64,000 nucleotides of DNA. It comes from Alphaproteobacteria bacterium. Lineage in GTDB: Bacteria; Pseudomonadota; Alphaproteobacteria; Bin95. The DNA is taken from positions 1,511,947 through 1,575,946 of the forward strand of contig OZ253490.1 in assembly GCA_965261985.1 (NCBI GenBank). The letters run 5' to 3'. Numbering within the stretch: position 1 is the stretch's first letter; each line of letters starts with the position of its first letter. Below are positions 1 through 64,000 of this stretch, one piece after another. Below the pieces are notes generated by a model. The model was not told where the DNA came from. It saw only the letters and a list, made by a program, of their open reading frames with translations, and made no database searches. The position numbers and the translations under genes were made by a program.

Positions 1-71
1 GGAAGGCGAGCGCGGCGCCGTCAAGCGCCACGGCGGCGCACCGGCGGATGTGCGGGCACGGGGGAGCGGCT

Positions 72-1271
72 TCAGGCGAGCTTCGCCATCGCCCGGGCGA
101 TGCGCCGGCCGGCCTCTTCCAGCCGGTCGAGTGGGGCCGCATAGCTCACCCGGACATGCGGCGAGAGGCCGTAGGACGCGCCCTGCACGACCGCGACATG
201 CGCCTCCTCGACCAGATAGTCGGCGACCGCCGTATCGTCGTCGAGCCGCCGGCCGGACGGCGCGATGCAGCCGATGGCCGAGGCGACCGACGGATAGACA
301 TACATCGCCCCTTCCGGCGCATGGCAGGGAAGGCCCGCCTCGTTCAGCGCGGCGACCATCAGGTCGCGGCGCTCATGCATGATCTGCCGCCGCTCCTCGA
401 CGATGTCCTTGGGCCCGTCGAGCGCCGCCAGCGCCGCATGCTGGCCGACCGCATTGGGGCAGGAGACAAGCTGGCCCTGGAGCTTCGCCATTTCCTGGAC
501 AATATCGCGCGGGCCGCCGGCGAAGCCCACCCGGAACCCGGTCATCGAATAGGCCTTGGAGACGCCGTTGATCGTGAGCGTGCGCGAGAACAGCTCCGGG
601 ACCACATTGGCCATCGTGGCGAGCGGCGCGCCCGTATAGAGCAGGTGCTCGTAGATGTCGTCCGCCATCACATGCACATGGCTGTGGCGCGCCAGCACGG
701 CGGCGAGCGCCCGCAGGTCGTCCGCCGAATAGGCGGCGCCGGAGGGGTTGGAGGGCGAGTTAAGCGAGAGCCACTTCGTCTTTGGGCCGATGGCGGCTTC
801 CAGGTCCTCCGGGAGCAGGCGGAAGCCGTTCTGCTGCGGGCAGGAAACCGGCACCGGCACGCCGCCGGCAAGCCGCACAAGGTCCTCATAGGCGCCCCAG
901 AAGGGTGCGGGCAGGATCACCTCGTCGCCGGGGGCGAGCGTTGCCAGGAAGGCGCAGGAGATCGCCGCCTTGGCGCCCGTCGTTGCAAGCACCTCGTCGG
1001 CAGCGTAGTCGAGGCCGTTCTCGCGGCTGAACTTGCGCCGGATCGCCTCCTTGAGCTCGGGGATGCCGTCGCGGTTGGTATAGCCGACGACGCCCGCCGC
1101 CATCGCCTTCTCAGCCGCCGCACGCACATGGTCCGGCGGCGGGAAGTCGGGCTGCCCGATGGTGAGGTTGATGACGTCGATGCCGTCGGCGGCCATGGCG
1201 CGGGCGCGCATCGCGGCATTCTGGCTGGCGGAGGCCTTGAAGCGGCGCATCCTCGGCGCAATGATCGACAT
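72..1271 (-). CDS. PLP-dependent class I aminotransferase (aspartate/aromatic aminotransferase-like)
   Basis: Translation MSIIAPRMRRFKASASQNAAMRARAMAADGIDVINLTIGQPDFPPP... has an AspC-family architecture of about 399 aa. The upstream part of the 484-aa ORF lacks similarity. Start chosen at the ATG at 1271. Confidence 0.8.
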   Translation of the reverse strand: MSIIAPRMRRFKASASQNAAMRARAMAADGIDVINLTIGQPDFPPPDHVRAAAEKAMAAGVVGYTNRDGIPELKEAIRRKFSRENGLDYAADEVLATTGAKAAISCAFLATLAPGDEVILPAPFWGAYEDLVRLAGGVPVPVSCPQQNGFRLLPEDLEAAIGPKTKWLSLNSPSNPSGAAYSADDLRALAAVLARHSHVHVMADDIYEHLLYTGAPLATMANVVPELFSRTLTINGVSKAYSMTGFRVGFAGGPRDIVQEMAKLQGQLVSCPNAVGQHAALAALDGPKDIVEERRQIMHERRDLMVAALNEAGLPCHAPEGAMYVYPSVASAIGCIAPSGRRLDDDTAVADYLVEEAHVAVVQGASYGLSPHVRVSYAAPLDRLEEAGRRIARAMAKLA

Positions 1272-1338
1272 GGGAAACCTGCTACCCCCAAGACCTCGCA
1301 ACGGCGCGGGGTTATAGCACCGATAGGAGCGCCGCCCC

Positions 1339-2307
1339 ATGCCGAGCAACACCCCGCGCAGAATCACTGTCGCCGCCGCGCAGATGGGTCCCGTCGCGCG
1401 CGACGAGCCGCGCAACCGGGTCGTCGGGCGGCTCGTGGAGATGATGCGCGAGGCGCAAGGGCGCGGCGCGGAACTGGTCGTCTTCCCCGAGCTCGCGCTC
1501 ACCACCTTCTTCCCGCGCTGGTTCATGGAGGACGTGACGGAACTGGACGCCTTCTACGAGGCGGAGATGCCGGGGCCGGAGACGCAGCCGCTCTTCGACA
1601 CCGCGGCCGAACTCGGCGTCGGCTTCTATCTCGGCTATGCGGAGCTGACGCGCGAAGACGGGCGCGAGCGGCGCTACAACACATCCGTACTCGTGGACCG
1701 GGAGGGGCGCATCGTCGGCAAATACCGCAAGGTGCATCTGCCGGGGCACAGCGAATACGAGGCGGCGCGCCCCTGGCAGCATCTGGAGAAGCGCTATTTC
1801 GAGGTGGGCGACCTCGGCTTCCCGGTCTGGAGGACGATGGGCGGCGTGATGGGCATGGCGCTCTGCAACGACCGCCGCTGGCCGGAGACCTTCCGCGTGA
1901 TGGGCATGAAGGGCGTCGAGCTGGTGATGCTCGGCTACAACACGCCGGCCGCCAACTCGCTCGGGCCGGAGCCGCACCATGTGCGGATGCTGCACAACCA
2001 TCTCAGCATGCAGGCCGGCGCCTACCAGAACGGCTGCTGGGTGGTCGGCACCGCCAAGGCCGGCCATGAGGAAGGCTGCGATCTGATGGGCGGAAGCTGC
2101 ATTATCGCGCCGTCGGGGGAGATCGTGGCCCAGGCGCATACGCTGGAGGACGAGGTGGTCGCCTATGACTGCGACCTGGAGGAAGGCCACTTCAACAAGG
2201 AGACGATCTTCAACTTCGCCGCCCACCGCCGCCCGGAGCACTATGCCATCATCACCGCGCAGACAGGCGCGACCGAACCCGCCGAGGAAGAAGGCGCCTC
2301 GCTCTAG
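1339..2307 (+). CDS. N-carbamoyl-D-amino-acid hydrolase (D-carbamoylase), carbon-nitrogen hydrolase superfamily
   Basis: 322-aa product with near-colinear similarity to Agrobacterium D-carbamoylase (FPELALTTFFPRW, GKYRKVHLPGH, ICNDRRWPE, HLSMQAGAYQNG, HIFNFAAHRRPEHY). Confidence 0.85.
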   Translation: MPSNTPRRITVAAAQMGPVARDEPRNRVVGRLVEMMREAQGRGAELVVFPELALTTFFPRWFMEDVTELDAFYEAEMPGPETQPLFDTAAELGVGFYLGYAELTREDGRERRYNTSVLVDREGRIVGKYRKVHLPGHSEYEAARPWQHLEKRYFEVGDLGFPVWRTMGGVMGMALCNDRRWPETFRVMGMKGVELVMLGYNTPAANSLGPEPHHVRMLHNHLSMQAGAYQNGCWVVGTAKAGHEEGCDLMGGSCIIAPSGEIVAQAHTLEDEVVAYDCDLEEGHFNKETIFNFAAHRRPEHYAIITAQTGATEPAEEEGASL

Positions 2308-2310
2308 CGG

Positions 2311-3042
2311 ATGGCGGTCACGCCGGAACCGGGCATGCGCGAGACCGCGCTGTATTCGCCCCTGAAGGCGTTTCTCGAAGCCCAGGGCTATGCCGTCAAG
2401 GGCGAGGTCAATGGGTGCGATATTGCAGCGGTGCGTGGAGATGAGCCGCTCGTTATCGTCGAGATGAAGACACGGTTCTCGCTGTCGCTGGTTCTTCAGG
2501 GCATTGCGCGGCAGGGTCTTTCCGACCGCGTCTATCTCGCCGTGCCGCCGTTCACCGGCCGCACGCCGCGGCAGCGCGACGCACTCGCGCTCTGCCGCCG
2601 GTTGGGCCTGGGGCTGATCGCAGTGCGGCCGGGACCCGAACCGGCGGTGGAGACGCTCCTCGATCCCGCCCCCTATCGTCCGCGCCTGCGAAAGCGCGCG
2701 GCGGAACGGCTGCTGCGGGAGTTCCAGCGGCGCGTCGGCGACCCGAATGTGGGCGGTTCGACCTGGCGGAAACTGATGACCGCATACCGGCAGGACGCCC
2801 TGCGTTGCGCTGTCTGCCTGCAACGGAACGGCCCGACAAAAGCGGCAACGGTCGCCGAGGCTACGGGCGTGGCCCGGGCCAGGGCGATCATGTATGCCGA
2901 CCACTATGGGTGGTTCGAGCGGCCCGAAAGCGCGGCTCCCGGCATCTATGCCCTGACGCCAAAAGGGGCCGATGCGCTCCGGGACCGTGCGGACATTCTT
3001 GCCCTGCTTGAGCCGGACGGAGGGCCTGCGCCGAATCCCTGA
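2311..3042 (+). CDS. conserved hypothetical protein (possibly DUF2161-like)
   Basis: 243-aa ORF with coding-like composition and no recognisable catalytic motif. The start could be the second ATG at 2335. Confidence 0.45.
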   Translation: MAVTPEPGMRETALYSPLKAFLEAQGYAVKGEVNGCDIAAVRGDEPLVIVEMKTRFSLSLVLQGIARQGLSDRVYLAVPPFTGRTPRQRDALALCRRLGLGLIAVRPGPEPAVETLLDPAPYRPRLRKRAAERLLREFQRRVGDPNVGGSTWRKLMTAYRQDALRCAVCLQRNGPTKAATVAEATGVARARAIMYADHYGWFERPESAAPGIYALTPKGADALRDRADILALLEPDGGPAPNP

Positions 3043-3051
3043 CTGCGCCGG

Positions 3052-3585
3052 TCAGGCCTCCGGAAATCCGGGCTCGCGGGTTCGGCGTCCGGCGAGCCGG
3101 CCTTCGTCGTCGATGAGCGCGACGCGCGCCGGACGGTTCTCTCCCCACCGCCACATCACGAGGTTGAGGTCGTCGGCGCCCGCCCCGGCGGCAAAACTCC
3201 GGACCCGCATGCCCGCATAGCCTGCCGCGATCAGGCGGTCGGCCAGGGCCTGCGATGCCGGGACCTGGCCGGCAAGCATCTCCGCTTCCCAGGAGGTGCA
3301 GGCCAGGTCGGACTCCGTCACGCCCAGCGAACGGCGTTCTGCCTCGTCCAGCGCGTCGAAGACAGGATCGGCATCGACTTCATAGGCGCAAAGCGTGAGC
3401 GGCTGCATCGGTCGGCCGAGCGGCTCCGCTTCGCGTATGGCGGTCAACGGAGCCAGCGAGGTGTAATGCGCCGGGACGCCGCGCCGGTTGAAGCGCCCGC
3501 CATGGCGGCGTGCACCCTCGCCGGACAGCGGCGACCAGGACCATTGCGGATTGTGCGCCCGGTAAACCAGCCCCCGGAAGCGCAT
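3052..3585 (-). CDS. RES-domain toxin of an RES-Xre type II toxin-antitoxin pair
   Basis: 177 aa with RES-domain hallmarks (Arg/Glu/Ser core, GGRFNRRGVPAHYTS). Sits immediately downstream of a DUF2384/Xre-type antitoxin gene on the same strand. Confidence 0.7.
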   Translation of the reverse strand: MRFRGLVYRAHNPQWSWSPLSGEGARRHGGRFNRRGVPAHYTSLAPLTAIREAEPLGRPMQPLTLCAYEVDADPVFDALDEAERRSLGVTESDLACTSWEAEMLAGQVPASQALADRLIAAGYAGMRVRSFAAGAGADDLNLVMWRWGENRPARVALIDDEGRLAGRRTREPGFPEA

Positions 3586-3600
3586 CAGGCGTGGGCAGCC

Positions 3601-3951
3601 TCAGGCATAGCCGCCTGCCATGATCCGGTCGAGATAGGCATGCACATGGTCGGCTTTGCCTTCGCGCACCAGCAGGTCGGACGTGGCGCCGCCGAATCCC
3701 GGCAGGGGCTCGGCCCGAAACCAGGCATAGGCTGCGAGCGGCGATCCGGTCTGGGCCTCAACGCGGTTCAGGATCTCCAGCATCTGGCGCAACCGGGTCT
3801 GCGTCTTCCGCGCCCGCACCCGCGAGGCGCGCGAAAAGGCATCTTTGCCGAGCCCCAGCGTGCCGGCGATCTCGGACCGGGTGGTGCGCAGCGCCTCGGC
3901 GATAAGCGCCGGAGAAAATGCCCGATCCTCGATGAATTCCTGAAATTGCAC
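3601..3951 (-). CDS. Xre/MbcA/ParS-like antitoxin (DUF2384) partner of the RES toxin
   Basis: 116-aa ORF 15 bp upstream of the RES gene. Its C-terminal DUF2384-like region fits the canonical antitoxin-then-toxin order. Confidence 0.6.
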   Translation of the reverse strand: MQFQEFIEDRAFSPALIAEALRTTRSEIAGTLGLGKDAFSRASRVRARKTQTRLRQMLEILNRVEAQTGSPLAAYAWFRAEPLPGFGGATSDLLVREGKADHVHAYLDRIMAGGYA

Positions 3952-4051
3952 GATACAACCTCACATTTCCTGACGCATTTTAGTGCGACAAAAGATGTTT
4001 TTCCAGAGGCGGCGTATGGCTTGCCGGAAATGGTGTTGCCGCTTCCGGCTT

Positions 4052-4753
4052 TCAGGCCTCCTTGCCGTAGCGGTGCAGTCCGCGGCCTTCGGTCTTGAGC
4101 CAGCGTTCGGCGGCGTCGGTTTCCGGGCAGAGGCGGCGGCAGAGGCTCCAGAAGCGGGGGCTGTGGTTCATCTCGCGGAGATGCGCCACCTCATGCGCGG
4201 CCAGATAGTCCAGCACGAAGGGCGGAGCCATGACCGCGCGCCAGGAGAAATTCAGCCGTCCGGCGGCGCTGGCGCTGCCCCAGCGCGTCTTCTGGTCCCG
4301 GATGACGATGCCGCGCGGCTGCACGCCGAGCGCGGCGGCATGGCGGGCAACGGCTTCCTCGAAGGCGCGCCGCGCTTCATGCCGCAACCAGCCTTCCACC
4401 AGCCGGGAGCACCCGGCCGGGCTCGCCAGCAGGATGCGGTCGTCCTCAAGCCTGAGCGGGTCCCGGAGCGCCGGGTCGAGGCGGATCCGGCGCGGACGGC
4501 CTCGAAACGGGACGGTCTCGCCGGGCTCGAACGGCACCGGGGCCGGCGTTTCCTGCAACCGGCCCGCCACCCATTCGCCGCGGCTCTCGAGGAACGCGAG
4601 GCCGGTCGCCTCGCTCGCGCCCGGTGGCAGCGTCAGACGGACCTCGCCGCCCCGGATGCTGAGCGAGATGCACCGTGCGCGCGGATTGCGGCGCACGGCG
4701 ACCCGGACCTCGCGGCCGCCGAGCCGGACCTGCCTAAAGCGCCCAGTCGACAA
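4052..4753 (-). CDS. M48-family / YgjP-like (DUF45) metal-dependent hydrolase
   Basis: 233 aa with an [16 protein letters not shown] zinc-binding HExxH motif typical of YgjP/SprT-like proteins. Confidence 0.7.
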
Positions 4754-5174
4754 TATGGCGTTCCAGGTCTTCCTGGTCGCTGCCGATCTCGTCCTCCGAG
4801 ATCACCTTGCCGCGCACGGACATCTGCGCCAGATGCACGGTTTCCGGGTCTCCCGAGACCAAGGGGTGCCACCAGTAGAGGTCCTTGCCCTCATGCAGCA
4901 GGCGGTAGGCGCAGCTCGACGGCATCCAGGCGATCTCGGCGACATTGCGCGGCGAGAGCTGGATGCAGTCCGGCACGCGGGCCTTGCGGTTGGGGTAGTC
5001 GGTGCAGCGGCAGCTTTCGGAGTCGAGCAGCCGGCAGGTGACGCAGGTCGGCTCGATCTCGCCCGTATCCGCCCATTCGATCTTGAGCAGGCAGCATTTG
5101 CCGCAGCCGTCGCAGAGCGACTCCCACTCTTCCGGCGTCATCTCGTCCAGCCGCTTCTCGCGCCAGAACGTCAT
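4734..5174 (-). CDS. YcgN-family cysteine-cluster protein (UPF0260)
   Basis: 146-aa product [31 protein letters not shown]... with the conserved Cys cluster. Start ATG at 5174. The 352-aa ORF upstream of it is non-coding. Confidence 0.75.
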
Positions 5175-5569
5175 GGCCGCCGTCCGTCCCGCCCGCTGCC
5201 CGGCTCTTCCTGGCGTTCGTCGCCGGTGAGGCCGAGCGCCCACATTGCGGCCAGCACACCGCCCTTCGCCACCGGCAGCAGCACGGCGATCAGAGCCAGC
5301 GCCAGCAGCGGCCAGACCAGCACCTGCAGCCAGAGCGCCGGCGCCCAGGTCTGCTCGACGAACAGCAGCAACGGCACGACGATATGCCCGGTGACCAGAA
5401 TGGCGATATAGGGCGGGAAATCGTCGGCGCGGATATGGCCGAGCGCCTCGCCGCACCCGGCGCAGGCCGCTACCGGGCGCAGATAGCCGGCAAAAGCCGC
5501 TCCCTCGCCGCAGGCGGGGCAGCGCCGGCGAAGGCCGTTGCGGAGGGCGGGTCCGAGCGCGCGCGCCAT
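5171..5569 (-). CDS. DUF983 family protein
   Basis: CPACGEG...CAGCGE zinc-ribbon followed by a hydrophobic segment. Start ambiguous: ATG at 5569 or TTG at 5605. Confidence 0.5.
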
Positions 5570-5616
5570 GCCCGGCAAGGTGGCCCCGCCTTCGCAGCGG
5601 GTCAAGCGGCGCCGCG

Positions 5617-6897
<1,281 letters not shown>

Positions 6898-6914
6898 CTC
6901 TCTGGATTCAGGTG

Positions 6915-7520
6915 TCAGGTGTCCGCCGTCCACAGGCACCAGACGGCGAGCAGCGGCGTTTCGCCGGTGCGCATGGCGTGCCAGGCATGGGGCGGGTTGT
7001 GCTGGATACCGCCCGCCGGCCGCGCCCGCCAGCCCAGGTCCTCGCGCCACCAGTCGCCGGGCGCAAGCACGAAATACAGCTCCTCCGGCGGGTGGTTATG
7101 CTTCACATAGTCGGTGTGCGGCGCGACGAGGTTCACCCCGACACGCACATCCTCGCGCCGTTCCAGCCCGTCCGCGCCCGCTACCACGGCATTGGCATGG
7201 GCCTTGCGGAAGGCCGGGTCGGCGCCCTCGCCGCCGAGGCGCGGCCCCCAGGCGAGCCGGGGGTCCATGGCCCGGAGCGCGCCTGCGACCTGCTGCACCG
7301 GCTCCGGCCCCCGCGCCGCAAGCGCGAAGGCCTCGTCCAGCGCGCCTGCCGGGATCGGCCGGCTCGGGCGCATGCCGGCGGGCGGCGGCCTGCCAGGCGT
7401 TTCCAGCGCGTCGAAGATGCGCGCCGCAAGCGCGGCTTCCGGCCCGCCGGGTGGCACGGCCTCCCGCACCGCGCGGCCGAGCGCACGGAAGAAATGATCG
7501 AGATCGGCAGCCCTTATCAA
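6915..7520 (-). CDS. cupin-fold protein, DMSP lyase DddL-like family
   Basis: Cupin motifs HNHPPEELYFVLAPG and PPHAWHAMRTG resemble DddL. The start is uncertain: a TTG at 7520 is proposed to avoid overlap with the upstream gene. Confidence 0.45.
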   Translation of the reverse strand: MIRAADLDHFFRALGRAVREAVPPGGPEAALAARIFDALETPGRPPPAGMRPSRPIPAGALDEAFALAARGPEPVQQVAGALRAMDPRLAWGPRLGGEGADPAFRKAHANAVVAGADGLERREDVRVGVNLVAPHTDYVKHNHPPEELYFVLAPGDWWREDLGWRARPAGGIQHNPPHAWHAMRTGETPLLAVWCLWTADT

Positions 7521-7542
7521 CGCCGAAGCCTTCCCCGCGCCG

Positions 7543-9264
7543 TCATGCCGCCTGCGGGCCGCGCAGCAGGCGGCCCGGCATGGCGCCCGTGGCCTCGCGC
7601 CGCTCCCAGGTCGCCTCGCCCGAGACGAAAGTGGCGACATAGCCGTCGGCGTGCTGCACCAGCCGGCGCCCGCCGGCCGGCAGGTCATGCACCATCACCG
7701 GCGCATGCAGGCGGAGCGCGTCGAAGTCGATCAGGTTGAGGTCGGCCTTGTAGCCCGCCCGCAGGAGGCCGCGGTCGTTCAGGCCGTAAGCCTCGGCCGT
7801 GCCCCGCGTCTGGAGGCGCACCGCATGTTCGAGCGCCAGTTGCGGACCCCGCTGCCGGTCGCGGGCCCAGTAGCTCAGCATGTAGGTGGGCGAGCTGGCG
7901 TCGCAGATGAGCCCGCAATGGGCGCCGCCGTCCGAGAGGCTCAACATGGACAGCGGATGCTCCAGCAGGGTGCGCAGCATCTCGAAATCGCCGTCCGCAT
8001 AGCCGAGCAGCGGGAAGTAGATCAGCGCCCGGCCCTCGTCGGCCAGCATGGCGTCCAGCAAGGTCGCGCGCGGATCGCCGGAGCCGGCCAGCCCGGCGAT
8101 GCTGCGCTCGGCCGGCGGTTCGTAGTCGGGCGGGTCGCCCAGCGGGAACATGCCGGCGAAATGGTTGAACACATAGCCGTCGAACTTGCCCTGCCGGGTG
8201 GACTCTTCCGCGAGCAGCCGCGCGCGCACCTCCGGGCTGGAGAGGCGGGCAACGCGCTCCGCCAGCGGCAGATGCGCGATCTCCATATAGGTCGGATGGC
8301 CCATGAAGGGCTGCATGCTGCTGTCGAAGCCCATCAGCATCCCCGCCGGGCGGGCGCTCACCTGCATGCGGAGCCTAGCGCCTTCCGCCACCGCCGTTTC
8401 GGTCCAGCGCAGGATGCGCCGCCAGTCTCCGGGGCTGCGGTCGGACTGCGCGAGGATGAAGGAGACCGGCAGCCCGGTCTCGCGCGAGAGGTCGCGCATC
8501 CACACCACATCGTCGCGGAAGCGCCCGTCCATGCCGCCGATGCCGAAATCCGTGGCGATCTCGAAAACGCCGTGGCCGGCCCGTCCGCAGGCCCGGCCGA
8601 TGCCCATCAGCTCTTCGTGGCCGGCGAAGGTGCCGGGCACGGGCACGCCGTCGATGGAGCGGTGCAGCATGGTGCGCGACGAGGAGAAGCCGAGCGCGCC
8701 GGCGCGGAGCCCCTCCTCGACGATATCGGCCATGGCGGCGATGTCGTCACCGGTCGGGTCCTCGTTGGCCGCGCCCCGCTCGCCCATCGCATAGGCCCTG
8801 ACCGCGCCATGCGGCACCTGCGTGCCGATGTCGAGCGCGTGCGGCATGGTCTCAAGCGCGTCGAGATATTCCGGGAAGGTCTCCCAGTTCCAGCTCATGC
8901 CCTCGGAAAGCGCCGTGCCGGGAATGTCCTCCACGCCTTCCATCAGGCCGATCAGCCAATCGTGGCGGTCGGGCGCGGCGGGTGCGAAACCGACGCCGCA
9001 ATTGCCCATCACCGCGGTGGTGACGCCGTGCCAGCCCGAGGGCGAGAGCCAGGGGTCCCAGGTCGCCTGCCCGTCGTAATGCGTGTGGACATCGACGAAA
9101 CCGGGCACGGCCAGCAGGCCGTCGGCGTCGATCTCGCGCCGGCCCGGCCCCGCCTTGCCGCCCGCCTGGACGAAACGTCCGCCGTCAATGGCGATATCGC
9201 CGGCGAAGGCGGGTTCGCCGGAGCCGTCAACGATGCGCGCGCCGCGAATGACCGTGTCGTGCAT
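7543..9264 (-). CDS. N-acyl-D-amino-acid deacylase (D-aminoacylase) family amidohydrolase
   Basis: 573 aa with [10 protein letters not shown] metal-binding, [10 protein letters not shown] and other D-aminoacylase family signatures. Confidence 0.8.
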
Positions 9265-9267
9265 GGC

Positions 9268-10047
9268 TCAGAAGGTCCCCGGATAAAGGCCGCCGTCCAT
9301 CAGCACGTTGTTGGCGGTCATGAAGCCGACATGCTCGCTGCAGAGGAAGGCGCAGACCTTGCCGAATTCCTCTGCGGTGCCGAAGCGGCCCGCCGGCGTG
9401 GCGGCCATGCGCCGCTCGCGCGCCGTCGCCTCGTCGATGCCGGCCTGTTTCGCCGCATGGACGATGCCGCTCTGCAGCCGGTCGGTGTCGAACGGACCCG
9501 GCAGCAGGTTGTTGATGGTCACATTGCGGTCGATGACCTCACGGCAGATGGTGTTGCAGAAACCGTGCAGCGCCAGGCGCGCGGCCGTCGAGAGGCCGAG
9601 ATTGGGCACCGGCATCTTGGTCGATTGCGAGGTGATGTTGACGATCCGCCCGAAGCCGCGCTCTGCCATGCCGTCCACGACGGCGGTAATCGTCTCCGCA
9701 TGGCCCAGAAGCTGGGCTTCCAGCGCCGCCAGCCAGCGCTCGCGGGTATCGGTGCGGAAATTGCCGGGCGCCGGCCCGCCGGCATTGGTCACCAGGATGT
9801 CGGGGGCCGGGCAGGCGGCGAGGATCGCCTGGCGGATTTCGGGAAGCGTTATGTCGCCGGCGATGGCCGTCACCTCGACGCCGGCGGCATCCCGGATTTC
9901 GGCGGCCGTCGCCTCGAGTTCGGAGGCCGTGCGGGCATTGATGACCAGATGCACGCCTTCCCCGGCGAGCGCCATGGCGCAGCCCTTGCCGAGACCCTTG
10001 CTGGCGGCGCCGACGATGGCCCGCTTACCCGCGATTCCGAGATCCAT
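9268..10047 (-). CDS. SDR-family oxidoreductase
   Basis: GKRAIVGAASKGLG Rossmann motif, catalytic-region pattern and a length of 259 aa. Confidence 0.8.
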   Translation of the reverse strand: MDLGIAGKRAIVGAASKGLGKGCAMALAGEGVHLVINARTASELEATAAEIRDAAGVEVTAIAGDITLPEIRQAILAACPAPDILVTNAGGPAPGNFRTDTRERWLAALEAQLLGHAETITAVVDGMAERGFGRIVNITSQSTKMPVPNLGLSTAARLALHGFCNTICREVIDRNVTINNLLPGPFDTDRLQSGIVHAAKQAGIDEATARERRMAATPAGRFGTAEEFGKVCAFLCSEHVGFMTANNVLMDGGLYPGTF

Positions 10048-10741
10048 GAGTGTCGTCTCCCTGTTCGAATGCGCCCTCGGCGACCAGTTCCCGCACCAGG
10101 CCGGCGGTGATCCGGCGCCGGCCGGCGAGCGCCGCGCTGTCCAGAATATCTACCGCACGGCGCGCCGCGGCGAAACTGCGTTCGATCCGGCGCAGCAGCA
10201 GGTCGAGCACATCCTGGCCGATTTCGATCTGCCGGTCGGCGAACTGCTTGGCGAGCACGGCTTCCAGCAGGCTGTCGTCGGGCGGGCGGATCGCGGCGGC
10301 GGGCGCCGCCGAGAGGCGCGAAGCGAGGTCGGCGGTCCTGAGCCGCCAGCGCGAGGGCGGGGCGGCCGCGGTCAGCAGCAGCGAGCCGCCCCGGTTCGCC
10401 AGCAGGTTGTAGAGGTGCAGCAGGGCGAGCTCGTCCACGGCCTTGTCGGCCCCGTCGATGACGAGGTGCTGCCGGCCGCCCAGCAGGTTGACCGGATTGG
10501 CCTCCGCCAGCGCCGCCGGCGGGACCGGCACGGCGCCGCTCCGCGCCTGCCAGACATGGGCCAGATGCGTCTTGCCCGCCCCTGCCGGCCCCCAGACCGT
10601 CAGCGCCGGAGCCGGCCAGTCGGGCCAGCGGTCGATCCACGCCACCGCTTCGGCATTGCTGTCGGCGACCAGGAAATCCTCGGCGCCCATGGCCGTGCGA
10701 TGGCCGAGATGCAGGATGAATTGCCGGCTAAGGGGCGTCAT
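10025..10741 (-). CDS. hdaA: DnaA regulatory inactivator HdaA (DnaA-related AAA+ protein)
   Basis: Walker A GPAGAGKTHL at the Hda/DnaA-domain III position, 238 aa. Its stop overlaps the SDR start. Confidence 0.7.
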   Translation of the reverse strand: MTPLSRQFILHLGHRTAMGAEDFLVADSNAEAVAWIDRWPDWPAPALTVWGPAGAGKTHLAHVWQARSGAVPVPPAALAEANPVNLLGGRQHLVIDGADKAVDELALLHLYNLLANRGGSLLLTAAAPPSRWRLRTADLASRLSAAPAAAIRPPDDSLLEAVLAKQFADRQIEIGQDVLDLLLRRIERSFAAARRAVDILDSAALAGRRRITAGLVRELVAEGAFEQGDDTHGSRNRG

Positions 10742-10750
10742 CGGAGCCGG

Positions 10751-11815
10751 CTAAGGGGCGTCATCGGAGCCATAGAGGCGGCTCTCCCGGTATTGCTCGA
10801 TGGCAAAGCGCGTCAGCACCCCGATTGCCGCGGCCGCCGGCAGGGCGACCAGCATGCCGACGAAGCCGAGCAGCGAGCCGCCGGCGAACAGCGCGAAGAT
10901 CACCCAGACCGGATGCAGGCCGACCCGGTCTCCCACCAGCTTCGGGGTGAGGTAGTTGCCCTCGACCGCCTGCCCGGCGACGAAGATTGCGGCGATCAGC
11001 GCGACCCGCCAGATCGAGTCGAACTGGTCGAAGGCGAGACCGATGGAGATCAGCCCGCCCAGCACGCTGCCGACATAGGGGATGAACGAGACCACGCCCG
11101 AGAAGATGCCGACGATGAAGCCGAAATCGAGCCCGGCGAGCATCAGCAGCCCGCCATAGCCGAGGCCGAGCACGATGCAGACCGTGGCCTGGCCGCGCAC
11201 GAAGCCGGCGAGCGTGGTGTCGATGCGCGCTGCCTGGGTGCGGATGACGGGCGCGCTGCGGCGCGGCAGCAGGTCGTCCACGGCGGAGACGATCCGGTCC
11301 CAGTCGCGCAGCAGGTAGAAGGCGACGACGGGCGTGACGATCAGCAGGCCGAGCAGGTTGACGAGCGCGAGCCCGCTGCCCAGCACGCGCCCGGCGATCT
11401 CTCCGGCCCACCCGGCGGCCGTTGCGAGATGCCCCGTCAGCGCCCGGCGGATGCCTTCCATGTCTTCCGGCGAGACTTCCGCCTGCACCCGCGCCATAAC
11501 TTGGGAAACGATGCGCTCCAGGGTTTCGATATAGCCGGGCAGGCTGGCGATCAGTCCGCCGAGCTGGGCGTTCACGACCGGCACGAGCAGCAGCAATATG
11601 CCGAGGCTCGCCACCGCGAAGCCCGCGAGCGTCAGCAAGGCCCCGGCTGTGCGCCCGACGCCCCGGCGCTCCAGCCGGTCCACCAGGGGATCGAGGAAAT
11701 AGGCGATCGCGACGCCGACGACGAAGGGCAACAGGATGTCCTGGAACAATACCAGGAAGAGCACCGCCCCCAGCGCGACGGCCAGCCAGATACCCGATTG
11801 TCTCGCGGGAGTCAC
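10751..11815 (-). CDS. AI-2E family transporter (PerM/YdiK-like permease)
   Basis: Multi-TM protein with AI-2E family topology. The GTG start at 11815 has GAGGAGG nine nt upstream and overlaps the pgsA stop (GTGA). Confidence 0.7.
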   Translation of the reverse strand: MTPARQSGIWLAVALGAVLFLVLFQDILLPFVVGVAIAYFLDPLVDRLERRGVGRTAGALLTLAGFAVASLGILLLLVPVVNAQLGGLIASLPGYIETLERIVSQVMARVQAEVSPEDMEGIRRALTGHLATAAGWAGEIAGRVLGSGLALVNLLGLLIVTPVVAFYLLRDWDRIVSAVDDLLPRRSAPVIRTQAARIDTTLAGFVRGQATVCIVLGLGYGGLLMLAGLDFGFIVGIFSGVVSFIPYVGSVLGGLISIGLAFDQFDSIWRVALIAAIFVAGQAVEGNYLTPKLVGDRVGLHPVWVIFALFAGGSLLGFVGMLVALPAAAAIGVLTRFAIEQYRESRLYGSDDAP

Positions 11816-12369
11816 GGCGCTTCGCCTCCTCGTTCCAGCCGCATCATGCCGCGCATCCAGACGACGACATAGACCCCGCCCGAAACCACGGTCGTCGTCG
11901 CGACGACGGCATAGGCGATTTCCGCCGCCAGCGGAATATCGAGCGGCCATGCCAGCGCGCCCAGCACGCCGGCCGCGAACACAAGCTGCACACAGGTGTT
12001 CAGCTTGCTGGTCCAGTGCGGGCGGACCGCCTGGGCGGACGGCATGAGTATCTGGCTGAGCAACCAGCCGGAGACGATCAGCGCGTCGCGGAACACCACC
12101 AGGATCACCAGCCAGGCGGGCAGCAGGTCGCGAACCCCGAGCGAGACGAAGACCGAAACCAGCAGCGCCTTGTCGGCGACCGGATCGAGCAGGCTGCCGA
12201 GGCGCGTCACCTGGTCCAGCCGCCGGGCCAGCCAGCCGTCCACGGCGTCGGACAGGCCGGCGATCAGGAACAGCCAGAGCGCCGCCTCGTACCAGCCCTG
12301 CACCACCAGCCAGACAGCCGCCGGCACCGCCAGCAGGCGGGCAAGCGTGATCGCGTTCGGCAGGGTCAT
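11812..12369 (-). CDS. pgsA: CDP-diacylglycerol--glycerol-3-phosphate 3-phosphatidyltransferase
   Basis: CDP-alcohol phosphatidyltransferase motif DAVDGWLARR...GSLLDPVADK, 185 aa. Confidence 0.85.
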   Translation of the reverse strand: MTLPNAITLARLLAVPAAVWLVVQGWYEAALWLFLIAGLSDAVDGWLARRLDQVTRLGSLLDPVADKALLVSVFVSLGVRDLLPAWLVILVVFRDALIVSGWLLSQILMPSAQAVRPHWTSKLNTCVQLVFAAGVLGALAWPLDIPLAAEIAYAVVATTTVVSGGVYVVVWMRGMMRLERGGEAP

Positions 12370-12387
12370 CGTCCGGCCGCGCCGGCC

Positions 12388-13536
12388 TCAGCGGTCGAGC
12401 GGGCGGAGCGTCCAGCCATTGCCGCCGGCCCGTTCGAGTGCAACGCCCTGGCGCTCCAGCACGCCGCGCAGGCGCTCCGCGCCGCCCGCGAACCGGAACC
12501 GGAAGGTCGCCCGGCTGCGCGCCAGTTCCGCCAGCCGGACCTGCCGGACGCCGCCGGCCGCTGCAAGCGCGTCCTTCATCGCGATGAGGTCGGCCAGCCC
12601 GCCGAGCGGCGCCGTTGCCTCGAACGGCTCCGCCGGCGCGCCCGCCGCGACCAGATTGGCCCGCTTCCAGCTTTCCTGGATCTCGGCCGCCACCTCGCCC
12701 GCGGCGCGCGCGCAGAGGCTCTCGACCGTTTCCCCGGCCCGGCCTTCGACGCGCAGCGTCTCGGCCGCCGCCGCCTCGCCCGCTCCGAAGCGCCTGAGCG
12801 CCACCTCCAGTACGGGGCGGGTGCGCTGCCCCTCCAGGCGATAGACGGCATGGGCGACCAGCGCGCGCCGGGCGCCGATGCGGGCGGCAGCCTGCAACAG
12901 GCGCGCACGGTCGCCCTCGGCCGCGCTGTCCGCCGCCGGCATGGCGGGGTCGCCGGCCGCCGGCAGCGCAAGCGGCACCGGGTCGTTCGCCGCCGGCCGG
13001 CTCGCCCAGGCCGCGCGCCAGGGATTGGCGTCCTCGAACAGGAGGCGCAGCGGGCCCCAGTCATAGACGGGGAAAACGGCCACACGCCCGCTCACGGCCT
13101 CCGAAAACGGGATGCCCGCTTCGCGCAGGAACGTGCGCACCGGCTCGGGATGGAAGCCGACCGAGACGCGCGCGATATAGCGCACCGGCGACTGGCGCTC
13201 GTCCAGCACCTGCACGGTGCGCATCGCCGCCGCCACAACCGCGGGGTCCGGGGCCGGAAGGCGCCCGCGGTCTTCGCGAAGCGTCAGGCGGCGCAGCAGC
13301 GCATCGAACGCCATCGCCTGGGCCTCGGCCATGGCGGCCTGCTTGGCCTCGGCGGCGGAAGGCGCCGTCTCGTCCACGGAAATGCCCTGCACCGTATAGA
13401 GATCGACCTTCGCGGCGGCCGGCCCGCCCGGCAGCAGAGCCGCAAGTGCTGCGAGGAGCACCGCCGCCGCGCGCAACGCGGCGGATCGTAGGGATGGCGG
13501 CGTTGGCGCCGCCGCCGGCCCGAAAAACGCTCGCAT
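12388..13536 (-). CDS. conserved secreted hypothetical protein (DUF2066-like)
   Basis: 382 aa with an N-terminal signal peptide. A gene in this position between pgsA and purM is common in Hyphomicrobiales. Confidence 0.45.
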
Positions 13537-13593
13537 TGCGCCCCTTCGCCCGATGGATATTGTCTCCCCGGACTATACCGGCCCGGAGGGGAC

Positions 13594-14640
13594 ATGGCGA
13601 GCGCGGAACGTCCTACCTACAAGGCGGCCGGCGTCGATATCGACGCCGGGGAGGCGCTGGTGCGCCGCATTGCGCCGGCAGCGGCGCGAACGGCGCGGCC
13701 GGGCGCCGACGCGCAACTCGGCGGCTTCGGGGGCTTCTTCGACCTCCGCGCGGCCGGATTCCGCGACCCGGTGCTGGTGGCGGCCACGGATGGGGTCGGC
13801 ACCAAGCTGGAGATCGCACAGGCGCTCGGGCGCCATCGCGGCACCGGCATCGACCTCGTGGCGATGTGCGTCAACGACCTGGCCGCGCAGGGGGCGGAGC
13901 CGCTGTTCTTCCTCGATTATTTCGCCACCGGGGCGCTCGACACGGATGCCGCGGCGGAAGCGGTGGAAGGGATCGCGGAGGGCTGCGTCGCCGCCGGCTG
14001 CGCGCTCATCGGCGGCGAGACGGCGGAAATGCCGGGCTTTTATCCTGCCGGGCGCTACGACCTCGCAGGCTTCGCCGTCGGCGCGGTCGAGCGCGAGCGG
14101 ATGGACGACCCCGGCGCCCGACCGGGCGATGTTGTCCTCGGCCTCGCCTCCAACGGGCTGCACGCCAACGGCTTCTCGCTCGTCCGCCGGATCGTTGAGC
14201 GGGAGGGCCTCGACCTTTCGGGTCCGTCGCCCTTCTCGGAGGGCGCGCTCGGCGAGGCGCTGCTCGCGCCGACGCGCATCTATGTCCGCCCCGTGCTGGC
14301 GGCGCTGGCCGCGGGCGGCGTGCGGGCGCTCGCGCACATCACCGGCGGCGGCCTCGTCGAGAACCCGCCGCGCGGCCTGCCGCCGGGCCTGGCCATGCGG
14401 ATCGACTGCGCCGCCTGGCCCCTGCCGCCCGTCTTCGAGTGGCTTGCGGGCCATATCGCGCCGGAAGAGCTCGCCCGCACCTTCAATTGCGGCATCGGCA
14501 TGACCGTCGCCGCCGCGCCGGACAGGGCCGACGCGCTGGCGGCAGGCTTCGAGGCCGCCGGCGAGACGGTCTTCCGGCTCGGCGAAGTCGTGGAAGGCGA
14601 GGGTGTCGTGCTCGACGGCCTCGAGGGTTGGCGGCGGTGA
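13594..14640 (+). CDS. purM: phosphoribosylformylglycinamidine cyclo-ligase
   Basis: Full-length AIR synthetase similarity ([19 protein letters not shown]). 348 aa. Confidence 0.95.
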
Positions 14641-15260
14641 GGGTCGGCGTGCTGCTGTCCGGCCGGGGCAGCAACCTCCAGGCGTTGCTGGACGCCGGCG
14701 CCGCCTCGTGGAAGGTCGCGCTCGCGGTATCGAATGTGCCCGGCGCCCCCGGCCTCACCAAGGCCGCGGCGGCCGGCGTGCCTGTCCGGACGGTGCCGCA
14801 CCGGGATTTCGCCGACCGGGCGGCCTTCGAGGAGGCGCTCGACGCGGAGCTCCGGGCGGCGGAGGTGGAGCTCGTGGTGCTGGCGGGCTTCATGCGCGTG
14901 CTGGGGCCGGAATTCGTGGCGCGCTGGCGCGACCGGTCGGTCAATGTCCACCCCTCGCTGCTGCCGGCCTTCCGGGGCCTCGACACGCATCGCCGCGCGC
15001 TGGAAGCCGGCGTGGGGTGGCACGGTTGCACGGTGCATTTCGTGCGCGCCGAGCTCGACGCCGGGCCGATTATCCTCCAGGCGGCGGTGCCCCTGCTCCG
15101 GAACGACACGGAGGAGACGCTGGCGGCCCGTGTGCTGGCGCGTGAGCACCATGTGCTGCCGATGGCGGTCGGCTGGATCGCCGAGGGCAGGGTGCGCGTC
15201 GAGAACGAACGGGTCGTGGCGGTAGATCCGGACCGTCTGCCGGTCAATCCGTCGCAGTGA
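14637..15260 (+). CDS. purN: phosphoribosylglycinamide formyltransferase
   Basis: [15 protein letters not shown] and VLAGFMRVL motifs. The GTG start overlaps the purM stop (GTGA). 207 aa. Confidence 0.9.
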
Positions 15261-15319
15261 GGCCAACAGGCGTCCGGCTATAGTATTGCGGGCTTGTCTC
15301 GCGGGGAGGTTGGCGCCCG

Positions 15320-15451
15320 ATGGCGGAATACAATGCGGCAGCGGAAGAGGCGCGTCACCAGCACATCTGGGGCGGTTTCTGCACGTTCCTCGGCTGGTCC
15401 ACCGGCGGGGTGATAGTCCTGCTGGCAATGCTGGCGGCGACGCTGCTGTAA
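15320..15451 (+). CDS. 43-aa single-TM small protein (possibly aa3-type cytochrome oxidase subunit IV-like)
   Basis: Not in the supplied ORF track because it is below 60 aa. Product MAEYNAAAEEARHQHIWGGFCTFLGWSTGGVIVLLAMLAATLL has a hydrophobic C-terminal helix. Weak resemblance to bacterial CoxIV (RHQQ..F.GF). Confidence 0.3.
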   Translation: MAEYNAAAEEARHQHIWGGFCTFLGWSTGGVIVLLAMLAATLL

Positions 15452-15466
15452 CGGAGGCGCGAAGCG

Positions 15467-15652
15467 ATGGCCGGAGACAAGGTGAAGGTCGAGGTCGAGC
15501 TGAACCCCGACATGCTGACCCTGCTCGACGACGTGGTGAAGGATTACCGCCTGCCGGACCGCGGCAAGGCGCTGCGCTGCCTGCTGGACTGGCTGGCCGT
15601 GGACGGCGACCGCGACCGGGTGTTCAAGAAGGTCCGCTGCCGGCGCTGCTGA
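15467..15652 (+). CDS. hypothetical small protein (61 aa)
   Basis: GGAGG Shine-Dalgarno site 7 nt upstream of the ATG. Predicted beta-strand plus helix, possibly ribbon-helix-helix-like. Its 3' end overlaps convergent cobK. Confidence 0.35.
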   Translation: MAGDKVKVEVELNPDMLTLLDDVVKDYRLPDRGKALRCLLDWLAVDGDRDRVFKKVRCRRC

Positions 15653-16373
15653 GCGCCCACTCGACCGCTTCTTCGACGCTGGAAACACGCGGGCCCGGCT
15701 CCAGCGGCGGTCGGCGGATCATCGCGACGGGAATGTTGCGTTCGCGCGCGGCGGCGATCTTGGCTTCCGTCGCAGCGCCGCCGGAAGCGCGCGTCACCAG
15801 CGTCCCGATACCGTAGTCATCGAACAGCCGGCGTTCGTCCGCGAGGTCGAACGGACCGCGCGCCAGCACCACATCCGCACCCGGCAGCGGCGAAAGGCCG
15901 GGGTCGATGCGGCGCAGCACGAAGCGGCGGTGCGGGAGCCCTGCAAAGGCGTCGAGGTCGCCGGGGCCGAGCGTCAGGAACACCGCGTCCGGCAAGCCGG
16001 CAAGCGCGGCGGCGGCCTCCCCGGCATCCGCCACGCAAAGCCAGCGGTCCCCCGGCTCCCGCCGCCACATCGGCCGCTCGACCGCGAGCCGGGGCACGCC
16101 CGCCCTTTCCGCCGCCTCGCGCGCATGGGCGGAGATACGCGCGGCAAAGGGGTGCGTCGCGTCGATCAGCCTCTCGATGCGCTCCTCGCGGAGATAGCAC
16201 GCGAGACCCGCCGTGCCGCCGAAGCCGCCGGTCCGGACCTTACCCGCCAGCGCCGCCGGACGCCGCGTCCGGCCGGCGAGCGAACTCGTGACAGCCGCCC
16301 GCCCGTCGAGCGCGCGCGCAATCGCCGCCCCCTCGCCCGTCCCGCCCAGGATCAGCACGCGGGGTCTAGACAC
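15624..16373 (-). CDS. cobK: precorrin-6A / cobalt-precorrin-6A reductase
   Basis: RVLILGGTGEGAAIARAL N-terminus and CobK/CbiJ family similarity throughout. The start is ambiguous: GTG at 16373, GTG at 16358 or TTG at 16397. Confidence 0.75.
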   Translation of the reverse strand: MSRPRVLILGGTGEGAAIARALDGRAAVTSSLAGRTRRPAALAGKVRTGGFGGTAGLACYLREERIERLIDATHPFAARISAHAREAAERAGVPRLAVERPMWRREPGDRWLCVADAGEAAAALAGLPDAVFLTLGPGDLDAFAGLPHRRFVLRRIDPGLSPLPGADVVLARGPFDLADERRLFDDYGIGTLVTRASGGAATEAKIAAARERNIPVAMIRRPPLEPGPRVSSVEEAVEWALSSAGSGPS

Positions 16374-16592
16374 CGGCCTCGCGCCGATGGGCGCCAACTA
16401 TCTGACAAAGCGTCGTTGTTGTCCCGAGATTTGCAACTGGGAAACAAATGCCGCAACTGGAGCCGGGAGAAAACACATGAGGAATGTCATCCTCGCCGAG
16501 GCACGCGTCAAGGTGCTCGGACCTGGCTCGCCTCGCTGCGCGCCGGTCAGCCTTGGCATCCGGCTATGCGCCGGGATTGATCGATCGACGGC

Positions 16593-16608
16593 TTGACAGT
16601 AGTATAAT
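16593..16608 (+). promoter_or_regulatory. consensus TTGACA and TATAAT hexamers upstream of relB (putative promoter/operator)
   Basis: TTGACA at 16593-16598 and TATAAT at 16603-16608 lie in an AT-rich patch of a GC-rich genome and are flanked by TCGAC repeats. They are only 4 bp apart, so this is not one canonical -35/-10 pair. Confidence 0.35.
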
Positions 16609-16644
16609 GTCTTCGACATCGTACGACTTCGCTCGGAGTCAACC

Positions 16645-16866
16645 ATGAGTCAGGTCACAGCCCGGCTTCCCGATGAACTGGTCAAGGCCCTCGACGACGC
16701 CGCCCGGGATCTCAAGCGTTCTCGCGCGGAGGTGATCCGCCAGGCCATCGAGCGCTACGTCGAGGATTTCGACGACCTGAGTGTCGCGATAGACCGACTC
16801 CGCGACCCAAGCGACCCGGTGCTCGACTGGGATGACGTCAGGCGTGGCCTACTCCGTCAGGATTAA
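16645..16866 (+). CDS. relB: RelB/DinJ-CopG-type antitoxin (ribbon-helix-helix)
   Basis: 73 aa with an N-terminal ribbon-helix-helix region (PDELVKALDDAARDLKRSRAEVIRQAIERY). Overlaps the downstream RelE-family ORF. Confidence 0.7.
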   Translation: MSQVTARLPDELVKALDDAARDLKRSRAEVIRQAIERYVEDFDDLSVAIDRLRDPSDPVLDWDDVRRGLLRQD

Positions 16867-17098
16867 AGGGAGCGCGGCCAGGGAGCTGGCCCGAATCGCG
16901 AAGCCGGCACGCGCGCGAATCGCTGAGGCGATCGATGGCCTCGCCGGGAACCCGTTCACGGGGACCGCCCTGAAGGGTGAGCTGCGCGGATTGCGGCGAA
17001 TCCGGGTCGGGGAGTATCGGATCGTGTATGAGATTCAGGAGGGGGAACTCGTCGTGCTGGTGATCCGGGTGCGCCACCGTAGAGACGTGTATCGCTGA
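16832..17098 (+). CDS. relE: RelE/ParE-family type II toxin
   Basis: 88 aa with C-terminal VGEYRIVYEIQEGELVVLVIRVRHRRDVYR typical of RelE/ParE. An alternative GTG start lies at 16844. Confidence 0.7.
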   Translation: MTSGVAYSVRIKGSAARELARIAKPARARIAEAIDGLAGNPFTGTALKGELRGLRRIRVGEYRIVYEIQEGELVVLVIRVRHRRDVYR

Positions 17099-17360
17099 GA
17101 TGCGATGTCAGTTCCATTCGTGAAGCGGTGCGCCGATGGATGGCCGAAGGCCCGGCGCGCCTGCTCGTCCGAGGGCCGCCCCATCCGGTGAACCGCCCGA
17201 GGCCCTCGCCGAACGCCCCGCACTCCGTTCCGCTGGCCTCTTCACCCTTTGAGACGCCCACGACCCGTAATTCGGCGTGGAATCCCGAGTCTGGCTCACT
17301 TGCGATGTAGCTTCGTCAGGCGGCAGGCGCGAGGCCCGCTCCGAGCAGGTCGATACCGGC

Positions 17361-18419
17361 CTATCCGTGTAAATCTCCTCTCCGATTTACGCCAGCCTCG
17401 CCGATTACCCGGCCACGCCGGTCGAACACGCGGACATCGACTTCCGTGCCGCCGGCGAGCACGGCGAGCGCCGTCTCGCGCGCCTGCTCGGCGATGCGCC
17501 GGGCGAGCGGCAGGCTGCCGGCCAGCTCCAGCACCGCACCCGCGCTGTGCGCCCCGCGCGCGTCCGGCCCGCCGAGCGCCTTCAAGTCCGCCGCCAGGCG
17601 CGGGATATCGACCGGGGCGCGGTCGGAATGCAGGTCCAGATGTCCTGCCGCCAGCTTGGAGAGCTTGCCGAAGCCGCCCGCAAGGCTGAGCCGCGCCACC
17701 GGCCGCCGGCGGAGATATTTCAGCAGCGCGCCCGCGAAGTCGCCCATGTCGATCATGCCGTGCGCCGGCAGGCCGAGCAGCGCCTGCAACGCTTCCTCCG
17801 AGCCGCGCCCGGTCGCCGCCCCGATACGGTCGAGGCCCGCGGCGCGCGCGACATCCACGCCGCGATGGACCGCATGAATCCAGGCCGCGCAGGAATAGGG
17901 GATGACGACCCCCGTGGTGCCGAGCACCGAGAGCCCGCCCTCGATGCCGAGCCGCGCATTGGCCGTCTTCAGCGCCAGCGCCTCGCCGTTCCCGATGCCG
18001 ATCTCGGCCTCGATATCGGCCGGGAGCCCGTATTCGTCGGCGACGGCGCGCAGGTTGTCGGCGATGATGGCGCGCGGGCCGGGATTGATCGCCGGCTCGC
18101 CGACGGCAAGCGGCAGGCCGGGCAGGGTGACAGTGCCGACGCCGGGGCCCGCCCGGAAACGCACGCCCGAGCCCGGCGGCGCGGGGTGCAGCCGGGCGCG
18201 CACGATGGCGCCGTGCGTGGCGTCCGGGTCGTCGCCCGCGTCCTTCTCCACGCCGATCCACGCGCCGGTCTCGGCGAGCGCAAAGGAGGCCTTGAGGCCG
18301 CGCGGCAGGTCGATCGTGACCGGGTCGGGCAGGCGGCCGGTGAAAAGGCGCTCGCAGGCGGCCCGCGCCGCCGCCGCCGCGCAGGCGCCCGTCGTCCAGC
18401 CGCGTCTCAGTTCCGCCAT
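17361..18419 (-). CDS. cbiD: cobalt-precorrin-5B (C1)-methyltransferase
   Basis: LRRGWTTGACAAAAARAA N-terminal CbiD signature. Start ATG at 18419. The 378-aa ORF has 26 non-homologous residues upstream. Confidence 0.8.
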   Translation of the reverse strand: MAELRRGWTTGACAAAAARAACERLFTGRLPDPVTIDLPRGLKASFALAETGAWIGVEKDAGDDPDATHGAIVRARLHPAPPGSGVRFRAGPGVGTVTLPGLPLAVGEPAINPGPRAIIADNLRAVADEYGLPADIEAEIGIGNGEALALKTANARLGIEGGLSVLGTTGVVIPYSCAAWIHAVHRGVDVARAAGLDRIGAATGRGSEEALQALLGLPAHGMIDMGDFAGALLKYLRRRPVARLSLAGGFGKLSKLAAGHLDLHSDRAPVDIPRLAADLKALGGPDARGAHSAGAVLELAGSLPLARRIAEQARETALAVLAGGTEVDVRVFDRRGRVIGEAGVNRRGDLHG

Positions 18420-18477
18420 GGCGCTTCCGATTGTAGGCCCTTGCGGCCCGGACGGAAGCGGACATAAACAGGGCGCC

Positions 18478-19293
18478 ATGACCGATACCATGCCCACCCT
18501 GCCCGAGAGCGAGGCGACCGGCCGCGCCGCCGCCCTCTATGCCGACATCCGGGACGTTCTCGGCGTGCCGGTGGTGAACCTGATCTGGCGCCGCCTCGCA
18601 CACTTTCCCGGTGCGCTGGAATGGGCGTGGGGCGCCGTCCGCCCGCTCTATGCGGGCGGCGCGGCCGATGCCGCAGCGGCGGCGATCCAGGCGCGCACGC
18701 CGCTGCCGGACCTGCCGCCCTGGCCCCGCGAGATGCTGCCGGCGATGGGCCTGGGCGAGGCGGAGAACGCGGCGATCCTGCACATTCTGGCGAGCTACGA
18801 CCGCGGCAACCGGCTGAACCTCGCCGCCCTCGGCGCGCTGCTGCAGGCATTGGAAGGCGCGCCGGCGCGCGGTTCCGTTCCGGCGGCCGGGGACGGCGCG
18901 CGCGCGGCGGTCGAGGGCGAGCTCCCGCCCATCCCCGCAATGGAGGCGCTTTCGCCGGAGGTGCGCGAGCTGGTGCTCCGGCTGAACGAACTCGGCAATA
19001 GCGGCGATAATGTCGTGGCCAGCCTCTACCGGCATCTGGCTTACTGGCCGGGCTACCTGGCGCTCGCCTGGGTGCAGCTTGCGGCGCTCGACCGGGACGG
19101 GCGGCTTGCCGCCACGATTGCCGCCGGGGCGGAGGCGGCGCGGGAGGCTTCGGCCGGGCTCGTCGGCGGCCTCGACCTGCCGGCGGAGCCGCCGCCGCCC
19201 GAAGTCGCCGAGGCAGTTGGGCAGTTCGTGCGCGGCCCCATCGCGCGGATGACGCCGGTCTCCCTGCTGCTTCTGCATCTTCTCGGGAAATGA
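18478..19293 (+). CDS. DehI-family (halocarboxylic acid dehydrogenase DehI-like) protein with an internal pseudo-repeat
   Basis: 271 aa. YADIRDVLGVPVVNLIWRRLAHFPGALEWAW is repeated as LYRHLAYWPGYLALAWVQL, matching the two-repeat DehI fold. The start codon follows a 58-bp divergent gap from cbiD. The stop overlaps the cobA start (ATGA). Confidence 0.5.
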   Translation: MTDTMPTLPESEATGRAAALYADIRDVLGVPVVNLIWRRLAHFPGALEWAWGAVRPLYAGGAADAAAAAIQARTPLPDLPPWPREMLPAMGLGEAENAAILHILASYDRGNRLNLAALGALLQALEGAPARGSVPAAGDGARAAVEGELPPIPAMEALSPEVRELVLRLNELGNSGDNVVASLYRHLAYWPGYLALAWVQLAALDRDGRLAATIAAGAEAAREASAGLVGGLDLPAEPPPPEVAEAVGQFVRGPIARMTPVSLLLLHLLGK

Positions 19294-20060
19294 CGCCGGA
19301 CCTGCCGAGGCTGGCGCCGGGCGAGGTCTGGCTCGTGGGCGCGGGCCCCGGCGACCCCGGCCTGCTGACCCTGCTGGCGGCCCGCGCGCTCGAAGACGCC
19401 GATGTCGTGGTGCATGACGCACTGGTCGATCCGGGCGTGCTGGCAATGGCGCGGGCGGGCGCGCGCATCCACCATGCGGGCAAGCGCGGCGGGCGGCCCT
19501 CGCCCTGCCAGCCGGACATTTCCGCCCGGCTCGTCGCCGAGGCGAAGGCGGGCGCCCGCGTGCTGCGCCTCAAGGGCGGCGACCCGTTCGTGTTCGGGCG
19601 CGGCGGCGAGGAGGCGCTGGCGCTGGCGGCCGCGGGCGTGCCGTTCCGCATCGTGCCGGGCGTGACGGCGGGCATCGGCGGTCTCGCCTATGCCGGCATC
19701 CCGGCGACGCATCGCGACGCCAACTCCGCCGTCACCTTCGTCTCCGGCCATGCCGCGCCGGAGGAAAGCGGCCTCGACTGGGAGGCGCTGGCAAGGGGTT
19801 CGCCGGCGCTGGTGTTCTACATGGCGCTCCGGCGGATCGACGCCATCGCGGCCCGTCTGATGGCCCACGGCCGCGCGCCCGACGAGCCTGCCGCCATCGT
19901 CAGCCACGCCGCCACCCCCCGCCAGCATGTCATCGAAACCACGCTGGCCGGCCTCGGCCAGGCGGCCCGCAAGGCCGAACCCCCGGCCGTCATAGCCCTC
20001 GGCCCCATAGCCGCCCCCCGCCTCCGCCTCGACTGGCTGAGGAAGCTGGGGGAGGGGTGA
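19290..20060 (+). CDS. cobA: uroporphyrinogen-III C-methyltransferase (SUMT)
   Basis: VWLVGAGPGDPGLLT, VLRLKGGDPFVFGRGGEE and class III tetrapyrrole methylase motifs. 256 aa. Confidence 0.9.
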   Translation: MTPDLPRLAPGEVWLVGAGPGDPGLLTLLAARALEDADVVVHDALVDPGVLAMARAGARIHHAGKRGGRPSPCQPDISARLVAEAKAGARVLRLKGGDPFVFGRGGEEALALAAAGVPFRIVPGVTAGIGGLAYAGIPATHRDANSAVTFVSGHAAPEESGLDWEALARGSPALVFYMALRRIDAIAARLMAHGRAPDEPAAIVSHAATPRQHVIETTLAGLGQAARKAEPPAVIALGPIAAPRLRLDWLRKLGEG

Positions 20061-20160
20061 GCGGTATTCGGGAAGGCAGCGGCATGTGGAAACCGGTGCT
20101 CATCCGGTCGATTGAACTGTTCCCCATTCGTGATACATTTGTCACCCAGGAGGACGCGCC

Positions 20161-20418
20161 ATGACCAAGACGGCCACGATCCGCGCCCGTGTCGAACCGG
20201 ACCTCAAGGAGGACGCCGAGATGGTGTTCTCGCAATTGGGGCTTTCGGCCACCCAGGCGATCAGGCTGTTCTACAAGCAGGTCACGCTGCAACGCGGCCT
20301 GCCATTCGCAGTCAAGGTTCCCAACGCGGAGACGCGCGAAGCGTTGCGACAAGCCTACGATCGCGACGAACTCACCGAGTACGAGACTCTGGACGCAATG
20401 AAGGCAGCCCATCGGTAA
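20161..20418 (+). CDS. dinJ: DinJ/RelB-family antitoxin
   Basis: 85 aa. IRARVEPDLKEDAEMVFSQLGLSATQAIRLFYKQV...GLPFAV matches DinJ. Strong AGGAGG ribosome-binding site. An imperfect palindrome GTGATACATTTGTCAC lies just upstream. Confidence 0.8.
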   Translation: MTKTATIRARVEPDLKEDAEMVFSQLGLSATQAIRLFYKQVTLQRGLPFAVKVPNAETREALRQAYDRDELTEYETLDAMKAAHR

Positions 20419-20567
20419 CCGTTCCAACAGGCCGTGGAACTAACCGGATCGGCGCTACATTCCGGCGGCCGGAGGGTGATTTTCTGCGCACCGCGGGCTA
20501 CGGAAGGCCGTCATGGGCCTTTCGCTCCCTTGCAGGTTTCTAGTGATTGTGGCGTGCACTCTACCGC

Positions 20568-22385
20568 TCAGCCGTCGTGTTTCCGGCGCCAGCCATAGCG
20601 CGCCAACAATTCGACATATACTTCAGGGCCCATTCGTCCCGCCCGCGAAGAACCTCCCGGAAAGACCTTCTCTTCCACCCTTCCGTCGTCGATGTTGAGC
20701 AGATAAGTCCCGGTGCCCGAGAGAATCACCCACGCCATGGCCTTGGTAAGCGGTGCCGGTTCCAATTGGACGACTGCCAAGCTGTCACGAATGATGCACA
20801 CGCTGCCCGCAATGGGCCCGAACTGGGTCACAAGATCGAGAATGAAGCGGTGGGCGTACCATGCTGACGCCGCCGCCGCCGCTCGTTTCTCTCCCTCCAG
20901 CAGGTCGACCGCCATTCGAAGCGACTGCCCACACTCCACGACATGCGTAAGCTCCGCCGGAGTGCACCGCGAGAGACCATCGTAGGGAATTGGCGGTTTG
21001 GGCTGACTCGGATTTAGGCAGAACTCCAACACAAGCCGCGGGTCAATTGGGTTTTCGTCCACAGTGTCGTACCGCAATGTGGGCGGAATAACCAGTCCGG
21101 TCGGCGGAGTCCCGATGGGCGGACCCTCTGCCAATGCCGGGTTCTGTCGAAGCGTCTCCACGCGCCAGTGTTCTGTTTCTTCATCGCGATACGCTTCGTG
21201 GACGAACCGAATCTGCGTCCCAATCTGGTGCAATATGATGACGTCCGGTCGCTGCTCTTCGTCCGAAGGGAATGGTTCCGGCACCTCCTCCGGCGACGTC
21301 ACAACTTCTTCGACAACTTCTTCTCTCGAATCTGCCGAATTCTGCTGTTCCTGATTCCAACTCGAACGTCGACCACGCGTAATTTGCCGCCTGTAGGTGT
21401 ATGTTCTGCCCGTCTCCCGCTCTTGATTTGCCGGTGACTCATCTTTGGAGACTTCCGCCACCGTCTTCTCCAGCTTGCCTTCCGGGTACTTCACTGGAAA
21501 CAGACAGTCCTTGAGCATGCCCGACATTGGAAGGTCGAACACCTCTCCGACCTCTGGGCCGATTGACAGCATCGCGAATCGGTATTCCATCTGTGCCGCG
21601 TAGTCACGCTCCCGCGACTTCAGAAAGATCATTGCAGAGAGTTTCTCCCAGCCCGGTTCGGCCTGCTCGATGCACTGATAGGGGCTGTCCACATAGAGCA
21701 TCGGCCCGTGCACCACGATCTGGGACCGCCGCTGCTCCTCCACGGTTCTGAATCCTCCAAAAGTCGCGCGCGCTGGCTCTGCCTTTCCACGTACGCCGAT
21801 ATGCTCGCACACACCGAGCCCCAAGCCTTGGGCGAATTGGGTCGGGCGATAGACCGACGTGAAACTCGTATAGCTGTCGGGAAACGACCTCCTCCAAGCG
21901 TTCTCCTTATCCTCGGAAGGGCGCATCGACATGCAGTAAATCAGCCAGTCGGCGCCGAACGTCGCCGCCTGCCTGCTGCTCTTCGACTCGGTATGCCGCT
22001 CGCTCCCACTCAACGACATCTTCGTGCGTGAGAGTTGGAGCCCAGCGTTCAAGGCTGAGACCCGTTCCGCTGACAGTTGCGGCTCCTCGCTCGGCACCTC
22101 GACCGTCTCGCTGGACGACATCCGCGCGCGGCCCTCTTGTTCGTCTTGGATCAGCACTTCACCCTTATCCCGGAAGGCTCCAGGGCGCGACAAGCGAATC
22201 GTGGATGCTGTCGCGAGGCCATATTGGGACTCCGTCGCCTTGACAAGACGCATACCGTCCTTCTCTATCTGTCCCGACAGATCCACGTACATCGTCTGAA
22301 CGTAGTTCCCTTGCGGCGTCAGGAACGCCCCCTCTGTGGCTATCCTCATCTTGGGGAACACGAATTCCCTTCGCTCATCTTCCAA
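20568..22385 (-). CDS. 605-aa hypothetical protein (ORFan) of lower GC, no recognisable domain
   Basis: Uninterrupted 1.8-kb ORF in a visibly lower-GC segment. The TTG start is preceded by AAGGAGA at 8-nt spacing. No Walker, HExxH or other motif identified. Confidence 0.55.
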   Translation of the reverse strand: MEDERREFVFPKMRIATEGAFLTPQGNYVQTMYVDLSGQIEKDGMRLVKATESQYGLATASTIRLSRPGAFRDKGEVLIQDEQEGRARMSSSETVEVPSEEPQLSAERVSALNAGLQLSRTKMSLSGSERHTESKSSRQAATFGADWLIYCMSMRPSEDKENAWRRSFPDSYTSFTSVYRPTQFAQGLGLGVCEHIGVRGKAEPARATFGGFRTVEEQRRSQIVVHGPMLYVDSPYQCIEQAEPGWEKLSAMIFLKSRERDYAAQMEYRFAMLSIGPEVGEVFDLPMSGMLKDCLFPVKYPEGKLEKTVAEVSKDESPANQERETGRTYTYRRQITRGRRSSWNQEQQNSADSREEVVEEVVTSPEEVPEPFPSDEEQRPDVIILHQIGTQIRFVHEAYRDEETEHWRVETLRQNPALAEGPPIGTPPTGLVIPPTLRYDTVDENPIDPRLVLEFCLNPSQPKPPIPYDGLSRCTPAELTHVVECGQSLRMAVDLLEGEKRAAAAASAWYAHRFILDLVTQFGPIAGSVCIIRDSLAVVQLEPAPLTKAMAWVILSGTGTYLLNIDDGRVEEKVFPGGSSRAGRMGPEVYVELLARYGWRRKHDG

Positions 22386-22667
22386 TCTCGTTGTCTCCTT
22401 GGCTTCAATAGCGCGTCACGGTGGGCGAGCCGGGCGTCCACACGCGGTGGGTCGCCTGCATGCAACGCTTGCGACGGTCCCGGCACGTTCGACTCGGGTG
22501 CAGCGCGCAGCTCGATATCGGTCCCTGCGACGATACCGGCTCATCCGCATATTGTCGCGCGAACCGAGAGTCAATCAGGCCCTCAGGGCGCTCTTGCCGG
22601 GCGTGTCTTGCCCGTAAGGGGTCAACGTGCCCCGGTCTGACGGAACGGATACGCCCATCGCTGAGGC

Positions 22668-22900
22668 ATGCGGCTGCTTGTAACCAGGTGGTTCGAGAGA
22701 GACCTCCGACGCTGCCGCCGGCGCAGCAAGGACCTCGACAGATTGTGGGCCGAAGTGGACCGGCTGTTGGCCGGCGAGCCGTTGGAGCCGCGCCATCGGG
22801 CGCACCGGCCCGGGAATACGCCCCCGAAACCCGATCCCCGAAATGCCGGCCGTGGATGGAAGTCGCGGGAAAGGCATTTTCCTTGTAGTCCTGCCGCCGT
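22668..22900 (+). pseudogene. decayed YafQ/RelE-family toxin gene remnant
   Basis: WFERDLRRCRRRSKDLDRLWAEVDRLLAGEPLEPRHRAH matches the YafQ consensus (F.RDLKR..KRGKDL.KL..VI..L..GEPLP...RDH). The downstream part is scrambled (GRGWKSRERHF versus GNWKGYRECHI) and runs in frame into the esterase gene. Confidence 0.55.
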
Positions 22901-22949
22901 TCACCATCGCTTCCCTCTCAGGCCGATTGCGCGTTCGGAAGGTCAGCCG

Positions 22950-23933
22950 ATGCCCAGGACACCGAAACGGCGTTCCCTGCAAGCCGTTGCCGCGATTCTT
23001 GCGGTGTTTGTTCTGCCGTCCTGCGCAGAGAGGTTCGATAACTCGCCTGTCGCTGCCGGGGAGGTGCGGACCCTGCTGCACCAGGGGGTCGAGCGGCGGT
23101 ACTACCTGCAGAACACCGAAGCGGGGGCGGCGGCTCCCGCGCCGCTGGTCGTGTCGCTGCACGGTTTCCGCAGCAGGGAGCCGGCCCTGGCGGAGCGCGA
23201 AGACCTGTCGGGGATTGCCTGGGAAGCACTCGACCGGGTAGCGGGCCGGGAGGGGTTCGTTACCGCCTATCCGCATGCCTGGCTCGGGCGATGGAACATG
23301 TTCGACGGATTGAAGGACACCCGGCTGGAGGACAGGCGGGAGGCGGACGATGCCGGGTTCGTCTTCGCCCTGGTCTCACATCTTGTCGCAGAGGGCCTGG
23401 CAGACCCGCACCGGGTCTATCTGACGGGGTTCTCCGATGGCGCCATCATGTCCTACAGGCTGCTCTGCACCGCCGGGATGCCGTTTGCGGCCGCCGCGCC
23501 CGGAGCCGGGTCGATGTTCGAGGGACACCGGGACACATGCGCCGCCGTGGCGCCGGTGCCGATCATGGTCATCGCGGGCACATTCGACGCGGTCCTGCCT
23601 TATGACGGGTGGATCTTCCCGACGGGACGCGAGCTGTCGATCCCGGAGACGATGGAGCATTTCCGCCTGCTCAACGGTTGGACCGGCCAGGAAGGCGCGC
23701 TTCGCGACTACCGGGACGGCCGGGACGACAGCCGCGTGCTCGAAATGCGCTGGACGGGCTGCACGGTCGAGGGTGCCGTCAAGCTCCTGAAGGTCAAGGG
23801 CGGCGGTCACAACTGGCCGAGCTACGAGCCTCTGCCCGACGAATGGCGCAAATGGGCCGGCGTGCAAAACCGCGACATCGAGAGCGCCGAGGAAATCTGG
23901 AATTTCCTGCGCCGGTTCCGCAAGACCGGGTAA
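22950..23933 (+). CDS. secreted/lipoprotein alpha/beta-hydrolase, PHB-depolymerase/LpqC-like esterase
   Basis: Signal peptide with lipobox-like LPSC. LVVSLHGF, GFSDGAIMSY (GxSxG) and a C-terminal GGGHNWP pattern typical of the PHB depolymerase esterase family. 327 aa. Confidence 0.65.
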   Translation: MPRTPKRRSLQAVAAILAVFVLPSCAERFDNSPVAAGEVRTLLHQGVERRYYLQNTEAGAAAPAPLVVSLHGFRSREPALAEREDLSGIAWEALDRVAGREGFVTAYPHAWLGRWNMFDGLKDTRLEDRREADDAGFVFALVSHLVAEGLADPHRVYLTGFSDGAIMSYRLLCTAGMPFAAAAPGAGSMFEGHRDTCAAVAPVPIMVIAGTFDAVLPYDGWIFPTGRELSIPETMEHFRLLNGWTGQEGALRDYRDGRDDSRVLEMRWTGCTVEGAVKLLKVKGGGHNWPSYEPLPDEWRKWAGVQNRDIESAEEIWNFLRRFRKTG

Positions 23934-24001
23934 CCCGGCGTGCCCCTTTCCGACGGGGCGGCGGGGGGCTATACCGGAAGTCTCGGCAGCGGCGGGGCGG
24001 C

Positions 24002-24433
24002 ATGGCGGGCCTGGAGACCATCCTTCTCGGAATCGCGGTGGCGGCGAGCGCGCTCGTGTTCGGCGGCATGGTGACCTTCACCGGCTTCTTCGCGCCGATG
24101 GTGTTCCGCAGCCTCGACAAGCCGGTCGCCGACGCCTTCATGCGCGACGCCTTCGGCCCCTATTACGTCCTCATGGCCGTGGGCTCCGGCATCGCGGCGG
24201 TCTCGGCGCTCGCGGTGCAGCCGTGGGACGCCGCGATCATGGCAATGGTGATGGCCGCCTTCCTTGCCTCGCGCTATGTGACCATGCCGCAGACCCAGCG
24301 CCTGTTCGATGCGCGCGAACGCGGCGAATACGGCGCGGCGGAGGAGTTCGCGCGCGCCCACAAGCGCGGGGCCTTCGTCAACATGATCCAGCTCGTCGCC
24401 GTGTTCGCGGCGCTGTTGCGGCTGGCGCTCTGA
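24002..24433 (+). CDS. DUF4149-like membrane protein
   Basis: 143 aa with four predicted TM helices. Start ATG at 24002 within a longer ORF. Confidence 0.5.
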   Translation: MAGLETILLGIAVAASALVFGGMVTFTGFFAPMVFRSLDKPVADAFMRDAFGPYYVLMAVGSGIAAVSALAVQPWDAAIMAMVMAAFLASRYVTMPQTQRLFDARERGEYGAAEEFARAHKRGAFVNMIQLVAVFAALLRLAL

Positions 24434-24451
24434 GGCGCCGCCGCCGCTCCC

Positions 24452-25042
24452 ATGCGCAGGGGCCTGCAAATCGGGCTGCTCGTCTCCGGCACCCTCGTCT
24501 CAGCGCTCGCCGGCTACTGGCTCTGGTGGGCGCTGGAGGGCCGGCCGGAAGAGGGCCGGCCGGCGGTCGGCGGGTCGTTCGAGCTGATCGACGGCGACGG
24601 GCGCAAGGTGACGGAACGGGACTTCGAGGGCCGGCACATGCTGGTCTATTTCGCCTACACCTTTTGTCCCGATGTGTGCCCGACCACGCTCTTCAATGCG
24701 AGCGGGGCGCTGGACGCGATCGGCCCGGAGCTGGCGTCGAAGGTCCGGCTGGTCTTCATCTCCATCGACCCCGAGCGCGACACGCCGGAAATCGTCAAGG
24801 AGTATGCCGGCCATTTCCATCCCGGCACGGTGGGCTTGACCGGCACGCTGGAACAGACCGCCGCCGCCGCCCGCGCCTGGCGCATCTACTTCCGCAAGGC
24901 CGCCCCGGAGGATGACGGCGGCTACCTGGTGGACCACTCCTCGATCCTGTTCCTGATGGACGGGGACGGGCGCTATGTCACCCATTTCGGCCATACGGCG
25001 ACCGCAGCCGACATGGCGGCGGCCTTGAAACGCCTGCTGTGA
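24452..25042 (+). CDS. SCO1/SenC-family copper chaperone
   Basis: Thioredoxin-like protein with the CPDVCP motif and a conserved downstream His. 196 aa. Confidence 0.85.
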   Translation: MRRGLQIGLLVSGTLVSALAGYWLWWALEGRPEEGRPAVGGSFELIDGDGRKVTERDFEGRHMLVYFAYTFCPDVCPTTLFNASGALDAIGPELASKVRLVFISIDPERDTPEIVKEYAGHFHPGTVGLTGTLEQTAAAARAWRIYFRKAAPEDDGGYLVDHSSILFLMDGDGRYVTHFGHTATAADMAAALKRLL

Positions 25043-26289
25043 AGGGGGTCGTGCTCGCCGCCCCGGCTTCGGGGAGCGGCAAGACGACAATTGCCGCGGG
25101 CCTCGTCCGGGCGCTCGTCCGGCAGGGGCTCGCCGTGCAGCCCTTCAAGGCGGGGCCGGACTATATCGACGGGGGCTTCCTCGCCGCCGCCGCGGGACGG
25201 CCCTGCCGCAATCTCGACCCCTGGGCCATGCGCCCCGAAACCCTCGCGGCGGCGCTCGATGCGGGTGCGGACATTGCGGTCGTCGAGGGCGCGATGGGGC
25301 TGTTCGACGGCGCGGAGGGCGGCGGCGGCTCCACCGCGGACCTCGCGGCGCTCACCGGCTGGCCGGTCGTGCTCGCGGTGGACTGCGCGCGCCAGGGCCA
25401 GTCGGTCGCCGCGCTGCTGGAGGGGTTTGCGCGCCACCGCAGCGATATCCGCATCGCCGGGGCGGTGCTGAACCGGGTCGCGAGCGACCGCCATGAGGCG
25501 CTGTTGCGCGAGCGGGCGGGCGCGGTGCCGGTGCTCGCCGCGCTCCGGCGCGACCGCGAACTCGCCCTGCCGTCGCGCCATCTGGGGCTGGTGCAGGCCG
25601 GCGAGCATCCCGCGCTCGAAGCCTGGCTGGACCGCGCGGCGGACATGGTGCCGGCGGCGGCGTTTCCCTTCGGCCCGTTGCGGATGGCGGAGGTGTCGAA
25701 AACGGGCGGGGCGCCCCTGCCGCCCCTTGGCGGGCGCATCGCGGTCGCCCGCGACGAAGCCTTCGCGTTTGCCTATGAGCATGTGCTGGCCGGCTGGCGG
25801 CGCGCCGGGGCCGAGATCGCATTCTTCTCGCCGCTCGCCGACGAGGCGCCGGACGGCGACGCGGTCTTCCTTCCGGGCGGCTATCCCGAGCTCCATGCCG
25901 GGCGCATCGCGGCGGCCGGCAACTTCCTGGGCGCGCTCCGCCGCCATCAGGGGCCGGTTTACGGCGAATGCGGCGGTTACATGGTGCTGGGCGAGGGGCT
26001 GGCGGACGCCGAGGGCCGGCGCCACGCCATGGCGGGCCTGCTGGCGCTGGAGACGAGCTTCGCCGAGCCCGCCCGCCGGCTGGGCTACCGCTGCCTGGAC
26101 GCGCGCGCAGGCTTCCCGCTCGGCCGCGCGTTCCGAGGCCACGAGTTCCACTATGCGCGCGTGCTGAGCGAAGGACCGGGCGAGCCGCTGTTCGAGGCGG
26201 CGGACGCGCATGGCCGCCCGCTCGGCCCGGCCGGCCTCGTGCGCGGCAATGTCGCCGGCTCCTTCATGCACCTGATCGACGCCGCCTGA
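25039..26289 (+). CDS. cobB: cobyrinate a,c-diamide synthase
   Basis: N-terminal AAPASGSGKTT P-loop and a C-terminal glutamine amidotransferase domain (GECGGYM). The GTG start overlaps the sco stop. 416 aa. Confidence 0.85.
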   Translation: MKGVVLAAPASGSGKTTIAAGLVRALVRQGLAVQPFKAGPDYIDGGFLAAAAGRPCRNLDPWAMRPETLAAALDAGADIAVVEGAMGLFDGAEGGGGSTADLAALTGWPVVLAVDCARQGQSVAALLEGFARHRSDIRIAGAVLNRVASDRHEALLRERAGAVPVLAALRRDRELALPSRHLGLVQAGEHPALEAWLDRAADMVPAAAFPFGPLRMAEVSKTGGAPLPPLGGRIAVARDEAFAFAYEHVLAGWRRAGAEIAFFSPLADEAPDGDAVFLPGGYPELHAGRIAAAGNFLGALRRHQGPVYGECGGYMVLGEGLADAEGRRHAMAGLLALETSFAEPARRLGYRCLDARAGFPLGRAFRGHEFHYARVLSEGPGEPLFEAADAHGRPLGPAGLVRGNVAGSFMHLIDAA

Positions 26290-26345
26290 CGGGGGCGGCG
26301 GACCGCCGAATTGCCTTGCCATGTGCGCGCCGCGAGAATGCGCCT

Positions 26346-26567
26346 ATGACCGTTGCCGATTTCGCGCCCTGGATTACGCCGGCCGTCCTTCTGGTCGTGT
26401 TCGTCTGGCTGCGATCCGGTATCCGGGAAATTCGCGACCGTCTGGACCGGTTCGACGACCGGCTTCGCGGGGTCGAGCAGGATTTGGCGGAGATGAAGGG
26501 CAAGCTCACCTTCATCGAAAACTATATCCTGAGACGCAACGACGCCGCGCCCGAACCGGCGGAATAA
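26346..26567 (+). CDS. small membrane-anchored coiled-coil protein (73 aa)
   Basis: N-terminal TM segment (WITPAVLLVVFVWL) followed by a heptad-like charged region. Confidence 0.4.
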   Translation: MTVADFAPWITPAVLLVVFVWLRSGIREIRDRLDRFDDRLRGVEQDLAEMKGKLTFIENYILRRNDAAPEPAE

Positions 26568-26607
26568 TCGCGCGTCAAAATCGGCTGCCGCAACGGCGGC
26601 GGGAACG

Positions 26608-27789
26608 TCAACCCCTTTCCGGCATCCGCGCGGCCGGGGCGCCCTGGCTCAGCAGGCCGCGGTAAATTTCGTCGTCGCCGATGACGCCGACCAGCCGGCC
26701 CTCTTCGACCATCAGCACCGGGCGGCCGGTGCGATGGCGGATTTCTATCGCGCGGCGCATCCTGAGGTCGGTGGGCGCCGCACAAATATCGCTGCCGGTG
26801 AGCGCCGCAAGGTCCATGTCGGGCGTGTAATGCCGGAGCGAGGCGGGGCGGGGCTCGACCGTCGCCTCCACGGGCTCCCCCTTGCCGCCCAGTGCGAGCC
26901 GGTTCCGCCCGGACCAGTCGAGCAGCAGGGTCTCGCCCTCGCGCCTAATGTTGGCGACCGGCGTCATCAGCGAGCGGCAGCGCAGCACGTTGAGCGCGTC
27001 CATATGCGCGATGAACTCCGCCACATAGGCGTTGGCGGGGTTCAGCACGATCTCCTCCGGCTCGCCGAACTGGACGATGCGGCCCGCCTCCATGATCGCG
27101 ATATGGCGCCCGAGCTTCAGCGCCTCGTTGAGGTCGTGGCTGACGAACAGGATCGTCTTGCCGAGCCGGCGCTGCAGGTCCAGCAACTCGTCCTGCAGAT
27201 ACTCCCGGATCAGCGGGTCGAGGGCGGAGAAGGGCTCGTCCATCAGCAGGATGTCGGAATCGGTCGCAAGCGCGCGGGCGAGGCCGACCCGCTGCTGCAT
27301 CCCGCCGGAAAGCTCATGCACGAAACGGTCCCGCCAGCGGTCGAGATCGACCAGCTTCAGCTTCTCCTCGACGATGGCGTCGCGCTCGGCCCGGCCGAGG
27401 CCGCGCAGCTCCAGCCCGAAGCTCACATTCTCATGCACGGTGCGCCAGGGCAGCAGCGCGAATTGCTGGAACACCATGGCGATGCGCTCCATGCGCATCC
27501 GCCGGAGCGTGGCGGCATCGCAGCCGGCCATGTCGAGCATCGCCTCCCCGTCGCGCACCAGCACCTCGCCGCGCGTCACGGGGCAGAGGCCGTTGACGGC
27601 GCGGAGCAGGGTCGATTTGCCGGAGCCGGAAAGGCCCATGAGCACGCAGATCTCGCCCGGCCGAACGGCGAGCGACGCGCCGGCGACGCCCACGACAGAG
27701 CCCGTCTCGTCCTGGATTTCCTGCCGGTCAGCGCCCCGGTCGAGCATGTCCAGCGCGGCCCCGGTATCGCCGCTGAACAGGATGTCCAC
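26608..27789 (-). CDS. proV: glycine betaine/choline ABC transporter ATP-binding protein with tandem CBS domains
   Basis: Colinear with E. coli ProV (GLSGSGKST, LSGGMQQRVGLARAL, C-terminal CBS region). The true start is probably a few codons upstream at a non-canonical codon immediately after the in-frame proW stop. Confidence 0.85.
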   Translation of the reverse strand: MDILFSGDTGAALDMLDRGADRQEIQDETGSVVGVAGASLAVRPGEICVLMGLSGSGKSTLLRAVNGLCPVTRGEVLVRDGEAMLDMAGCDAATLRRMRMERIAMVFQQFALLPWRTVHENVSFGLELRGLGRAERDAIVEEKLKLVDLDRWRDRFVHELSGGMQQRVGLARALATDSDILLMDEPFSALDPLIREYLQDELLDLQRRLGKTILFVSHDLNEALKLGRHIAIMEAGRIVQFGEPEEIVLNPANAYVAEFIAHMDALNVLRCRSLMTPVANIRREGETLLLDWSGRNRLALGGKGEPVEATVEPRPASLRHYTPDMDLAALTGSDICAAPTDLRMRRAIEIRHRTGRPVLMVEEGRLVGVIGDDEIYRGLLSQGAPAARMPERG

Positions 27790-27816
27790 ATTCTTCAGGT
27801 CGATGGCGTGAATGGC

Positions 27817-28665
27817 TCAGCCCCGTTCCTTGCCGCCGCCTCTCTGCTTGCAGATGCGGTCCAGCAGGATGGCGACGATGACGATGGCGAGCCCGGCCTC
27901 GAACCCCTTGGCGATGTTGACGGTATTGAGCGCGCGCAGCACGGGAACGCCGAGCCCCGGCGCGCCCACCATCGCCGCGATGACGACCATGGAGAGGCTG
28001 AGCATGATGCACTGGGTCACACCCGCCATGATGGTCGGCATGGCGTGCGGCAGCTCCACTTTCCACAGCAGTTGGCGCCGCGTCGCGCCGAAGGCCTCCC
28101 CGGCCTCGACCAGCGGCCGGGGCACGCTGGAAATGCCGAGATGGGTGAGCCGGACCGGTGCCGGGATGGCGAAGATTACGGTCGAGATCAGGCCCGGCAC
28201 CACGCCGAGACCGAACATGATCATGGTCGGGATCAGATAGACGAAGGTCGGGATCGTCTGCATCAGGTCGAGCGCCGGCCGGATGGCGTTGTAGAGCCAG
28301 GGCCGGTGCGCCGCCGCGATGCCGACCGGCACGCCGACGGCGATGCAGATCGCGGTCGAGAACAGGATCAGGGTCAGCGTCTGGACCGTCGTCTCCCAGT
28401 AGCCGAGATTGATGACCAGAAGCAGCGTCAGCACGACCGCGGCGACCAGCTTCCAGGACCGGTGCAGCCAGAAGGCGAGGCCGGCGATCACCAGCACCAG
28501 GACGAGCGCCGGCACGGCCAGCGCCAGGCCGGCTACGCCCTCGATCAGGAATTTCAGGACCTCGGACAGGTAGTCGAAGAACCAGGCCCCGTGGTCGAGC
28601 AGCAGGTCCACGAAGGACGCGATCCACTTGCCGAGCGGAATCTTATGGTCCGTCAGCCAGTCCAA
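27817..28665 (-). CDS. proW: glycine betaine/choline ABC transporter permease
   Basis: 282-aa multi-TM permease with ProW/OpuAB family similarity. Confidence 0.85.
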   Translation of the reverse strand: MDWLTDHKIPLGKWIASFVDLLLDHGAWFFDYLSEVLKFLIEGVAGLALAVPALVLVLVIAGLAFWLHRSWKLVAAVVLTLLLVINLGYWETTVQTLTLILFSTAICIAVGVPVGIAAAHRPWLYNAIRPALDLMQTIPTFVYLIPTMIMFGLGVVPGLISTVIFAIPAPVRLTHLGISSVPRPLVEAGEAFGATRRQLLWKVELPHAMPTIMAGVTQCIMLSLSMVVIAAMVGAPGLGVPVLRALNTVNIAKGFEAGLAIVIVAILLDRICKQRGGGKERG

Positions 28666-28709
28666 GATCTACCCCGCGGCGTTCCCGGCCACCCGGGCCG
28701 GCGTCGCGG

Positions 28710-29657
28710 CTACAGCCCCAGATGCGCCTTGACGGCCGCCATGCCGTCGCCGCCGTCCATGGTCGTCACGCCGTCGAGCCAGCCGGCCAGCACGTCCGGA
28801 TTGCTCTTGAGCCACGCCGTCGCCGCCATGTCGGGCTCCTCTTTTTCGTCGAGGATCGCCGTCATGATCTCGTTTTCCATGGCCAGCGTGAACTTGAGGT
28901 TGGCCAGCAGCTTGCCGACATTGGGACATTCCGCGGCATAGCCGCGCCGGACATTGGTGAACACCTCGGCGCCGCCGAAATTCGGGCCGAACCAGTCATC
29001 GCCATCGGCGAGGTAGGTCAACGCGAAATTGGCGTTCATCGGGTGCGGCTCCCAGCCGAGGAAGACGATCCACTCCTCCTTGCGGTTGGCGCGCGCAACC
29101 TGGGCCAGCATGCCCTGCTCGCTCGACTCGACGACCTCGAAGCCCTTCAGGCCGAAGGCGTCCTTGTCGATCATGCTCTGGATCAGGCGGTTGCCGTCGT
29201 TTCCGGGCTCGATGCCGTAGATCTTGCCTTCCAGCATGTCGCGGTGTTTGGCGATGTCGCCGAAGCTCCCGATGCCGCCGTCGGCCGCCAGCTTGTTGAC
29301 GGCGAGCGTGTATTTGGCGCCGGTCAGGTTCATGCCCACGGTCTCGACCGACCCGTCGTCGCGATAGGGCGCGATGTCGGCTTCCATCGTCGGCATCCAA
29401 TTGCCGAGGAACACATCGATATCGCCGTTCTTGAGGCTGGTATAGGTGACAGGAACCGACAGCACCGTCGCGGTCGGCTCGTAGCCGAGGCCTTGGAGGA
29501 CGACCGAGGTGGCGGCGGTGGTCGAGGTAATGTCGGTCCATCCGACGTCCGAGAAGCGGACCGCCTTGCAGGAATCCGCATCGGCCGCCCAGCCGGCGGA
29601 AGACATCGTCAAGGCGGAAACGATCCCGATTGCCGCCAGTCGCACGCGCTTCGTCAT
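28710..29657 (-). CDS. proX: glycine betaine/choline ABC transporter substrate-binding protein (ChoX-like)
   Basis: Signal peptide and ProX/ChoX family fold motifs. Start ATG at 29657 with a GGGAGGA ribosome-binding site. Confidence 0.8.
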   Translation of the reverse strand: MTKRVRLAAIGIVSALTMSSAGWAADADSCKAVRFSDVGWTDITSTTAATSVVLQGLGYEPTATVLSVPVTYTSLKNGDIDVFLGNWMPTMEADIAPYRDDGSVETVGMNLTGAKYTLAVNKLAADGGIGSFGDIAKHRDMLEGKIYGIEPGNDGNRLIQSMIDKDAFGLKGFEVVESSEQGMLAQVARANRKEEWIVFLGWEPHPMNANFALTYLADGDDWFGPNFGGAEVFTNVRRGYAAECPNVGKLLANLKFTLAMENEIMTAILDEKEEPDMAATAWLKSNPDVLAGWLDGVTTMDGGDGMAAVKAHLGL

Positions 29658-29766
29658 CGCCTTGTCCTCCCGTTCCGTTGGCCGCCCGCATCCCGCTGTC
29701 TGCAAAGCGGGCTATGGTACGGCTACCATGACCGCGCCGCAAGGAAAGAAGCGGTGGGATGCAGCA

Positions 29767-31425
29767 ATGAGCGAAGGCCGGAATTTCGATTATGTCGTGG
29801 TCGGCGCGGGGTCGGCGGGGTGCGTGCTCGCCAACCGGCTGACCGAGGACGGCAGGGCGACCGTATTGGTGCTCGAGGCCGGCGGCAACGACCGCAGCAT
29901 ATTCCTGCAAATGCCGACGGCGCTCGCCATCGCCATGGGCCACAGGCGCTATGGCTGGCACTACTGGACCGAGCCCGAACCGCATCTGGGCGGGCGGCGC
30001 CTCCATTGCCCGCGCGGCCGGGTGCTGGGCGGCTCGTCCTCCGTCAACGGCATGGCCTATGTGCGCGGCAATGCGCTCGACTATGACGGTTGGGCAGAGG
30101 GCGGCGCGTCCGGCTGGTCCTATGCCGGGGTGCTGCCCTATTTCCGGCGGGCGGAAAGCTTCAGCGGCGGCGGCGACGACTGGCGCGGCGATTCGGGCCC
30201 GCTCAACACCTCGCGCGGAGCCATGACAAACCCGCTTTACGCCGCCTTCATCGAGGCGGGCGGGCAGGCAGGCTATGCCCGCACCGCAGACATGAACGGC
30301 TACCGGCAGGAGGGCTTCGGGCCGATGGACATGACGGTCCATCGGGGCCGGCGGTGGAGCGCCGCCAACGCCTATCTCAAGCCCGCCGCCGGGCGGCCCA
30401 ACCTCGCCGTGGAGACCGGCGCGCTGGCAACCCGCATCCTGCTCGACGACGGACGCGCCTCCGGCGTCGAGTACCGGCAGGGCGGCGCGGTCCGCACGGT
30501 GCAGGCGCGGCGCGAGGTCATCCTTTCGGGCGGCCCGATCAACTCGCCGCAACTCCTGATGCTCTCGGGTATCGGCCCGGCCGCGCATCTCGCGGAGCAT
30601 GGCATTGCGGTCGCTTGCGACCTGCCCGGCGTCGGCGGAAACCTCCAGGACCATCTGGAACTGTATGTGCAGCAGGAATGCACGCAGCCGATCACGCTCC
30701 ATTCCGCGACGGGCCTGCTGCAGAAAGCCCTGATCGGCGCCCGCTGGGTGCTGTTCAGGTCCGGGCTCGGCGCGACCAACCATTTCGAGGCCGGCGGCTT
30801 CATCCGCTCGCGTCCGGGCGTCCGCTGGCCGGACATCCAGTACCACTTCCTGCCGCTCGCGGCCTCCTACGACATGAGCGAGAGGGTCCGCTGCCACGGC
30901 TACCAGGCGCATGCGGGTCCGATGCGCTCGAAATCGCGCGGCGAGGTCCTGCTCGCGTCGGCCGACCCGCTGGAGCCGCCGAGGGTGCGGTTCGACTATA
31001 TGAGCCATCCCGACGACTGGGCGGAGATGCGCGCCTGCGTCCGCCTCACGCGGGAAATCTTCGCCCAGCCCGCCTTCGACCGCTATCGCGGCCGGGAACT
31101 CGCGCCGGGCGAGGCGGTGCGGAGCGACGAGGAGATCGACGCTTTCGTGCGCGAGACCGTCCAGAGCGCCTACCATCCCTGCGGGACCTGCAGGATGGGC
31201 ACCGACGCCATGGCGGTCGTCGATCCGGAACTGCGGCTTCGCGGCATGGACGGCCTGCGCGTGGTGGACAGCTCCGTCATGCCGGCGATCGCGACCGGCA
31301 ATCTCAATGCGCCGACGATCATGATCGCGGAGAAGGCGGCCGATGCAATTCGAGGCCTTCCGCCCCTGCCGCCCTCCGGCGCCTCCTTCTACACAGCGCC
31401 CGACTGGCAGGCGGCGCAGCGCTGA
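29767..31425 (+). CDS. betA: choline dehydrogenase (GMC oxidoreductase)
   Basis: FDYVVVGAGSAGCVLANRLTED, the GMC signature and a C-terminal HPCGTCRMG. 552 aa. Confidence 0.9.
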   Translation: MSEGRNFDYVVVGAGSAGCVLANRLTEDGRATVLVLEAGGNDRSIFLQMPTALAIAMGHRRYGWHYWTEPEPHLGGRRLHCPRGRVLGGSSSVNGMAYVRGNALDYDGWAEGGASGWSYAGVLPYFRRAESFSGGGDDWRGDSGPLNTSRGAMTNPLYAAFIEAGGQAGYARTADMNGYRQEGFGPMDMTVHRGRRWSAANAYLKPAAGRPNLAVETGALATRILLDDGRASGVEYRQGGAVRTVQARREVILSGGPINSPQLLMLSGIGPAAHLAEHGIAVACDLPGVGGNLQDHLELYVQQECTQPITLHSATGLLQKALIGARWVLFRSGLGATNHFEAGGFIRSRPGVRWPDIQYHFLPLAASYDMSERVRCHGYQAHAGPMRSKSRGEVLLASADPLEPPRVRFDYMSHPDDWAEMRACVRLTREIFAQPAFDRYRGRELAPGEAVRSDEEIDAFVRETVQSAYHPCGTCRMGTDAMAVVDPELRLRGMDGLRVVDSSVMPAIATGNLNAPTIMIAEKAADAIRGLPPLPPSGASFYTAPDWQAAQR

Positions 31426-31440
31426 CGGACCGGCCCGAGA

Positions 31441-31857
31441 CTACGGTCCGGCGTCGATCTCGATAGTGCGGGTGTGGGTCTCGGGCTCCGGGCGCGCGAG
31501 ATCGATATGCAGCAGGCCATTTTCTGTATGCGCCTTCTGCACCTCGATGCCCTCCGCCAGCACGAAACGGCGCTGGAACTGGCGCGCCGCGATGCCTCGG
31601 TGCAGGAAGACGCGCCCTTCCGCCTCCTCGCCATGCCGCCCGCGCACGATCAACTGCCGGTCCTCGACCGAAATCGTCAGGTCCTCGCGCGAAAACCCCG
31701 CTACCGCCAGCGAAATGCGCAGCCGGTTGTTGCCCGTCTGTTCGATATTGTAGGGCGGATAGCCGTCCGCCGACGCCTTCGACACCGTGTCGAGCATCTG
31801 CTCCAGACGGTCGAATCCGAGCAGCAGCGGGCTGTTGAAAACCGGAATTCGCGACAT
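31441..31857 (-). CDS. Hsp20/alpha-crystallin family small heat-shock protein
   Basis: 138-aa product with PPYNIEQTGNNRLRISLAVAGF and GLLHIDL motifs. Start ATG at 31857. Confidence 0.85.
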   Translation of the reverse strand: MSRIPVFNSPLLLGFDRLEQMLDTVSKASADGYPPYNIEQTGNNRLRISLAVAGFSREDLTISVEDRQLIVRGRHGEEAEGRVFLHRGIAARQFQRRFVLAEGIEVQKAHTENGLLHIDLARPEPETHTRTIEIDAGP

Positions 31858-31969
31858 GGCGCTGGCTCCCCTCCCGATAAAGCAGGACGCGCGCGAACCG
31901 GACCCGAGCATTGCGGCATCCGGCGGCATTGGTATATGGGAGGCGGGAGAGGGAGTGCAAGCGCCGCCC

Positions 31970-34738
31970 ATGACCGACAAGTCCGACACGACCGCTCAGC
32001 CTGTCCCGTTCACGCTAGACGGCCGCGAGGTGTTGGCGCTGCCCGGGGAAACCATCTGGCAGGCGGCCGCGCGCCTCGGCACCGTGCTGCCGCATCTTTG
32101 CTATGCGCCGGAGCCGGGCTACCGCGCCGACGGCAATTGCCGCGCCTGCATGGTCGAGATCGAGGGCGAGCGCGCGCTGGCGCCGTCCTGCCTGCGGCAC
32201 CCCGCGGCGGGCATGACAGTCAACAGCTCGGGCGACCGGCCGGCGCGCGCCCGGCGCATGGTGCTGGAACTGCTGCTTGCCGACCAGCCGGAAGACGCCC
32301 ACGACCCCGCATCGCGCTTCGGCGAGTGGATTGCCGATGCCGGCCTCGAAGCCGGGCGGCTGCCGGGGCGCGAGGCGCCGGCCGAGGATGTCAGCCACCC
32401 GGCCATGGCGGTCAATCTCGACGCCTGCATCCATTGCAATCTCTGCGTGCGCGCCTGCCGGGAAGTGCAGGTCAACGATGTCATCGGCATGGCCGGGCGC
32501 GGGGCGGAGGCGAAGATCGTCTTCGATTTCGACGACCCCATGGGCCACTCGACCTGCGTTGCCTGCGGCGAGTGCGTGCAGGCCTGCCCCACGGGCGCGC
32601 TGATGCCGAAGACGGCGCTCGGCGCGCCGCCGCCCGACCGGCAGGTGGAGAGTGTGTGCCCCTATTGCGGCGTCGGCTGCCAGATCACCTATTCGATAAG
32701 CGGAGACCGGCTAATCTCGGTCGAGGGCCGCGACGGCCCGGCCAATGAGCAGCGGCTCTGCGTCAAGGGCCGTTTCGGCTTCGACTACATCTCCCATCCC
32801 GAGCGGCTGACGCGGCCGCTGGTCCGCCGCGACGATGCTCCGAAAGGCCTGAATGTCGATCCCGCCCGGCCGCTGACCCACTTCCGCGAGGCGAGCTGGG
32901 AAGAGGCGCTGGACAAGGCCGCCGCCGGCCTCGCGTCCGCCAAGGCGGCGCACGGCCCCCGCGCGCTCGCCGGCTTCGGCTCCGCCAAGGGGTCGAACGA
33001 GGAGGCCTACCTGTTCCAGAAGCTGGTCCGCACCGGCTTCGGTTCCAACAATGTGGACCACTGCACGCGCCTCTGCCACGCCTCCTCGGTCGCAGCGCTG
33101 CTGGAAGGCATCGGCTCCGGCGCGGTGACGGCGACCTTCAACGAGGCCCGCAATGCCGATGCGCTGGTCGTCATCGGCGCCAACCCGACCGAGAACCACC
33201 CTGTCGCCGCCACCTATTTCAAGCAGGCGGCGAAACGCGGCGCGGCGCTGATCGTCATGGACCCGCGCGGCCAGGCGCTGAAACGCCATGCGACGCATAT
33301 GCTGCAATTCCGGCCCGGCCGTGATGTGGCGATGCTGAACGCGATCATGCACACCATCGTCGCCGAGGAGCTTTACGACCGCCAGTATGTCGCCGCGCAT
33401 ACGGCCGATTTCGAGGCGCTCAGCGAGCATCTGGCCGCTTTCCCGCCCGAGGAGATGGCGCCGCTTTGCGGCATCGACGCGGCGATGCTGAAGGAGGTCG
33501 CGCGCGTCTACGCGCGTGCGGAGCGCGCGATGATCTTCTGGGGCATGGGCGTCTCGCAGCATGTCCACGGCACGGACAACGCGCGCTGCCTGATCGCGCT
33601 GGCGCTGATGTGCGGCCATGTCGGCCGGCCGGGCACCGGGCTGCACCCGCTGCGCGGGCAGAACAATGTGCAGGGCGCATCCGACGCCGGCCTCATCCCG
33701 ATGATGTATCCGGACTACAGGCGCGTCGCCGAGCCGGAGGCCCAGGCCCGTTTCGAGGCGGCGTGGGGGGTGAAGCTCGACCCGGAGCCGGGGCTGACCG
33801 TGGTCGAGATCGTGGATGCGATCCACAAGGGCGGGGTGCGCGCCATGTACATCATGGGCGAGAACCCGGCGATGTCGGACCCCGACGCGACCCATGCCCG
33901 CGAGGCGCTCGCAAAGCTCGACCATCTGGTGGTGCAGGACCTGTTCCTGACCGAGACGGCGATGTTCGCCGATGTCGTGCTGCCGGCTTCGGCCTGGCCG
34001 GAGAAAGACGGGACCGTCACCAACACCAACCGCCAGGTGCAGCGCGGGCGCAAGGCGTTCGAGCCGCCGGGCGAGGCGCGCGAGGACTGGCAGATCATCC
34101 GGGACATCGCCCGGCGCATGGGTCTCGGCTGGGACTACACCCATCCGCGCGAGGTCTATGCCGAGATGGCCGGCCTGATGCCGTCGCTCGACCATATCGA
34201 TTGGGACCGGCTGGAGGCCGAAAGCGCGGTCACCTATCCATCCGACGGGCCGGACCATCCGGGCCATCCGGTGGTGTTCGCCGACCGCTTCCCGACCGGC
34301 GACGGGCGGGCGCGCTTCGTGCCGGCCGACATCGTGCCGCCCGCCGAGGAGCCGGATTCGGAGTTTCCGATGGTGCTGACCACCGGGCGGCAGTTGGAGC
34401 ATTGGCACACGGGCGCGATGACGCGGCGCGCGAGCATGCTGGACGCCATCGAGCCGGAGGCGACCGCGAGCCTAGCGCCCGCAGACCTGCGCGCACTCGG
34501 ACTCGCGCCTGGCGACCGGGTGCGCATCGAGACCCGGCGCGGCGCCATTGAGCTCACCGCGCGCATGGACGGCGCGGTGCCGGCCGGCCTGGTCTTTGCG
34601 CCGTTCGCCTATGTCGAGGCGGCGGCGAACGAGCTCACCAATCCGCAGCTCGACCCCTGGGGCAAGATCCCGGAGTTCAAGTTCTGTGCCGCCCGGGTTG
34701 TGCCGGTCGGGGAAGGGACGGCGGCAGAGCGCCCGTGA
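31970..34738 (+). CDS. formate dehydrogenase alpha subunit (FdhF/FdsA-like, molybdopterin)
   Basis: N-terminal 2Fe-2S and 4Fe-4S cysteine clusters, CPYCGVGC, and a molybdopterin oxidoreductase domain with Cys rather than Sec (HCTRLCHASS). 922 aa. Confidence 0.85.
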   Translation: MTDKSDTTAQPVPFTLDGREVLALPGETIWQAAARLGTVLPHLCYAPEPGYRADGNCRACMVEIEGERALAPSCLRHPAAGMTVNSSGDRPARARRMVLELLLADQPEDAHDPASRFGEWIADAGLEAGRLPGREAPAEDVSHPAMAVNLDACIHCNLCVRACREVQVNDVIGMAGRGAEAKIVFDFDDPMGHSTCVACGECVQACPTGALMPKTALGAPPPDRQVESVCPYCGVGCQITYSISGDRLISVEGRDGPANEQRLCVKGRFGFDYISHPERLTRPLVRRDDAPKGLNVDPARPLTHFREASWEEALDKAAAGLASAKAAHGPRALAGFGSAKGSNEEAYLFQKLVRTGFGSNNVDHCTRLCHASSVAALLEGIGSGAVTATFNEARNADALVVIGANPTENHPVAATYFKQAAKRGAALIVMDPRGQALKRHATHMLQFRPGRDVAMLNAIMHTIVAEELYDRQYVAAHTADFEALSEHLAAFPPEEMAPLCGIDAAMLKEVARVYARAERAMIFWGMGVSQHVHGTDNARCLIALALMCGHVGRPGTGLHPLRGQNNVQGASDAGLIPMMYPDYRRVAEPEAQARFEAAWGVKLDPEPGLTVVEIVDAIHKGGVRAMYIMGENPAMSDPDATHAREALAKLDHLVVQDLFLTETAMFADVVLPASAWPEKDGTVTNTNRQVQRGRKAFEPPGEAREDWQIIRDIARRMGLGWDYTHPREVYAEMAGLMPSLDHIDWDRLEAESAVTYPSDGPDHPGHPVVFADRFPTGDGRARFVPADIVPPAEEPDSEFPMVLTTGRQLEHWHTGAMTRRASMLDAIEPEATASLAPADLRALGLAPGDRVRIETRRGAIELTARMDGAVPAGLVFAPFAYVEAAANELTNPQLDPWGKIPEFKFCAARVVPVGEGTAAERP

Positions 34739-35859
34739 ACCGGGCCGGACTCGTTCTTGCCGGCTGCCTGCTGCTGGCCGCAACGTCGATTCCGGGTCTG
34801 GCGGCAAGCGCGCGCGTTGTCTCCGTCAACCTGCCGCTGCCGGCGGTCCATCCGGTCGTGGCCTCGGGTTGGGGCGCTTTCGTCGAGGCGGCGGAGCGGG
34901 ACGGGCTGTTCGCATTCCACCTGTTCGTGGACGGCTCCCTGCTCGGCCAGGAACGCGCGCTGGCCGGCCTTGCGCATGGCGATGCGCAGATGGGCTACGC
35001 CACGCTCACGGCCCATCCGGCCGGGCTTCCGCAACGGGTGACGCTCGGCCGCCTGGCGCTGGCCGGGCCCGACCCGCTTGCCGGTGCAGCCGCCATGACC
35101 GAATTCGTCATGCTGCATTGCCCGCCCTGCCTGGAAGGGCTGGCGAAGCGGGGTGTCGTCTTCCTCGGCAGCCATGCGGCCGGGCCCTTCCACCTGCTCT
35201 CGCTCAAGCCGCTGGCGCGGGCGGAATCGCTGAAGGGAGCTCGTGTCGCGAGCCCCGGACCGCCCTGGGACAACCTGCTGCGGCGCCTTGACGGCCAACC
35301 CGAGGCGGTCGCCGGGAGCCTGGCAGCGGCGCTCGAAGAAGGGCGGATCGACGCCGTTCTCGGCCCGGTCGCGCTGCTTGCCGATCCGGCGCTCGCGCAC
35401 CAGGTCCGCGCGGTCACGGCCATGCATCTCGGCGTTTACCGGGTGTCGAGTCCGTTTTCCGCAAATCTCGGCTTCTGGCGGACATTGGCGCCCGGGGAAC
35501 GGGCCGCTCTGCTGGACGCCGCGCCCCGGGGCCTCGCCGCCGCCGCGCTTGCCTACCGGGCCGCCGACGAAAAGGCCCGCAAGGCAATGGCGGAGGCCGG
35601 CACGGCCTTCAGCCGCGCCCACCCGGCGCTGGTGAAAGCGGCGGTCGGTTTCGACGCCGAGGCCGGGACGGTGGAACTGCGAACCGAAGGCGAACGGGCG
35701 GACGCCCTGGCGGCCGGTTTCCGACGGCTCCACGACAAATACAGGAGCCTGTTCGCCGGGGAAGAACAGTCGGTCGAGTCGGTCGCCAGCGTACTGCAGG
35801 ATGAAATATTCGACCGGCTGGACCCCGGAACATACGGCCTGGGGCTGGCAAGGCCGTGA
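34735..35859 (+). CDS. TRAP-transporter DctP-family periplasmic solute-binding protein (orphan, no dctQM nearby)
   Basis: Signal peptide and a DctP-like pattern (GSLLGQERALAGLAHGDAQMGYA; LKGARVASPG...). The GTG start overlaps the fdh stop. Confidence 0.45.
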   Translation: MNRAGLVLAGCLLLAATSIPGLAASARVVSVNLPLPAVHPVVASGWGAFVEAAERDGLFAFHLFVDGSLLGQERALAGLAHGDAQMGYATLTAHPAGLPQRVTLGRLALAGPDPLAGAAAMTEFVMLHCPPCLEGLAKRGVVFLGSHAAGPFHLLSLKPLARAESLKGARVASPGPPWDNLLRRLDGQPEAVAGSLAAALEEGRIDAVLGPVALLADPALAHQVRAVTAMHLGVYRVSSPFSANLGFWRTLAPGERAALLDAAPRGLAAAALAYRAADEKARKAMAEAGTAFSRAHPALVKAAVGFDAEAGTVELRTEGERADALAAGFRRLHDKYRSLFAGEEQSVESVASVLQDEIFDRLDPGTYGLGLARP

Positions 35860-36431
35860 GGCTCGGCATCGTTTCCGACCTGCATTGCAATATCGCGGGG
35901 CTGGAGAAGGCCGCCGCGCTGATGGGGCCGGTGGACGACCTGCTGTGCCTCGGCGATTCGATCTACGAATACCGGTTCTCGAACGAGGTCGCCGCCTTCC
36001 TGCGCGACCGGGGCGCGAAGACGATCCTCGGCAACCACGAAGAGGTGTTCTTCGGCGCCGGCGGCGAGCGGGCGCGGCAGGCGGAATGGATCGATCCCGA
36101 CCTGATGGCGTGGCTCGCCAGCCAGCCGCGCCAAAGACGGCTCGACTATGGCGGCAAGACGGTGCTGATGGTCCATTCCACCGCCTGGGAGCCTTGCGGC
36201 GCCTATGTCTATCCGCACAGCCGGGAGTTCCGCCGCTTCGGCGAGGCGGATGCGCGCTTCGTGCTCTACGGCCACACCCATATGCAGGTGGCCGAGCGCG
36301 TCGGCGAGGTTCTGGTCGTCAATCCGGGCTCGGCCGGCGATGCGCGCGACCACGCCAACGGCCGCCGGCTGAGCTTCGCCGTGCTCGACACCGACACCGA
36401 AGCGGTGGAGTTCACGGACTTCACCCAGTGA
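35856..36431 (+). CDS. YfcE-like metallophosphoesterase
   Basis: Calcineurin-like motifs DLHCN, GDSIY, GNHE and GHTH. The GTG start overlaps the previous stop. Confidence 0.75.
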   Translation: MRLGIVSDLHCNIAGLEKAAALMGPVDDLLCLGDSIYEYRFSNEVAAFLRDRGAKTILGNHEEVFFGAGGERARQAEWIDPDLMAWLASQPRQRRLDYGGKTVLMVHSTAWEPCGAYVYPHSREFRRFGEADARFVLYGHTHMQVAERVGEVLVVNPGSAGDARDHANGRRLSFAVLDTDTEAVEFTDFTQ

Positions 36432-36441
36432 CACTCCGGGC

Positions 36442-36588
36442 GTCGATGTCGTTCCGGTGCTTGCCGCGCCTCTTGTCTCGACGGTTCCGGTCGAGGCCGA
36501 CGGGCCGCGGGACGGCGAAGCGATAAAACGCCGCGCCATGCAATGGCTCGATGAAGCGCGCGCGCTCGGCGCCCATATCGCCCTGTAA
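36442..36588 (+). pseudogene. possible N-terminal fragment of a carbon-nitrogen hydrolase gene
   Basis: Frame translation ...VVPVLAAPLVSTVPVEADGPRDGEAIKRRAMQWLDEARALGAHIAL* resembles the N-terminus of carbon-nitrogen hydrolases (…LIDEAAAQGADLVVFPE) and is cut by a stop codon. Very short. Confidence 0.2.
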
Positions 36589-36650
36589 GGAAGGCGGCGC
36601 GGCCGCGGACATCGAAACGGCGGTACAATCCTTGCGCAAGCGGCGGTCGA

Positions 36651-38195
36651 TTGCGGAGCGACGAAGGGTTCGCCCCGGAAGAGAGCCGGCGCCCGCTGCC
36701 GGCCCGTCACGCAGGGAATTGCGCACACATCTGGAACGGAAGAGGCGTGCCGGCCTTGAATAGTCCCGCAAATCGCACCGTTCCGTCGCCGGAATTCGCC
36801 CTCTCCTGCCTCCGCTCGCCGCTCGGGAGCCTGTTCGCCCGGCCCTGGTTCGACCGCGCCGCCCTGCCGGTCCTGTCCGGCTGGTATTTCCCGCTGTCCC
36901 GGCTCTGGGCGGCGGCGCGGGCGGCAGAAGGCTCCGTGGAGCGGTATTTTGCCGAGGTTCCCATATCGCCCACGCCGCGCCTCGAACGCGCGCTCGGGTT
37001 GCGCCTCAGCCGCTTCGAGCGGGTCCGCGCGCAGGCCCTGGAGAGCGAGCGCGCCTGGGAGGAGGCCTTTTTCGGCCCCGCCGCGGCAGCGCCGGCGGTG
37101 CTCCGGGAGGCGGAGCGGGCGCGGCTGTTCGACCGCCATGCCTATAATGCGTTGCGCCGGATGTTCGCGCCGTTCAGGGTCTGGGGCCGGGCGGCGCCCT
37201 TCCGCTGGCAAATCCCGGACTCCGCCGAGGTAGAAGCGCTGTACGGTGCTTTCGCTGCCGAGCCCGGGCGCGCCTTCGCCGTGCCGGAGCGCATGCCGCC
37301 CGTCCGGGTCTCGCATGCCTTCCCGGCTGCGGCCGGCAGGCGGGACTACTGGATCCGGTTCGCCTCCCCGTCGGCCCGGATGAACGATGAGGTCGTCGCC
37401 CGGGTGTACGAGCCCGTCGGCGCCGCCGACCCGCCGACATTGATCTTCGGCCACGGCATCGGGGTCGAGTTCGATCATTGGCGGGGGGTGGCGGACGAGA
37501 TCGAGGCGCTGGTCGGGGCGGGCGTCCGGGTCGTGCGGCCGGAAGCCCCCTGGCACGGACGGCGGGTCCTGCCCGGCCGCTATGGCGGGGAGCAGTTCGT
37601 CGCGACGGCGCCCTGTGGGGCGCTCGACCACTTCACCGCTGCGGCCCGCGAATGGGCGGTGCTGATCGACTGGTGCAGGCAGGCAGGCAGGGGACCGGTC
37701 GCTATCGGCGGCTGCAGCGTCGGCGCGATGACGGCGCAGATCGTCGCCGACAGGGCGCGCGAATGGCCGGAGCGTCTCAGGCCCGATGCGATGCTGCTCA
37801 TCACGCCTTGCGGGCGCATTGAGGAGGTGATGCAGGGTTCGCTGGCCCGGGCCTGGGGCGTCGCCGGGGCCATGGCGGCGCACGGGTGGACGGGCGAGCT
37901 GGCGCGGCGGTTCATGCCGCTCCTCGATCCGGCGGACGAAACGGCGGTTGCGCCGGAGCATATCGTCACCGTGCTCGGCGCCTATGACGAGGTCATGCCC
38001 TATGAGGGCGCGCGGGCGCTGATCGACGGTTGCGGCGTGCCGCGGGAGAACCGGTTCGTCTGGCGCCGGGGCCATTTCAGCGTGCCGCTCACCATGCTCC
38101 GAAACCGTGCCCCGCTGGCCCGCTTCCGGGAGGTGTTAGCCCGGATTTCTCACCAAGGTCATGGCCTGCGCGGTGCTGTCGGCCCGGCAGGGTAG
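36651..38195 (+). CDS. alpha/beta-hydrolase fold protein with long N-terminal extension
   Basis: GCSVGAM nucleophile elbow and a downstream His. The start is uncertain, and the first 60-100 aa may be non-coding. Confidence 0.5.
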   Translation: MRSDEGFAPEESRRPLPARHAGNCAHIWNGRGVPALNSPANRTVPSPEFALSCLRSPLGSLFARPWFDRAALPVLSGWYFPLSRLWAAARAAEGSVERYFAEVPISPTPRLERALGLRLSRFERVRAQALESERAWEEAFFGPAAAAPAVLREAERARLFDRHAYNALRRMFAPFRVWGRAAPFRWQIPDSAEVEALYGAFAAEPGRAFAVPERMPPVRVSHAFPAAAGRRDYWIRFASPSARMNDEVVARVYEPVGAADPPTLIFGHGIGVEFDHWRGVADEIEALVGAGVRVVRPEAPWHGRRVLPGRYGGEQFVATAPCGALDHFTAAAREWAVLIDWCRQAGRGPVAIGGCSVGAMTAQIVADRAREWPERLRPDAMLLITPCGRIEEVMQGSLARAWGVAGAMAAHGWTGELARRFMPLLDPADETAVAPEHIVTVLGAYDEVMPYEGARALIDGCGVPRENRFVWRRGHFSVPLTMLRNRAPLARFREVLARISHQGHGLRGAVGPAG

Positions 38196-38387
38196 GAGAG
38201 ACGCGAAGCGCGATGCGGGGCATCGGGCAAGCGGATCGACGCACCATGCCGGGCCGACAGCGCCGCCCTCCGGGTCGCACCCAGGCGCCCGCCCGCAGCG
38301 TCGCGGGCCTCAACCGTAGGCTCCGCTACGCTTTTCGGCCCGCTCCTTGCGGATCGAACGCCTGGACGCGACGCAGGCCGCGACCTT

Positions 38388-38470
38388 GGTGAGAAATCCG
38401 GGCTCACCCGGGCTCGCCTGACCGGGCGCGCATTGCAGGCCGTGACAATGGTGAGAATTCCGGGCTAAAC
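38388..38470 (+). repeat. two copies of a GTGAGAA(A/T)TCCGGGCT motif upstream of the dienelactone hydrolase gene (a third copy lies at 48005-48025)
   Basis: GGTGAGAAATCCGGGCTCACC (38388-38408) and GGTGAGAATTCCGGGCTAAAC (38450-38470) compare with AGTGAGGAATCCGGGCTAAAA at 48005. Confidence 0.5.
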
Positions 38471-38509
38471 AACGGGCCAACCGAACGCCGATGGCAGGAG
38501 AGGGAAACG

Positions 38510-39181
38510 ATGGGCGAGTGGATCGAGGTCGCGTCGAGCGACGGTTTCGAGTTCGGGTGCTACACCGCTGCGCCGGCGGGCGCGCCGAAGGGCGGCATGC
38601 TGGTCATCCAGGAGATTTTCGGCGTCAACGCGCATATTCGCGAGGTTGCGGACGGCTATGCGGCGGACGGCTATCTCGCCTGGGCGCCGTCGCTCTACGA
38701 CCGGGTCGAGCGGCGCTTCGAATGCGGCTACACGCCGGAGGACATCGCGAAGGCCCGCGACATCATGGTCGGGTCGCCGTTCGACGTGGCGGTCCAGGAC
38801 ATGGCCGCGACGGTTGAGGGGCTGAGGGCCGCGGGTGCGGGAAAGATCGGCTCCGTCGGCTATTGCTGGGGCGGGTCTGCCTCCTTCCTGGTCGCGACCC
38901 GCATCGGGGTCGATGCCAGCGTGTGCTACTATGGCGGGCAGATCGCGCCCTGCAAGGACGAGGCGGCGAAGAACCCGCTGCTGATGCATTTCGGCGAGCA
39001 CGACCACGGCATCCCGATGGAGGATGTGGAGGCGATCCGCGCCGCCCAGCCCGAGGCCGAGGTCCACATCTACCCCGCCGGCCACGGCTTCAACTGCAAC
39101 CATCGCGCCGACTGGCACGAGGAGGCGGCAAAGCTCGCCCGCAACCGCAGCCTCGCCTTCTTCGCCAAGCATATGGGCTGA
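38510..39181 (+). CDS. dienelactone hydrolase family protein
   Basis: MLVIQEIFGVN, GYCWGG and HIYPAGHGF dienelactone hydrolase motifs. 223 aa. Confidence 0.85.
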   Translation: MGEWIEVASSDGFEFGCYTAAPAGAPKGGMLVIQEIFGVNAHIREVADGYAADGYLAWAPSLYDRVERRFECGYTPEDIAKARDIMVGSPFDVAVQDMAATVEGLRAAGAGKIGSVGYCWGGSASFLVATRIGVDASVCYYGGQIAPCKDEAAKNPLLMHFGEHDHGIPMEDVEAIRAAQPEAEVHIYPAGHGFNCNHRADWHEEAAKLARNRSLAFFAKHMG

Positions 39182-39286
39182 GCGGGGCCGGGGGCCTCGA
39201 AGACCCCTCTCCCCCCTGTGGCCGGCCGTGACAGGGGGGCTGCGCGGGAGTAGCCTCCGGGAACGCCGGCAAACGGAGAAGACAGG

Positions 39287-39874
39287 ATGAGCGCGGGCGC
39301 GGCGCTACGCCGAAAGGGGCCGGCAGGACGGGCGACCTATCGGGACGTGCTGGATGCGCCGCCGCATATGGTGGCCGAAATCGTCGATGGCGCGCTCCAC
39401 CTGCAACCGAGGCCGGCTATCCGGCACGCCGTGGCGTCGTCGTTCCTGGGCGGGGAGCTTTTCGGCCCCTTCCAGAGAGGCCGGGGCGGGCCGGGCGGCT
39501 GGTGGATCCTCGACGAGCCGGAGCTGCATTTAGGCAAGGATGTACTGGTGCCGGACCTCGCCGGCTGGCGCCGGGAGCGGCTGCCCGAACCGCCGGACGA
39601 GGCTTTTTTCACCCTCGCGCCGGACTGGGTGTGCGAGGTGCGCGAGGTGCTTTCCCCTTCGACGAGGAAATTCGACCTTGAGGAAAAGCGCCCGGTCTAT
39701 GCGCGGGAGGGGGTCGGGCATCTCTGGCTGGTCGATCCTGCCGCCCGGACGCTGGAGGCGTTCGCCTTGTCGGGCGGCGCATGGTCTCCGGCGGGTTCGG
39801 CCAGCGACAACGAGCCGGTTTCCTTCCCGCCCTTCGAGGCCGTCGCCTTTCCCCTCGATGCCCTCTGGCCCTGA
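39287..39874 (+). CDS. Uma2-family (DUF820) putative endonuclease
   Basis: Conserved Uma2 pattern (ILDEPELHLG...VPDLAGW...PDWVCEV). 195 aa. Confidence 0.7.
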   Translation: MSAGAALRRKGPAGRATYRDVLDAPPHMVAEIVDGALHLQPRPAIRHAVASSFLGGELFGPFQRGRGGPGGWWILDEPELHLGKDVLVPDLAGWRRERLPEPPDEAFFTLAPDWVCEVREVLSPSTRKFDLEEKRPVYAREGVGHLWLVDPAARTLEAFALSGGAWSPAGSASDNEPVSFPPFEAVAFPLDALWP

Positions 39875-39925
39875 GCCGGCCGCCGCCTGAGGGCATCCAC
39901 CCCAATTCCGCCGCCCGGAGCCCCG

Positions 39926-41146
39926 ATGCCGCATATCGCCATGGTCATCCCCTCGCTTGCCGGCGGCGGGGCGGAGCGGACGGCGCTCAGGGTCGCGGGC
40001 GGGCTGGCGGCGCGGGGGCACAGGGTCGATATCGTGCTGTTCGGCCCGCATGTCGCCTATCCGCTGGAAGTGCCGGAAGCGGCGCGGCTCATCGTACTCT
40101 CGGGGCGGCGGGCATGGGCGCGGCGCAACCCCTCCACGATGCCGGCGGGCGCAGAATGGCGGCCGGAGCGCGCCTCCCTCCTGCAAGGAGCGCGGCTCGC
40201 AGCCGGCCTCGTCCGCGATTTCCCCGCCGCCGCCCCGGTGCTGCTGCGCCGCGCCGCGCTCGGCCGCGCGCGCCGCCTCGCCCGCTATGCGGCGCGCGAG
40301 CAGCCCGACATCCTGTTCGCCAATCTCGCCCAGGCGGAACATGCGGCCTTCTACGCCGCCCGCCTCGCCGGCCCGCGCGCCTTCCCGCCCGTGGTGCCGA
40401 TCATGCGCAATGTGGAGCCTCCCGGCACGCGCCACTCGCAGCGCCGCCGGCTGCTGTTCCCGGCGGCGGCGCATGTCGCGGCGGTCTCGCGCGGCGTTGC
40501 GGAGAATGTCTCGGCAGTAGTCGGCGTGCCGGAGGAACGGATCGCCGTCATCTACAACCCGGCGGTCATGCCGGAGGCGCTCCGGCGCGCGGAGGAGGAA
40601 CCGGACCATCCCTGGTTCGGGGATGGCGAACCGCCCGTGGTGCTGGGCGCGGGCCGCCTCGCGCGGCAGAAGGACTTCCCGACGCTCATCGAAGCCTTCC
40701 GGCGCGTGCTGGCGGAGCGCCCCTGCCGGCTGCTCATCCTCGGCGAGGGGCCGATGCGCCAGGAGCTCGAAAGCCGGGTGCGCCCGCTCGGCCTGGAGGG
40801 GCATGTGTCGCTGCCGGGCTGGGTGGAGAACCCTTATGCCTTCATGGCCCGCGCGGCGCTGTTCGTGCTTTCGTCGCGCCATGAGGGCTTTCCCGGCGCG
40901 CTGGTGGAGGCGCTGGCCTGCGGTTGCCCGGCGGTCTCCACCGACTGCCCGGCCGGCCCCGCGGAAATCCTGGAGGACCCGGCCCTGCTCGCCCCGGTCG
41001 GCGACCCGGAAGCGCTGGCGCAGGTCATGCTGCGCGCGCTCGCCCGGCCGGCGGACAAGCCGGCACTCCAGGCGAAGGCCGCGCGCTTCTCGATGGAGCG
41101 CGCGGTGGCGGGGTATGAACGGGTTGTCGAGAGGGTGTTGCGATAG
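39926..41146 (+). CDS. glycosyltransferase family 4
   Basis: N-terminal IPSLAGGGAER and the C-terminal EGFPGALVEALACGCPAVSTD motif of GT4 retaining glycosyltransferases. Confidence 0.8.
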   Translation: MPHIAMVIPSLAGGGAERTALRVAGGLAARGHRVDIVLFGPHVAYPLEVPEAARLIVLSGRRAWARRNPSTMPAGAEWRPERASLLQGARLAAGLVRDFPAAAPVLLRRAALGRARRLARYAAREQPDILFANLAQAEHAAFYAARLAGPRAFPPVVPIMRNVEPPGTRHSQRRRLLFPAAAHVAAVSRGVAENVSAVVGVPEERIAVIYNPAVMPEALRRAEEEPDHPWFGDGEPPVVLGAGRLARQKDFPTLIEAFRRVLAERPCRLLILGEGPMRQELESRVRPLGLEGHVSLPGWVENPYAFMARAALFVLSSRHEGFPGALVEALACGCPAVSTDCPAGPAEILEDPALLAPVGDPEALAQVMLRALARPADKPALQAKAARFSMERAVAGYERVVERVLR

Positions 41147-41163
41147 CGGGTAGGCGCTCGCGG

Positions 41164-41979
41164 TCAGCCGGGCAGGTCTCCGGGGCCGCGCGATCCGTAT
41201 GTCAAGATCCGGCCCCGCTGGCGGGTGCGCACAGTAAAGCCGGCGTCGCGGAGCAGCGTCTCGCAAGCATCGCTTGTCCGGCTGCCCTGGCGTTCGGGGC
41301 CGGTGTCGATGGCGATGCGCGCCGTCCGCCGGAGCAATTCCCGCCCGCCTTCGAGCACTTCCGGTTCCGCGCCTTCGGCATCGCATTTGAGGAACGCCAG
41401 CGCGTCTATCCCGTGGTCCTCGGCAATCCGGTCCAGCGTGGTGGCCCGGCGGCTGACCGTGCCTGTAGCGCTTTCAGCGTCGTCTGCGCCGAAAATCGAG
41501 CTGTCCGCCTGCGAAGCGGCAAGGCTGAATGTCAGCTCTTCCTCTGCGTTCCAGACCAGCGCGTCGATGACGGTCAGCGAGTCCCGGCCCGCCAGATTCC
41601 GTCGGAGGCAGGCCAGCGCGTCCGGGTCGGGTTCGACCGCATAGACGGTCCGCCCTTCGTTCAGGGCCAGTAGCGAGAACTCTCCGGCATATGCGCCAAT
41701 GTCGAGAACCGGGCCGGGCGGCGGGGCGAGGGCGCTGAAGAAATACTGTGCGTCGAGGCTGCTCAGGCGGGCGGCTAACCCCCTCCTGTAGCGCAGCCAG
41801 CTCGCCGGCGAAACGCCGAACACCGAGCCGTCCGGCGCCGCAATTTCGCAGTAGCCGTCCACTTCCCGCAATTGCAGCGGGACGCGTCGTTGATAGCCCA
41901 CCGCTGCGTAAAACCGGTGACGCGCGAATTTGAACCGCGCGGCCGGCGGCAGCCCTCTGGCGTCCTTGCGAACCGTCAT
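41164..41979 (-). CDS. FkbM-family methyltransferase
   Basis: DIGAYAGEF SAM-binding motif and FkbM domain layout. Start ATG at 41979. 271 aa. Confidence 0.7.
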   Translation of the reverse strand: MTVRKDARGLPPAARFKFARHRFYAAVGYQRRVPLQLREVDGYCEIAAPDGSVFGVSPASWLRYRRGLAARLSSLDAQYFFSALAPPPGPVLDIGAYAGEFSLLALNEGRTVYAVEPDPDALACLRRNLAGRDSLTVIDALVWNAEEELTFSLAASQADSSIFGADDAESATGTVSRRATTLDRIAEDHGIDALAFLKCDAEGAEPEVLEGGRELLRRTARIAIDTGPERQGSRTSDACETLLRDAGFTVRTRQRGRILTYGSRGPGDLPG

Positions 41980-42095
41980 GTCTTCCCGCTTGCCCTGCAC
42001 TCGCCCGCCGGGAGCAATGCCTTGGCTCTTATCATGACACCGGTCCCATGTCTTGCCGCCGGTAAACCGAAGCGGCGTTCGGGGTTGGAAGAGCG

Positions 42096-43001
42096 ATGAC
42101 ACCCCTCCGGCTGATCCCGAGGCGCATGCTGCCGCGCAATGCGTGGGGGGACAGGGAGTTCTGTCGGCGGCGGTTCGTGCGGAGGCAAGGGCGGCGACCG
42201 GGTCTGCGCGGTTCGGAGCGCCTCACCGACCTGCTCTACAGGATTAAAACAGATGGTTCGCTTCTCGACCCTCTGTGCCAGTTCGTGACCGACAAGGAGT
42301 TTGCGAAGCAATATATCGAGAACGCGGTCGGCCCGGGTTATGTGCCGGAGACCTATAAGGTCTTGAGAAACGCCGAGGACATAAGAGCTTTCGTCCCTGA
42401 TCGCGCCCCCTGCGTGTTGAAGCCAACGCATTTGAGCGGCCCGGTTCTCTTCCATACTGACCCGGACGAGGACATTGACCGCGACCTGCTTTTCGAATGG
42501 CTGAAGAAGGAGCGATATACCAGCACAAGGGAGGCCAATTACCGCTTCCTCCGGCCCAAGGTCATTGTCGAGGAATTCCTATCTGAGGACGGCGTGTCCG
42601 TGCCGAAGGATTACAAGCTGTTCTGCTTTCGCGGAGTCCCGAAGATGGTCCAGGTGGACTCGGACAGATTTGGCGAACACACGCAGAATTTCTACGATTT
42701 GGATTGGAATCGGTTGCCAGTCACCTATGGCGTGCCAACCGGGCAAGAGGACGACGACAAGCCACGGCTGTTGGACGAAATTCTAACCGTGTCGTCAAAA
42801 TTATGCTCGCCCTTCTCGTTCGTTCGAGTGGACTTGTATGTGAGCGAGACAGTCATCAAGGCCGGCGAACTGACATTCAGCCCGCGAGGTGTGAACGATT
42901 TGCTGCTTCCGCCCGCCGCCGACATCGAACTCGCAAAGCTCTTCGACCCGGATTACCGGCTGGATGCGAGGGCCTGCGCCGAGGCATGGGCGAACGGTTA
43001 A
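42096..43001 (+). CDS. ATP-grasp fold protein, TupA-like (teichuronopeptide-type amidoligase family)
   Basis: DYKLFCFRGVPKMVQVDSDRF..HTQNFYDLDWN and SPFSFVRVDLY match the TupA-like ATP-grasp family. The gene body is visibly lower in GC. Confidence 0.6.
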   Translation: MTPLRLIPRRMLPRNAWGDREFCRRRFVRRQGRRPGLRGSERLTDLLYRIKTDGSLLDPLCQFVTDKEFAKQYIENAVGPGYVPETYKVLRNAEDIRAFVPDRAPCVLKPTHLSGPVLFHTDPDEDIDRDLLFEWLKKERYTSTREANYRFLRPKVIVEEFLSEDGVSVPKDYKLFCFRGVPKMVQVDSDRFGEHTQNFYDLDWNRLPVTYGVPTGQEDDDKPRLLDEILTVSSKLCSPFSFVRVDLYVSETVIKAGELTFSPRGVNDLLLPPAADIELAKLFDPDYRLDARACAEAWANG

Positions 43002-43181
43002 TTGGCGGTCAGGCACTTGCCGCTGGAGACGATGACCATGCGCCTGACGGGCGGCGGCAGCGACCGCCGCCTGCGGGCGTTCTTTTCCCTTACCCTGCTG
43101 CCAATGACCGGAATCGTGGCCGGAAATTCATGGGCGATTCTGGCGGCCATGTAGCAGGGAAACTCGGTGCTCGGTAGTGTT

Positions 43182-43913
43182 TCACTTCGACTTTCGGGCT
43201 GCGTGCATGTGCAGCCGGTCGCCCCAGCGGTAGCAAGTCGCTGCCAGGTGTTCGAGCCGGGTTCGCTTGACCTTTGGCCTGGTCTCGATGGTGGGCGGAA
43301 CGCCCGCGTGGGTGACGATGGCCGGATCGACGGCGAGGAAGGTCAGCCCGTTCTGCCACCATTCCGCATAGAGCCAGTCTATCGGCGCGCGGATGCGCCA
43401 GCAGTAGTGAAGCAACGCCTCGGCCGCTTCCAGCCGGATGAGATAGCCGACGGCTCCGCCGAAGCGGCGGCGATACCGGACAAGCCAGCGGACACCGTCC
43501 AGCACGGCGAGCGCCCGGTCAATGCGGTATCGCCGTTTCGGCGCGAGGTTCACGATGTCCCATTCCGCATCGGTTTTCAGGATTTCCTCGACGATGACGG
43601 CAAACCCGTCCTCCAGCCGCGCGTCGTCTTGCAGGATGACGGCGTAGGGCGTCTTGGTCTCGACCATGCGTTGCCAGATAAGCCAGTTCGACAGCAGGCA
43701 GCCGATCTGACCCGGAGCCAGTTCGCGGCCCCGCATGATGCGCCACCACCCGGTCTGCATCCGGTGGCGGTATTCGCTCTCGTCCAGTGCGTTCCCGTCC
43801 ACGGCGTCGAAGAATTCGAAGTCGAACCCGGCAAGCTCCTGCTGCATGGCTGCACGGCGCTCGACGTCCCGTGCAAGGGAGATAACGAAGATCGGCGGAA
43901 TGGTGCTTGACAT
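43182..43913 (-). CDS. glycosyltransferase family 25 (LPS biosynthesis Lic2B/LpsA-like)
   Basis: IFVISLARDVERR N-terminus typical of GT25. Start ATG at 43913. Confidence 0.7.
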   Translation of the reverse strand: MSSTIPPIFVISLARDVERRAAMQQELAGFDFEFFDAVDGNALDESEYRHRMQTGWWRIMRGRELAPGQIGCLLSNWLIWQRMVETKTPYAVILQDDARLEDGFAVIVEEILKTDAEWDIVNLAPKRRYRIDRALAVLDGVRWLVRYRRRFGGAVGYLIRLEAAEALLHYCWRIRAPIDWLYAEWWQNGLTFLAVDPAIVTHAGVPPTIETRPKVKRTRLEHLAATCYRWGDRLHMHAARKSK

Positions 43914-44099
43914 GGGGAAAATATACGAAAGTGCCCACGGGCCGTCATTCTGACGGCTTTGGCTCCCGCTTGAGATAGTCCCATTCATCCACGCCGCGGG
44001 GCGGGGCGGTCATCAGCGCACGAAGCACATTCTCCGGGCTGTCGGGGATACGCTCCGGCATGGGCTTCTCGACCGGTCGGTCGCGCTTGTGGGAATGGA

Positions 44100-44912
44100 T
44101 CATGGGCGACCTCCCTCTTGCTGCGGTGTTTCACTGTAGGGGATTCGCGTCTTACGCACTACGCCGAGCGCGGACAGAGTCAACACGCGGGCCTTGTAGG
44201 GAATTACGCCGACATTCCGCCGTAAGCGGTGCCAGACACTGGTACGCCCGCGCATTCTAGCCCTTTCCCGCCACTGCTGTTGATCGGTTCCATACTCCGC
44301 TCTTTGCCTCGCCATATCTGGGACAATCTGCATCGGGCGCAGCCGCCGTGCCGTCTTTGAGTAGCGAAGATCGAACAGGGTATGGTCCACTGTATGGTCC
44401 GGGTTCGCAAACGCCGCCAGTGCGATCTGCGCGCCGCGCCGGTCGATGATGTAAGCGGCTGAGCCCCCACACCATCTCTCCAGCCGCTGTATCGCACGAC
44501 CGGTTGGGGTCCTGCCCGTCGGGCACCACAGCGGCCGAGAGTGGCTATAACCTTCTTCGAGCCTGATGATAAGTCCCTCGGACGGCCACCAATCCGTTTC
44601 AGTCAGCAGGAGCCGCGTGTCGGAAGCCAGTTCAGCATCGTCTTCAAGGATTAGCGCCGCCGGCGCATCCGAGTCGAGAAGCTCGATCATGGCCTTGCTG
44701 TGTCCGAGCATGTTCGCCGCCGATCCGAGGTTGATGCGCCAGAACGGCGGATTGCCGTTGGCGTCGCTCTGCCATTCCTCTTGAGCGGCGAGCGAGCGAG
44801 CATCGACAGCGGGGATGCGCGTTGCCCCGATGCCCAGGCGATCGAGCTGTTCCGACATCATCGCCCACCGATCCGGGCGGCGGTCGAGATTGATGACGAA
44901 GACAGGCAGCAT
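44100..44912 (-). CDS. glycosyltransferase family 25
   Basis: VFVINLDRRPDRW N-terminus, a paralog of the previous gene. Confidence 0.7.
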   Translation of the reverse strand: MLPVFVINLDRRPDRWAMMSEQLDRLGIGATRIPAVDARSLAAQEEWQSDANGNPPFWRINLGSAANMLGHSKAMIELLDSDAPAALILEDDAELASDTRLLLTETDWWPSEGLIIRLEEGYSHSRPLWCPTGRTPTGRAIQRLERWCGGSAAYIIDRRGAQIALAAFANPDHTVDHTLFDLRYSKTARRLRPMQIVPDMARQRAEYGTDQQQWRERARMRGRTSVWHRLRRNVGVIPYKARVLTLSALGVVRKTRIPYSETPQQEGGRP

Positions 44913-45095
44913 GACAGACCCCGCAAGGCCCGTCGCTGGTGCCGGGCCGTTGTGACCGATCCACAGGAATGCAGAGAGTCCTGTCTATTCGCCGGGCATA
45001 GGGGAACAACCACGCGGCCGCGCGTCGGCTGTTCTATTCAGCAGGCGGCCCAACGAAGCGGGATGCCCATGGACTAGTCACGAGGTCAGTCTGCT

Positions 45096-45206
45096 TTACA
45101 GGAAATATCGGCGCAAGCACGCCGCGAGTCCTTCGGCAAGGACGAGCGCGCTTCGTTCCGCGCCGCCGCCGGTCAGGCTGCGCAGCATCAGGCCGATATG
45201 GGCCAT
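45096..45206 (-). pseudogene. truncated N-terminal remnant of a glycosyltransferase family 4 (GT4) glycosyltransferase
   Basis: MAHIGLMLRSLTGGGAERSALVLAEGL parallels the N-terminus of the GT4 at 39926 (MPHIAMVIPSLAGGGAERTALRVAGGL) and stops after 36 codons. Confidence 0.5.
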
Positions 45207-45878
45207 TTCGAGGTCCGACCCCGCCGGGAGTGAAGCTGCGGTTATACAGCAAGCGGTCGGCGGTCGCGGCATCTTCGCCAGAGGCGGCGAGGCGCAATTG
45301 GAAAAATTTCTGTTTTGTTCTCCTGGGGGACTTGATTCTGGAAATTCTGTGGTAGCATGAATCAGGAGCAAGCGGTGTCCGGACGCCGCTTCGCCTGGCG
45401 CCGGCGCGAAAAACACCCAATGGAACAGACAGGAGACGTGTGCCTTGCGCTTGCCCGCGCGCGGGCAATCAGGCGCGCAAAGCCGCGCCGGCGCGAACGC
45501 AGGCGCACGCGCACATGCAATACGCGCGAAAAAGGGCGCTTCCCCGGAACCCGGCGGCGGCGCGAACCGGGCGACCGGGGCGTGGCGGACGGGGGCAGTT
45601 ATCTGCGGGACGGCCGAAGGTCGCGCCATCTTCCCGGCGGCCGCAAGGTGCCATACGAAAAAATTATAAAACACAAAAGAAAACGGTATTGGCTCTTATC
45701 CAGTGCCGTTGCCAGATTGCTGTTGTCCGGTTCGGAGTTTGCCGGTTCCGGGCGAACGGGGTCGAAAACGACGGCGTAACGCCGAAGAGAGGGAAAAGTG
45801 GACGTTCCGAAACAGGCGGCAAACCCCGGGAAGGCACACAACCGGGATGCCGAAAACCGGAAGAGAGGCCGCCGCGCC

Positions 45879-45986
45879 ATGGCGGCTGCGGGGCTCGCGC
45901 CGGCCGTATTGGCCGTGGCGGTCTTCGCGCTCACCGCCGGCCCGGAGCAGGCGCACGCCTGCTTCCTCGGCATCCCCTGCCGGTAG
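45879..45986 (+). CDS. small ORF: signal-peptide-like segment plus an 8-aa Cys-containing tail (MAAAGLAPAVLAVAVFALTAGPEQAHA|CFLGIPCR)
   Basis: GAAGAGAGG Shine-Dalgarno site upstream of the ATG at 45879. An alternative GTG start at 45798 adds a basic N-terminal region ending in RKRGRR. Followed by two hairpins, including a canonical intrinsic terminator. Confidence 0.35.
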   Translation: MAAAGLAPAVLAVAVFALTAGPEQAHACFLGIPCR

Positions 45987-46012
45987 CGGTTTCCTCCCCT
46001 GCTACCGGCAAC

Positions 46013-46051
46013 GCAGCCGGCGGGCCCCCCACCCGCCGGCTGCATTCTTTT
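46013..46051 (+). terminator. Rho-independent terminator
   Basis: GCAGCCGGCGGG-CCCCCCA-CCCGCCGGCTGC forms a perfect 12-bp GC stem followed by ATTCTTTT. It is preceded by a second hairpin (CCGGTAGC...GCTACCGG, 45980-46008) spanning the small-ORF stop. Confidence 0.7.
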
Positions 46052-46276
46052 GCGCGGAGGGCTGCCGCCTCCTCCGAAGCTCCTCGCCCCGCTTGCGGGG
46101 AGAGGCCGGGCGAGGGGCAGCGGTGCGGACCTCGACGCGGAGGATTGCGTGGTAAACCTGTTACGGGAGGCGGCGTCCGGCGCCGCGGGACGGCATGGGC
46201 AGCGGTTTTCGGAAAAGCAGGGGAAGGCCCGTCCGGCGGCCGGGGCGCAGGGGGCCTCATGACAAAACATGACATT

Positions 46277-47902
46277 TCGTAACTGCCCAGGATGTTGGTC
46301 GTAGGGGCGTTGGCGCCTGGGGTAGTTTCAGGCGTATCGGATTTCGTCGATGAAGCTGCGAGGCGACCCCATCAGGGTGTTGAGGACGTCCCGGCCCTGC
46401 TTTTGAGCGGTGGCGATGATTGTGCGCAGTATGGCGAAGTCGTCTGCGCCGCTTCGGGAGCGGAAGCCTCCGGAGATTTTCTGGCGCAGTTTCATCATGC
46501 GCAGGTCGCGCTCGGCCTCATTATTGGTGAAGGGGACCTGTGGGTCGGTCAGGAAGCGCAGGGTCTCGTCCCGGCGCTCATGCAGGCGCAAAGCGAGGTT
46601 GTGACCCTTGCGCCGCCTCGGGGCCCCGCGCCGGCCGGGCGAGGAGAGCGGCGGCTGGTTCTCATGGAACGCCATCGCCTCGACAAGCAGCCGGTCGTAG
46701 CCGCGCACCAGACGCGCCAACAAACGCCCCGGAACGGCCATGTCCCGCTCCCGCGCCAGCCGCGCCACGCGCCGGGCCCGAAGCAGATGACGCTGCATGC
46801 GCCGGGCCCAGTCCTCCTTGTCGAACTCCACAAGCGCCTGCAACTCCCGAAGGTGATGCGCGTTGCAAAGCGCATGCTCCACACCCGCCATCGGCCAGTA
46901 GCATTGCCAGTGGTCGTGCACTGCGACCCCGGACACCCCCGCAGGCACGGCGCCGCGCCGCTCGCTCACCCGATACGCCGCCAGCAAGAGCCTGCCCCGG
47001 ACCCGATCCGGGGATGTGCAGATCACATGGAGCCACCGCGTGCGTGCGCCAATGCGAAGTCCGGTCTCGTCCAGATGCTTCACACGCGCCCCGACCGCCG
47101 CAAGCTCCTCTATATGCCCGCCCGCAGCCTGAAAACGCTCCGCCGCACGACGGCTCATCGACGCCAGCGTCGCAGGCGACACGCGCGCTCCGAACAAAAC
47201 CCCCAGAACCTCCGACAGCCGGCGCTCCGGAAGGAACTGCGCATGACGGAGCCATACCGCAACGCCCGAAAGACGAGGGCCATACTGAACCGGACCCGAT
47301 ACGCCATCGGGAAACGCCGCCCGCGTCACAGCCCCGCAACGCCCGCAGCGACACGCATGGCCGCGATGCTCCGTCACTTCCAAAGGACGCGGCTCAGGAA
47401 GGTCGAATACCTGACGCGCTACCGGCGCGCCCACAAAAGACGCTCCCAAAAGAGACGCCCCGCAGCCCCCGCACGCCGCTGGAACATGGTCCTTCACACG
47501 GTCCGGGCTCGCCGTCCGGCACAGCGTCCGGCCCTTGTGGCCCGGCTGACCGCCCGGCTTGCGATCCGTCTTGCCACGAAGGCTCTGTGTGCGGCGCTCA
47601 GACGACGGCTTCTTCAAACCGTCGCTCGAAGGAGGCTTGCCGCTATTGCCGCTGTTCAGACCGAGACGGCGCTCCAGCTCACCTATCCGCTCCCGAAACC
47701 GCGCGGTCTCCTCCCGAAGCGAGGCGTTCTCCTCCCGAAGCCAAGCGGTCTCCAACTCAAGACGCGCGATCTTCTGTCCGGAAGTCTCGGACCCGGCCAC
47801 CCTCAATGGGTCAAACGGCTCGGAACGACTCATCCAAAGGTTGACTCATTTTTCGTTCCCACCGTCAACCCCATAACCAAATCTGACATCCTGGGCAGTT
47901 AC
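46277..47902 (-). mobile_element. IS66-family insertion sequence, single-ORF (ISBst12-like) type
   Basis: Perfect 17-19-bp terminal inverted repeats GTAACTGCCCAGGATGT begin with the IS66-typical GTAA. The only internal ORF is a TnpC-like transposase. The element is flanked by an 18-bp direct repeat GACAAAACATGACATTTC. Confidence 0.8.
46328..47833 (-). CDS. IS66-family transposase (TnpC-like)
   Basis: 501 aa with an N-terminal leucine-zipper-like region, a CxxC...CxxC zinc-finger region and an IS66 transposase core. Confidence 0.85.
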   Translation of the reverse strand: MSRSEPFDPLRVAGSETSGQKIARLELETAWLREENASLREETARFRERIGELERRLGLNSGNSGKPPSSDGLKKPSSERRTQSLRGKTDRKPGGQPGHKGRTLCRTASPDRVKDHVPAACGGCGASLLGASFVGAPVARQVFDLPEPRPLEVTEHRGHACRCGRCGAVTRAAFPDGVSGPVQYGPRLSGVAVWLRHAQFLPERRLSEVLGVLFGARVSPATLASMSRRAAERFQAAGGHIEELAAVGARVKHLDETGLRIGARTRWLHVICTSPDRVRGRLLLAAYRVSERRGAVPAGVSGVAVHDHWQCYWPMAGVEHALCNAHHLRELQALVEFDKEDWARRMQRHLLRARRVARLARERDMAVPGRLLARLVRGYDRLLVEAMAFHENQPPLSSPGRRGAPRRRKGHNLALRLHERRDETLRFLTDPQVPFTNNEAERDLRMMKLRQKISGGFRSRSGADDFAILRTIIATAQKQGRDVLNTLMGSPRSFIDEIRYA

Positions 47903-48062
47903 GACAAAACATGACATTTCATGACATGTCGCGACCGTCCCGGCCCGACGGCGGGAGGGGGAAAAGAGGAGCGGCAGCGACGGCGGGGCGCAGACCATGA
48001 CACGAGTGAGGAATCCGGGCTAAAATCGCGCCTTGTTTCCACAGCAGCCGGGGAGGAAGCGC

Positions 48063-49760
48063 ATGGCAGACGACCGGCATCCGTGGCTCGCGAGCTACCC
48101 CGAGAACATAAGCTGGGACGCGGAGATTCCCGAGGGACCGCTCTTCGCAATCCTGGACGACTCCGTCCGTCGCTTCCCGACCCATGAGGCCATGGACTTC
48201 CTGGGCCGGACCTGGAGCTATGCCGAGCTCGGCGCCATGGTGGACCGCGCCGCCGCCGGGTTCCGTTCCCTCGGCGTGGACAAGGGCGTCAAGGTGGGGC
48301 TGTTCCTGCCGAACTGCCCGCAATTCGTCGTTGCCTATTTCGGCATCCTCAAGGCCGGCGGCACGGTGGTGAACTACAGCCCGCTCTATTCGGAGGAGGA
48401 ACTCGCCTACCAGATCGAGGACTCCGAGACCGACATCATGGTGACGCTCGGCCTGGCCGCGCTCTATCCCAAGATGGCGGCGCTGCTGGCGCGCACGCGC
48501 ATCCGCAAGCTGGTCGTCGGCCAGCTCCAGGACGTGCTGCCCTTCCCGAAGAACCTGCTCTTCCCGCTGTTGAAGCGCAGCGAGATTGCGAAGGTGCCGG
48601 ACGACGGCGACCATGTGCCCTTCCGCCGGCTGCTCGACAATGACGGCCTCCGCGAGCCGCCGGAGATCGACCCGCGCGAGGACATTGCGGTGTTCCAGTA
48701 TACCGGCGGCACGACCGGGGTTCCCAAGGGCGCGATGCTGAGCCACGCGAACCTCCACGCCAACATCCACCAGGCGCTGCAATGGAACCCGACGCTGGAG
48801 CCCGGCAGGGAACGCATGATGGGCGTGCTGCCGTTCTTCCATGTGTTCGCGATGACGGTGGTGATGAACTTCACCATCGCCATCGGCGGCTCCATCGTCA
48901 TGCGCCCGCGCTTCGAGCTCGACCCGGTGCTCCAGGACATCACGAAGAAGAAGCCGACGCTGTTTCCGGGCGTGCCGACCATGTACACGGCCATCGTGAA
49001 CCACCCGAAGCTCGACAGCTTCGACCTCACCTCGATCAAGACCTGCATGTCGGGCGGCGCGCCCTTGCCGGTGGAGATCAAGCGGCGCTTCGAGGAGCTT
49101 TCGGGTTGCAAGCTGGTCGAGGGCTACGGGCTGACCGAATCCGCGCCGATCGCCGCCTCCAACCCCTTCGAGGGCGTCAACAAGGAAGGCTCGGTCGGCG
49201 TTCCGGTGCCGGGCACGACGATCACGATCGTGGACAAGGAGGACCCCCTGAAGATCCTGCCGCAGGGCGAGGACGGCGAGATCTGCATCTCCGGCCCGCA
49301 GGTGATGAAGGGCTACTGGCGCCGGGAGGACGCGACGGCCGAGGCCATTGTCGAGGGCCGGCTGCGCACGGGCGATGTCGGGCACCTGGACGAGGACGGC
49401 TATGTGTTCATCATCGACCGCAAGAAGGACCTCGTGCTGGTGAGCGGCTTCAACGTCTTCCCGCGCAATGTCGAGGAAGCGATCTATCGCCATCCCGCCG
49501 TCGAGGAGGTCACCGTCATCGGCATTCCGGACGACTATACCGGCGAGGCGGTGAAGGCGTTCGTCAAGCTCGGCGAGGGCGCGGCGCTGGAGGCCGAGGA
49601 GCTGCTCGCCTTCCTCCGGGACAAGCTCGGCCGCCACGAGGCCCCGAAACATATCGAGTTCCGCGACGAGCTGCCCAAGACGATGATCGGCAAGCTCTCC
49701 AAGAAGGAGCTGGTCGCGGAAGAAGCGGCCAGGCGGGCAGCGGCGGAAACGGCGTCCTGA
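48063..49760 (+). CDS. long-chain-fatty-acid--CoA ligase (AMP-dependent synthetase/ligase)
   Basis: YTGGTTGVPKGAMLSH AMP-binding motif and GYGLTE. GGGGAGGAAG ribosome-binding site. 565 aa. Confidence 0.85.
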   Translation: MADDRHPWLASYPENISWDAEIPEGPLFAILDDSVRRFPTHEAMDFLGRTWSYAELGAMVDRAAAGFRSLGVDKGVKVGLFLPNCPQFVVAYFGILKAGGTVVNYSPLYSEEELAYQIEDSETDIMVTLGLAALYPKMAALLARTRIRKLVVGQLQDVLPFPKNLLFPLLKRSEIAKVPDDGDHVPFRRLLDNDGLREPPEIDPREDIAVFQYTGGTTGVPKGAMLSHANLHANIHQALQWNPTLEPGRERMMGVLPFFHVFAMTVVMNFTIAIGGSIVMRPRFELDPVLQDITKKKPTLFPGVPTMYTAIVNHPKLDSFDLTSIKTCMSGGAPLPVEIKRRFEELSGCKLVEGYGLTESAPIAASNPFEGVNKEGSVGVPVPGTTITIVDKEDPLKILPQGEDGEICISGPQVMKGYWRREDATAEAIVEGRLRTGDVGHLDEDGYVFIIDRKKDLVLVSGFNVFPRNVEEAIYRHPAVEEVTVIGIPDDYTGEAVKAFVKLGEGAALEAEELLAFLRDKLGRHEAPKHIEFRDELPKTMIGKLSKKELVAEEAARRAAAETAS

Positions 49761-49776
49761 AAGGGCCCCGATGAAT

Positions 49777-49810
49777 CCCCTCTCCCGCTTGCGGGAGAGG
49801 CCGGGAGAGG
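49777..49810 (+). repeat. REP-like GC palindrome CCTCTCCCGCTTGCGGGAGAGGCCGGGAGAGGG downstream of fadD (related copy at 46087-46112)
   Basis: The shared core CCGCTTGCGGG(G)AGAGGCCGGG(C/A)GAGGG forms a perfect 8-10-bp hairpin. Confidence 0.5.
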
Positions 49811-49926
49811 GCCGGCGCAGCCGGGGGCGTAGTAGTGGCGCCGCCCGCCTCGGGCGGCTCGCTAACTCCGGCCTCGCGGTGTAGGCTGGGCGCGCATTGC
49901 AACGATACGGGAGAAGGGTCCGCGCC

Positions 49927-50760
49927 ATGCCGCAATTCGACCGCGCCGGCGAGGATGTCGGCAATATCGTCACGCTGGAGCATGTCAATGTCCGGGTGCC
50001 GGACCAGGTGCGCGCGACGGATTTCTATGTCACTACGCTGGGGCTCACGCGCGACCCCTATCTGGTGACCGGCACGAACAACATGTGGATCAATGTCGGG
50101 CGGAGCCAGTTCCACCTGCCCGCCGGCGAGCCGCAGTGCGTGCGGGGCCGGACGGGCCTCGTCATGCCCGATCTCGACGCTCTGGAGGCCCGGCTGGATG
50201 CCGCCGGCGTTCCCTGCGAGCGGGAGGACGGCCATATCGACACCGCCTGCCCCTGGGGCAACCGCATCCGCGCGCACGGCCCGAGCGACGGGCGGACGCT
50301 TGCCATGGACTATGTTGCCTTCGACGTGCCCGAGGGGACGGCCGAGGCGGCGGCGGCCTTCTACCGCGAGGTCTGGAGAACGCCAGCCTGGGTGGACGAG
50401 GACGGCGTGGCGCATGCCTCGGTCGGGCGCGGCCAGGAGCTGCGCTTCGTCGAAACCGCCGAGCCGCAACCGGACTATGACGGGCACCATATCGCGATCT
50501 ATGTCGCCGACTTTTCCGGCCCACACCGCTGGCTGGACGAGCGCGGCCTGGTGTCGGAGGAAAGCAACCGGTGGCAGTACCGCTTCCTCGACATCGTCGA
50601 TCCGGGCACGGGCGAGCCGGTGTTCCGCATCGAGCACGAAGTGCGCTCGATGACCCACCCGATCTACGGGCGCCAGCTGGTCAATCGCAACCCGGCCGTC
50701 ACCAATAACGACTTCGTGCCCGGCCACGAGGCCGCCGCCTGGATGGCCCCGCCGGCATAA
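49927..50760 (+). CDS. VOC-family (glyoxalase/bleomycin-resistance/dioxygenase fold) protein
   Basis: Two beta-alpha-beta-beta-beta modules (LEHVNVRVPD..., HHIAIYVADF). Start ATG at 49927 with GGGAGAAGGG upstream. Confidence 0.6.
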   Translation: MPQFDRAGEDVGNIVTLEHVNVRVPDQVRATDFYVTTLGLTRDPYLVTGTNNMWINVGRSQFHLPAGEPQCVRGRTGLVMPDLDALEARLDAAGVPCEREDGHIDTACPWGNRIRAHGPSDGRTLAMDYVAFDVPEGTAEAAAAFYREVWRTPAWVDEDGVAHASVGRGQELRFVETAEPQPDYDGHHIAIYVADFSGPHRWLDERGLVSEESNRWQYRFLDIVDPGTGEPVFRIEHEVRSMTHPIYGRQLVNRNPAVTNNDFVPGHEAAAWMAPPA

Positions 50761-50775
50761 GGGCGGACGCCGGGC

Positions 50776-51063
50776 CTATGCCCGGCTTGCGGTCTTCAGG
50801 GCGTGGTCGCGCAGCACGCGGTTGATCTCGGTCTGGTAGCCCCGGCCGCCGGGAGCGGCAGCCTTGAACCACGCCACGACATCCGAATCGAGCCGCAGTG
50901 TGACCTGCTGCTTTACAGGCCTGTAGAAGCGGCCGCGACTGGCATGGGACCGGTCCAGAACTTCGGGCAGGTCGCTCGTGTCGATTTCCTCGTCCGCCAG
51001 GGCAGCAAGCACCTCCACCTCTGCCCGCTGTCCGGCCGAGAGCCGTTCAGAAGCCGTCTTCAT
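50776..51063 (-). CDS. BrnA-family (COG3514) antitoxin-like ribbon-helix-helix protein, orphan (no brnT upstream)
   Basis: C-terminal KQQVTLRLDSDVVAWFKAAAPGGRGYQTEINRVLRD matches the BrnA consensus. The 34-bp gap to tauD leaves no room for a BrnT (DUF497) toxin gene. Confidence 0.55.
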   Translation of the reverse strand: MKTASERLSAGQRAEVEVLAALADEEIDTSDLPEVLDRSHASRGRFYRPVKQQVTLRLDSDVVAWFKAAAPGGRGYQTEINRVLRDHALKTASRA

Positions 51064-51097
51064 CAAGGATCCTCTCTCCACGCGGCCCGCCCGCAGC

Positions 51098-51940
51098 CTA
51101 CTCCTCCAGCGTCGGGCCGGCGCCGGTGACGCGGGTCTGGCGCATGCGGCGGCGGAAGCGGTCGGCGTCGTAGCCGGCGCCCCGGTGCAGCAGGCAGCGA
51201 TTGTCCCAGATCACCAGGTCGCCGGGCCGCCAGCGGTGGGTCAGCACATGCTCGTCGGCCGTCATCTCCTCCACCAGCCCGTCCAGCAGCGCGCGGCTCT
51301 CGTCGAACTCCCAGCCCTCGATCTCGCGGGCGTGCGAGCCGATATAGAGGTTGCGCGCGCCGGTGGCCGGGTTGCGGCGCACCAGCCGCTGGCGCACCGG
51401 CGGCAGCGAAGCGGCGTGCGAGGGCGTGACGGCGTCCGGGGCGACCTTCGAGCGCGAGAACACATAGTCGTGGATGCAGACCTGCGGGCCGAGCCGCTCC
51501 TGCTCGTCTTCCTCGATGCGGTCCCAGGCGGCGCGCTGGCTGACGAACAGCGTCTCGCCGCCCTCGTCCGGCGTCTCGTAGGCGCACATGATCGACACGA
51601 AGGACGGCACCGCACGGAAGGACGAGTCCGAGTGCCACATATTGTTGCCGGTCTGGAACACGGTGCGCTTGTGGGCGTTGCCCGCCACGCTGCCGTCGGG
51701 CAGCACATTGCCGATGGTGCCGAAATGCTCGATCCGTCCCTCCTGCCCGAGCACGACATGGTTCGCCTCCGGCTCGCCCAGCCGGCGGGTGAAGGCGAGA
51801 TGCTCCTCGTCGCCGTCCGCAGCGCCCGGCACATGCACGAAGGAATAGCGGTCGATGGCGTCGCGCACCTCGCCCATGTCGAGCTGGCCGATGGGCCGGC
51901 TGTCGAGGCGGACGCCGAATTCGGGGTGGAGCGGGGTCAT
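51098..51940 (-). CDS. TauD/TfdA-family Fe(II)/2-oxoglutarate-dependent dioxygenase
   Basis: HSDSSF with downstream His/Arg (HxD...H) motifs. 280 aa. Confidence 0.8.
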   Translation of the reverse strand: MTPLHPEFGVRLDSRPIGQLDMGEVRDAIDRYSFVHVPGAADGDEEHLAFTRRLGEPEANHVVLGQEGRIEHFGTIGNVLPDGSVAGNAHKRTVFQTGNNMWHSDSSFRAVPSFVSIMCAYETPDEGGETLFVSQRAAWDRIEEDEQERLGPQVCIHDYVFSRSKVAPDAVTPSHAASLPPVRQRLVRRNPATGARNLYIGSHAREIEGWEFDESRALLDGLVEEMTADEHVLTHRWRPGDLVIWDNRCLLHRGAGYDADRFRRRMRQTRVTGAGPTLEE

Positions 51941-52746
51941 GGCATCCCCTCCAGGGTCAGTTGGAAACGGGTAATCTCGGCCATGCCTTCGCCGAACCAG
52001 GCGTCGATGGCGGCCTCGCGGCGCCCGAGATAGACGGGCCTGCCGTCATCGCCCAGCACCATCGGCAGGTCGTGGCCGGGAATCAGCACGGTGCCGGGCC
52101 GGGCGCGCCAGAACTCGCGGATCGTCTCTATGGAGGCGCGCGAGACGGCGGCATCGAAGGTCATGTCCACATCGCCGGAGACGAGCTCCGCGCGGTTCTT
52201 GGCGGCGTCGCCCGTGAACACGACATCGCGCTCGGCCCCGACGAGCCGGAACACCAGGCAGCCCGGCGTGTGCCCCGGCGCCAGATGGGCGGAAATGCCG
52301 GGGAACACATCCTCGCCGTCCGCGACCCGCTCGGTTTTCGGGAAGAGGCCGAGTTCGCGCACATAGAGTTCCGGCACCACCGTCTCGCCCCAGGGCTCGC
52401 CCGCCGCCCAGTCGAGTTCGACCGCGCCGACCGCGACGCGCGCGTTCGGAAACAGCACCCAGTTGACCGCATGGTCGTAATGGGTGTGGGTCAGCAGCAG
52501 GTCGGTAATGTCGGAAGGCTTGAGGCCGCGTTCGGCGAGCGCCGCGGCGAGCAGCTTGCGGTGGCCGAATGCGCCGCAATCCACCAGCGCCAGCCGGTCC
52601 CCGCGGCGGACCAGCACGATAGTGCTCCAGCCGAGCGAGCCGTGGCGCACCGACTTGCCGGGAAAGCCGGTGACGAGGATATCGACTTCCCAGCCGCCGA
52701 CCGCGAAGGCCGACCCGTTGACCGGGTCCGGAATTTGCTGCGTCAT
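51937..52746 (-). CDS. MBL-fold metallo-hydrolase
   Basis: THTHYDH (HxHxDH) and downstream His/Asp ligands. Start ATG at 52746. The longer 666-aa ORF is an antisense fusion artefact. Confidence 0.75.
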   Translation of the reverse strand: MTQQIPDPVNGSAFAVGGWEVDILVTGFPGKSVRHGSLGWSTIVLVRRGDRLALVDCGAFGHRKLLAAALAERGLKPSDITDLLLTHTHYDHAVNWVLFPNARVAVGAVELDWAAGEPWGETVVPELYVRELGLFPKTERVADGEDVFPGISAHLAPGHTPGCLVFRLVGAERDVVFTGDAAKNRAELVSGDVDMTFDAAVSRASIETIREFWRARPGTVLIPGHDLPMVLGDDGRPVYLGRREAAIDAWFGEGMAEITRFQLTLEGMP

Positions 52747-52797
52747 GGCGGCGAGCATAGCCGGCCCGGCAATGAGGACAAGGAGGAGCGGTCTCCT

Positions 52798-53991
52798 ATG
52801 AGTGCGGCCCTGAACGGCGTGAGAATCGTCGATATGACCCACAACCAGGCGGGCCCCGCCTGCACCCAGGTGCTGGCCTGGCTCGGCGCCGAGGTCATCA
52901 AGCTGGAGGAGCCGGGCAGGGGCGAGGCTGCCCGCCGGGCGATGCCCGATATCCCGGGCCAGGACGGGTTGTTCTTCCTTGTGCTGAACGCCAACAAGAA
53001 GAGCCTGACGCTCAACCTCAAGACCGGGGACGGCAAGGCGCTGTTCAAGAAGCTGATCGCCGAAGTCGATATGCTGGTCGAGAACTTCTCGCCGGGCGCG
53101 CTCGACCGGCTGGGGCTCGGCTACGACGTGCTGGCCGAGATCAATCCGCGCCTCATCTACGGCACCATCAAGGGCTTCGGCAGCTATGGGCCGAATTCCG
53201 GCCTCAAGGCGTTCGAGCCCATCGCCCAGGCCATGGGCGGCGCGATGAGCGTCACCGGCTTCCCGGATAACCCGCCGACCTATGTCTGGCCGGCCATCGG
53301 CGATTCCGGCACCGGCATGCATCTCGCCATCGGCCTGCTCGCCGCGCTGCAGCAGCGCCACGCGACGGGCAAGGGCCAGAAGGTCGAGGTCTCGATGCAG
53401 GAGGCGGTGGTCAACATCCTGCGCGTCAGCCTGCGCGACCACCAGCGCCAGGGAATGGTGCAGCCCCGGCGCGGCAACCAGCTCGGCCAGATCGTGCCCG
53501 GCTCCACCTTTCCCTGTGCGCCGGGCGGGCCGAACGACTATGTCTATATCTTCTGCCAGCCGCAGATGTATGAGGGGTTCCGGAGCGCGCTCGACATGCC
53601 GGAACTCGACGACCCGCGTTTCGCCACGCCGGCGGGCCGCTGGGAGCACCGGGAGGAATATAACGCGCTGGTCGAGAGCTGGACCCGGCAGCGCAGCAAG
53701 TATGAGGTAATGCAACTGCTCGGCGCCGCCGGCGTGCCCTGCGGGGCCTGCCAGGACACGGGCGAGGTGCTGGCCGACCCGCATCTGCGCGCGCGGGACA
53801 TGATCGTGGATGTCGATTATCCGGGCCGCGGCACCTACCAGACCGTCGGCTGCCCGATCAAACTCTCCGACTCGCCGGCAGACATCCGCCGCCCGCCCAC
53901 GCTGGGCGAACACAACGAAGAGGTGCTGTCCGCCCATTGCGGCGTCGATGCCGAAACCGCCGCGCGTTTGCGGGAGGACGGGGTGATCTGA
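52798..53991 (+). CDS. CoA-transferase family III (CaiB/BaiF; formyl-CoA transferase-like)
   Basis: VRIVDMTHNQAGPACTQVLAWLGAEVIKLE N-terminus and a conserved Asp region typical of family III CoA transferases. GGAGGAG ribosome-binding site. 397 aa. Confidence 0.8.
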   Translation: MSAALNGVRIVDMTHNQAGPACTQVLAWLGAEVIKLEEPGRGEAARRAMPDIPGQDGLFFLVLNANKKSLTLNLKTGDGKALFKKLIAEVDMLVENFSPGALDRLGLGYDVLAEINPRLIYGTIKGFGSYGPNSGLKAFEPIAQAMGGAMSVTGFPDNPPTYVWPAIGDSGTGMHLAIGLLAALQQRHATGKGQKVEVSMQEAVVNILRVSLRDHQRQGMVQPRRGNQLGQIVPGSTFPCAPGGPNDYVYIFCQPQMYEGFRSALDMPELDDPRFATPAGRWEHREEYNALVESWTRQRSKYEVMQLLGAAGVPCGACQDTGEVLADPHLRARDMIVDVDYPGRGTYQTVGCPIKLSDSPADIRRPPTLGEHNEEVLSAHCGVDAETAARLREDGVI

Positions 53992-54001
53992 AGGTCCGCG
54001 C

Positions 54002-55093
54002 TCAGCCCCGCTGGGCGATGGCCCAGCCGGTCTCAGCCAGCTGGCGGGCCTTGGCGCCGCGCTCTACGGCGTCGGGGGAGCTTGCATTGCCGTCGAGGCC
54101 GCGCTTGTAGACGCCCTGGCTGATCGCGGCGAGGCGGAAGAGCGAGAAGGCGAGGTAGAAGGTCCAGTCGGGAATGCCGCCGCGCCCGGTCCGTTCGCAA
54201 TAGGCGGCGACATAGTCCTCCTCGCTCGGGATGCCGGTCGCCGCATGGTCCATATCGCCTAGAAACCCCCGCACATCGTCGCCGGCATGGTAGGGCAGGC
54301 AGTTATAGGCGAGGTCCGAGAGCGGGTTGCCGAGCGTGCCGAGCTCCCAGTCCACCACCGCCAGCACGCGCGGCTCCCTCGGGTGGAGGATCATGTTCTC
54401 CAGCCGGTAGTCGCCATGCACGACGGTGGTCTCGTCATCGACCGGCATGTTCTCGCCGAGCCAGACGACGAGATTGTCCATCTCCGGCACCTCGTCGGTC
54501 TTGCTCATCTCGTACTGGCCGCCCCAGCGGCGCACCTGGCGGGCCATATAGCCGCCTTCGCGGCCGTAGCCTTCCAGCCCGACGGCGCGGAAATCGACCT
54601 TGTGCAGCGCGGCGAGCGCAGCGTTCATGGCGTCGTAGGTGGCGGCGCGCTCGGCGGGCGGCAGGTCCGGCAGGGTGAGGTTGCGCGCCACACGCCCCTC
54701 GACATGCTCCATGATGTAGAAGGCCCGGCCGATCACGCTTTCGTCCTCGCAAAGCGCCCAAGCGCGCGCCACCGGCACATCCGTGTCCGCGAGCGCGGAG
54801 ATCACCCGGTATTCCCGGTCCACCGCATGGGCCGAGGGCAGCAGCTTGCCGGGCGGCTTCTTGCGCAGCACATAGCGCCGCCCGTTGCCGTCCTCCAGCA
54901 GGAAGGTCGGGTTCGACATGCCGCCCCGGAATTGCGACACCGAGAGCGGGCGCGCGAAGTCCGCAATTTCGCGCTCCATGAAATCGGCGAGCCCGTCCTC
55001 GGGAAACCGGTGCTGGTCTAGCACCGGGGCGGCCACGGCGGTGGTGGTGACCGCGGGCTCGGCGGTCGTTTCGGCAGGTGCCTGGGCAGTCAT
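54002..55093 (-). CDS. phosphotransferase-family (APH-like kinase fold) protein
   Basis: VVHGDYRLENMILH and VVDWE motifs of the aminoglycoside/choline kinase-like fold. Start ATG at 55093. Confidence 0.7.
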   Translation of the reverse strand: MTAQAPAETTAEPAVTTTAVAAPVLDQHRFPEDGLADFMEREIADFARPLSVSQFRGGMSNPTFLLEDGNGRRYVLRKKPPGKLLPSAHAVDREYRVISALADTDVPVARAWALCEDESVIGRAFYIMEHVEGRVARNLTLPDLPPAERAATYDAMNAALAALHKVDFRAVGLEGYGREGGYMARQVRRWGGQYEMSKTDEVPEMDNLVVWLGENMPVDDETTVVHGDYRLENMILHPREPRVLAVVDWELGTLGNPLSDLAYNCLPYHAGDDVRGFLGDMDHAATGIPSEEDYVAAYCERTGRGGIPDWTFYLAFSLFRLAAISQGVYKRGLDGNASSPDAVERGAKARQLAETGWAIAQRG

Positions 55094-55470
55094 CGCAACA
55101 TCGCTCCTTCGCGCCGCGCAAGACTGCCCGGATTTCTCGCCATTGTCATGGTCTGCGCGGCCCGAAGGCGCCGCCCTTCCCAACGCATCCGCGCAGTGCA
55201 GACTTCACACAGGAAATGGCGTGCTAGAGCGGAATCCTTTCGGCTTGGATCGCATTTCGGACCGAACCCACAATCGTCACCCCGGCCGGAGCGAAGCGGA
55301 GAGCTGGGCCCCGGATCGCAGTCCGGGGCGACGAACGGGACACGAGTCCGGCAGCTATCCGCCCACCGCCAGTCGATTCATCCGGATCGAATTGTGCTCT
55401 AACGAGAGCATCGGTCCATGATCGATGACTGCAATTCGTTCATGAATTATGAAGTAATTCTCTGTAGGGG

Positions 55471-55830
55471 CTTGACCCCTGTAAAACCGTGGTAGGATGG
55501 GACAGGAGGAAGCGGCATCCGGAGGCCGCTTCGTCTCCCGCTTCGCGCCGGCGCGAAAAAACCCCAAAGGAACGGACGGGAGACGTGCGCCCTGCGCTTG
55601 GCTCGCGCGCGCAATCAGGCGCGCGAACCGCGCCGGCGCGAACGCGGGCGCGCGCGCCCATGCGATACGCGCGAAAAAGGGACGCGCCGCAGGCAAGCCG
55701 GCGGCGGTGCGAACGGAACGAAACGCGACGGAGGAACGACATGCGGGATGGAGACAAGCGGACCTCGGACGAGGTCGGTGGAGGCGGGTGTGTCCCGGCG
55801 GAACATGACACATCATGACATTTCATGACG
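55471..55830 (+). repeat. copy B of the dispersed repeat family (short variant) with its own CTTGAC-N17-TAGGAT promoter-like motif
   Basis: 5' hairpin AAGCGGCATCCGGAGGCCGCTT, GC palindromes (TTCGCGCCGGCGCGAA) and a 3' ATGACA x3 at 10-bp spacing (55805-55830). Confidence 0.7.
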
Positions 55831-56120
55831 TTTTCGGGTGTCTCCTCCGGGAGCCGGCGGATGGCGGCCGCTTACTGCCCGGCTGAGCGCTCGGGGGCGG
55901 GGCTGCTTCGTCTCCCGCCTCGCGCCGGCGCGAAACGGTCATGCGATACGCGCGAAGAAGGGGCGCACTGCCGGGAAGCCGGCGGCAGCGCGAACGGCAC
56001 GAAACGCGATGGAGGAACGACATGCGGCATGCAGACGAACGGCGCTCCGGCGAGGCCGGCGGCGGCAGGCGGCGCGCGACGGGTCATGACATCGCATGAC
56101 AGAACATGACATTTCGCGAC
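55831..56120 (+). repeat. copy C of the dispersed repeat family (tandem to B, 5'-truncated/divergent)
   Basis: Shares CGCGAA-rich core segments with B and ends with ATGACA x3 at 10-bp spacing (56086-56111). Confidence 0.6.
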
Positions 56121-56238
56121 AGCCTCTGGGCTCATGGGGATGGATGGAGTTGCGGGCCCCCGCCCGTACATTCCGCCGGCGAATCCCTTGTGGCAGAGTG
56201 GGGGCCGCGCAACCGAGCAGGGCAAGGAGGACCGGGCG

Positions 56239-56601
56239 ATGTTCGACAAGGGGCATCTGGAGTTCCACAGCGTCGATCTGGACACGGGCTGGGAGGTGCC
56301 GGCGGGCTATCCGGCCGGCATCGAGCAGAAAATACTGGCCGGCGGGCTGGACGAGGCGGCCGGGCGGGGCAACCGCTCGCGCCTGCTGCGCTTCGCGCCG
56401 GGCGCCTTCACCACCGAGCCGTTCGTGCACGACTACTGGGAGGAGGTCTATCTGCTCTCGGGCGACCTCGCGGTCGGCGCCGGGGGAGGCGCGGAAACCT
56501 TCGCGCCCAACACCTATGCCTGCCGCCCGCCGGGCGCTTATCACGGCCCGTTCCGCTCCGATGGCGGCTGCATGCTGCTCGAAATCCACTATTACGCCTG
56601 A
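56239..56601 (+). CDS. cupin-domain protein (120 aa)
   Basis: Cupin beta-barrel pattern. AAGGAGG ribosome-binding site. Start ATG at 56239. Confidence 0.6.
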   Translation: MFDKGHLEFHSVDLDTGWEVPAGYPAGIEQKILAGGLDEAAGRGNRSRLLRFAPGAFTTEPFVHDYWEEVYLLSGDLAVGAGGGAETFAPNTYACRPPGAYHGPFRSDGGCMLLEIHYYA

Positions 56602-56812
56602 AGCCGGAGCCGCGATTCACCCGCGTCCGCGCCCTATTTGCGCCCCAATTGGCGGTCATTGTCGCATCCGGCGGCGGGGCTTCCCCGGCCCTGACGCCTT
56701 CATGTCCCCATATACTCTTCCCTGTGCCTTGCGGCCGGCATGGACCCACCCCGTCCATGCCGGCCATTTTCTTGCGCTGCGGAAGCGTACAGGCTTGCAT
56801 CGTAGTGCGGGG

Positions 56813-58342
56813 ATGGCGAAGCTTGGCGGGGACATGATCGCGCTTACCGGCTTCATCGGCTTCCACGCCCGGCGCACGCCCGCCCGCGAGGCGCTCGTCT
56901 ATGAGGACTTGCGGCTCGGCTACGGCGCGCTCTGGAACAACATGACTGCGATGGCGGGCAGGCTCGCGGGCTTCGGCATCGGCCCCGGAGATGTCGTCGC
57001 CGCCTGCCTCAGGAACAGTCCTGCCTTCTACGATCTCGCCTTCGCCGCGAGCCATGTCGGCGCAGTGTTCCTGCCGCTCAATTACCGCCTCGCCGCCGAC
57101 GAGATCGCCTGGATTCTCGGCCATGCCGGTGCGCGCCGCCTGTTCGCCGACGCCGATCTCGACACTGCCGCGGAGGCGGCGGAAGCGGCCGGCATCCCGC
57201 TCACCGCGCTCGACCCGGAGGCGGCGCGCGACAGCCGGCGGCTGAGCGCCGGAGCGCCGGCCCCGCCCGCAGCCGAGGCGGCGCCGGACGATGTCTTCCG
57301 CCTCATGTACACCTCGGGCACCACCGACCGGCCCAAGGGCGTGCAGCACAGCTACACAAACTTCTACTGGAAATGCCTGGACCAGACGGCGGCGCTCGGC
57401 GCCACGCCCGACGACCGGCTGCTGGTGGTCGGGCCGCTCTACCATGTCGGCGGCTTCGACCTGCCGGGCGTGGATGTGTGGCGGCGCGGCGGCTGCATCG
57501 TTCTGCATCGCGAGGCCCGGCCGCGCGCCATCCTGGAGGCAATCGAGGCCGAGCGCGTCACCGGCGCCTGGCTCGCGCCCACGGTCACGAACGGCGTGCT
57601 GGCCGATCCGGATCTCGGCCGCTTCGACACAAGCGCGCTGCAATGGGTGATCGGCGGCGGCGAGCGCACGCCGGAGACGCGCATCCGGGAGTTCGCCGCC
57701 GCCTTCCCCAATGCCCGCTATATCGACGCCTACGGCCTGACGGAGAGCGTGGGCGGCGACACGCTGATGGAGGCCGGGCGCGAGCTGGAGAAGATCGGGT
57801 CGGTCGGGCGGGCGATCGGCCATGTCGAGGTCACGGTGCGCGACGAGGCGGGCCGCGCCCTGCCGCCGGGCGAAGAGGGCGAGATCTGCCTGAGGGGGCC
57901 GAAGATCACGCGCGGCTACTGGCGCGACCCGGAACGCACGGCCGAGGCCTTTTTCGGCGACAGGCTCAGAACCGGCGATGTCGGCTATCTGGACGAGGAG
58001 GGCTTCCTGTACCTCACCGACCGGCGCAAGGACATGATCCTCTCCGGCGGCGAGAACATCGCCTCGTCGGAGATCGAGCGTGTGCTCTACGAGCACGATG
58101 CGGTGCATGAGGCGGCGGCCATCGGCCTGCCCGACGAACGCTGGGGCGAACGCCCGGTCGCGGTCGTAGCGCTCCGGCCCGGCGCCGAACTGACGCTCGA
58201 GGAATTGCAGCGCCACTGCCGCGCCCGCCTCGCCGGCTTCAAGGTGCCGAAGGAGCTCCACCTCCGCCCCGCGCTCCCCCGCAACCCCTCCGGCAAGGTG
58301 TTGAAACGCCTCTTGCGCGACGAGCTGGGCGGCGGCGAGTAA
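56813..58342 (+). CDS. AMP-dependent acyl-CoA synthetase/ligase
   Basis: YTSGTTDRPKGV and GYGLTES AMP-binding motifs. An alternative start lies at 56834. Confidence 0.85.
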   Translation: MAKLGGDMIALTGFIGFHARRTPAREALVYEDLRLGYGALWNNMTAMAGRLAGFGIGPGDVVAACLRNSPAFYDLAFAASHVGAVFLPLNYRLAADEIAWILGHAGARRLFADADLDTAAEAAEAAGIPLTALDPEAARDSRRLSAGAPAPPAAEAAPDDVFRLMYTSGTTDRPKGVQHSYTNFYWKCLDQTAALGATPDDRLLVVGPLYHVGGFDLPGVDVWRRGGCIVLHREARPRAILEAIEAERVTGAWLAPTVTNGVLADPDLGRFDTSALQWVIGGGERTPETRIREFAAAFPNARYIDAYGLTESVGGDTLMEAGRELEKIGSVGRAIGHVEVTVRDEAGRALPPGEEGEICLRGPKITRGYWRDPERTAEAFFGDRLRTGDVGYLDEEGFLYLTDRRKDMILSGGENIASSEIERVLYEHDAVHEAAAIGLPDERWGERPVAVVALRPGAELTLEELQRHCRARLAGFKVPKELHLRPALPRNPSGKVLKRLLRDELGGGE

Positions 58343-58350
58343 GGCCCGGC

Positions 58351-59061
58351 TTACCAGACTTCGCCGTAGGGGCGGAGCTCGACACTGAAGGACCAGGCCG
58401 AGCGGTCCTGGTGCGCGACGCGGTACATCTCCTCCGCAATCGCCACCGGCTTGGCGAAATACTCGTCCGGCGCGTCCGGCGCGATGAAGGGACGGGTGCG
58501 CGGCGTGTCGATGGCGGCGTCGATGATGAAATAGGCGACGTGGATGCCCTGCGGCCCGAACTCGCGGGCGATGGATTCGGCGAGGATGCGTTGCGCCGCC
58601 TTGGTCGAGGCGAAGAAGCCCCAATGCGCCTTGCCGCGCGTGGCCGAGGTGTTGCCCGTGACGAGCAGCGCGCCGCCGCCCGCTTCCAGCATGCTGGGAA
58701 TCGTCTCGCGGGCGAGGTGCAGGAGCGCCGTCGCATTCACGCGGAAATTGCGTTCGAGGTCCTCCGGGTCCTGCTCCAGAAACGGCCCGCGCGTGCTCCT
58801 GAGCGCGTTGTGCACGACGACCGTCGGCGGGCCCAGTCGTTCCCGCACCGCCGCCACGGTCGCCCGGAGCGCGTCGAGGTCGCCGACATCGCAGGGGAAG
58901 GCCGTGGCGTTCCCGATGTCGGCTTCCAGCGCGGCCAGCCGCTCCGCGTCGCGGGCGAGCATGGCGGTGCGGTAGCCGCCCACGGCGAAGCGCCTGGCGA
59001 TTTCGGCGCCCGTGCCCCCGTCGGGGCCGACACCGGTGACGAGCGCAACCGGCTGGCTCAT
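58351..59061 (-). CDS. SDR-family oxidoreductase
   Basis: TGVGPDGGTG Rossmann motif. 236 aa. Start ATG at 59061 overlapping the GST stop. Confidence 0.75.
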   Translation of the reverse strand: MSQPVALVTGVGPDGGTGAEIARRFAVGGYRTAMLARDAERLAALEADIGNATAFPCDVGDLDALRATVAAVRERLGPPTVVVHNALRSTRGPFLEQDPEDLERNFRVNATALLHLARETIPSMLEAGGGALLVTGNTSATRGKAHWGFFASTKAAQRILAESIAREFGPQGIHVAYFIIDAAIDTPRTRPFIAPDAPDEYFAKPVAIAEEMYRVAHQDRSAWSFSVELRPYGEVW

Positions 59062-59897
59062 GCGCGTTTCCTTTCGGGAGTCTCGGTTTCGAGCACATAG
59101 CCGTCGAGGTCGGCGGCGAAGGCGGGCAGGCGGCGCAGCCGGTCGAAATGGGCATGCGCGCGGGCGTGGTCGCCGGGCCGGTAGATCGGGTTGAGGCCGC
59201 ACGCCTCAAGCCGGTCGGCCATGCGCTCCTCGCGGCGGAATTGCGCGAAATCGCAGACGAAGGCGATGTCGGCGATCGAGAACGGCCCCGCCAATCCCTC
59301 TCCGCCCAGGCCCGCGGCATTGTCGATGCCGTCCATGTAGAAGCCGTAGGCCTCGCGCATCCGGTCCGAGAGCTCCTGCGACGCCTTGCGGGCCACGAGC
59401 GCCAGCAGATAGACCTGCGCCTCGCGCGCGAAGACAAGCCCGGCATCGAGGAAGCTGTCGATCCGAGCGGCCTCGTATGGCCCCTCGCCGTAGAGGCCGC
59501 CGGCCGCCGCGCCCAACGCGGCGAGTTGTTCCGTCGGGCGGCGCTCCGGCACCGCCGCGCGGGCGACGGCGCGCAGAATGCTGTTCGACTCGAAGATGCC
59601 GGTCCCGCCTTCGGGGTCGAAGGCGGCGGGCACGGTGCCGAAGGGGTGGGCGGCGAGAAAGGCGTCCGTCTTGTAGAGCATGGCGTCGAAGCCGCGCTTG
59701 CTTGCGCGCGCATGCGGATTGCCGGGGGTCTTCTCGGCCTCTTCCAGCGGGCGCGCTTCGAAGTCCCAGAGCCAGCCCGGCAGCGCCTTCGGGCGGTCGC
59801 CGACGACCTCGACCTCGACGCCGAGCAGCCGGGCGGCGACGGTCGCCTTCCAGACGCGCGGATTGGGCAGGTAGGAGAAAATCCTGAGCACCGCCAT
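59058..59897 (-). CDS. glutathione S-transferase family protein
   Basis: N-terminal thioredoxin-like and C-terminal helical GST domains. 279 aa. Confidence 0.65.
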   Translation of the reverse strand: MAVLRIFSYLPNPRVWKATVAARLLGVEVEVVGDRPKALPGWLWDFEARPLEEAEKTPGNPHARASKRGFDAMLYKTDAFLAAHPFGTVPAAFDPEGGTGIFESNSILRAVARAAVPERRPTEQLAALGAAAGGLYGEGPYEAARIDSFLDAGLVFAREAQVYLLALVARKASQELSDRMREAYGFYMDGIDNAAGLGGEGLAGPFSIADIAFVCDFAQFRREERMADRLEACGLNPIYRPGDHARAHAHFDRLRRLPAFAADLDGYVLETETPERKRA

Positions 59898-60042
59898 CGC
59901 AAGCGCCCCCTTCGCCGCAGTTTTCGGAGCCGCGCGCAGTCTGCCACGAAAGCGGCGGGCCGCGCCAGCGGAGGACCGTTCCCTTGGCTGCGCCGGAGGG
60001 CGGTATTACTCTCGCCGCAGGCAGGAAGGGGAGGCTTCTTCC

Positions 60043-60945
60043 ATGCGTGCGACCCGGCGAACGGTTCTGGCAGGCGCGGGCGCTGCGCTGGCGGCGCCGG
60101 CGTTCGGCGCCGGGCCCGGAAAGGCGTTGGCCAGGCCCATTCCGGCGACCGGGGAGCGGGTGCCGGCGGTCGGGCTCGGAAGCTGGATCACCTTCAATGT
60201 CGGCGGCGACCCGCTGCTGCGCGCCGAATGCCGCGCCGTCATGGCCGCCTTCTTCGAGGAAGGCGGGGGCATTGTCGATTCCTCGCCCATGTACGGCTCC
60301 TCGCAGGAGGTGATCGGCGACGCGCTCGCGAAGCTGGACCGCCCGGCGGGCCTCTTTTCCGCCGACAAGGTCTGGACCCGCGCCGCCGACGGCCCGGCGC
60401 AGATCGCGGAGACGGCCCGGCGCTGGGGCGTCGAGCGTTTCGACCTGTTGCAGGTCCACAACCTGATCGACCGCGAAGCGAACCTCGACACGCTCGCCGC
60501 CATGAAGGAGGCCGGCGCGCTCCGCTATACCGGCGTCACCACCTCGCACGGCCGCCGGCATGCCGAGCTGGAGGAGGTGATGAGCCGCCGCCCGCCCAAT
60601 TTCGTCCAGCTCACCTACAACATCGTGGACCGCGAGGCGGAACGCCGCCTGCTGCCGCTCGCGCTGGAACGCGGCATCGCGGTCATTTGCAACCGGCCGT
60701 TTCGGCGCGGCCAGCTTCCGGACCGGCTTGCGGGCCGTCCGCTCCCCGGCTGGGCGCGTGAGATCGAGGTGTCCACCTGGCCGCAATTCCTGCTCAAATT
60801 CATCCTCTCCCATCCCGCCGTCACCGCCGCCATCCCCGCGACCCGGCGGGTGGACCATCTGCGCGAGAACAAGTCCGCCGCCTACGGCCCGATGCCGGAC
60901 GCGGCCCTGCGCCGGCGCATGGCGGAGCATGTGCGCGACCTGTAG
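60043..60945 (+). CDS. aldo/keto reductase with twin-arginine (TAT) signal
   Basis: RRTVLAGAGAALAAPAFGA TAT-like leader and AKR fold motifs (GLGSW, QVHNL). Confidence 0.7.
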   Translation: MRATRRTVLAGAGAALAAPAFGAGPGKALARPIPATGERVPAVGLGSWITFNVGGDPLLRAECRAVMAAFFEEGGGIVDSSPMYGSSQEVIGDALAKLDRPAGLFSADKVWTRAADGPAQIAETARRWGVERFDLLQVHNLIDREANLDTLAAMKEAGALRYTGVTTSHGRRHAELEEVMSRRPPNFVQLTYNIVDREAERRLLPLALERGIAVICNRPFRRGQLPDRLAGRPLPGWAREIEVSTWPQFLLKFILSHPAVTAAIPATRRVDHLRENKSAAYGPMPDAALRRRMAEHVRDL

Positions 60946-60988
60946 CGCCGTTCGGCCCGGCCGGGCGGGAACGGAATAGCGGCCCGCC

Positions 60989-61642
60989 ATGGACGGGTCC
61001 TGGGCGCTCGAGGACCTGCTGCTGTTCGAGCCGCGCGTCTATTTCCGGCTCTTCGCGCTGGAGAACGGGGCGGCGTGGCCGGCCCAGCCGGTGCTGCTTG
61101 CGGCGGGCGGGCTGCTCGTCCTCTGCCTCCTCACGGGACGGCGGCCTTCGGGACACTGGCTCGGTCCGGCGCTCGGCGCGGTCTGGCTCTGGACCGGCTG
61201 GCAGTTCGTGGCGCTCCGCTATGGCACGGTCAACTGGGCCGCGCCCGCGCTCGCCTGGGGGTTCTACGCACAGGCGGTCCTTCTCGCAGCGCTCGGCCTT
61301 TCGGGCCGGCTCGCCTTCGCAGGGCGGGCGCGCAACGCCTTGCCCGGCGTCGGCCTTTTCGCTGCGGCGCTGTTCGTCTGGCCGCTGCTGGCGCCGCTCG
61401 ACGGACGGTCCTGGACCGAGGCCGAGGTCGTGGCGATTGCGCCCGATCCGACGGCAATCGCCACGCTCGGCCTGCTGGCGCTCGCCGCGCGCAGCCGCTG
61501 GACGGCGCTGCTTTGCGTCGTGCCGGCGCTCTGGCTCGCGGTCTCGGCGCTGACCCTGCTCACCATGGGCGCCTGGCAGGGCTGGGCCGTGCTCGCGGCC
61601 CTGCTCGCCGGCCTGGCCGCCAGGAGCCTCCCCTTGCGCTGA
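60989..61642 (+). CDS. conserved integral membrane protein (hypothetical)
   Basis: 217 aa with 5-6 hydrophobic helices. Confidence 0.45.
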   Translation: MDGSWALEDLLLFEPRVYFRLFALENGAAWPAQPVLLAAGGLLVLCLLTGRRPSGHWLGPALGAVWLWTGWQFVALRYGTVNWAAPALAWGFYAQAVLLAALGLSGRLAFAGRARNALPGVGLFAAALFVWPLLAPLDGRSWTEAEVVAIAPDPTAIATLGLLALAARSRWTALLCVVPALWLAVSALTLLTMGAWQGWAVLAALLAGLAARSLPLR

Positions 61643-61691
61643 GACCCGGCCGAACGCCTCGCGCGGATCGTTCCCGGGCCGCCCCGCCGCC

Positions 61692-62570
61692 TCAGGCCAG
61701 GGCGGTTTCGAACAGGGCCAGCAGCCGGCTCCAGGCCCGCTCCGCCTGCGCTTCGTTGTACACGGCGGAATCCGGAGGGCACCAGCCGTGCAGCGTGTCC
61801 GCATAGACTTCGATCTCCGCCGGCAGCCCGGCGGCGGCAAAGGCTTCCCGAAGCGCGGTCTTGGCCTCCGGGTCTTTCCCGTCGTCGTTCTCCGCGATCG
61901 CGAACAGATAGCGCGCGCGGATCCTGTCCACCAGCCGATGGGGGCTGTCGGGCGCGTCGGTCACGAGCCTGCCGCCGTGGAACGAGGCGCCGGCGCCGAT
62001 CCGGTCGGGGAATGCCGCCGCGGTGCGCATGGTCATGGAGCCGCCCATGCAGTATCCCGTCGTCCCCATCTTGCGGTCGCCGGCCACCGCGTCCCGGCTG
62101 TCCAGGAAGCCGACGAAGGCGCTTGCGTCCGCCACAGTCCTTTCCGGGGTCAACGAGCGCATCAGGGGAAAGATCTTCTTGCGCGTCGCCTCGTCCCGGA
62201 ACGAGGCGCCCTCCGGCAGGACCGGCGCCTTCTCGGTGCGGTAGTAGGGATTGACGACCAGCACCGCATAGCCCGATTCGGCCAGCCGCCGCCCCATCTG
62301 CTCGAAGGCGGGCCTGAGACCGAGGGCATCGGGCCAGATCAATACACCCGGATGGGCGCCGCTCGACGGGTGCACGAAGTGGCAGTCCGCCGTGCCGTCG
62401 GGTGTGGACACCTCGACATTTTCGGCCGTCACCTGAAGCGCAGAAGCGGCCCGAGGCAGGAGCATGGCCAGTCCCGTCCCGACCGAAAGCGCCCCGAACT
62501 TGCGCCGGGTCAGCCTTCCCGAACGGCGCAAATAGTCCTCCGCGTCACGCAGTGTTCTCTCGTCGCACAT
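61692..62570 (-). CDS. dienelactone hydrolase family protein (secreted, TAT-like leader)
   Basis: GYCMGG nucleophile motif and dienelactone hydrolase similarity. 292 aa. Confidence 0.75.
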   Translation of the reverse strand: MCDERTLRDAEDYLRRSGRLTRRKFGALSVGTGLAMLLPRAASALQVTAENVEVSTPDGTADCHFVHPSSGAHPGVLIWPDALGLRPAFEQMGRRLAESGYAVLVVNPYYRTEKAPVLPEGASFRDEATRKKIFPLMRSLTPERTVADASAFVGFLDSRDAVAGDRKMGTTGYCMGGSMTMRTAAAFPDRIGAGASFHGGRLVTDAPDSPHRLVDRIRARYLFAIAENDDGKDPEAKTALREAFAAAGLPAEIEVYADTLHGWCPPDSAVYNEAQAERAWSRLLALFETALA

Positions 62571-62587
62571 GGGTGCCTCCCGTCACG

Positions 62588-63196
62588 CTAGGGTTCGCAT
62601 TGCAGCCCGGCGCCATCGCGCTCGGGCGCGGATCGGGCGGCCGGCGGCGGCGCGTCCTCGCGGGCCAGGTCTTCGACGCAGCGTTCCAGCGCGAAGACAT
62701 GCGCATCGTCGATGCCGAGGCGCCGCAATTCGCCTGCCAGCTTCCTGAGATAGTCGATATTGGTGCCGCTCGGCCCGGCCGAGCCGGCGATATGCGCGGC
62801 CATCTCCGGCAGCGGCGCCGGGCCGAGGTAAGCGCGGTTGCCGACGGGCGCGACATAGAGGACGCCGTCGGTCGCCGTGCCGTCGCGGAACTCGAGCCAT
62901 ACCGTCTCGCGCCGGTAGCCGTTCTTCTCGCGGCGGTCCAGCTCGGCCCAGGTCTTCTGCAGCTGGACCCCATCGACGAAATAGGCCACGCCTTCGCAGG
63001 ATGCGTCAGCATCCGGAATGAGCGTCGCCACCCGGCCGGGCGCATGCGGCACGCCGCGATGGTCGTGCGAGCCCTGCCAGAACCGGCGTTTCCAGCCGCG
63101 CACGCGCGCAACCCGCGATTCGAGGAACGGGATGTCCGGCCGCCAGACCAGCGAGCCATAGCCGAACACCCAGGCGCCGTCCTGAGGCGCGGTCAT
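62588..63196 (-). CDS. gamma-glutamylcyclotransferase (ChaC-like) family protein
   Basis: WVFGYGSLVW N-terminal motif of the ChaC/GGCT family. Start ATG at 63196 overlapping the upstream stop. Confidence 0.7.
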   Translation of the reverse strand: MTAPQDGAWVFGYGSLVWRPDIPFLESRVARVRGWKRRFWQGSHDHRGVPHAPGRVATLIPDADASCEGVAYFVDGVQLQKTWAELDRREKNGYRRETVWLEFRDGTATDGVLYVAPVGNRAYLGPAPLPEMAAHIAGSAGPSGTNIDYLRKLAGELRRLGIDDAHVFALERCVEDLAREDAPPPAARSAPERDGAGLQCEP

Positions 63197-64000
63197 CCGC
63201 ACCGCCCGACATGGTCGAGAATAGCGCTGGCGGTGAGTCCCGGCTCCTCCTCGGGCACGAAATGCCCGCTTTGCTCCGCGACCAGCCCCCGCACGTCGGT
63301 GGCAACCCGGCGCATCGACGCCTCGACTTCGCCGGCCCGCCCGAAGGAGTCCGTCTTCCCGCCGCCGATGGCCAGCACCGGCATGGGCAGGCGGAAGCCG
63401 GTTGCCAGCAATGCCTCGTTGTCGGCGACGTCCCGGGGCAGGTTGCGGTAGAAGGCAAAGCCCGCGCGCAGCGCCTCGGGCTGGCTGTAGCTGCGCAGAT
63501 ATTCCTCTACGGCCTGCTCGTCTATCGCGTCCGGGCGGGCGGCATAGGCCCGGTAGAACCAGCCGAGATAGGTGCGCTCGCGCCCGCCGACCAGCGCCTC
63601 GGGCAGGTCCGGCGTGCGGTGGAAGGCATGGTGCCAGCGCCGCCCGCCCTGCGAGAAATCCCCCCCGTCGCCGGGGATCACCACGTCGATGATCGTGAGG
63701 CTCAGCACCGCTTCCGGATGCTGCGCGGCGAGCGCGAAGGCGGCGGGGCCGCCCCAGTCATGGCCGACGAGGTGCCAGCGTTCGAGGCCGAAATGTTCGG
63801 AGAGCAGCCGGAAGATGTCCTCCGAAACGGTGCGCTTGTCGTAGCCGCCCGCCGGCCGCGAGGAATCGCCGAGGCCGCGCAGGTCGGGCGCAATCACCGG
63901 ATGGCGCTCCGCTATCGCCGGCATCGTATGGCGCCACTCGTACCAGGTCTCCGGCCATCCGTGCAGCAGCACCACCGGCGGCGAAGTGCGAAGGTCCGCG
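63193..64000 (-). CDS. alpha/beta-hydrolase (epoxide hydrolase/haloalkane dehalogenase-like), 5' end outside the window
   Basis: VLLHGWPETWYEW and HDWGG (nucleophile) motifs. The ORF runs off the window edge. Confidence 0.7.
   Translation of the reverse strand, partial: ADLRTSPPVVLLHGWPETWYEWRHTMPAIAERHPVIAPDLRGLGDSSRPAGGYDKRTVSEDIFRLLSEHFGLERWHLVGHDWGGPAAFALAAQHPEAVLSLTIIDVVIPGDGGDFSQGGRRWHHAFHRTPDLPEALVGGRERTYLGWFYRAYAARPDAIDEQAVEEYLRSYSQPEALRAGFAFYRNLPRDVADNEALLATGFRLPMPVLAIGGGKTDSFGRAGEVEASMRRVATDVRGLVAEQSGHFVPEEEPGLTASAILDHVGRCG

Follow-up and report, generated by a model that had tools for sequence, protein, structure and literature searches.

The DNA that separates cobK from cbiD in the 64,000-nucleotide stretch analyzed here (the window) is likely to be an eroded integrative genomic island (approximately positions 16383-17388) of which a toxin-antitoxin (TA) gene pair is the surviving cargo; of the mobile island that once integrated at this site, probably nothing but this pair still works (Table 1). 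Two direct repeats of the target (DR1 and DR2) delimit the insert, and this target is uninterrupted in relatives; its base composition is unlike that of the host; and its edge is marked by integrase DNA, in the form of a 16-codon stump and adjoining arm in the window and of an intact 377-aa homolog in the relative L197. The initial annotation had placed a relB/relE module at 16398-17098; this span falls within the insert, but the inserted segment proper is larger, extending from approximately 16383/16389 to 17388.

Table 1. Features of the cobK-cbiD interval and of its flanking genes (positions are those of the window).
Feature	Position	Strand	Details
cobK, precorrin-6A reductase	15624-16373	-	Pfam CbiJ 219.6 bits; NF005968 285.7 bits; GTG start at 16373
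DR2, cobK-side direct repeat, att-like	16366-16388	-	cobK sense ATCGGCGCGAGGCCGGTGTCTAG
Putative island arm adjoining DR2	16389-16476	+	~90 bp, homologous to the L197 integrase-cobK interval
P4-like tyrosine integrase remnant	16477-16524	+	First 16 codons, MRNVILAEARVKVLGP
Proposed deletion scar, integrase remnant to TA control region	16525-16569		Length differs among lineages
Predicted TA promoter/operator patch	16570-16644	+	52% GC; ribosome-binding site GGAG
Antitoxin, 73 aa	16645-16866	+	Ribbon-helix-helix protein, acidic C-terminal tail
Toxin, 88 aa	16832-17098	+	RelE/ParE superfamily, nearest RelE-type; C-terminus HRRDVYR
Putative 64-bp island end 3' of toxin	17099-17162		Abuts native cbiD stop in L104 and L110
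Later additions	17163-17388		Some lineages only
DR1, cbiD-side direct repeat	17389-17405	-	Native cbiD 3' end; cbiD sense ATCGGCGAGGCTGGCGT
cbiD, cobalt-precorrin-5B C1-methyltransferase	17361-18419	-	Pfam CbiD 263 bits; NF000849 410.7 bits

The identities first proposed for cobK and cbiD were confirmed with both Pfam and NCBIfam equivalog models; cobK is the downstream and cbiD the upstream partner of the split pair, and cbiD is convergent with the toxin gene. The coordinates and families of the plus-strand genes between them, annotated as a RelB-type antitoxin overlapping a RelE/ParE toxin, also held, and their assignment as a RelB/RelE-type type II module was borne out by Pfam and NCBIfam profiles together with matches in the PDB. 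The antitoxin gene comes first and the two co-oriented reading frames overlap by 35 nt, a value that would fall to 23 nt were the toxin to start at the GTG at 16844, as its 84-aa homologs do. The N-terminus of the antitoxin (residues 4-40) is of the Pfam family RHH_1 (PF01402; 43.8 bits, E 2e-11, cutoff 20.5) and the protein matches solved CopG-family repressor structures in the PDB; its score against the NCBIfam RelB-like model NF048017 ('RelB family antitoxin') was 45 bits, under the cutoff of 50. By these profile scores, the label 'RelB-type' would be valid only in the broad ribbon-helix-helix sense.

The toxin belongs to Pfam ParE_toxin (PF05016; 58.8 bits, cutoff 23) and scores 32.5 bits, above the cutoff of 27.9, with TIGR02385 (RelE/StbE). 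The name of this best Pfam family, a weak match to ParE-like_toxin and a match to the structure of ParE1 (E only 2.5e-3) might suggest a ParE-type gyrase poison in place of a RelE-type mRNA endonuclease. Such an activity is quite unlikely, given that PF05016 includes RelE and ParE proteins alike, that the RelE/StbE model was matched above its cutoff, and that the best three structures, aligned over their full length, are RelE or RelE-like (RelE 9g12_A, E 2.7e-9; Rv2866 3g5o_B, E 4.8e-9; and 2khe), with E values about a million-fold better than that of ParE1. A C-terminal H-R-x-D-V/I-Y-R motif is common to the toxin and to these three proteins. In its full-length toxin alignment, its HRxD(V/I)YR C-terminus and its overlapping genes with that of the antitoxin first, the module resembles RelE (9g12) and the RelBE2 system of M. 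tuberculosis (Rv2865/Rv2866, 3g5o). However, sequence identity is just moderate, and the antitoxins differ, that of the window being a ribbon-helix-helix protein of the CopG type and Rv2865 one of the Phd/YefM type. Assignment to a defence system was dropped because a PADLOC search returned no matches, as was an origin of the module on a plasmid, for which a search of PLSDB (DNA in 'distant' mode, and protein) provided no match.

The lower GC content ascribed to the segment was substantiated: the insert (16383-17388) has 63.5% GC compared to 74.4% for cobK and 75.3% for cbiD, values as low are found in only 8.3% of the 1006-bp windows across the 64 kb, and the insert lies approximately 11 GC points under its flanks in every lineage carrying the module. 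A CbiD scan covering one genome per species identified a sole close relative, L001, an uncultured alphaproteobacterium (CbiD 91% identity) which has no TA module between cbiD and cobK and the same purN/purM neighbors next to them. The cbiD stop and the cobK GTG of L001 share GTGTCTAG, an overlap of 8 bp, and the uninterrupted target reads ATCGGCGAGGCCGGTGTCTAG. Positions 1-1141 of L001 align to 18531-17389 of the window and positions 1129-5478 to 16382-12000; the window therefore has approximately 1 kb of extra DNA, and some 13-21 nt of the junction are present twice. The 8-bp overlap, an equivalent target and the same synteny recur in L195, which belongs to this clade but branches deeper (CobK 75% identity), and cobK directly follows cbiD in 38 of 80 more distant relatives; in outgroups at about 60% identity the two genes overlap or are adjacent. 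Further empty-site relatives were sought in JGI metagenomes by scans with the junction pattern and with CobK, and none closer than 57% identity was found. Comparison of gene order thus upheld the earlier proposal that foreign DNA is wedged into an otherwise adjacent cbiD-cobK pair, as seen from the empty sites of L001 and L195 and the direct adjacency in the other 38 genomes; the TA pair is not universal at the junction, and its GC content is low wherever it is present.

On either side of the insert lies a direct copy of the 3' end of cbiD, with a core of about CGAGGCCGGTGTCTAG (approximately 16-21 bp). DR2 copies the last 21 or so nt of cbiD, including the stop codon, and holds both the Shine-Dalgarno sequence (GAGG) and the GTG start of cobK; it has two extra nt, which are also present in L197, as expected of an attP-derived arm. 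A full cbiD-side copy, TAG included, is present in L104 and L110, where the toxin stop codon is only 64 bp away, an arrangement that looks like the least modified form. In the window, DR1 is interrupted after GGCGT, and CbiD therefore gains eight residues, the C-terminal extension NRRGDLHG, which is provided by the later additions and ends at a stop codon at 17361-17363. These additions comprise about 207 bp of sequence that is absent from L083, L096, L104, L105 and L107, a stretch at 17352-17362 that repeats part of the target a third time (GATACCGGCCT) and a hairpin with a 7-bp stem (17369-17390). Spacer lengths vary freely among lineages. No Pfam match was found for the ORFs of the 3' spacer when it was searched for coding remnants.

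Other types of element were considered for this insert. An IS-type insertion was at first suspected from an 11-bp repeat and a pair of 11-nt inverted sequences, but an IS or MITE as carrier of the module was rejected: the duplication revealed by comparison with the empty site is 16-21 bp rather than a short 2-14 bp, the inverted pair (16375-16385 and 17326-17336) is not terminal, and the spacers are single-copy, both in the window and at each locus. An integron cassette was likewise discarded, as the 3' spacer has no attC-like structure and its sole hairpin, that with the 7-bp stem, is confined to the subclade of the window. A structured RNA or riboswitch was dropped on the basis of fold z-scores of -0.30 and -1.42 for the spacers, which indicate no significant RNA structure, and of Rfam searches of the spacers and the window that gave no match at the gathering threshold or at E <= 1.

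The nature of the element is indicated by L197 (CobK 88% identity; contig ptg000954l of ENA ERZ18545484), one of three CobK homologs whose surroundings were read, in which an intact 377-aa tyrosine integrase with the domains Arm-DNA-bind_3, SAM_3 and Phage_integrase is encoded 141 bp upstream of cobK and divergently from it. This integrase begins MANVTLTEARVKALQP, and the small 'ORF' of the window that starts at 16477 (MRNVILAEARVKVLGP) is its stump. Positions 3318-3520 of L197 are 76.8% identical to 16518-16339 of the window over 203 nt that run from within cobK across the repeat and the arm into the 16 integrase codons; the same stretch is 85.6% identical between L197 and L083 over 209 nt. 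The arm includes the ribosome-binding site of the integrase (GGGAGAA) and two direct repeats of GCAACTGG (16433-16440 and 16453-16460), three copies of which are present in L083 and L197; these repeats are putative arm-type binding sites of the integrase. The integrase is truncated at the identical point in the window, in L104 and in L105/L107, which implies a single ancestral deletion, and the remnant explains the route by which the module arrived. The module is regarded as cargo of the island because it is located between the repeats. No TA genes were found in the 3.5 kb of L197 that were read, and no intact island carrying the module was seen, the island of L197 being visible over these 3.5 kb only.

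Upstream of the antitoxin gene, the initial annotation had recognized perfect TTGACA and TATAAT hexamers only 4 bp apart and several TCGAC repeats, together taken as probable overlapping promoter and operator sites in an AT-rich patch. Both hexamers are present (16593-16598 and 16603-16608) and their rarity, with six and three copies, respectively, on the two strands of the window, argues for a real AT-rich control patch, but a spacer of 4 bp is too short for a -35/-10 pair. A palindrome, ACAGTA-gta-TAATGT(C), lies at 16596-16611 with a third half-site, ACAT, at 16616-16619, and the half-sites of this element (ACAGTA-N3-TAATGT(C)-N4-ACAT) are conserved in L083, L104, L105 and L100, while the three bases between the first two vary among lineages. 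TATAAT is confined to the subclade of the window, sister lineages having TGTAAT, CGTAAT or GGTAAT, and TTGACA reads CCGACA or GTGACA in sister lineages; homologs of 70% identity have a canonical TTGACC-N17-TAATGT followed by ACATTA and keep the operator-like palindrome. This pattern of conservation suggests that the two hexamers are largely predicted operator half-sites and not a promoter pair. Of the TCGAC repeats, only two exact copies exist (16585 and 16613), neither of which is conserved in relatives. No promoter was found on either strand with a strict sigma-70 consensus scan; a relaxed scan gave the candidates TTGATC(16577)-N17-TAGTAT, TCGATC-N16-TATAAT and TTGACA-N18-CATCGT, with the putative -10 elements at 16600, 16603 and 16617, respectively. 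A terminator-like hairpin on the minus strand (16494-16479) was rejected, its 5-bp stem being no better than those of shuffled sequences and not conserved in L104/L105.

Identical module proteins are encoded on at least 13 metagenome contigs, each time between cobK and cbiD, and at least five lineages, approximately 88-93% identical, carry the module; the same position holds 90-93% identical toxins in L104, L110, L105/L106 and L107. With dN/dS values of 0-0.20 for the toxin and 0-0.21 for the antitoxin, the module is still under selection, and the toxin differs from those of L081 and L083 by synonymous substitutions only. In L104, L105 and L107, the dS of the module is similar to that of the host genes, in line with vertical descent; for L081 and L087 it is 0.04-0.07 versus about 0.2-0.27 for host genes and flanks, and recombination therefore acts across the segment. 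The toxin gene is broken in L094 by a 267-bp MITE, a copy of which lies at 38137-38402 of the window, and is knocked out in L096 by an 8-bp frameshift; the antitoxin is intact in both, and such loss of the toxin alone would be the decay order expected for an addiction module.

The history of the site was followed with a four-protein tree rooted on L195, in which L105/L107 branch below a polytomy that includes L001, with its empty site, and L197, with its intact integrase, and in which module carriers were monophyletic in none of 300 bootstraps. This tree was more informative than that of CbiD and CobK, where the placement of L001 had bootstrap values of 42, 37 and 17%. Since carriers L105/L107 branch below it, L001 probably represents a precise secondary loss; L197 would have either kept or re-acquired an island, and recombination could blur this history. 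Because the carriers are not monophyletic, at least one precise loss (L001), a replacement (L197) or some recombination has to be assumed. The position of L105/L107 below the empty site of L001 is also what might be expected if the module were ancestral to the site and had been lost from the relatives that do not have it. This possibility, which the initial annotation had itself raised, is extremely improbable, as cbiD and cobK overlap or are adjacent in the deeper L195 and in the outgroups at about 60% identity, the insert is of low GC content in every lineage, and it is bounded by a duplicated target and an integrase remnant. It may for practical purposes be considered refuted at the level of the family, the module being ancestral only in the narrow sense that its insertion predates the split of the sampled carrier lineages.

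A toxin of 92% identity was also found at an unrelated locus (L100-L103), within a cluster of TA modules that in L101 lies near three integrases and a resolvase, and homologs of 70% identity sit in variable contexts that resemble defence islands. The window and the L100-L103 locus have in common a core of approximately 537 bp (about 16570-17106), which begins some 75 bp ahead of the antitoxin gene and ends just beyond the toxin gene, a few bp after its stop codon. The existence of such a unit raises the prospect that the module arrived alone rather than as cargo, captured as a segment of about 540 bp into a hot spot with an existing island scar through illegitimate or homologous recombination, an event that could also have truncated the integrase. 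The edges of the shared unit, its left boundary in L104 within approximately 10 bp of the integrase truncation point, the lack of TA genes in those 3.5 kb of the island of L197 that are visible and the recombination detected from the dS of L081 are all compatible with such a capture, as is the fact that modules of this kind occupy plastic intercistronic sites by mechanisms that are unknown (PMC7167474). Nonetheless, it is judged unlikely: the module is wholly enclosed by the att-like repeats and in L104 is separated from the core on the cbiD side by just 64 bp, there is no separate target duplication around the 540-bp unit, and successive deletions limited by addiction would likewise trim an island to the functional edges of its module.

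Given the anatomy of the insert, a P4-like tyrosine integrase is proposed to have put an island exactly at the overlapping cbiD stop and cobK start. Integration would have duplicated the 16-21-bp core (CGAGGCCGGTGTCTAG), leaving the 3' end of cbiD in place and preserving for cobK both the Shine-Dalgarno sequence and the GTG start. At a later stage, the integrase would have been deleted after codon 16, together with the island interior up to the TA promoter, to leave a self-contained type II module of about 540 bp and short island ends. From what is known of these protein families, a ribbon-helix-helix dimer of the antitoxin is expected to bind the ACAGTA/TAATGT palindrome over its own promoter and repress it, while its C-terminal tail would neutralize the toxin, presumably a RelE-type ribosome-dependent mRNA endonuclease. 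Loss or silencing of the pair would then free the stable toxin, which would explain both the halting of the deletions at the module edges and the persistence of the module through speciation. For cobK, transcription would either start at a promoter within the retained arm or continue from cbiD across the module, in antisense to it.

With some 1 kb of DNA of opposite orientation between them, translational coupling of cbiD and cobK is predicted to be lost. cobK would clearly still be expressed, however, because it has kept both its Shine-Dalgarno sequence and its start codon and remains under purifying selection; its dN/dS is 0.18-0.26 in module carriers, the same as in L001. cobK is also intact in L197, although a whole island separates it from upstream DNA, an arrangement that favors the existence of a cobK promoter in the retained arm. 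As no intrinsic terminator was predicted between the toxin gene and cbiD, and as the stop codons of these two genes are 7 bp apart in L105, the convergent transcripts must overlap.

Such overlap could conceivably have allowed the module to be co-opted for control of the B12 genes through transcriptional interference or antisense RNA; its transcription converges on cbiD and diverges from cobK, and the output of either gene could be tied to the promoter of the module, presumed to be autoregulated and stress-responsive. No cobalamin (B12) riboswitch was detected anywhere in the window, and retention of the module at the site in at least five lineages under purifying selection would also accord with a regulatory role. 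Control of this kind is nevertheless very unlikely, as L001, L195, L196 and L197 do without the module, toxin knock-outs are present in the population, spacer lengths are free to vary and addiction alone accounts for persistence. A literature search for TA systems together with cobK found nothing relevant. Little credence, likewise, is given to a broader version in which a family of islands targets the cbiD/cobK junction and the leftover antisense module is kept for gating or insulating the expression of cobK and cbiD. In this version, the islands would carry a copy of the stop/start junction, such that both genes survive, and if it were true, a selfish relic would have turned into a regulator of B12 synthesis.

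The proposed island finds its closest counterparts in islands with tyrosine integrases like those of P4 and CP4-57, which insert at gene ends and carry stabilizing TA modules; SXT at prfC, with mosAT, and the dusA-specific islands are examples of tyrosine-integrase islands. As in the P4/CP4-57-like islands, an arm-binding tyrosine integrase marks one edge, as an intact gene in L197 and as a 16-codon remnant in the window, a repeat of the target gene end at both edges regenerates the gene, the cargo is of low GC content and precise empty sites exist in relatives. Unlike in those islands, the target here is the stop/start overlap of two protein genes of an operon rather than a tRNA gene, and the element is reduced to about 1 kb in which only the module is predicted to be still functional. 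Integration of an island is an ordinary event, but in this case its trace is unusually clear.

With respect to TA modules, those of chromosomes are often wedged between core genes, and in E. coli the type II modules mazEF (in relA-mazG) and yafNO (in dinB-yafP) are intercistronic; the mechanism by which such chromosomal modules integrate 'remains unelucidated' (reviewed in PMC7167474). The present locus shares with mazEF and yafNO a small type II module inside a bicistronic operon that is undisturbed in strains without it, plasticity of the insertion site and decay in some strains (PMC7167474). It differs from them in that the module is antisense to the operon that it splits, the host genes originally overlapped by 8 bp, and the route of entry is visible from the target duplication and the integrase remnant. 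The chromosomal module ccdO157 of E. coli O157:H7 likewise resides at a fixed intergenic site, between folA and apaH, which in other strains is occupied by different small elements (PMC7167474), but the toxin family there is CcdB, an integrase remnant is unreported, and the folA-apaH site lies between independent genes and not within a coupled operon. The locus is thus another type II module inside a bicistronic operon, and an otherwise routine RelE-type module of an uncultured alphaproteobacterial lineage, distinguished by its antisense orientation, its position at an overlapping-gene junction and its preserved traces of integrase-mediated entry.

Successive states of the site can be read across the relatives, from the empty junction (L001 and L195) and the intact integrase (L197) to the integrase stump with the module and, finally, the knocked-out toxin (L094 and L096). 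These states support one concrete route by which a module may come to lie between core genes, in which an island integrates and later deletions halt at the addictive module. The locus also represents a natural experiment on the splitting of a translationally coupled gene pair.

The window holds a second toxin-antitoxin locus, relB/yafQ, and it is broken: a large insert parts the RelB/DinJ antitoxin from its YafQ toxin, of which a remnant is left. A repeat of ~12 bp, GCCCATCG(G/C)T(A/G)A, lies at both bounds of this insert, and the ORF that it carries was without matches in Pfam, NCBIfam and PADLOC. With two related contigs, L087 and L104, YafQ is whole (88 aa) and is encoded immediately 3' of relB. 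The relB/yafQ site is an insertion hot spot, because differing IS elements (IS110, IS66 and DDE_Tnp_1) occupy it in other strains.

Features of the window and of one relative
Feature	Position	Strand	Remarks
ORF, 43 aa	15320-15451	+	between purN and cobK
ORF, 61 aa	15467-15652	+	between purN and cobK
ORF, 271 aa	18478-19293	+	between cbiD and cobA; same orientation as cobA
RelB/DinJ antitoxin	20161-20418		intact, 85 aa; TIGR02384, 66 bits
Low-GC insert	20419-22654		2.2 kb; between RelB/DinJ antitoxin and yafQ remnant
ORF, 605 aa	20568-22385	-	within the low-GC insert
yafQ remnant	22668-~22805		~46 N-terminal residues left, then fusion to the following ORF
MITE	38137-38402		~267 bp; terminal inverted repeats of ~34 bp
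MITE partial ends	38435-38468, 47978-48022, 55127-55161
P4-like integrase	L197 2226-3359		intact; at cbiD/cobK junction; ENA ERZ18545484, ptg000954l

The window also carries a MITE, together with partial ends of such elements, and the toxin gene of the module between cobK and cbiD is disrupted in one strain (L094) by a copy 89% identical to it. Three further stretches of GC below 64% (41551-45957, 47551-48657 and 28801-29807), set in a window of 69% GC overall, may represent other foreign segments.

Of the ORFs near the B12 genes, the two small ones between purN and cobK were called in all related contigs and matched no family in Pfam or NCBIfam. The 61-aa ORF is convergent with cobK, the 3' end of which it overlaps by 29 nt, and its product is 92% identical to the counterpart in L001, a relative in which cbiD and cobK overlap. 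The 271-aa ORF is kept throughout the clade and gave a DehI-like Pfam match below threshold (26.7 bits vs a cutoff of 28.9); the B12 gene cluster may have in this ORF a partner yet to be characterised.

The cobK side of the module varies among relatives. The island arm and its integrase stump are tandemly duplicated upstream of the module in one lineage (L081, 5378-5493 and 5507-5810; ~114 bp), and an extra 20-bp unit in L083, L089, L096 and L197 gives a third GCAAC-type repeat. L197, a relative at 88% CobK identity, has a P4-like integrase at the same cbiD/cobK junction that holds the toxin-antitoxin module in the window, and behind it lie a gene for an outer-membrane beta-barrel protein and a transposase of the Mutator type. 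With L196 (2350-3504), a relative at 82% CobK identity, cbiD is replaced at that position: a DUF1513 gene precedes cobK with a 4-bp overlap and is itself preceded by a Peptidase_M75 gene. At least three different remodellings of the junction 5' of cobK have thus taken place in this clade.

Follow-up and report, generated by a model that had tools for sequence, protein, structure and literature searches.

What is a protein of the DehI family, a name that implies a dehalogenase, doing directly in front of cobA, the gene for uroporphyrinogen-III C-methyltransferase (SUMT)? The question arises from a 64,000-nt stretch of alphaproteobacterial DNA (hereafter the window), in which a 271-aa open reading frame (ORF), here called the DehI-like gene, runs from an ATG at 18478 to 19293 on the plus strand. 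Its last Lys codon occupies 19288-19290 and its TGA stop codon 19291-19293, and the cobA ATG lies at 19290-19292, giving a four-nt ATGA overlap. The cobA gene itself (19290-20060, plus strand) was assigned by matches to PF00590 (161.7 bits), TIGR01469 (266.9 bits), and NF004790 (280.3 bits), all of which exceed the cut-offs. On the other side, cbiD, encoding cobalt-precorrin-5B C1-methyltransferase (17361-18419, minus strand; PF01888, 263 bits; NF000849, 410.7 bits), reads divergently from a start Met at 18419. The same start Met is used in all relatives, and the resulting divergent spacer is 58 nt long (18420-18477). An earlier note on this DNA had described the 271-aa ORF, the ATGA overlap, and the 58-nt spacer, and reading the sequence again bore out all three.

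Other genes for B12 synthesis lie within several kilobases. Precorrin-6A reductase is encoded by cobK/cbiJ (15624-16397, minus strand; PF02571, 219.6 bits; NF005968, 285.7 bits), and Pfam matches identify, on the plus strand downstream of cobA, a DUF4149 gene (24023-24433), an SCO1/SenC gene (24452-25042), and a cobB-type a,c-diamide synthase gene (25039-26289).

The DehI-like ORF is a real, conserved gene. Besides the reading frame and its translation, the evidence comprises homologues (70 in a word-indexed search and 2233 representative clusters in an exhaustive one), an AlphaFold2 model, and matches to solved structures. Comparison with relatives gave dN/dS values of 0.16-0.40; the gene is under purifying selection.

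Fold, family, and pocket residues

The protein has the two-repeat, all-alpha pseudo-dimer fold of the group I alpha-haloacid dehalogenases (PF10778). Its AlphaFold2 model (pLDDT 93.2, pTM 0.91) contains two homologous repeats, at approximately residues 10-125 and 150-268. The internal duplication, which had been noticed earlier and taken as typical of the DehI fold, was recovered by a profile-profile comparison of residues 1-135 with residues 140-271 (Prob 95.8%, E 7.8e-9), in which VVNLIWRRLAHFPGALEWAW aligns with VVASLYRHLAYWPGYLALAW. A Foldseek search with the model returned dehalogenases alone at E<1e-4, and the structure matches are 3BJX, 3WJ8, and 5GZX. When the family profile was compared with the PDB, DehI (3BJX) was found at E 9.3e-24 over residues 5-234, and D-DEX and DL-DEX enzymes were found at E 1e-17 to 1e-22. 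In the HMM check of PF10778 suggested in the earlier note, the single sequence fell short of the gathering score (26.7 versus 28.9 bits, E 6e-6, first repeat only), and 22 of 28 relatives matched PF10778 at E<0.01 (best 2e-6), yet the profile search makes homology clear. DehI was the only Pfam match, with no established cob or cbi family among the hits, and NCBIfam gave no match at E<1, an outcome that supports the reading in the earlier note. One public annotation calls a relative a "DehI family protein," and no paper in the literature searched mentions PF10778, or a link between DehI and cobalamin.

Like DehI of Pseudomonas putida PP3 (3BJX) and the Methylobacterium DL-2-haloacid dehalogenase (3WJ8, 4N2X), the DehI-like protein is predicted to hold a pocket between its two repeats. 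It differs from DehI and DL-DEX in being shorter (271 versus ~296 aa) and in having cobA, not a dehalogenase island, as its genomic context. DehI had been described in the earlier note as D-specific; this needs correcting, as the P. putida PP3 enzyme is treated as DL-type (DL-DEX) (PMC5780510), and the D-specific enzymes are HadD and DehD (PMC5780510, PMC3546658).

Pocket residues were assigned through sequence alignment to the solved structures. In the 3BJX alignment, Leu183 stands opposite chain Asp204, which is native Asp189 of DehI (a 15-residue offset checked on W34, F37, and S188 as named in PMC4376737). The earlier note had proposed a structure prediction and a look for the catalytic Asp; the model has the DehI fold, and the alignment gives Leu183 at the Asp189 position. 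Among 212 aligned members this position is L, M, I, A, V, or F, always hydrophobic and never D. D- and DL-dehalogenases retain this water-activating Asp without exception, and changing it to Asn in HadD (Asp205Asn) abolishes activity (PMC5780510). Trp34 of DehI, which has a role in carboxylate binding (PMC4376737), is replaced by Val32 here and by V, L, M, F, or I across the family, and Tyr117 is replaced by Asn114. Relative to HadD AJ1 (5GZX, 5GZY), a tetramer with an enclosed pocket of 71 cubic angstroms (PMC5780510), Asp205 and Asn203 have become Leu183 and Ala181. Shared with the 3BJX, 3WJ8, and 4N2X enzymes are the equivalents of DehI Asn114 (HadD Asn131), the partner of the catalytic Asp, which is Asn111 here and N in 205 of the 212 members, and of DehI Ser188, whose backbone binds carboxylate and which is Ser182 here and S or T in 203. 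Both residues line the pocket between the repeats. The Asp-less members also keep the subfamily-specific Asn34 and Asn114, and they carry paired conserved Arg/His motifs, one per repeat (WR[HR]LA and YRHLA).

Since the catalytic Asp is Leu183 here and never Asp in 212 relatives, the protein is not a canonical hydrolytic dehalogenase, and we infer that the known mechanism of hydrolytic dehalogenation is not open to it. The earlier suggestion of a co-opted fold rather than a dehalogenase is supported by the same replacement. The protein belongs to a large, unnamed, Asp-less DehI subfamily of 689 representative clusters (E<1e-30). On a profile where the 150 best-scoring family members exceed 220 bits, solved dehalogenases reach 67-88 bits. 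From the AhpD-like/carboxymuconolactone decarboxylase (CMD) superfamily (for example 2OUW) it differs in consisting of a duplicated rather than a single domain and in having no cysteine anywhere in its 271 aa. The catalytic CxxC or Cys/His motif of that superfamily is accordingly absent, there is no Pfam CMD match at E<1, and AhpD-type CxxC redox chemistry is excluded by the lack of cysteine.

A universal core (E10, R25, V33, N34, L35, R38, Y107, N111, Y184, R185, H186, W190, F250, and M258, among others) is identical in cobA-linked and unlinked members. A functional shift specific to the linked clade was considered and rejected, because the differences between linked and unlinked proteins are peripheral.

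The junction with cobA and its distribution

The coupling to cobA proved not to be confined to one genome: the overlap is kept in 16 loci besides the window, at 54-92% protein identity. In 14 of the 15 loci inspected (the window and 14 others) it has the ATGA form, and in the fifteenth it spans 11 nt. None of these 15 junctions has a Shine-Dalgarno-like sequence at usable spacing before cobA. The pair is intact down to 54% identity (dS ~1), across several rearrangements of both flanks. Adjacency to cbiD holds in some linked loci only; the DehI-like gene stays with cobA, not with cbiD. In two more distant linked loci, L081 and L082, cobK adjoins cbiD, and in the window a toxin-antitoxin insertion separates them. 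L082 has DUF4149, SCO1/SenC, and cobB directly after cobA. The likely ancestral order places the DehI-like/cobA unit between cbiD-cobK and cobB, in a loose cluster that also holds the non-B12 genes DUF4149 and SCO1. A 534-aa cluster member (P0229) resembling a DehI-like-CobA fusion was rejected as a frameshift or assembly artefact; ~50 residues from the end it leaves the frame of P0023 and continues into cobA.

Co-occurrence of DehI-like genes with cobA across genomes, which the earlier note had raised, is not general. All cobA-linked loci fall into one monophyletic clade of Alphaproteobacteria, and the 123 other family loci whose downstream sequence is long enough to judge (32-51% identity) have no cobA there. 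No cbiD, cobK, or cobB was found within 6 kb in 68 unlinked loci from a genome scan, and no cbiD, cobK, cobB, or cobD in 78 unlinked metagenome loci; five further context look-ups of distant relatives gave no cobA, cbiD, cobK, or cobB. The neighbors of unlinked members are varied catabolic and small-molecule enzymes, and HAD-type hydrolases adjoin some relatives. One unlinked gene, L071, adjoins a CobD/CbiB-like gene that has no counterpart in the other loci, a single case of the kind that chance allows among several hundred flanking genes.

The 58-nt spacer contains a promoter-like element on the plus strand, TTGCGG (18441-18446) and CATAAA (18463-18468) separated by 16 nt, and, on the minus strand facing cbiD, TACAAT (reverse complement of 18430-18435). 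The pattern CCTTGCGGC-N12-GCGGACATAAACAGG is conserved in the close linked loci examined, with small changes in L004 and L006. It does not depend on the upstream gene, persisting where an SDR gene or others have taken the place of cbiD, but it is not kept in L081 and L082. The element was detected only through comparison of loci; a strict sigma-70 scan of 17000-20700 reported no promoter, and its promoter function is putative. A terminator scan of the same region gave one terminator-like site (20460-20474), no more than shuffled sequences give, and neither the window nor any of 11 related loci has a cobalamin riboswitch at Rfam gathering scores.

Readings of the pairing

On balance, we favor the view that one ancestral event locked a small-ligand-binding protein of the DehI fold and cobA into a shared unit of transcription and translation. 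The protein would be cytoplasmic, and its inter-repeat pocket may bind, or otherwise act on, a small polar or carboxylate ligand, with a biochemical function presumably the same as in its many relatives with catabolic neighbors. In one lineage of Alphaproteobacteria it came to be the leading cistron of a two-gene unit completed by cobA, with a putative promoter of its own and, probably, a very short leader. As cobA lacks a usable ribosome-binding site, we propose that ribosomes finishing the DehI-like ORF reinitiate on it (termination-reinitiation), which would tie CobA output to translation of that ORF. The simplest account of the cobA link is one ancestral operon arrangement that resists breaking up, rather than a sign that the protein performs a step in B12 synthesis. 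The persistence of the pair is also the pattern expected from selection for co-expression, and a B12 role for the DehI-like gene is possible.

Such a role could take the form of a lineage-specific accessory factor of corrin or tetrapyrrole metabolism, whose task might be to bind or shield one of the polycarboxylates uroporphyrinogen III and precorrin-2, or to modulate SUMT, and which would for that reason be made in a fixed ratio to CobA. CobE, a non-enzymatic accessory protein that carries intermediates of the aerobic pathway, is a precedent for small proteins of cob clusters without a catalytic step of their own, and a precedent only, as the DehI-like protein has no sequence or fold relationship to it and matches no Pfam or NCBIfam cob family. 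The proposal, made in outline by the earlier note, draws on the retention of the overlap in all 17 clade members despite rearranged flanks, the place of the unit in the probable ancestral gene order, with cbiD-cobK on one side and cobB on the other, purifying selection, the WR[HR]LA and YRHLA motifs, which could bind carboxylates, and the CobD/CbiB-like neighbor of L071. To our knowledge, however, B12 producers generally lack a DehI-like gene beside cobA. The association arose once, cobA does not follow the gene in any of the 123 unlinked loci, those tested for cbiD, cobK, and cobB (and for cobD in the metagenome set) have none of these, the conserved core shows no clade-specific change, adjacency to cbiD is partial, and there is no B12 riboswitch. 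The homologous D-DEX pocket, at ~71 cubic angstroms (PMC5780510), is far too small for a tetrapyrrole. We regard an accessory factor of this kind as unlikely, and its more specific form, in which the DehI-fold protein would be an unrecognized partner of CobA, acting as a ligand-binding or chaperone subunit in fixed ratio, as distinctly unlikely. Because the evidence for an accessory role comes down to one ancestral gene-order event, it is a modest lead rather than a discovery. An accessory role, if real, would give corrin synthesis a new accessory factor at its first committed step; if the protein were a CobA partner, that would be the first function for the Asp-less subfamily.

Other explanations leave B12 synthesis aside. 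DUF4149 and SCO1/SenC, the latter tied to copper delivery and respiratory assembly, could be the long-standing partners of the DehI-like gene, with cobA inserted between them and its link secondary. In L046 (45% identity, no cobA) the DehI-like gene is followed closely and on the same strand by DUF4149 and then SCO1, the two genes lie 1.2 kb downstream in L071, and tblastn places them at 1-4 kb beyond cobA both in the window and in L002, L003, L005, L007, L008, L010, L012, and L082. We nevertheless consider this very improbable: among unlinked loci they were seen in only two of the 68 from the genome scan, the 78 metagenome loci gave no DUF4149 match and two distant SCO1 matches only, and the distance varies, with other genes inserted between. 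The idea that the ORF is a mere upstream cistron that drives cobA translation, its protein having no function of its own, would fit the lack of a ribosome-binding site for cobA and the overlap in all linked loci; the dN/dS values, the confidently predicted fold, and a core common to hundreds of unlinked relatives make it exceedingly improbable. We give still less credence to the reading that the family name invites, an active 2-haloacid dehalogenase of the D or DL type. The fold match, the distant homology, the retained equivalents of Asn114 and Ser188, the public annotation of a relative, and the HAD-type hydrolases beside some relatives all point that way, but the essential Asp, whose change to Asn abolishes activity (PMC5780510), is replaced in every member, Trp34 is lost, the single-sequence Pfam score is sub-threshold, and the solved enzymes score far below the best-scoring family members on the profile.

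Our preferred reading, of a small-ligand-binding protein joined to cobA once, bears on annotation and on prediction. The name "DehI family" implies a dehalogenase for a widespread subfamily (hundreds of 50%-identity clusters) without the residue that the chemistry needs, and DehI-family dehalogenase annotations of its members are probably wrong. For cobA in this lineage, expression appears to hinge on an unrelated ORF upstream, on both its promoter and its translation, which matters when B12 production is predicted from metagenome-assembled genomes.

Fold and pocket of the DehI-like protein

The DehI-like gene (18478-19293, + strand, ATG start, 271 codons), which lies in a region of 75% G+C, is a real gene. 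Its dN/dS is 0.16-0.40 against 14 relatives (0.08-0.33 for cobA), a word-indexed search returned 70 homologues of about 270 aa each, and an exhaustive profile search reached 2233 representative clusters at E<1e-3 (689 at E<1e-30).

The earlier note had assigned the protein to PF10778 and described an internal duplication. As a single sequence it scored 26.7 bits, under the gathering score of 28.9, with comparably weak matches in 22 of 28 relatives, and no NCBIfam model matched it. The family profile, however, gave an E value of 9.3e-24 with DehI (structure 3BJX), the alignment covering residues 5-234, and E values between 1e-17 and 1e-22 with D- and DL-2-haloacid dehalogenases. An AlphaFold2 model built from 28 sequences is all-helical (mean pLDDT 93.2, pTM 0.91), and a Foldseek search with it recovered, at E<1e-4, solely these dehalogenases (TM 0.67-0.81). 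Because of these profile and structural matches, we regard the predicted DehI fold as secure. The duplication was borne out when profiles of residues 1-135 and 140-271 were aligned with each other (95.8% probability, E 7.8e-9).

In the 3BJX alignment, chain numbering runs 15 residues ahead of native numbering (W49 is W34, F52 is F37, S203 is S188 and D204 is D189), an offset that agrees with the residue names in PMC4376737. Asp189, which activates water in DehI, is replaced by Leu183, and the 212 aligned members have L, M, I, A, V or F here, never Asp. Trp34 (carboxylate binding) is Val32 (V/L/M/F/I among the 212), and the pocket residue Tyr117 is Asn114 (N in 182/212). The Asp189 partner, Asn114, corresponds to Asn111 (N in 205/212), and Ser188, which binds the carboxylate via its backbone, to Ser182 (S or T in 203/212). 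This Asp is reported to be strictly conserved among D- and DL-dehalogenases, and in the D-2-haloacid dehalogenase HadD, Asp205Asn abolishes activity and Asn131 assists the Asp (PMC5780510). Given the missing Asp189 equivalent and the effect of Asp205Asn, the known mechanism cannot, judging from the alignment, operate in this protein, and it is not a canonical dehalogenase; to that extent the suggestion of a co-opted fold holds. AhpD-type chemistry is ruled out, since the protein has no cysteine. The retained pocket positions are polar and uncharged (Asn34, Asn111, Asn114, Ser182), and paired motifs, WR[HR]LA and YRHLA, are conserved, one per repeat, which suggests ligand binding or some other reaction.

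Coupling to cobA and the surrounding gene order

The final sense codon ends at 19290 and the TGA stop spans 19291-19293, overlapping the cobA ATG (19290-19292) as ATGA. cobA (19290-20060, + strand), encoding uroporphyrinogen-III C-methyltransferase, matches PF00590 at 161.7 bits and exceeds the cut-offs of TIGR01469 and NF004790. Upstream on the opposite strand is cbiD (NF000849, 410.7 bits), whose Met at 18419 confirms the 58-nt gap. The overlap and the gap were features of the earlier note, as was a predicted co-translation with cobA. Across the 15 junctions inspected the overlap is ATGA in all but one, where it extends to 11 nt, and a Shine-Dalgarno-like sequence at usable spacing is absent from each.

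Scanning a single genome for each species recovered 337 relatives. Among the best 80 of these, cobA lies directly downstream in all 12 loci at 76-92% identity, while cobA, cbiD and cobK within 6 kb, and likewise cobB, are absent from all 68 loci at 38-51%. The pair also occurs in the intermediate relatives P0023 (68%) and P0027 (54%). Seeding a metagenome scan on P0027 yielded two further close-clade members, together with 78 loci that lack cobA, cbiD, cobK, cobB and cobD. Apart from the window, 16 loci are linked in total (54-92% identity), against 123 unlinked ones (32-51%) with at least 800 nt downstream; a further 30 had too little sequence for a verdict. A neighbour-joining tree of 90 proteins places 15 linked members (all but the later finds L161 and L164) in a single clade that contains no unlinked protein. 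The arrangement is thus not unique to this genome, but it is confined to one clade. By these comparisons translational coupling, conserved in that clade only, appears secure, and the two genes are probably coupled transcriptionally as well. A 534-aa protein in the P0023 cluster, P0229, was considered as a DehI-like-CobA fusion, but the C-terminus of its DehI-like part is read in the wrong frame; on its 4.3-kb contig it reads as a frameshift or assembly artefact, not a natural fusion.

Of the 15 linked loci identified first, the window included, seven have cbiD as their divergent neighbour (the window, L003, L005, L007, L009, L011 and L082), as probably does truncated L001. A same-strand SDR gene lies upstream in L004, L008, L010 and L012, and other genes in L002, L006 and L081. 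Directly 5´ of the ATG, close loci share CCTTGCGGC-N12-GCGGACATAAACAGG independently of the upstream gene, although L004 and L006 differ by minor substitutions; it is not kept in L081 and L082. Here a promoter-like element, TTGCGG-16 nt-CATAAA (18441-18468, + strand), ends 9 nt from the ATG and would give a very short leader, and TACAAT (reverse complement of 18430-18435, - strand) faces cbiD. We consider both putative promoters, since a strict consensus scan did not report them. The spacer (18430-18472) is strongly conserved at the same position in L001-L012 as GATTGTAGG...CCTTGCGGC-N12-GCGGACATAAACAGG; cbiD and the DehI-like gene would each have a promoter-like element here, the two lying back to back and leaving very short leaders, and the downstream half of the spacer is retained even where another gene replaces cbiD. 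An Rfam search of the whole window found no family at threshold, cobalamin riboswitch included.

The linked locus L082 has the order cobK-cbiD <> DehI-like-cobA-DUF4149-SCO1-cobB, without gaps. The window has the same genes plus two insertions. An RHH (CopG-type) antitoxin and ParE toxin pair (16603-17098) separates cobK/cbiJ (15624-16397; Pfam/NCBIfam family match) from cbiD, which are adjacent, without it, in L081 and L082. Between cobA and DUF4149-SCO1-cobB is a block of about 3.8 kb (~20134-23933; G+C 0.60 versus ~0.70-0.75 around it) with a RelB-like antitoxin (20161-20418), a 605-aa ORF lacking a Pfam match (20568-22385, - strand) and a weakly matching esterase/PHB-depolymerase-like ORF (22965-23933). 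It looks like an insertion because DUF4149 directly follows cobA in L082.

Origin and meaning of the arrangement

We suggest, with somewhat better than even confidence, that a DehI-fold protein without the Asp, presumably with a general role on small ligands, came to be encoded by the first cistron of the cobA unit once, and that the arrangement then persisted because cobA would depend on this ORF for its expression. A single event is the most economical reading. The earlier note had raised an accessory function in tetrapyrrole or corrin metabolism; a true one at the SUMT step is unlikely but carries more weight than the other alternatives. The pair has come through many rearrangements, with the gene remaining beside cobA rather than cbiD; yet the B12 link goes back to one evolutionary event, and linked and unlinked members do not differ in the universally conserved core. 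Positions that differ between the groups are peripheral, and by this comparison the linked clade gives no sign of a functional shift.

Mixing of B12 genes with DUF4149 and SCO1 in the cluster weakens guilt by association, and a primary link to DUF4149-SCO1 was weighed in its own right. DUF4149-SCO1 follows the DehI-like gene without cobA in L046 (3922-5930; directly, same strand) and in L071 (4858-9004). We think such a primary link quite improbable, a mere leader ORF for cobA more so, and a true dehalogenase, with the catalytic Asp absent, least probable of all. The DehI fold and family are already known; our literature search found no description of an Asp-less subfamily this large, nor of its coupling to cobA. 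For B12 the significance is limited, as the link rests on one evolutionary event.

Contexts of unlinked relatives

Neighbours of unlinked genes vary by subclade, and no partner is universal. They include a Zn-dependent dehydrogenase, DUF1330 and histidine phosphatase; a divergent FAD oxidoreductase (DAO) with GST or DSBA, plus MR_MLE; an aminotransferase and Fur; FAA hydrolase (Bradyrhizobium); Amidohydrolase_2 and HAD hydrolase; PhyH; TauE and alpha/beta hydrolase; an AidB-like dehydrogenase and TRAP transporter; and LysR, sulfatase and aldehyde dehydrogenase. In L071 a CobD/CbiB-like gene (PF03186, 58.9 bits) lies divergently upstream, with no counterpart in the other loci checked. In L054, L072 and L073 (including Bradyrhizobium sp. 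S69) the DehI-like gene (6001-6810) has Amidohydro_2 upstream and a HAD-superfamily hydrolase downstream; L-2-haloacid dehalogenases have the HAD-superfamily fold. Among linked loci, Rfam matched a selenocysteine tRNA in L004 (8516-8606, - strand) and, at the contig end of L011, the 5´ part of a group II intron (10339-10423, + strand).

Follow-up and report, generated by a model that had tools for sequence, protein, structure and literature searches.

The window, that is, the whole stretch of 64,000 nucleotides of alphaproteobacterial DNA analysed here, carries a genuine, conserved and hitherto unannotated small protein gene, whose product ends in the octapeptide CFLGIPCR and in which strong purifying selection falls on the last 14 codons. 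The reading that best accounts for these features, to which we give about an even chance of being right, is that the gene encodes a Sec-type prepeptide which would be cut after an A-x-A motif, releasing a hydrophobic octapeptide. Jointly with this release, and with the same evenly balanced standing, the module containing the gene (Table 1) is read as an autonomous small transcription unit, since it has a conserved upstream motif and its own terminator and occurs in unrelated genomic contexts. Homology with the loci L086, L003, L090 and L091 covers exactly the extent of this module, and in tblastx comparisons across clades conservation is confined to positions -152 to +232 relative to the start of the small gene; the comparison of the flanks was rerun with filters, as the unfiltered run was dominated by GC-rich noise.

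Table 1. Features of the small-gene module, of the repeat element around it and of related repeat copies (positions in the window).
Feature	Position	Strand	Remarks
GC-rich repeat core of copy A	45300-45648	+	5' hairpin 45369-45392; GC palindromes with A-rich linkers; outside the small-gene module
Small-gene module	45649-46056	+	self-contained: upstream motif, 5' UTR, ORF, anti-Shine-Dalgarno hairpin, terminator
Candidate small-gene promoter, bipartite TTATAA-N17-TATTGG	45664-45692	+	inside AT-rich patch
Small 5'-UTR hairpin CGGCG-UAA-CGCCG	45772-45784	+	directly 5' of the Shine-Dalgarno site
Shine-Dalgarno site GAGAGGG	45787-45793	+	4 nt ahead of the GTG start
Small protein gene, 62 aa, MDVPKQAANPGKAHNRDAENRKRGRRAMAAAGLAPAVLAVAVFALTAGPEQAHA followed by CFLGIPCR	45798-45986	+	homologues, coding signature
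Predicted leader/signal region, residues 1-54	45798-45959	+	charged N-region, hydrophobic segment, P-x-x-A-H-A
C-terminal octapeptide CFLGIPCR, putative mature peptide	45960-45983	+	conservation
12-bp hairpin with 9-nt anti-Shine-Dalgarno loop UUUCCUCCC (45990-45998)	45978-46010	+	stop codon 45984-45986 in 5' arm
Rho-independent terminator	46013-46051	+	hairpin 46013-46043, 12-bp stem (11 G-C), then ATTCTTTT
Variable 3' spacer, GGAGG/CCUCC hairpins	46052-46257	+	insertion hot spot for mobile elements in relatives
CATGACA array, first part, 10-bp period	46258-46276	+	closes the repeat element; cut by the IS
IS66-family insertion sequence	46277-47902	-	transposase 46328-47833; 17-bp inverted repeats; 18-bp direct duplication at flanks
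CATGACA array, remainder past the IS	47903-47926	+	
Copy B (55440-55840) and partial tandem copy B2 (about 55860-56125)	55440-56125	+	without small ORF

The coding nature of the gene emerges from its comparison with the homologues. The original prediction had placed the start of the ORF at the ATG at 45879, but neither this ATG nor its Shine-Dalgarno site is conserved, and L003 has no ATG there; the conserved start position is that of the GTG at 45798, with ATG in its stead in L003, L085 and L090. A purine-rich, Shine-Dalgarno-like sequence precedes the start in all loci (GGAGACG in L003, GGAGG in L088 and L092), and the end of the ORF at 45986 was correctly foreseen. This exchange of GTG and ATG at a single start position with a Shine-Dalgarno-like sequence 5' of it, together with the exchange of TAG and TAA as stop codon, is a signature of coding, and insertions and deletions among homologues (3 nt and 12 nt) are in frame. 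Frame conservation had been named in advance as a check on the ORF, and frame, start and stop are indeed kept across strongly diverged clades; the near-identical copy L093 has two 1-nt insertions in the leader, attributable either to a pseudogene or to a long-read assembly error. GC content by codon position in the frame of the small ORF follows the order GC3 > GC1 > GC2, and ORFs on the opposite strand were discarded for their wrong GC-by-position pattern and the lack of a Pfam match.

The family is found in Rhodospirillales-type bacteria and counts about 50 clusters of homologues, 36-71 aa long. Of the small-protein clusters, 36 convincing ones came from a profile search and 22, defined at 50% identity, from an exhaustive HMM search; in the clusters recovered the motif lies at the extreme C terminus, and all are 36-71 aa long except for a few over-called ORFs. 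Six-frame scans found the motif once per locus. The C-terminal consensus is A-x-A-[C/G]FLGIPC[W/R] or A-x-A-CLLPGIPC, the tail being CFLGIPCR in the window and CFLGIPCW in most relatives. Its G, I and P do not vary in an alignment of 31 sequences and hardly do so in the whole set of members retrieved, while C61 is nearly invariant both in this alignment and in a survey of 52 members. Purifying selection on the last 14 codons is strong (omega 0-0.2): between L088 and L092 they hold only synonymous differences (Sd=5.0, Nd=0), and between the window and L088 omega is 0.09, with four synonymous changes in the octapeptide codons. The leader evolves almost freely (omega about 0.65-1.4), with some constraint on the N-region in the 63-aa clade (omega 0.37, L088 vs L092). 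The family is new to annotation, having neither a Pfam nor an NCBIfam model nor a paper that we could find: the small ORF has no Pfam match even at E-values up to 10, four variants of the family scanned against Pfam and NCBIfam yielded no more than weak noise of the signal-anchor kind, literature searches with the family motif strings found no paper and exact-protein look-ups of the ORFs of the window and of FadD retrieved no record. Where members are named at all (two NCBI MAGs and three JGI records), they are called only 'hypothetical protein'.

The features expected for export by the Sec pathway and cleavage by signal peptidase I, namely a charged N-region, a hydrophobic segment and an A-x-A site with a helix breaker upstream, are widespread in the family, according to a rule-based survey of 52 members. 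The N-region is net positive in 50 of them, and an uncharged segment of 16-26 residues, with a mean Kyte-Doolittle hydropathy of about 2, is found in all but one (P0054, with 9). Alanine occupies position -3 in 48/52 and position -1 in 51/52 members, position -2 is free (N in 23, Q in 18, H in 9, Y in 2), and a proline lies 3-6 residues ahead of the tail in most of them. The shortest members, P0036 and P0037, consist of a classic signal peptide of 28 aa followed by CFLGIPCW. This A-x-A pattern, the near-invariant tail and the selection on the last 14 codons support the original suggestion of a signal peptide with an A-x-A site ahead of a two-cysteine octapeptide. In the mechanism that we propose, the hydrophobic segment would direct insertion through the Sec pathway in an N-in, C-out orientation, signal peptidase I would cleave after AHA and the hydrophobic octapeptide would be let go into the periplasm, where it could form a C-x5-C disulfide. 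Export of the product to the periplasm is probable on these sequence features. The disulfide, if formed, would not be essential, since the first cysteine of the tail is replaced by Gly, Ser or Tyr in 14/52 members. The calculated [M+H]+ of CFLGIPCR is 906.432 with the disulfide and 908.448 when reduced, and that of CFLGIPCW is 936.411.

Two other export routes fit poorly. Tat signals carry a near-invariant RR within the consensus S/T-R-R-x-F-L-K, whereas here RR stands beside the hydrophobic segment in only 35/52 members, the variants at this site include YR, CR, PH, AR and RH, and the flanking consensus is missing, so that the twin-arginine leader once suggested had to be abandoned. Likewise, a lipoprotein processed by signal peptidase II was rejected: the lipobox is L-[A/S]-[G/A]-C with an invariant +1 Cys, and the family has G, S or Y at +1 in 14/52 members, A rather than L at -3 and N, Q, H or Y at -2.

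A less probable but real possibility is that the protein is not cleaved at all and is a single-pass small membrane protein, with a cytoplasmic N terminus and a periplasmic tail contacting a partner, as in MgrB. A single-transmembrane micro-protein, already considered in the original prediction, is possible because the hydrophobic segment is long: with about 18-23 residues its stretch comes near the upper length limit of cleavable signal peptides and could just as well be a signal anchor, and the uncharged segment of 18-26 residues has the length of a transmembrane helix. The N-region of 22-28 residues is also unusually long, which counts against a signal peptide, and its constraint in the 63-aa clade would suit a membrane protein, as would the weak profile matches, all of which are to N-terminal signal anchors (CcmE, VirB8, anti-sigma factors). 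AlphaFold models a single long helix, broken at Gly-Pro and continuous over residues 10-46, at low confidence (pLDDT 58.7), and this model would be compatible with an anchor. However, the pattern ahead of the tail, with A at -3, a free -2, A at -1 and Pro 3-6 residues upstream, is specific to a signal peptidase I site and is not what marks a binding surface, the transmembrane sequence shows hardly any conservation, in the shortest members a normal signal peptide of 28 aa precedes the tail, and neither MgrB nor any other family of small membrane proteins gives a Pfam match. MgrB itself is a small N-in protein with one transmembrane helix and a periplasmic tail with two cysteines that ends in ...IPW, and it lacks a long N-region. 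The protein of the window resembles it in its small size and, as predicted, in the N-in topology, single helix and two-Cys tail, with the ending ...IPW as a further likeness, and differs from it in the tail of 8 residues after an A-x-A site, in the long N-region and in the missing Pfam match.

Besides the protein, the 3' end of the module preserves RNA structures. The ORF stop was confirmed to lie inside a hairpin, of which it occupies part of the 5' arm. The loop UUUCCUCCC of this hairpin is almost invariant, with one base altered in L091, and its stems show compensatory changes in L003, L086, L090 and L091. Of the tandem terminators originally described only one is left, as the first hairpin has no U-tract and is the anti-Shine-Dalgarno hairpin; the second is an intrinsic terminator with a 12-bp stem, as proposed, although the stem is not entirely G-C (11 of 12 pairs), and it is invariant in six sequences of the GC-rich clade. 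Upstream of the start, the small 5'-UTR hairpin was flagged as terminator-like on the minus strand, and the alignment shows equivalent hairpins with other stem bases in L003, L086 and L090.

This arrangement invites a reading as a type-I-toxin-like module, which we consider improbable, in which a hydrophobic peptide would be silenced by the 3' anti-Shine-Dalgarno hairpin folding onto the Shine-Dalgarno site, possibly with an antisense RNA. In hok the fbi element folds back on the Shine-Dalgarno site in this way, and the small gene is indeed a stand-alone, unannotated gene in variable regions by IS, toxin-antitoxin and defence genes, with a long conserved 5' UTR that has a hairpin, terminator-like on the minus strand, and with an anti-Shine-Dalgarno loop in the 3' UTR. 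Nevertheless, selection acts on the extracytoplasmic tail and spares the hydrophobic helix, the 63-aa clade and L089 keep the protein in the absence of the anti-Shine-Dalgarno hairpin, the pairing of the loop with its own Shine-Dalgarno site, counted from the sequence, is about 6 bp, and no antisense promoter was identified.

The same hairpin recalls small RNAs of alphaproteobacteria. At the gathering level Rfam gave no match in the whole window, and E-value scans gave sub-threshold matches only, among them ar14 (RF02344), which scored 29.1 bits where the gathering threshold is 58.8 (E 6.5e-4 to 2.9e-3). Cuckoo RNAs consist of two to four adjoining hairpins with a CCUCCUCCC loop in each (PMC4615179). 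The locus, likewise alphaproteobacterial, shares with cuckoo/ar14 and CcaF1-CcsR a small ORF with a hairpin just 3' of it, whose C/U-rich anti-Shine-Dalgarno loop is fixed on covarying stems, and a terminator after the hairpin; it differs in having a single CCUCC-type loop, with UUUCCUCCC instead of CCUCCUCCC, and a hairpin overlapping the stop codon. Membership in cuckoo/ar14 (RF02344) was rejected, as only one hairpin has UUUCCUCCC, the loop of the second, the terminator, is CCCCCCA and the score is under the gathering threshold, and so was membership in CcaF1-CcsR (CIN1), as the adjacent ORF is not a DUF1127 protein and matches no Pfam family. In the GC-rich clade the 3' end of the mRNA, with its hairpin and terminator, may also serve as a cuckoo-like riboregulator.

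That the locus is a non-coding RNA only, a cuckoo/ar14-like sRNA or a part of the repeat in which the ORF arose fortuitously in GC-rich DNA, is highly unlikely and already largely refuted. Besides the sub-threshold ar14 match and the conservation of the hairpins in the GC-rich clade, it could draw on the comparison with L003, in which substitutions by codon position are 10/17/11, with no enrichment at the third, and in which the last 70 nt have one substitution before the stop (CAC to CAG) and no synonymous one. Yet the diverged clades keep the peptide through synonymous changes and lose the hairpins, start, Shine-Dalgarno site, stop and frame are kept in about 50 clusters, and the match stays below the Rfam gathering score.

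The surroundings of the module agree with a gene that stands alone. The AT-rich patch pointed out at 45650-45700 is real, and the bipartite motif inside it keeps its sequence and spacing in 9/10 loci, including the distant 63-aa clade, at position -133/-134 or -150 relative to the start codon; as the sigma-70 scan made no call at 45664-45692, it is regarded as a candidate promoter, from which transcription would be expected to begin about 7 nt past TATTGG, near 45700. Filtered tblastx across five clades revealed no conserved neighbour gene within 4 kb on either side, and thus no adjacent cognate receptor gene as in RNPP cassettes; no receptor, transporter or modifying enzyme linked to the small gene was found in the contexts examined. 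In other loci the neighbours are thi genes, phoX/gcvT, glyoxalase and toxin-antitoxin genes, and the small gene lies in variable regions near IS elements, toxin-antitoxin and defence genes. In the window fadD lies downstream, and in a synteny survey of 80 genomes the closest ones, L005 (91%) and L006 (81%), have neither the repeat nor the small gene at this site. The original prediction had also entertained an upstream leader peptide; a cis-regulatory leader or arrest peptide controlling fadD has a very low probability: the conserved C-terminal motif, the stop in a hairpin and the transmembrane segment upstream resemble SecM/MifM, and over 9 nt the hairpin loop UUCCUCCCC is perfectly complementary to the fadD Shine-Dalgarno site, but fadD is set apart from the ORF by the strong terminator and has a promoter-like site of its own in between (47997-48026), the downstream genes differ from locus to locus and, with a transmembrane segment ending about 14 residues before the stop and presumably still in the exit tunnel, translocation would go unsensed.

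The module is embedded in a larger repeat element. The kinship claimed between copies A and B holds for about 82% identity over about 228 nt (about 45300-45650 aligned with about 55440-55720) and includes the 5' hairpin at 45369-45392. At the promoter motif described at 45331 the sigma-70 scan made no call, and its hexamers are 15 nt apart. The repeat core is missing 5' of the homologous gene in L086, and copy A is therefore composite, as the module occurs elsewhere without the GC-rich repeat. The core folds extensively, RNAalifold finding 2 compensatory pairs among sequences that are few and very similar, and its complementarity to the gene module amounts to short GC-rich matches only. No named family was found for it, and it has no match in Rfam; the core motif CATGCRATACGCGCGAARAAGGG had 0 matches in the contigs of 185,579 species genomes, a looser motif 0 in viral contigs, and copies A and B had no blastn match in plasmids. 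As a dispersed GC-rich palindromic intergenic repeat it resembles REP/BIME- or RIME-like elements, and it differs from them in its far longer core (about 230-370 nt) and in the array of three CATGACA at its end. This heptamer occurs 15 times against 3.9 expected, and at a 10-bp period it also ends copy B (two CATGACA and one CATGACG) and B2 (three CATGACA). The element had been thought to end at 46276, where in fact an insertion sequence interrupts it, and it continues from 47903; in L001 the same site is uninterrupted. The insertion belongs to the IS66 family, as indicated by DDE_Tnp_IS66 (PF03050, 9.2e-38), zf-IS66 (PF13005) and inverted repeats that begin with GTAAC. Its 18-bp duplication is atypical for IS66.

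For the predicted octapeptide, the closest parallels are found in Firmicutes, where exported peptides made of a signal peptide plus few residues underlie cell-cell signalling. Phr, PapR and NprX (RNPP) are Sec-exported precursors of about 40-60 aa with an active peptide of 5-8 residues at the C terminus; behind a rapidly changing leader they keep this peptide conserved, and their genes adjoin those of the receptors (rap, plcR, nprR). The small gene likewise consists of a fast-evolving leader and a short conserved C-terminal peptide, but it differs in the absence of a conserved neighbour, in the Gram-negative host, in the predicted release into the periplasm and in the lack of sequence similarity, and any signalling role of its product is putative. 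It is a speculative and rather doubtful extension that the octapeptides [C/G]FLGIPC[W/R] and CLLPGIPC act in Rhodospirillales as diffusible signals or antagonists, Phr-like without a linked receptor, encoded on a bifunctional mRNA with a riboregulator hairpin (for example, of fadD).

Small ORFs of the class of about 62 aa are routinely overlooked in annotation and, to our knowledge, exported peptides as short as these are almost unknown in alphaproteobacteria. If the protein were merely a membrane anchor, the gain would be a modest one in annotation. A coding sequence that overlaps a conserved anti-Shine-Dalgarno hairpin is a compact case that suggests a possible dual-function RNA. Above all, very strong selection on eight C-terminal residues behind a predicted signal-peptidase site, in an unannotated family, points to a defined octapeptide of predictable mass, which makes the question accessible to peptidomics and to the synthetic peptide.

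The AT-rich patch and the open reading frame (ORF) ending at 45986 described in the original prediction are both present in the window, and the first protein search returned two homologues, of 97% and 64% identity, whose contigs were examined. In L003, the contig of the 64% relative, the internal ATG previously favoured as start is missing and the upstream start is kept, as ATG for GTG and preceded by an SD-like sequence; the stop is TAA for TAG, and the sole indel measures 3 nt. Substitutions between the two sequences number 10, 17 and 11 at codon positions 1, 2 and 3, and the last 70 nt hold zero synonymous changes and one replacement only. Taken alone, this pair has a non-coding look and points to constraint at the nucleotide level, as a pure non-coding RNA might show. 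We consider that explanation hardly credible, because more distant copies keep the peptide in diverged DNA, which settles the coding question: in L088, a locus of the 63-aa clade with strongly different DNA, the product still ends in ...ANACFLGIPCW*, and the CFLGIPC codons differ by four synonymous changes.

Four loci, L088 among them, came from scanning JGI metagenomes with a back-translated query; profile searching gave 36 convincing clusters, and 22 clusters at E <= 0.001 emerged when 1.84 billion representatives were searched exhaustively by HMM. Most of the homologues derive from metagenome assemblies. Family members measure 36-71 aa and have the C terminus A-x-A-[C/G]FLGIPC[W/R], replaced by A-x-A-CLLPGIPC in a second subfamily. 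By Nei-Gojobori counts, omega over the last 14 codons is 0.00 between L088 and L092, both of the 63-aa clade (Sd 5.0, Nd 0), 0.09 between the window and L088, and 0.14-0.19 in comparisons against the locus L089, versus 0.65-1.4 over the preceding codons, with the exception of the 63-aa clade (0.37). The frame shows GC3 > GC1 > GC2, as in the neighbouring fadD. We conclude from these comparisons that the ORF is coding, that it starts at 45798 and that its functional part lies in the C-terminal dozen residues. In the near-identical copy at L093 5001-5579, two 1-nt insertions break the frame between the leader and the conserved tail, and the gene call fuses it with a spurious ORF through the repeat core into a 192-aa protein (P0053); either this copy is a pseudogene or the insertions are long-read assembly errors. 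The frame also stays open for 70 codons past the TAG stop (46050-46262) with a coding-like GC-by-position pattern; neither L003 nor the locus L086 conserves this stretch, which has no Pfam match and is probably a compositional artefact.

The signal peptide with an AxA site ahead of a two-cysteine octapeptide, as originally proposed, finds support among 52 family members. Fifty of them have a net positive N-region, all but one have an uncharged segment of 16-26 residues, alanine occupies -3 in 48 and -1 in 51, position -2 is free to vary (N, Q, H, Y), and most have a proline 3-6 residues ahead of the tail, a pattern that is, as predicted from residues, that of signal peptidase I. In the two shortest members, CFLGIPCW simply follows a textbook signal peptide of 28 aa. 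The twin-arginine leader suggested earlier is unlikely, since RR occurs in only 35/52 members and the Tat consensus is absent; a lipoprotein was excluded, the +1 cysteine being replaced in 14/52 members, which likewise shows that a disulfide would be dispensable.

Sec export followed by peptidase I cleavage, releasing the octapeptide, is the reading we prefer, at about an even chance. An uncleaved small membrane protein held by a signal anchor is possible but distinctly less probable; it is kept alive by the long hydrophobic stretch and long N-region, and AlphaFold gives a single long helix broken at Gly-Pro, at low confidence (pLDDT 58.7). A type-I-toxin-like module seems improbable. Very improbable, finally, is a leader or arrest peptide for fadD, the upstream-leader reading of the original prediction: it fails because fadD is preceded by a terminator and by its own promoter-like site, downstream genes differ among loci, and the hydrophobic segment ends only ~14 residues before the stop, where it would still lie within the ribosome exit tunnel.

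At the 3' end, a hairpin over the stop codon and an intrinsic terminator are present as claimed, although these are not tandem terminators: the first hairpin lacks a U-tract and the second alone terminates. In the GC-rich clade, which includes the window, the terminator stem is invariant, and the stop-overlapping hairpin varies in its stem (G-C to A-U in L003; UAGCGG/CUGCUA to CAACGG/CCGUUG in L090 and L091) with its loop UUUCCUCCC(C) conserved. Both hairpins align to the Rfam ar14 model, scoring 29.1 bits against a gathering score of 58.8. By definition, cuckoo RNAs have 2-4 hairpins whose loops are CCUCCUCCC (PMC4615179), and those of Rhodobacter are cleaved out of a small ORF's 3' UTR (PMC8034643); the resemblance of the window's 3' end is architectural and does not extend to membership. 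Since the hairpin is absent from the 63-aa clade and from L089, it is an add-on to the gene and not the reason for it. Its loop UUCCUCCCC (45991-45999) is complementary at all 9 nt to the fadD SD GGGGAGGAA (48050-48058), the two being the sole exact occurrences in 64 kb; L003 keeps both, and L005, a locus without the element, has a different SD. The match may reflect generic SD/anti-SD complementarity only, and fadD-specific pairing is weakened because the loop is also present at loci without fadD next to it.

In L086, homology to the window is limited to 45649-46068, with an unrelated gene directly before it and the GC-rich repeat core absent. The bipartite motif TTATRR-N17-TATTRG (45664-45692) is found upstream at a constant distance in 9/10 loci, the distant clade included, and is the best candidate promoter, though a poor sigma-70 match; at 45331, where a promoter had been proposed, the sigma-70 scan gave no call and the hexamers are 15 nt apart. 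Contexts vary (fadD, thi operon, phoX/gcvT, a glyoxalase gene, toxin-antitoxin and defence genes), filtered tblastx over 4 kb per side in five clades found nothing conserved outside the module, and no linked receptor, transporter or modifying enzyme was found around the small gene, which is thus an autonomous module. Copy A, the repeat holding the gene, is read as composite, a repeat specific to the lineage (5' core and 3' CATGACA array) that contains the module, because the module occurs without the core and has its own conserved limits. This arrangement recurs in L093 and in the metagenomic relative L001.

Copies A and B are genuine repeats (seeds 45392-45453/55539-55600 and 45483-45536/55628-55681, extending to ~82% identity over ~228 nt), and B2 is a partial tandem copy 3' of B (repeat family D1). 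Strong folding of the core is seen for either strand (z -3.1 and -2.5); diverged copies are too few for testing covariation. The 3' arm of the copy A 5' hairpin (45379-45392) is 93% complementary to 14 nt at 46167-46180, 774 nt away, which itself folds into a similar GCGGCG-UCCG-GCGCCGC hairpin, so that similar hairpins lie near both repeat ends. Contrary to the original prediction, the element does not end at 46276, since an IS66-family insertion follows and the array continues at 47903; L001 has the uninterrupted sequence. An 18-bp direct duplication, GACAAAACATGACATTTC, flanks the insertion (46259-46276 and 47903-47920) and occurs once only in L001, an unusual length given that IS66-family target duplications are usually 8 bp. 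The CATGACA heptamers, at an exact 10-bp period, close every repeat copy, mostly as 3 units but as 4 in L093; so spaced, they may form a protein-binding array, and the reverse complement TGTCAT resembles a response-regulator half-site. Separate mobile elements have inserted independently just downstream of the terminator, which looks like an insertion hot spot. Copy B with its flanks (55440-56240) is 100% identical to L001 17963-18803 over 841 nt, whereas copy A (45250-46279) is only 95.5% identical to L001 9452-10480; either mosaicism of both genomes or a recent exchange of copy B would account for this.

Coordinates of features in the window and in homologous contigs
Feature	Sequence	Position	Strand	Remarks
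Glycosyltransferase-25 genes	window	43182-44912	minus	low-GC islet, upstream side of the finding
Intrinsic terminator	window	46013-46043		followed by ATTCTTTT
IS66-family element	window	46277-47902		Pfam DDE_Tnp_IS66, 9.2e-38; inserted in 10-bp-periodic CATGACA array; 3' of terminator
IS481-family element	L003/L004	~1840-3110		3' of terminator
MITE, ~230 bp	L002; L093	~462-602; ~5760-6010		ends TACCAACG/CGTTGGTA; 3' of terminator
HTH_23-type transposase gene	L092	6290-7474		3' of terminator
CATGACA arrays	window; L093	46258-46274, 47910-47926, 55804-55830, 56085-56111; end		
Second repeat family	window	38136-38181, 38359-38403, 47978-48023, 55126-55170		CCATGACA-N18-TAAAAT, GGAATCCGGGC in spacer
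fadD	window	48063-49760		FadD identity with two 'Alphaproteobacteria bacterium' MAG chromosomes 91% and 81%, with Azospirillum ~60%

The host is a high-GC, uncultured alphaproteobacterium, in which the finding sits between the glycosyltransferase-25 islet and fadD. The DNA upstream of copy A (42096-45300) is a polysaccharide islet of GC 0.54-0.65, variable between strains: the window has a TupA-like ATP-grasp gene and two GT25 genes, L001 (6472-9872) Methyltransf_21 genes, and L005 (9443-10000) a truncated ATP-grasp gene directly abutting fadD. The second repeat family, directly upstream of fadD and of an APH-family kinase gene and with two copies near 38.2 kb, may be a shared promoter or operator; its fadD copy is the only sigma-70-like site called there (10/12 matches).

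The small gene is thus embedded in a repeat specific to the lineage, and at its 3' end it carries a cuckoo-like anti-SD hairpin followed by one terminator. Pfam and NCBIfam scans of the family variants gave no family match, and a literature search for the tail motif found no paper containing it. As judged from sequence conservation, the feature is real and represents a small-protein family that is new and unannotated, its putatively exported tail being sharply conserved.

Follow-up and report, generated by a model that had tools for sequence, protein, structure and literature searches.

The insertion sequence (IS) upstream of the fadD-like gene in the window, the 64,000-nt stretch of alphaproteobacterial DNA analysed here, is an intact, recently active element. 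Its closest relatives almost always insert in one fixed register of ATGACA repeat arrays and duplicate 8 bp of target. The copy in the window is flanked by an 18-bp direct repeat that stands once at the corresponding empty sites, and this repeat probably arose in a single insertion with a stagger of 8 + 10 bp across neighbouring repeat units.

Structure of the element and its insertion site

The element extends from 46279 to 47902 (1624 bp), with its transposase gene on the minus strand. Both ends carry the 17-bp inverted repeat (IR) GTAACTGCCCAGGATGT, at 46279-46295 (+) downstream of the transposase stop codon and at 47886-47902 (−) upstream of the start codon. The IRs match each other at 17/17 bp and start with 5'-GTAA, as in the IS66 family. 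The sequence occurs exactly twice in the window, and the chance expectation is about 0.05 even with 3 mismatches allowed. The preliminary description of this DNA was right that the IRs are perfect, but it placed the left one at 46277-46293 and gave the element 1626 bp.

As shown by Pfam matches, the 501-aa transposase encoded at 46328-47833 (−) has a DUF6444 coiled-coil N-terminus, a zf-IS66 zinc finger and a DDE_Tnp_IS66 domain, and it is the sole ORF within the element with a family match. It matched PF03050, as expected for an IS66/TnpC-type DDE transposase, with E=9e-38 over 281/284 profile positions, and the NCBIfam equivalog NF033517 ('IS66 family transposase') at 271 bits (cutoff 180). 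The match of the zinc finger upstream of the catalytic domain to PF13005 was marginal (27.9 bits; cutoff 27.3). Neither tnpA nor tnpB was found among the ORFs of the 1624 bp; the long antisense ORFs had zero Pfam matches, and the element therefore lacks both accessory genes and is not a canonical three-gene IS66 element. The ISBst12 group is defined in ISfinder by a single transposase ORF and a length of about 1.35-1.9 kb, and a single 501-aa ORF in 1624 bp agrees with that definition. Judged by gene content and by the similarity of its IRs to those of ISDge4, the element is an IS66-family, single-ORF element of the ISBst12 type, as had been proposed from its one TnpC-like ORF.

Each IR directly abuts one of two identical 18-mers, GACAAAACATGACATTTC, located at 46261-46278 and 47903-47920 (+). 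Exact 18-bp repeats had been described before, with the right copy in this position; the left copy had been put at 46259-46276. The 18-mer consists of the 8-mers GACAAAAC and GACATTTC linked by AT, and it is part of a host array split by the insertion. Units ATGACAAAAC and ATGACATTTC lie to the left of the element (46259-46278, +), and (AC)GACAAAAC ATGACATTTC ATGACATGTC, a near-complete three-unit array adjoining fadD, lies to the right (47903-47930, +). Deletion of the element and one 18-mer yields ATGACAAAAC ATGACATTTC ATGACATGTC, the restored array that had been described, and exactly this sequence is present at the IS-free orthologous site of a related strain (L092). The window contains 5 occurrences of the pattern ATGACA-N4-ATGACA, shuffled sequences 0. 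They are the IS flanks and two IS-free arrays on the plus strand, copy B (55805-55830), which could serve as a similar target, and copy C (56086-56115).

We considered whether the arrays could belong to the element as longer IRs, an idea prompted by the flanks of L003-1, which form a 43-nt perfect inverted repeat. This was rejected. The repeat is also present where there is no IS, in the arrays at 55805 and 56086 and at the orthologous fadD sites L092-L094, and the flanks of L003-1 consist of the host module in two copies of opposite orientation.

Searches for identical proteins, with fadD (as 565 or 575 aa) and with the 270-aa product of the gene upstream, gave zero matches, and the empty sites were reached through fadD homologues of 95-97% identity. 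At the IS-free orthologous fadD loci of three related strains (L092, L093 and L094), which match the window at about 97% identity in their flanks and are not its immediate ancestor, the 18-mer was found once each. Over the array and the right flank, L092 equals the site as reconstructed above, and L093 and L094 have the same core. The tandem 18-mer was therefore not pre-existing. Had it been, the ancestral array would have held five units, AAAC-TTTC-AAAC-TTTC-TGTC, after a tandem 20-bp duplication, and the IS would have entered after unit 2 and ahead of unit 3, the AT being lost. Other copies (L001, L179) do have the IS directly between one unit and the next, and array size varies from 3 to 5 units. 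However, the AAAC-TTTC pair was repeated in 0 of about 25 arrays inspected, the three empty sites hold a single 18-mer, and this history requires both an earlier 20-bp duplication and an anomalous junction. We regard it as very improbable. The preliminary description would have given up its idea if other copies showed 8-bp duplications and the empty site already held the tandem 18-mer; the first was found (below), the second was not, and the idea is not refuted.

Duplication length and target register in related copies

The copy set comprised 13 further near-identical copies and relatives with 75-88% identical transposases; metagenome assemblies are the source of the related loci. Copies at L001-L004 are 99.8-99.9% identical to the window IS over 1624 bp. 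Further 1624-bp copies (L179-L187) encode a 501-aa variant that shares a 90% cluster with the window transposase, and the identical transposase is encoded on 9 contigs of other assemblies. A scan of the genome collection with the 17-mer IR was also made; the matches listed were mostly due to chance, and the alphaproteobacterial MAG loci alone were informative.

Exact 8-bp duplications, the length expected for IS66, flank seven near-identical copies and five relatives. The near-identical copies were inserted within arrays at L002 (GAAATGTC), L004 (GTTCTGTC), L181 (GACACTTC), L183 (GACAAAAC) and L184 (GGAATGTC), and outside arrays, in unrelated target sequences, at L182 (CAAAAGAT) and L185 (CTCCAGAC). 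Relatives with 86-88% identical transposases duplicated 8 bp within arrays at L191 and L193 (GACACTTC), L192 (GACAAAAC) and L194 (GACATATC), and so did the 75% relative in MAG OY730441.1 (L008), where a 263-bp MITE-like element occupies the adjoining unit. The 18 bp of the window copy is 1 case among about 12 array insertions with duplications. An element that intrinsically makes 18-bp duplications, as the preliminary description had suggested in one of its two alternatives, would have the window copy as its only example and is refuted by these twelve exact 8-bp duplications; it has practically no likelihood left.

More distant relatives (50-60% identity) also have 8-bp duplications, several of them AT-rich, with no common consensus. 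A metagenome search with the transposase returned mostly such relatives on short contigs, many without recognisable duplications; among them no ATGACA targeting was seen outside the clade of the window IS, and 8 bp was the family norm. All relatives from the plasmid database had less than 48% identity and carried the annotation 'IS66 family transposase'.

Both flanks lie in ATGACA arrays in 10 of the 13 near-identical copies with both ends recovered, the window copy included, and in 4/4 copies of the 86-88% relatives. About 0.14% of the window is array sequence, and the probability of at least 10/13 copies falling in them by chance is about 1e-26. All clean array insertions (11/11, relatives included) have the form CAT/GACANWWC/ATGACA, where slashes set off the duplicated 8 bp; there is no variation at positions −3 to +3 or at +7. 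Chance recurrence of the same one of 10 registers would have a probability of about 1e-10. The 8-bp norm and the single array register indicate that the window IS is an ISBst12-group element that targets a repeat, and that the label "18-bp" element does not apply. The other alternative of the preliminary description, that the element targeted the phased array and one repeat unit was duplicated, is thereby strongly supported.

The CAT/GACA...C/ATG frame is used in both orientations, as predicted if a transposase dimer reads the DNA directly and symmetrically. A relative of 54% identity shares the IRs and is equally strict about another target, GTTCTGCC, in 7/9 copies. We infer from these sequences that the transposase itself may read the CATG frame, and the sister clade, with the same ends and another strict target, points to a putative target-reading module within the transposase.

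It is also conceivable that recognition is indirect, with a host or module protein bound to the phased ATGACA units, or bent array DNA, recruiting or positioning the transposase. The spacing of protomers would then set the cuts, including an occasional 18 bp. Hexamers at 10-bp intervals face the same side of the helix, as do tandem response-regulator sites, and the two insertions outside arrays (L182, L185), in unrelated sequences and still with 8 bp, show that the motif is not strictly needed by the transposase; the lack of a common consensus among the 50-60% relatives is of the same kind. On the other hand, no candidate binding protein was identified, and both the invariant frame and the strict GTTCTGCC target of the 54% relative fit specificity encoded by the transposase. 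Indirect targeting, which concerns the recognition step only, is in our judgement rather unlikely.

Origin of the 18-bp duplication

The 18 bp of the window copy equal two neighbouring target 8-mers and the intervening AT, each junction being in a legitimate register, one unit apart from the other. Both junctions are known separately elsewhere: GACATTTC precedes the IS in L002 and L008, and GACAAAAC follows it in L183 and L192. The DDE transposase makes 8-bp staggered cuts with a strong preference for one register (CAT^GACANWWC^ATG) of host ATGACA-N4 units in 10-bp phase, and the 8-mer GACANNNC is duplicated. Because the CATG frame returns every 10 bp, legitimate cut positions also lie 18 bp apart. 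In the origin that we propose for the insertion upstream of fadD, one strand would have been cut where unit 1 sets the register and the other where unit 2 does, so that gap repair would have duplicated 8 + 10 = 18 bp (GACAAAAC-AT-GACATTTC). Such a one-event origin is, in our judgement, the probable one. We know of no biochemical precedent for a DDE transposase that alternates between 8- and 18-bp staggers.

A two-step origin would start from 8-bp insertions at GACATTTC and GACAAAAC in adjacent units of one array, on different chromosome copies or in different strains. Homologous exchange inside the IS, or an assembler chimera of two strain variants, would then join one insertion's left flank to the other's right flank. 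Insertions concentrate in the arrays, at L008 two neighbouring units are visibly both occupied (by the IS and the MITE-like element), and the derivation of related loci from metagenome assemblies leaves room for a chimera. The fadD array has been hit more than once in this lineage, as shown by a 43-nt scar of the window IS that abuts it in a related strain (L093, 3818-3860). In addition, L001, L179 and perhaps L187 have the opposite anomaly, in which neighbouring units flank the IS and AT is lost. The best explanation of these junctions is that ISs occupying neighbouring units recombined, so recombination does reshape array junctions; those of L001 and L179 are the reciprocal 'unit n, IS, unit n+1' type that recombination of adjacent insertions predicts. 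However, two independent alleles of the same array would have to meet. Intrachromosomal recombination of tandem insertions produces the deletion type instead of the 18-bp type, and the additional IS copies that unequal sister exchange would leave behind are absent next to the site. Both 18-mers, moreover, are perfect and in register. Taken together, we consider the two-step origin unlikely. Slippage or point mutation from a plain 8-bp duplication was rejected, because three positions distinguish GACATTTC from GACAAAAC and the repeat is split by the IS.

A single insertion with an 8 + 10 bp stagger can be compared with the variable duplications of other transposons. IS1 usually duplicates 9 bp and occasionally other lengths, and the window IS resembles it in departing rarely from a modal stagger. 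Unlike in IS1, the departure is exactly one repeat period (10 bp), with both cuts in sequence register, which points to cut placement guided by the target sequence and not to loose spacing. That 18 bp is 8 bp plus one period suggests that sequence can position the two cuts semi-independently. More tentatively, each cut may be placed individually by the CATG frame of its own strand, giving quantised duplications of 8 and occasionally 18 bp, in a clade that has evolved a strict and retargetable specificity for short repeats (ATGACA arrays; GTTCTGCC); this fuller proposal is possible but falls short of being probable. If true, it would provide a natural system for the coupling of target recognition to cut spacing in DDE transposases, and semi-independent cut placement would bear on how transpososomes measure stagger. 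An over-long 'TSD' within tandem repeats should not be read as an element property.

Relation to known elements and to the fadD locus

IS66-family transposition is poorly characterised, and the window clade offers a clean natural data set. The IS66/IS679 elements studied by Han and co-workers in 2001 and by Gourbeyre and co-workers in 2010 reportedly carry tnpA, tnpB and tnpC, with a zinc-finger DDE TnpC, GTAA ends and an 8-bp duplication. Compared with them, the window IS has a homologous TnpC but lacks tnpA and tnpB, is shorter and has a DUF6444-type N-terminus. It shares with ISBst12 and with ISDge4 of Deinococcus geothermalis a single transposase ORF without tnpA or tnpB, a length of about 1.5-1.6 kb, IRs starting with GTAACTGC and, as a type, the 8-bp duplication. 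For ISDge4 the terminal IR is GTAACTGCTCAGCA and the direct repeat CCTCGATG (PMC12898284). The window clade differs from the group in its almost exclusive use of one phased-repeat register, and the window copy in its 18-bp duplication. No report of target specificity for the ISBst12 group or the IS66 family was found in the searchable literature.

Elements that target REP/BIME sequences (IS1397, ISKpn1, ISPsy8, ISPa11, ISPpu9/10, ISRm22 and others) belong to the IS3, IS110, IS4, IS256 and IS5 families (PMC1525189). Like the window IS, they have nearly all copies at one set point within a short intergenic host repeat of high copy number. Unlike it, they are not IS66 elements, their targets are palindromic hairpins and not 10-bp-phased direct-repeat arrays, and duplications quantised by repeat unit have not been described for them. 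Repeat targeting is thus known for other IS families; a report of it for IS66 was not found in the literature searched.

In this lineage the ATGACA arrays are preceded by a repeated unit of about 280 nt. Copy A of this conserved unit (45331-45567, +) has a promoter-like CTTGAT-N17-TAGCAT followed by GC-rich hairpins. Rfam gave zero matches in the window or in the unit, and RNAalifold on 10 copies gave stable hairpins with almost no covariation; an RNA function of the unit is therefore only putative. The arrays with their linked promoter/RNA-like unit are insertion hot spots and shape strain variation in Defluviicoccus-related bacteria. A conserved operator role of the array for fadD was rejected, as a 90% fadD orthologue in different synteny has no upstream array.

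The fadD-like gene downstream of the insertion (48063-49760, +) encodes a long-chain acyl-CoA ligase with Pfam domains AMP-binding and AMP-binding_C, and its homologues are named long-chain fatty acid--CoA ligase. The suggestion that the insertion rewired fadD, by separating it from the promoter and small ORF upstream, now appears weak. A terminator-like GC-rich hairpin with a T-run (46013-46052, +), placed after the small ORF and ahead of the array, already isolates the promoter and the ORF from the latter, and a near-intact three-unit array is kept on the fadD side. The region's only sigma-70-like site, a candidate promoter for fadD (ATGACA-18-TAAAAT, 10/12; 47997-48026, +), lies between the IS and fadD, untouched by the insertion, and this stretch is near-identical in the IS-free orthologues L092 and L093.

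Boundaries and gene content of the element

A search of the 64-kb window for the 17-bp inverted repeat GTAACTGCCCAGGATGT gave exactly two sites, 46279-46295 (+) and 47886-47902 (-); even if three mismatches are tolerated, chance alone would give about 0.05 matches. The two copies bound an element of 1624 bp (46279-47902). The preliminary description had placed the right end correctly, but its left-hand positions were 2 nt off and its length of 1626 bp needs correction. The flanking 18-bp direct repeats that it reported are indeed identical: GACAAAACATGACATTTC touches both ends of the element, at 46261-46278 and 47903-47920.

The only ORF of the element with a family match was the transposase gene (46328-47833, -, 501 aa), which is oriented away from fadD. 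Its product matched the Pfam families DUF6444, zf-IS66 and DDE_Tnp_IS66, and scored 271 bits against NCBIfam NF033517, 'IS66 family transposase' (cutoff 180). The long antisense ORFs inside the element gave no family match, and thus neither tnpA nor tnpB was found; the ORFs at 46292-47914 (+, 540 aa) and 46540-47844 (+, 434 aa) were rejected as accessory genes, being of the spurious type typical of 69% GC DNA. Since tnpA and tnpB are missing, the architecture is of the ISBst12 type, and the single-transposase organization described before was borne out. The element has the features of the IS66 family and of its single-ORF ISBst12 group; the one canonical IS66 feature that it lacks is tnpA/tnpB.

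Target specificity and duplication length

Nine contigs from other metagenome assemblies encode an identical transposase, and nine further contigs encode a variant of the same 90% cluster. Flanks were analysed for 13 copies of the 1624-bp element with both ends recovered, the window copy included; an additional copy (L186) was recovered at a single end. Exact 8-bp duplications inside ATGACA/TGTCAT arrays were found at loci L002 (GAAATGTC), L004 (GTTCTGTC), L181 (GACACTTC), L183 (GACAAAAC) and L184 (GGAATGTC), and the flanks of L187 matched at 7 of 8 positions. Two copies lay in unrelated sequence, again with an exact 8-bp duplication (L182, CAAAAGAT; L185, CTCCAGAC), three had array sequence on both sides and no duplication (L001, L179 and L003-2), and L180 had neither array flanks nor a duplication. 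The 18-bp repeat of the window copy lies in an array.

Relatives of the element were inserted in a similar manner. Isoforms of 1557 and 1588 bp, with the same inverted repeat and 88% and 86% identical transposases, were in arrays with an 8-bp duplication in all four cases (L191-L194). The same holds for the alphaproteobacterial MAG OY730441.1, which has a 75% relative. In L008 (3178-5025) of this MAG, that relative, a full-length element of 1567 bp with a frameshifted transposase gene, shares an array with a 263-bp MITE-like element whose terminal repeats match; the two occupy adjacent units, each with an 8-bp duplication of its own (GACATTTC and GACACTTC). In a JGI metagenome, an 80% relative (L095) was likewise embedded in arrays. 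Distant relatives (50-60% identity) had similar inverted repeats, GTAACTGCCCAGGT..., and their recognisable duplications were 8 bp, without a common target. ISDge4 of the ISBst12 group, whose inverted repeat is similar to that of the window element, is experimentally active and has an 8-bp repeat (PMC12898284). Judged by its sibling copies and relatives, the element normally makes an 8-bp duplication, and a length of 18 bp is not characteristic of it, contrary to one explanation offered earlier.

Eleven clean array insertions were aligned in one orientation. All of them read in the frame CAT|GACANWWC|ATGACA, with positions -3 to +3 and +7 invariant and the trailing ATGACA present in 10. In every case the duplicated 8-mer was bounded by two CATG tetranucleotides with a spacing of 10 bp. 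This CATG-N6-CATG frame is palindromic, which fits the occurrence of insertions in both orientations. Arrays make up ~0.14% of the window, and P is ~1e-26 for at least 10 of 13 copies in arrays under random insertion; the chance of one register out of ten recurring eleven times is ~1e-10. Targeting of the phased array, already suspected in the preliminary description, is robust. Arrays are also present without the element, at 55805-55830 and 56086-56115 in the window, and are therefore a host target and not part of the element.

Another repeat was targeted by a 1510-bp element of the MAG MFD00962.bin.2.1, which has an identical 17-bp inverted repeat and a transposase just 54% identical. Among the matches listed, 9/9 copies (L032, L043, L048, L055, L060, L072, L079, L082 and L083) were inside a short repeat, ...GTTCGTTCTGCCAAAAT..., and an exact 8-bp duplication, GTTCTGCC, followed GAGTTC or TAGTTC in 7/9; the match was offset by 1 nt in L032 and L043. 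This branch seems to be characterized by strict yet divergent repeat targeting, with the specificity presumably encoded in the transposase. The window element resembles REP-targeting insertion sequences, documented in the IS3, IS110, IS4, IS256 and IS5 families (PMC1525189), in that most of its copies lie at a fixed position of a host repeat. No report of repeat targeting by IS66 or ISBst12 was found in the literature searched. An IS66-family clade strictly specific for a phased direct-repeat array is new, as is a duplication longer by exactly one repeat period.

Origin of the 18-bp repeat

Through fadD homologues of 97, 97 and 95% identity, three orthologous loci free of the element were reached. 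L092, whose two flanks share 96.6-97% identity with the window, has an array reading ...CTC ATGACAAAAC ATGACATTTC ATGACATGTC GCGACCGTCC... It corresponds to the window minus the element and one 18-mer, with identity over the array and right flank, and so matches the empty site reconstructed earlier. L094 has the same two units one time, and L093 has them one time with an extra unit ahead. A tandem 18-mer would disrupt the 10-bp phase found in every other array. Because the three loci hold the 18-mer once, it appears not to have pre-existed in tandem. Two observations had been named beforehand as pointing to a pre-existing repeat; the 8-bp duplications in other copies were seen, but the tandem 18-mer at the empty site was not.

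The 18-mer consists of unit 1 (GACAAAAC), AT and unit 2 (GACATTTC). The left junction of the window copy, ...GACATTTC|IS, is the same as in L002 and L008, and the right junction, IS|GACAAAAC..., is the same as in L183 and L192. As each junction is ordinary in other copies, both cuts lie in a legitimate register but in neighbouring units, so that 18 = 8 + 10. Derivation from an 8-bp duplication by slippage or point mutation was rejected, because there are three differences between the units and the repeat is interrupted by the element.

The most economical reading, which we hold to be somewhat favoured, is a single transposition with the two strand transfers one repeat period farther apart. Both transfers would have been placed in adjacent units, and the extra 10-bp period between them would yield an 18-bp instead of an 8-bp duplication. 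The event is a single case, and we infer its one-step origin. Its main rival involves two alleles of the insertion in adjacent units, between which exchange would have taken place or which an assembler would have joined. Double occupancy of adjacent units is observed in L008, and L001, L179 and perhaps L187 have the reciprocal junction, 'unit n | IS | unit n+1', that recombination between adjacent insertions should produce. However, intrachromosomal recombination yields the deletion type only, the 18-bp type requires the meeting of two separate alleles, and no extra copy lies beside the window insertion. This rival also draws on a 43-nt fragment in L093 (3818-3860), which directly adjoins the first unit of the same fadD array. 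The fragment is 100% identical to an internal part of the element (window 46311-46353), in opposite orientation, and resembles the scar of an insertion that took place there earlier and independently and was followed by deletion. A five-unit ancestral array with an anomalous 'unit n | IS | unit n+1' junction is unlikely and finds no support in any array inspected.

The fadD locus and the array module

The sole sigma-70-like site in 45200-48100, ATGACA-18-TAAAAT (47997-48026), lies between the element and the fadD start (48063), and this stretch is near-identical in L092 and L093. A strong terminator-like hairpin (46013-46052) already separates the upstream small ORF from the array. Because of the 18-bp duplication, a near-complete three-unit array stays beside fadD, the sole change being the first AT to AC. 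The proposed rewiring of fadD by the insertion therefore seems unsupported. The array was also rejected as a conserved fadD operator, as a 90% fadD orthologue of another species has no upstream array. The small ORF (45798-45986) encodes 62 aa with a hydrophobic central segment and the C-terminus CFLGIPCR; ORF and hairpin lie between copy A of the ~280-nt unit and the array, and are kept in L092 and L093.

In this lineage the arrays lie on the same strand as this conserved ~280-nt unit, at its 3' end; the unit comprises an AT-rich upstream region, a promoter-like CTTGAC-N17-TAGGAT and then several GC-rich hairpins, and together with the array it makes up a module. Copies are at 45331-45567 and 55471-55740 in the window, with a partial one at 55898-56066, and elsewhere in L001 (2495-2770), L004 (4671-4962, -), L179 (4106-4466), L183 (4106-4423), L184 (3335-3586, -) and L186 (2035-2427). 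The ~280-nt unit adjoins most insertion sites in related assemblies, and the unit-array modules are sometimes in tandem, ~450 bp apart. An Rfam search with it gave no match, and covariation was not shown, the copies being too similar; it may be an unrecognised ncRNA or leader family, or a cassette-like repeat.

Downstream of the ~280-nt unit there is often a short ORF of poor conservation, ending in the first array unit (...HDTS*, ...HDIA*). As the period of 10 is 1 mod 3, three ATGA motifs place a TGA stop and an overlapping ATG in all three plus-strand frames, as noted for the arrays at 46259-46278 + 47921-47930, 55805-55830 and 56086-56115. The array may be an all-frame translational stop at the module boundary. 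Toxin-antitoxin genes (PemK, TacA/acetyltransferase, RelB/YafQ, BrnT/BrnA, PIN) were frequent near modules and insertion sites in the gene tables of L001, L004, L183 and L092-L094, which suggests variable, island-like intergenic regions. Judging by the names on 81% fadD homologues, the host is probably an alphaproteobacterium related to Defluviicoccus.

In L003, two copies of the unit-array module in inverted orientation (880-1125 and 2733-2931) flank a second isoform (1126-2732, 1607 bp, transposase 83% identical), with a perfect inverted repeat over the first 43 nt on each side. A copy of the 1624-bp element is 199 bp away from this isoform, and the cluster also includes two DDE_Tnp_1 transposase genes.
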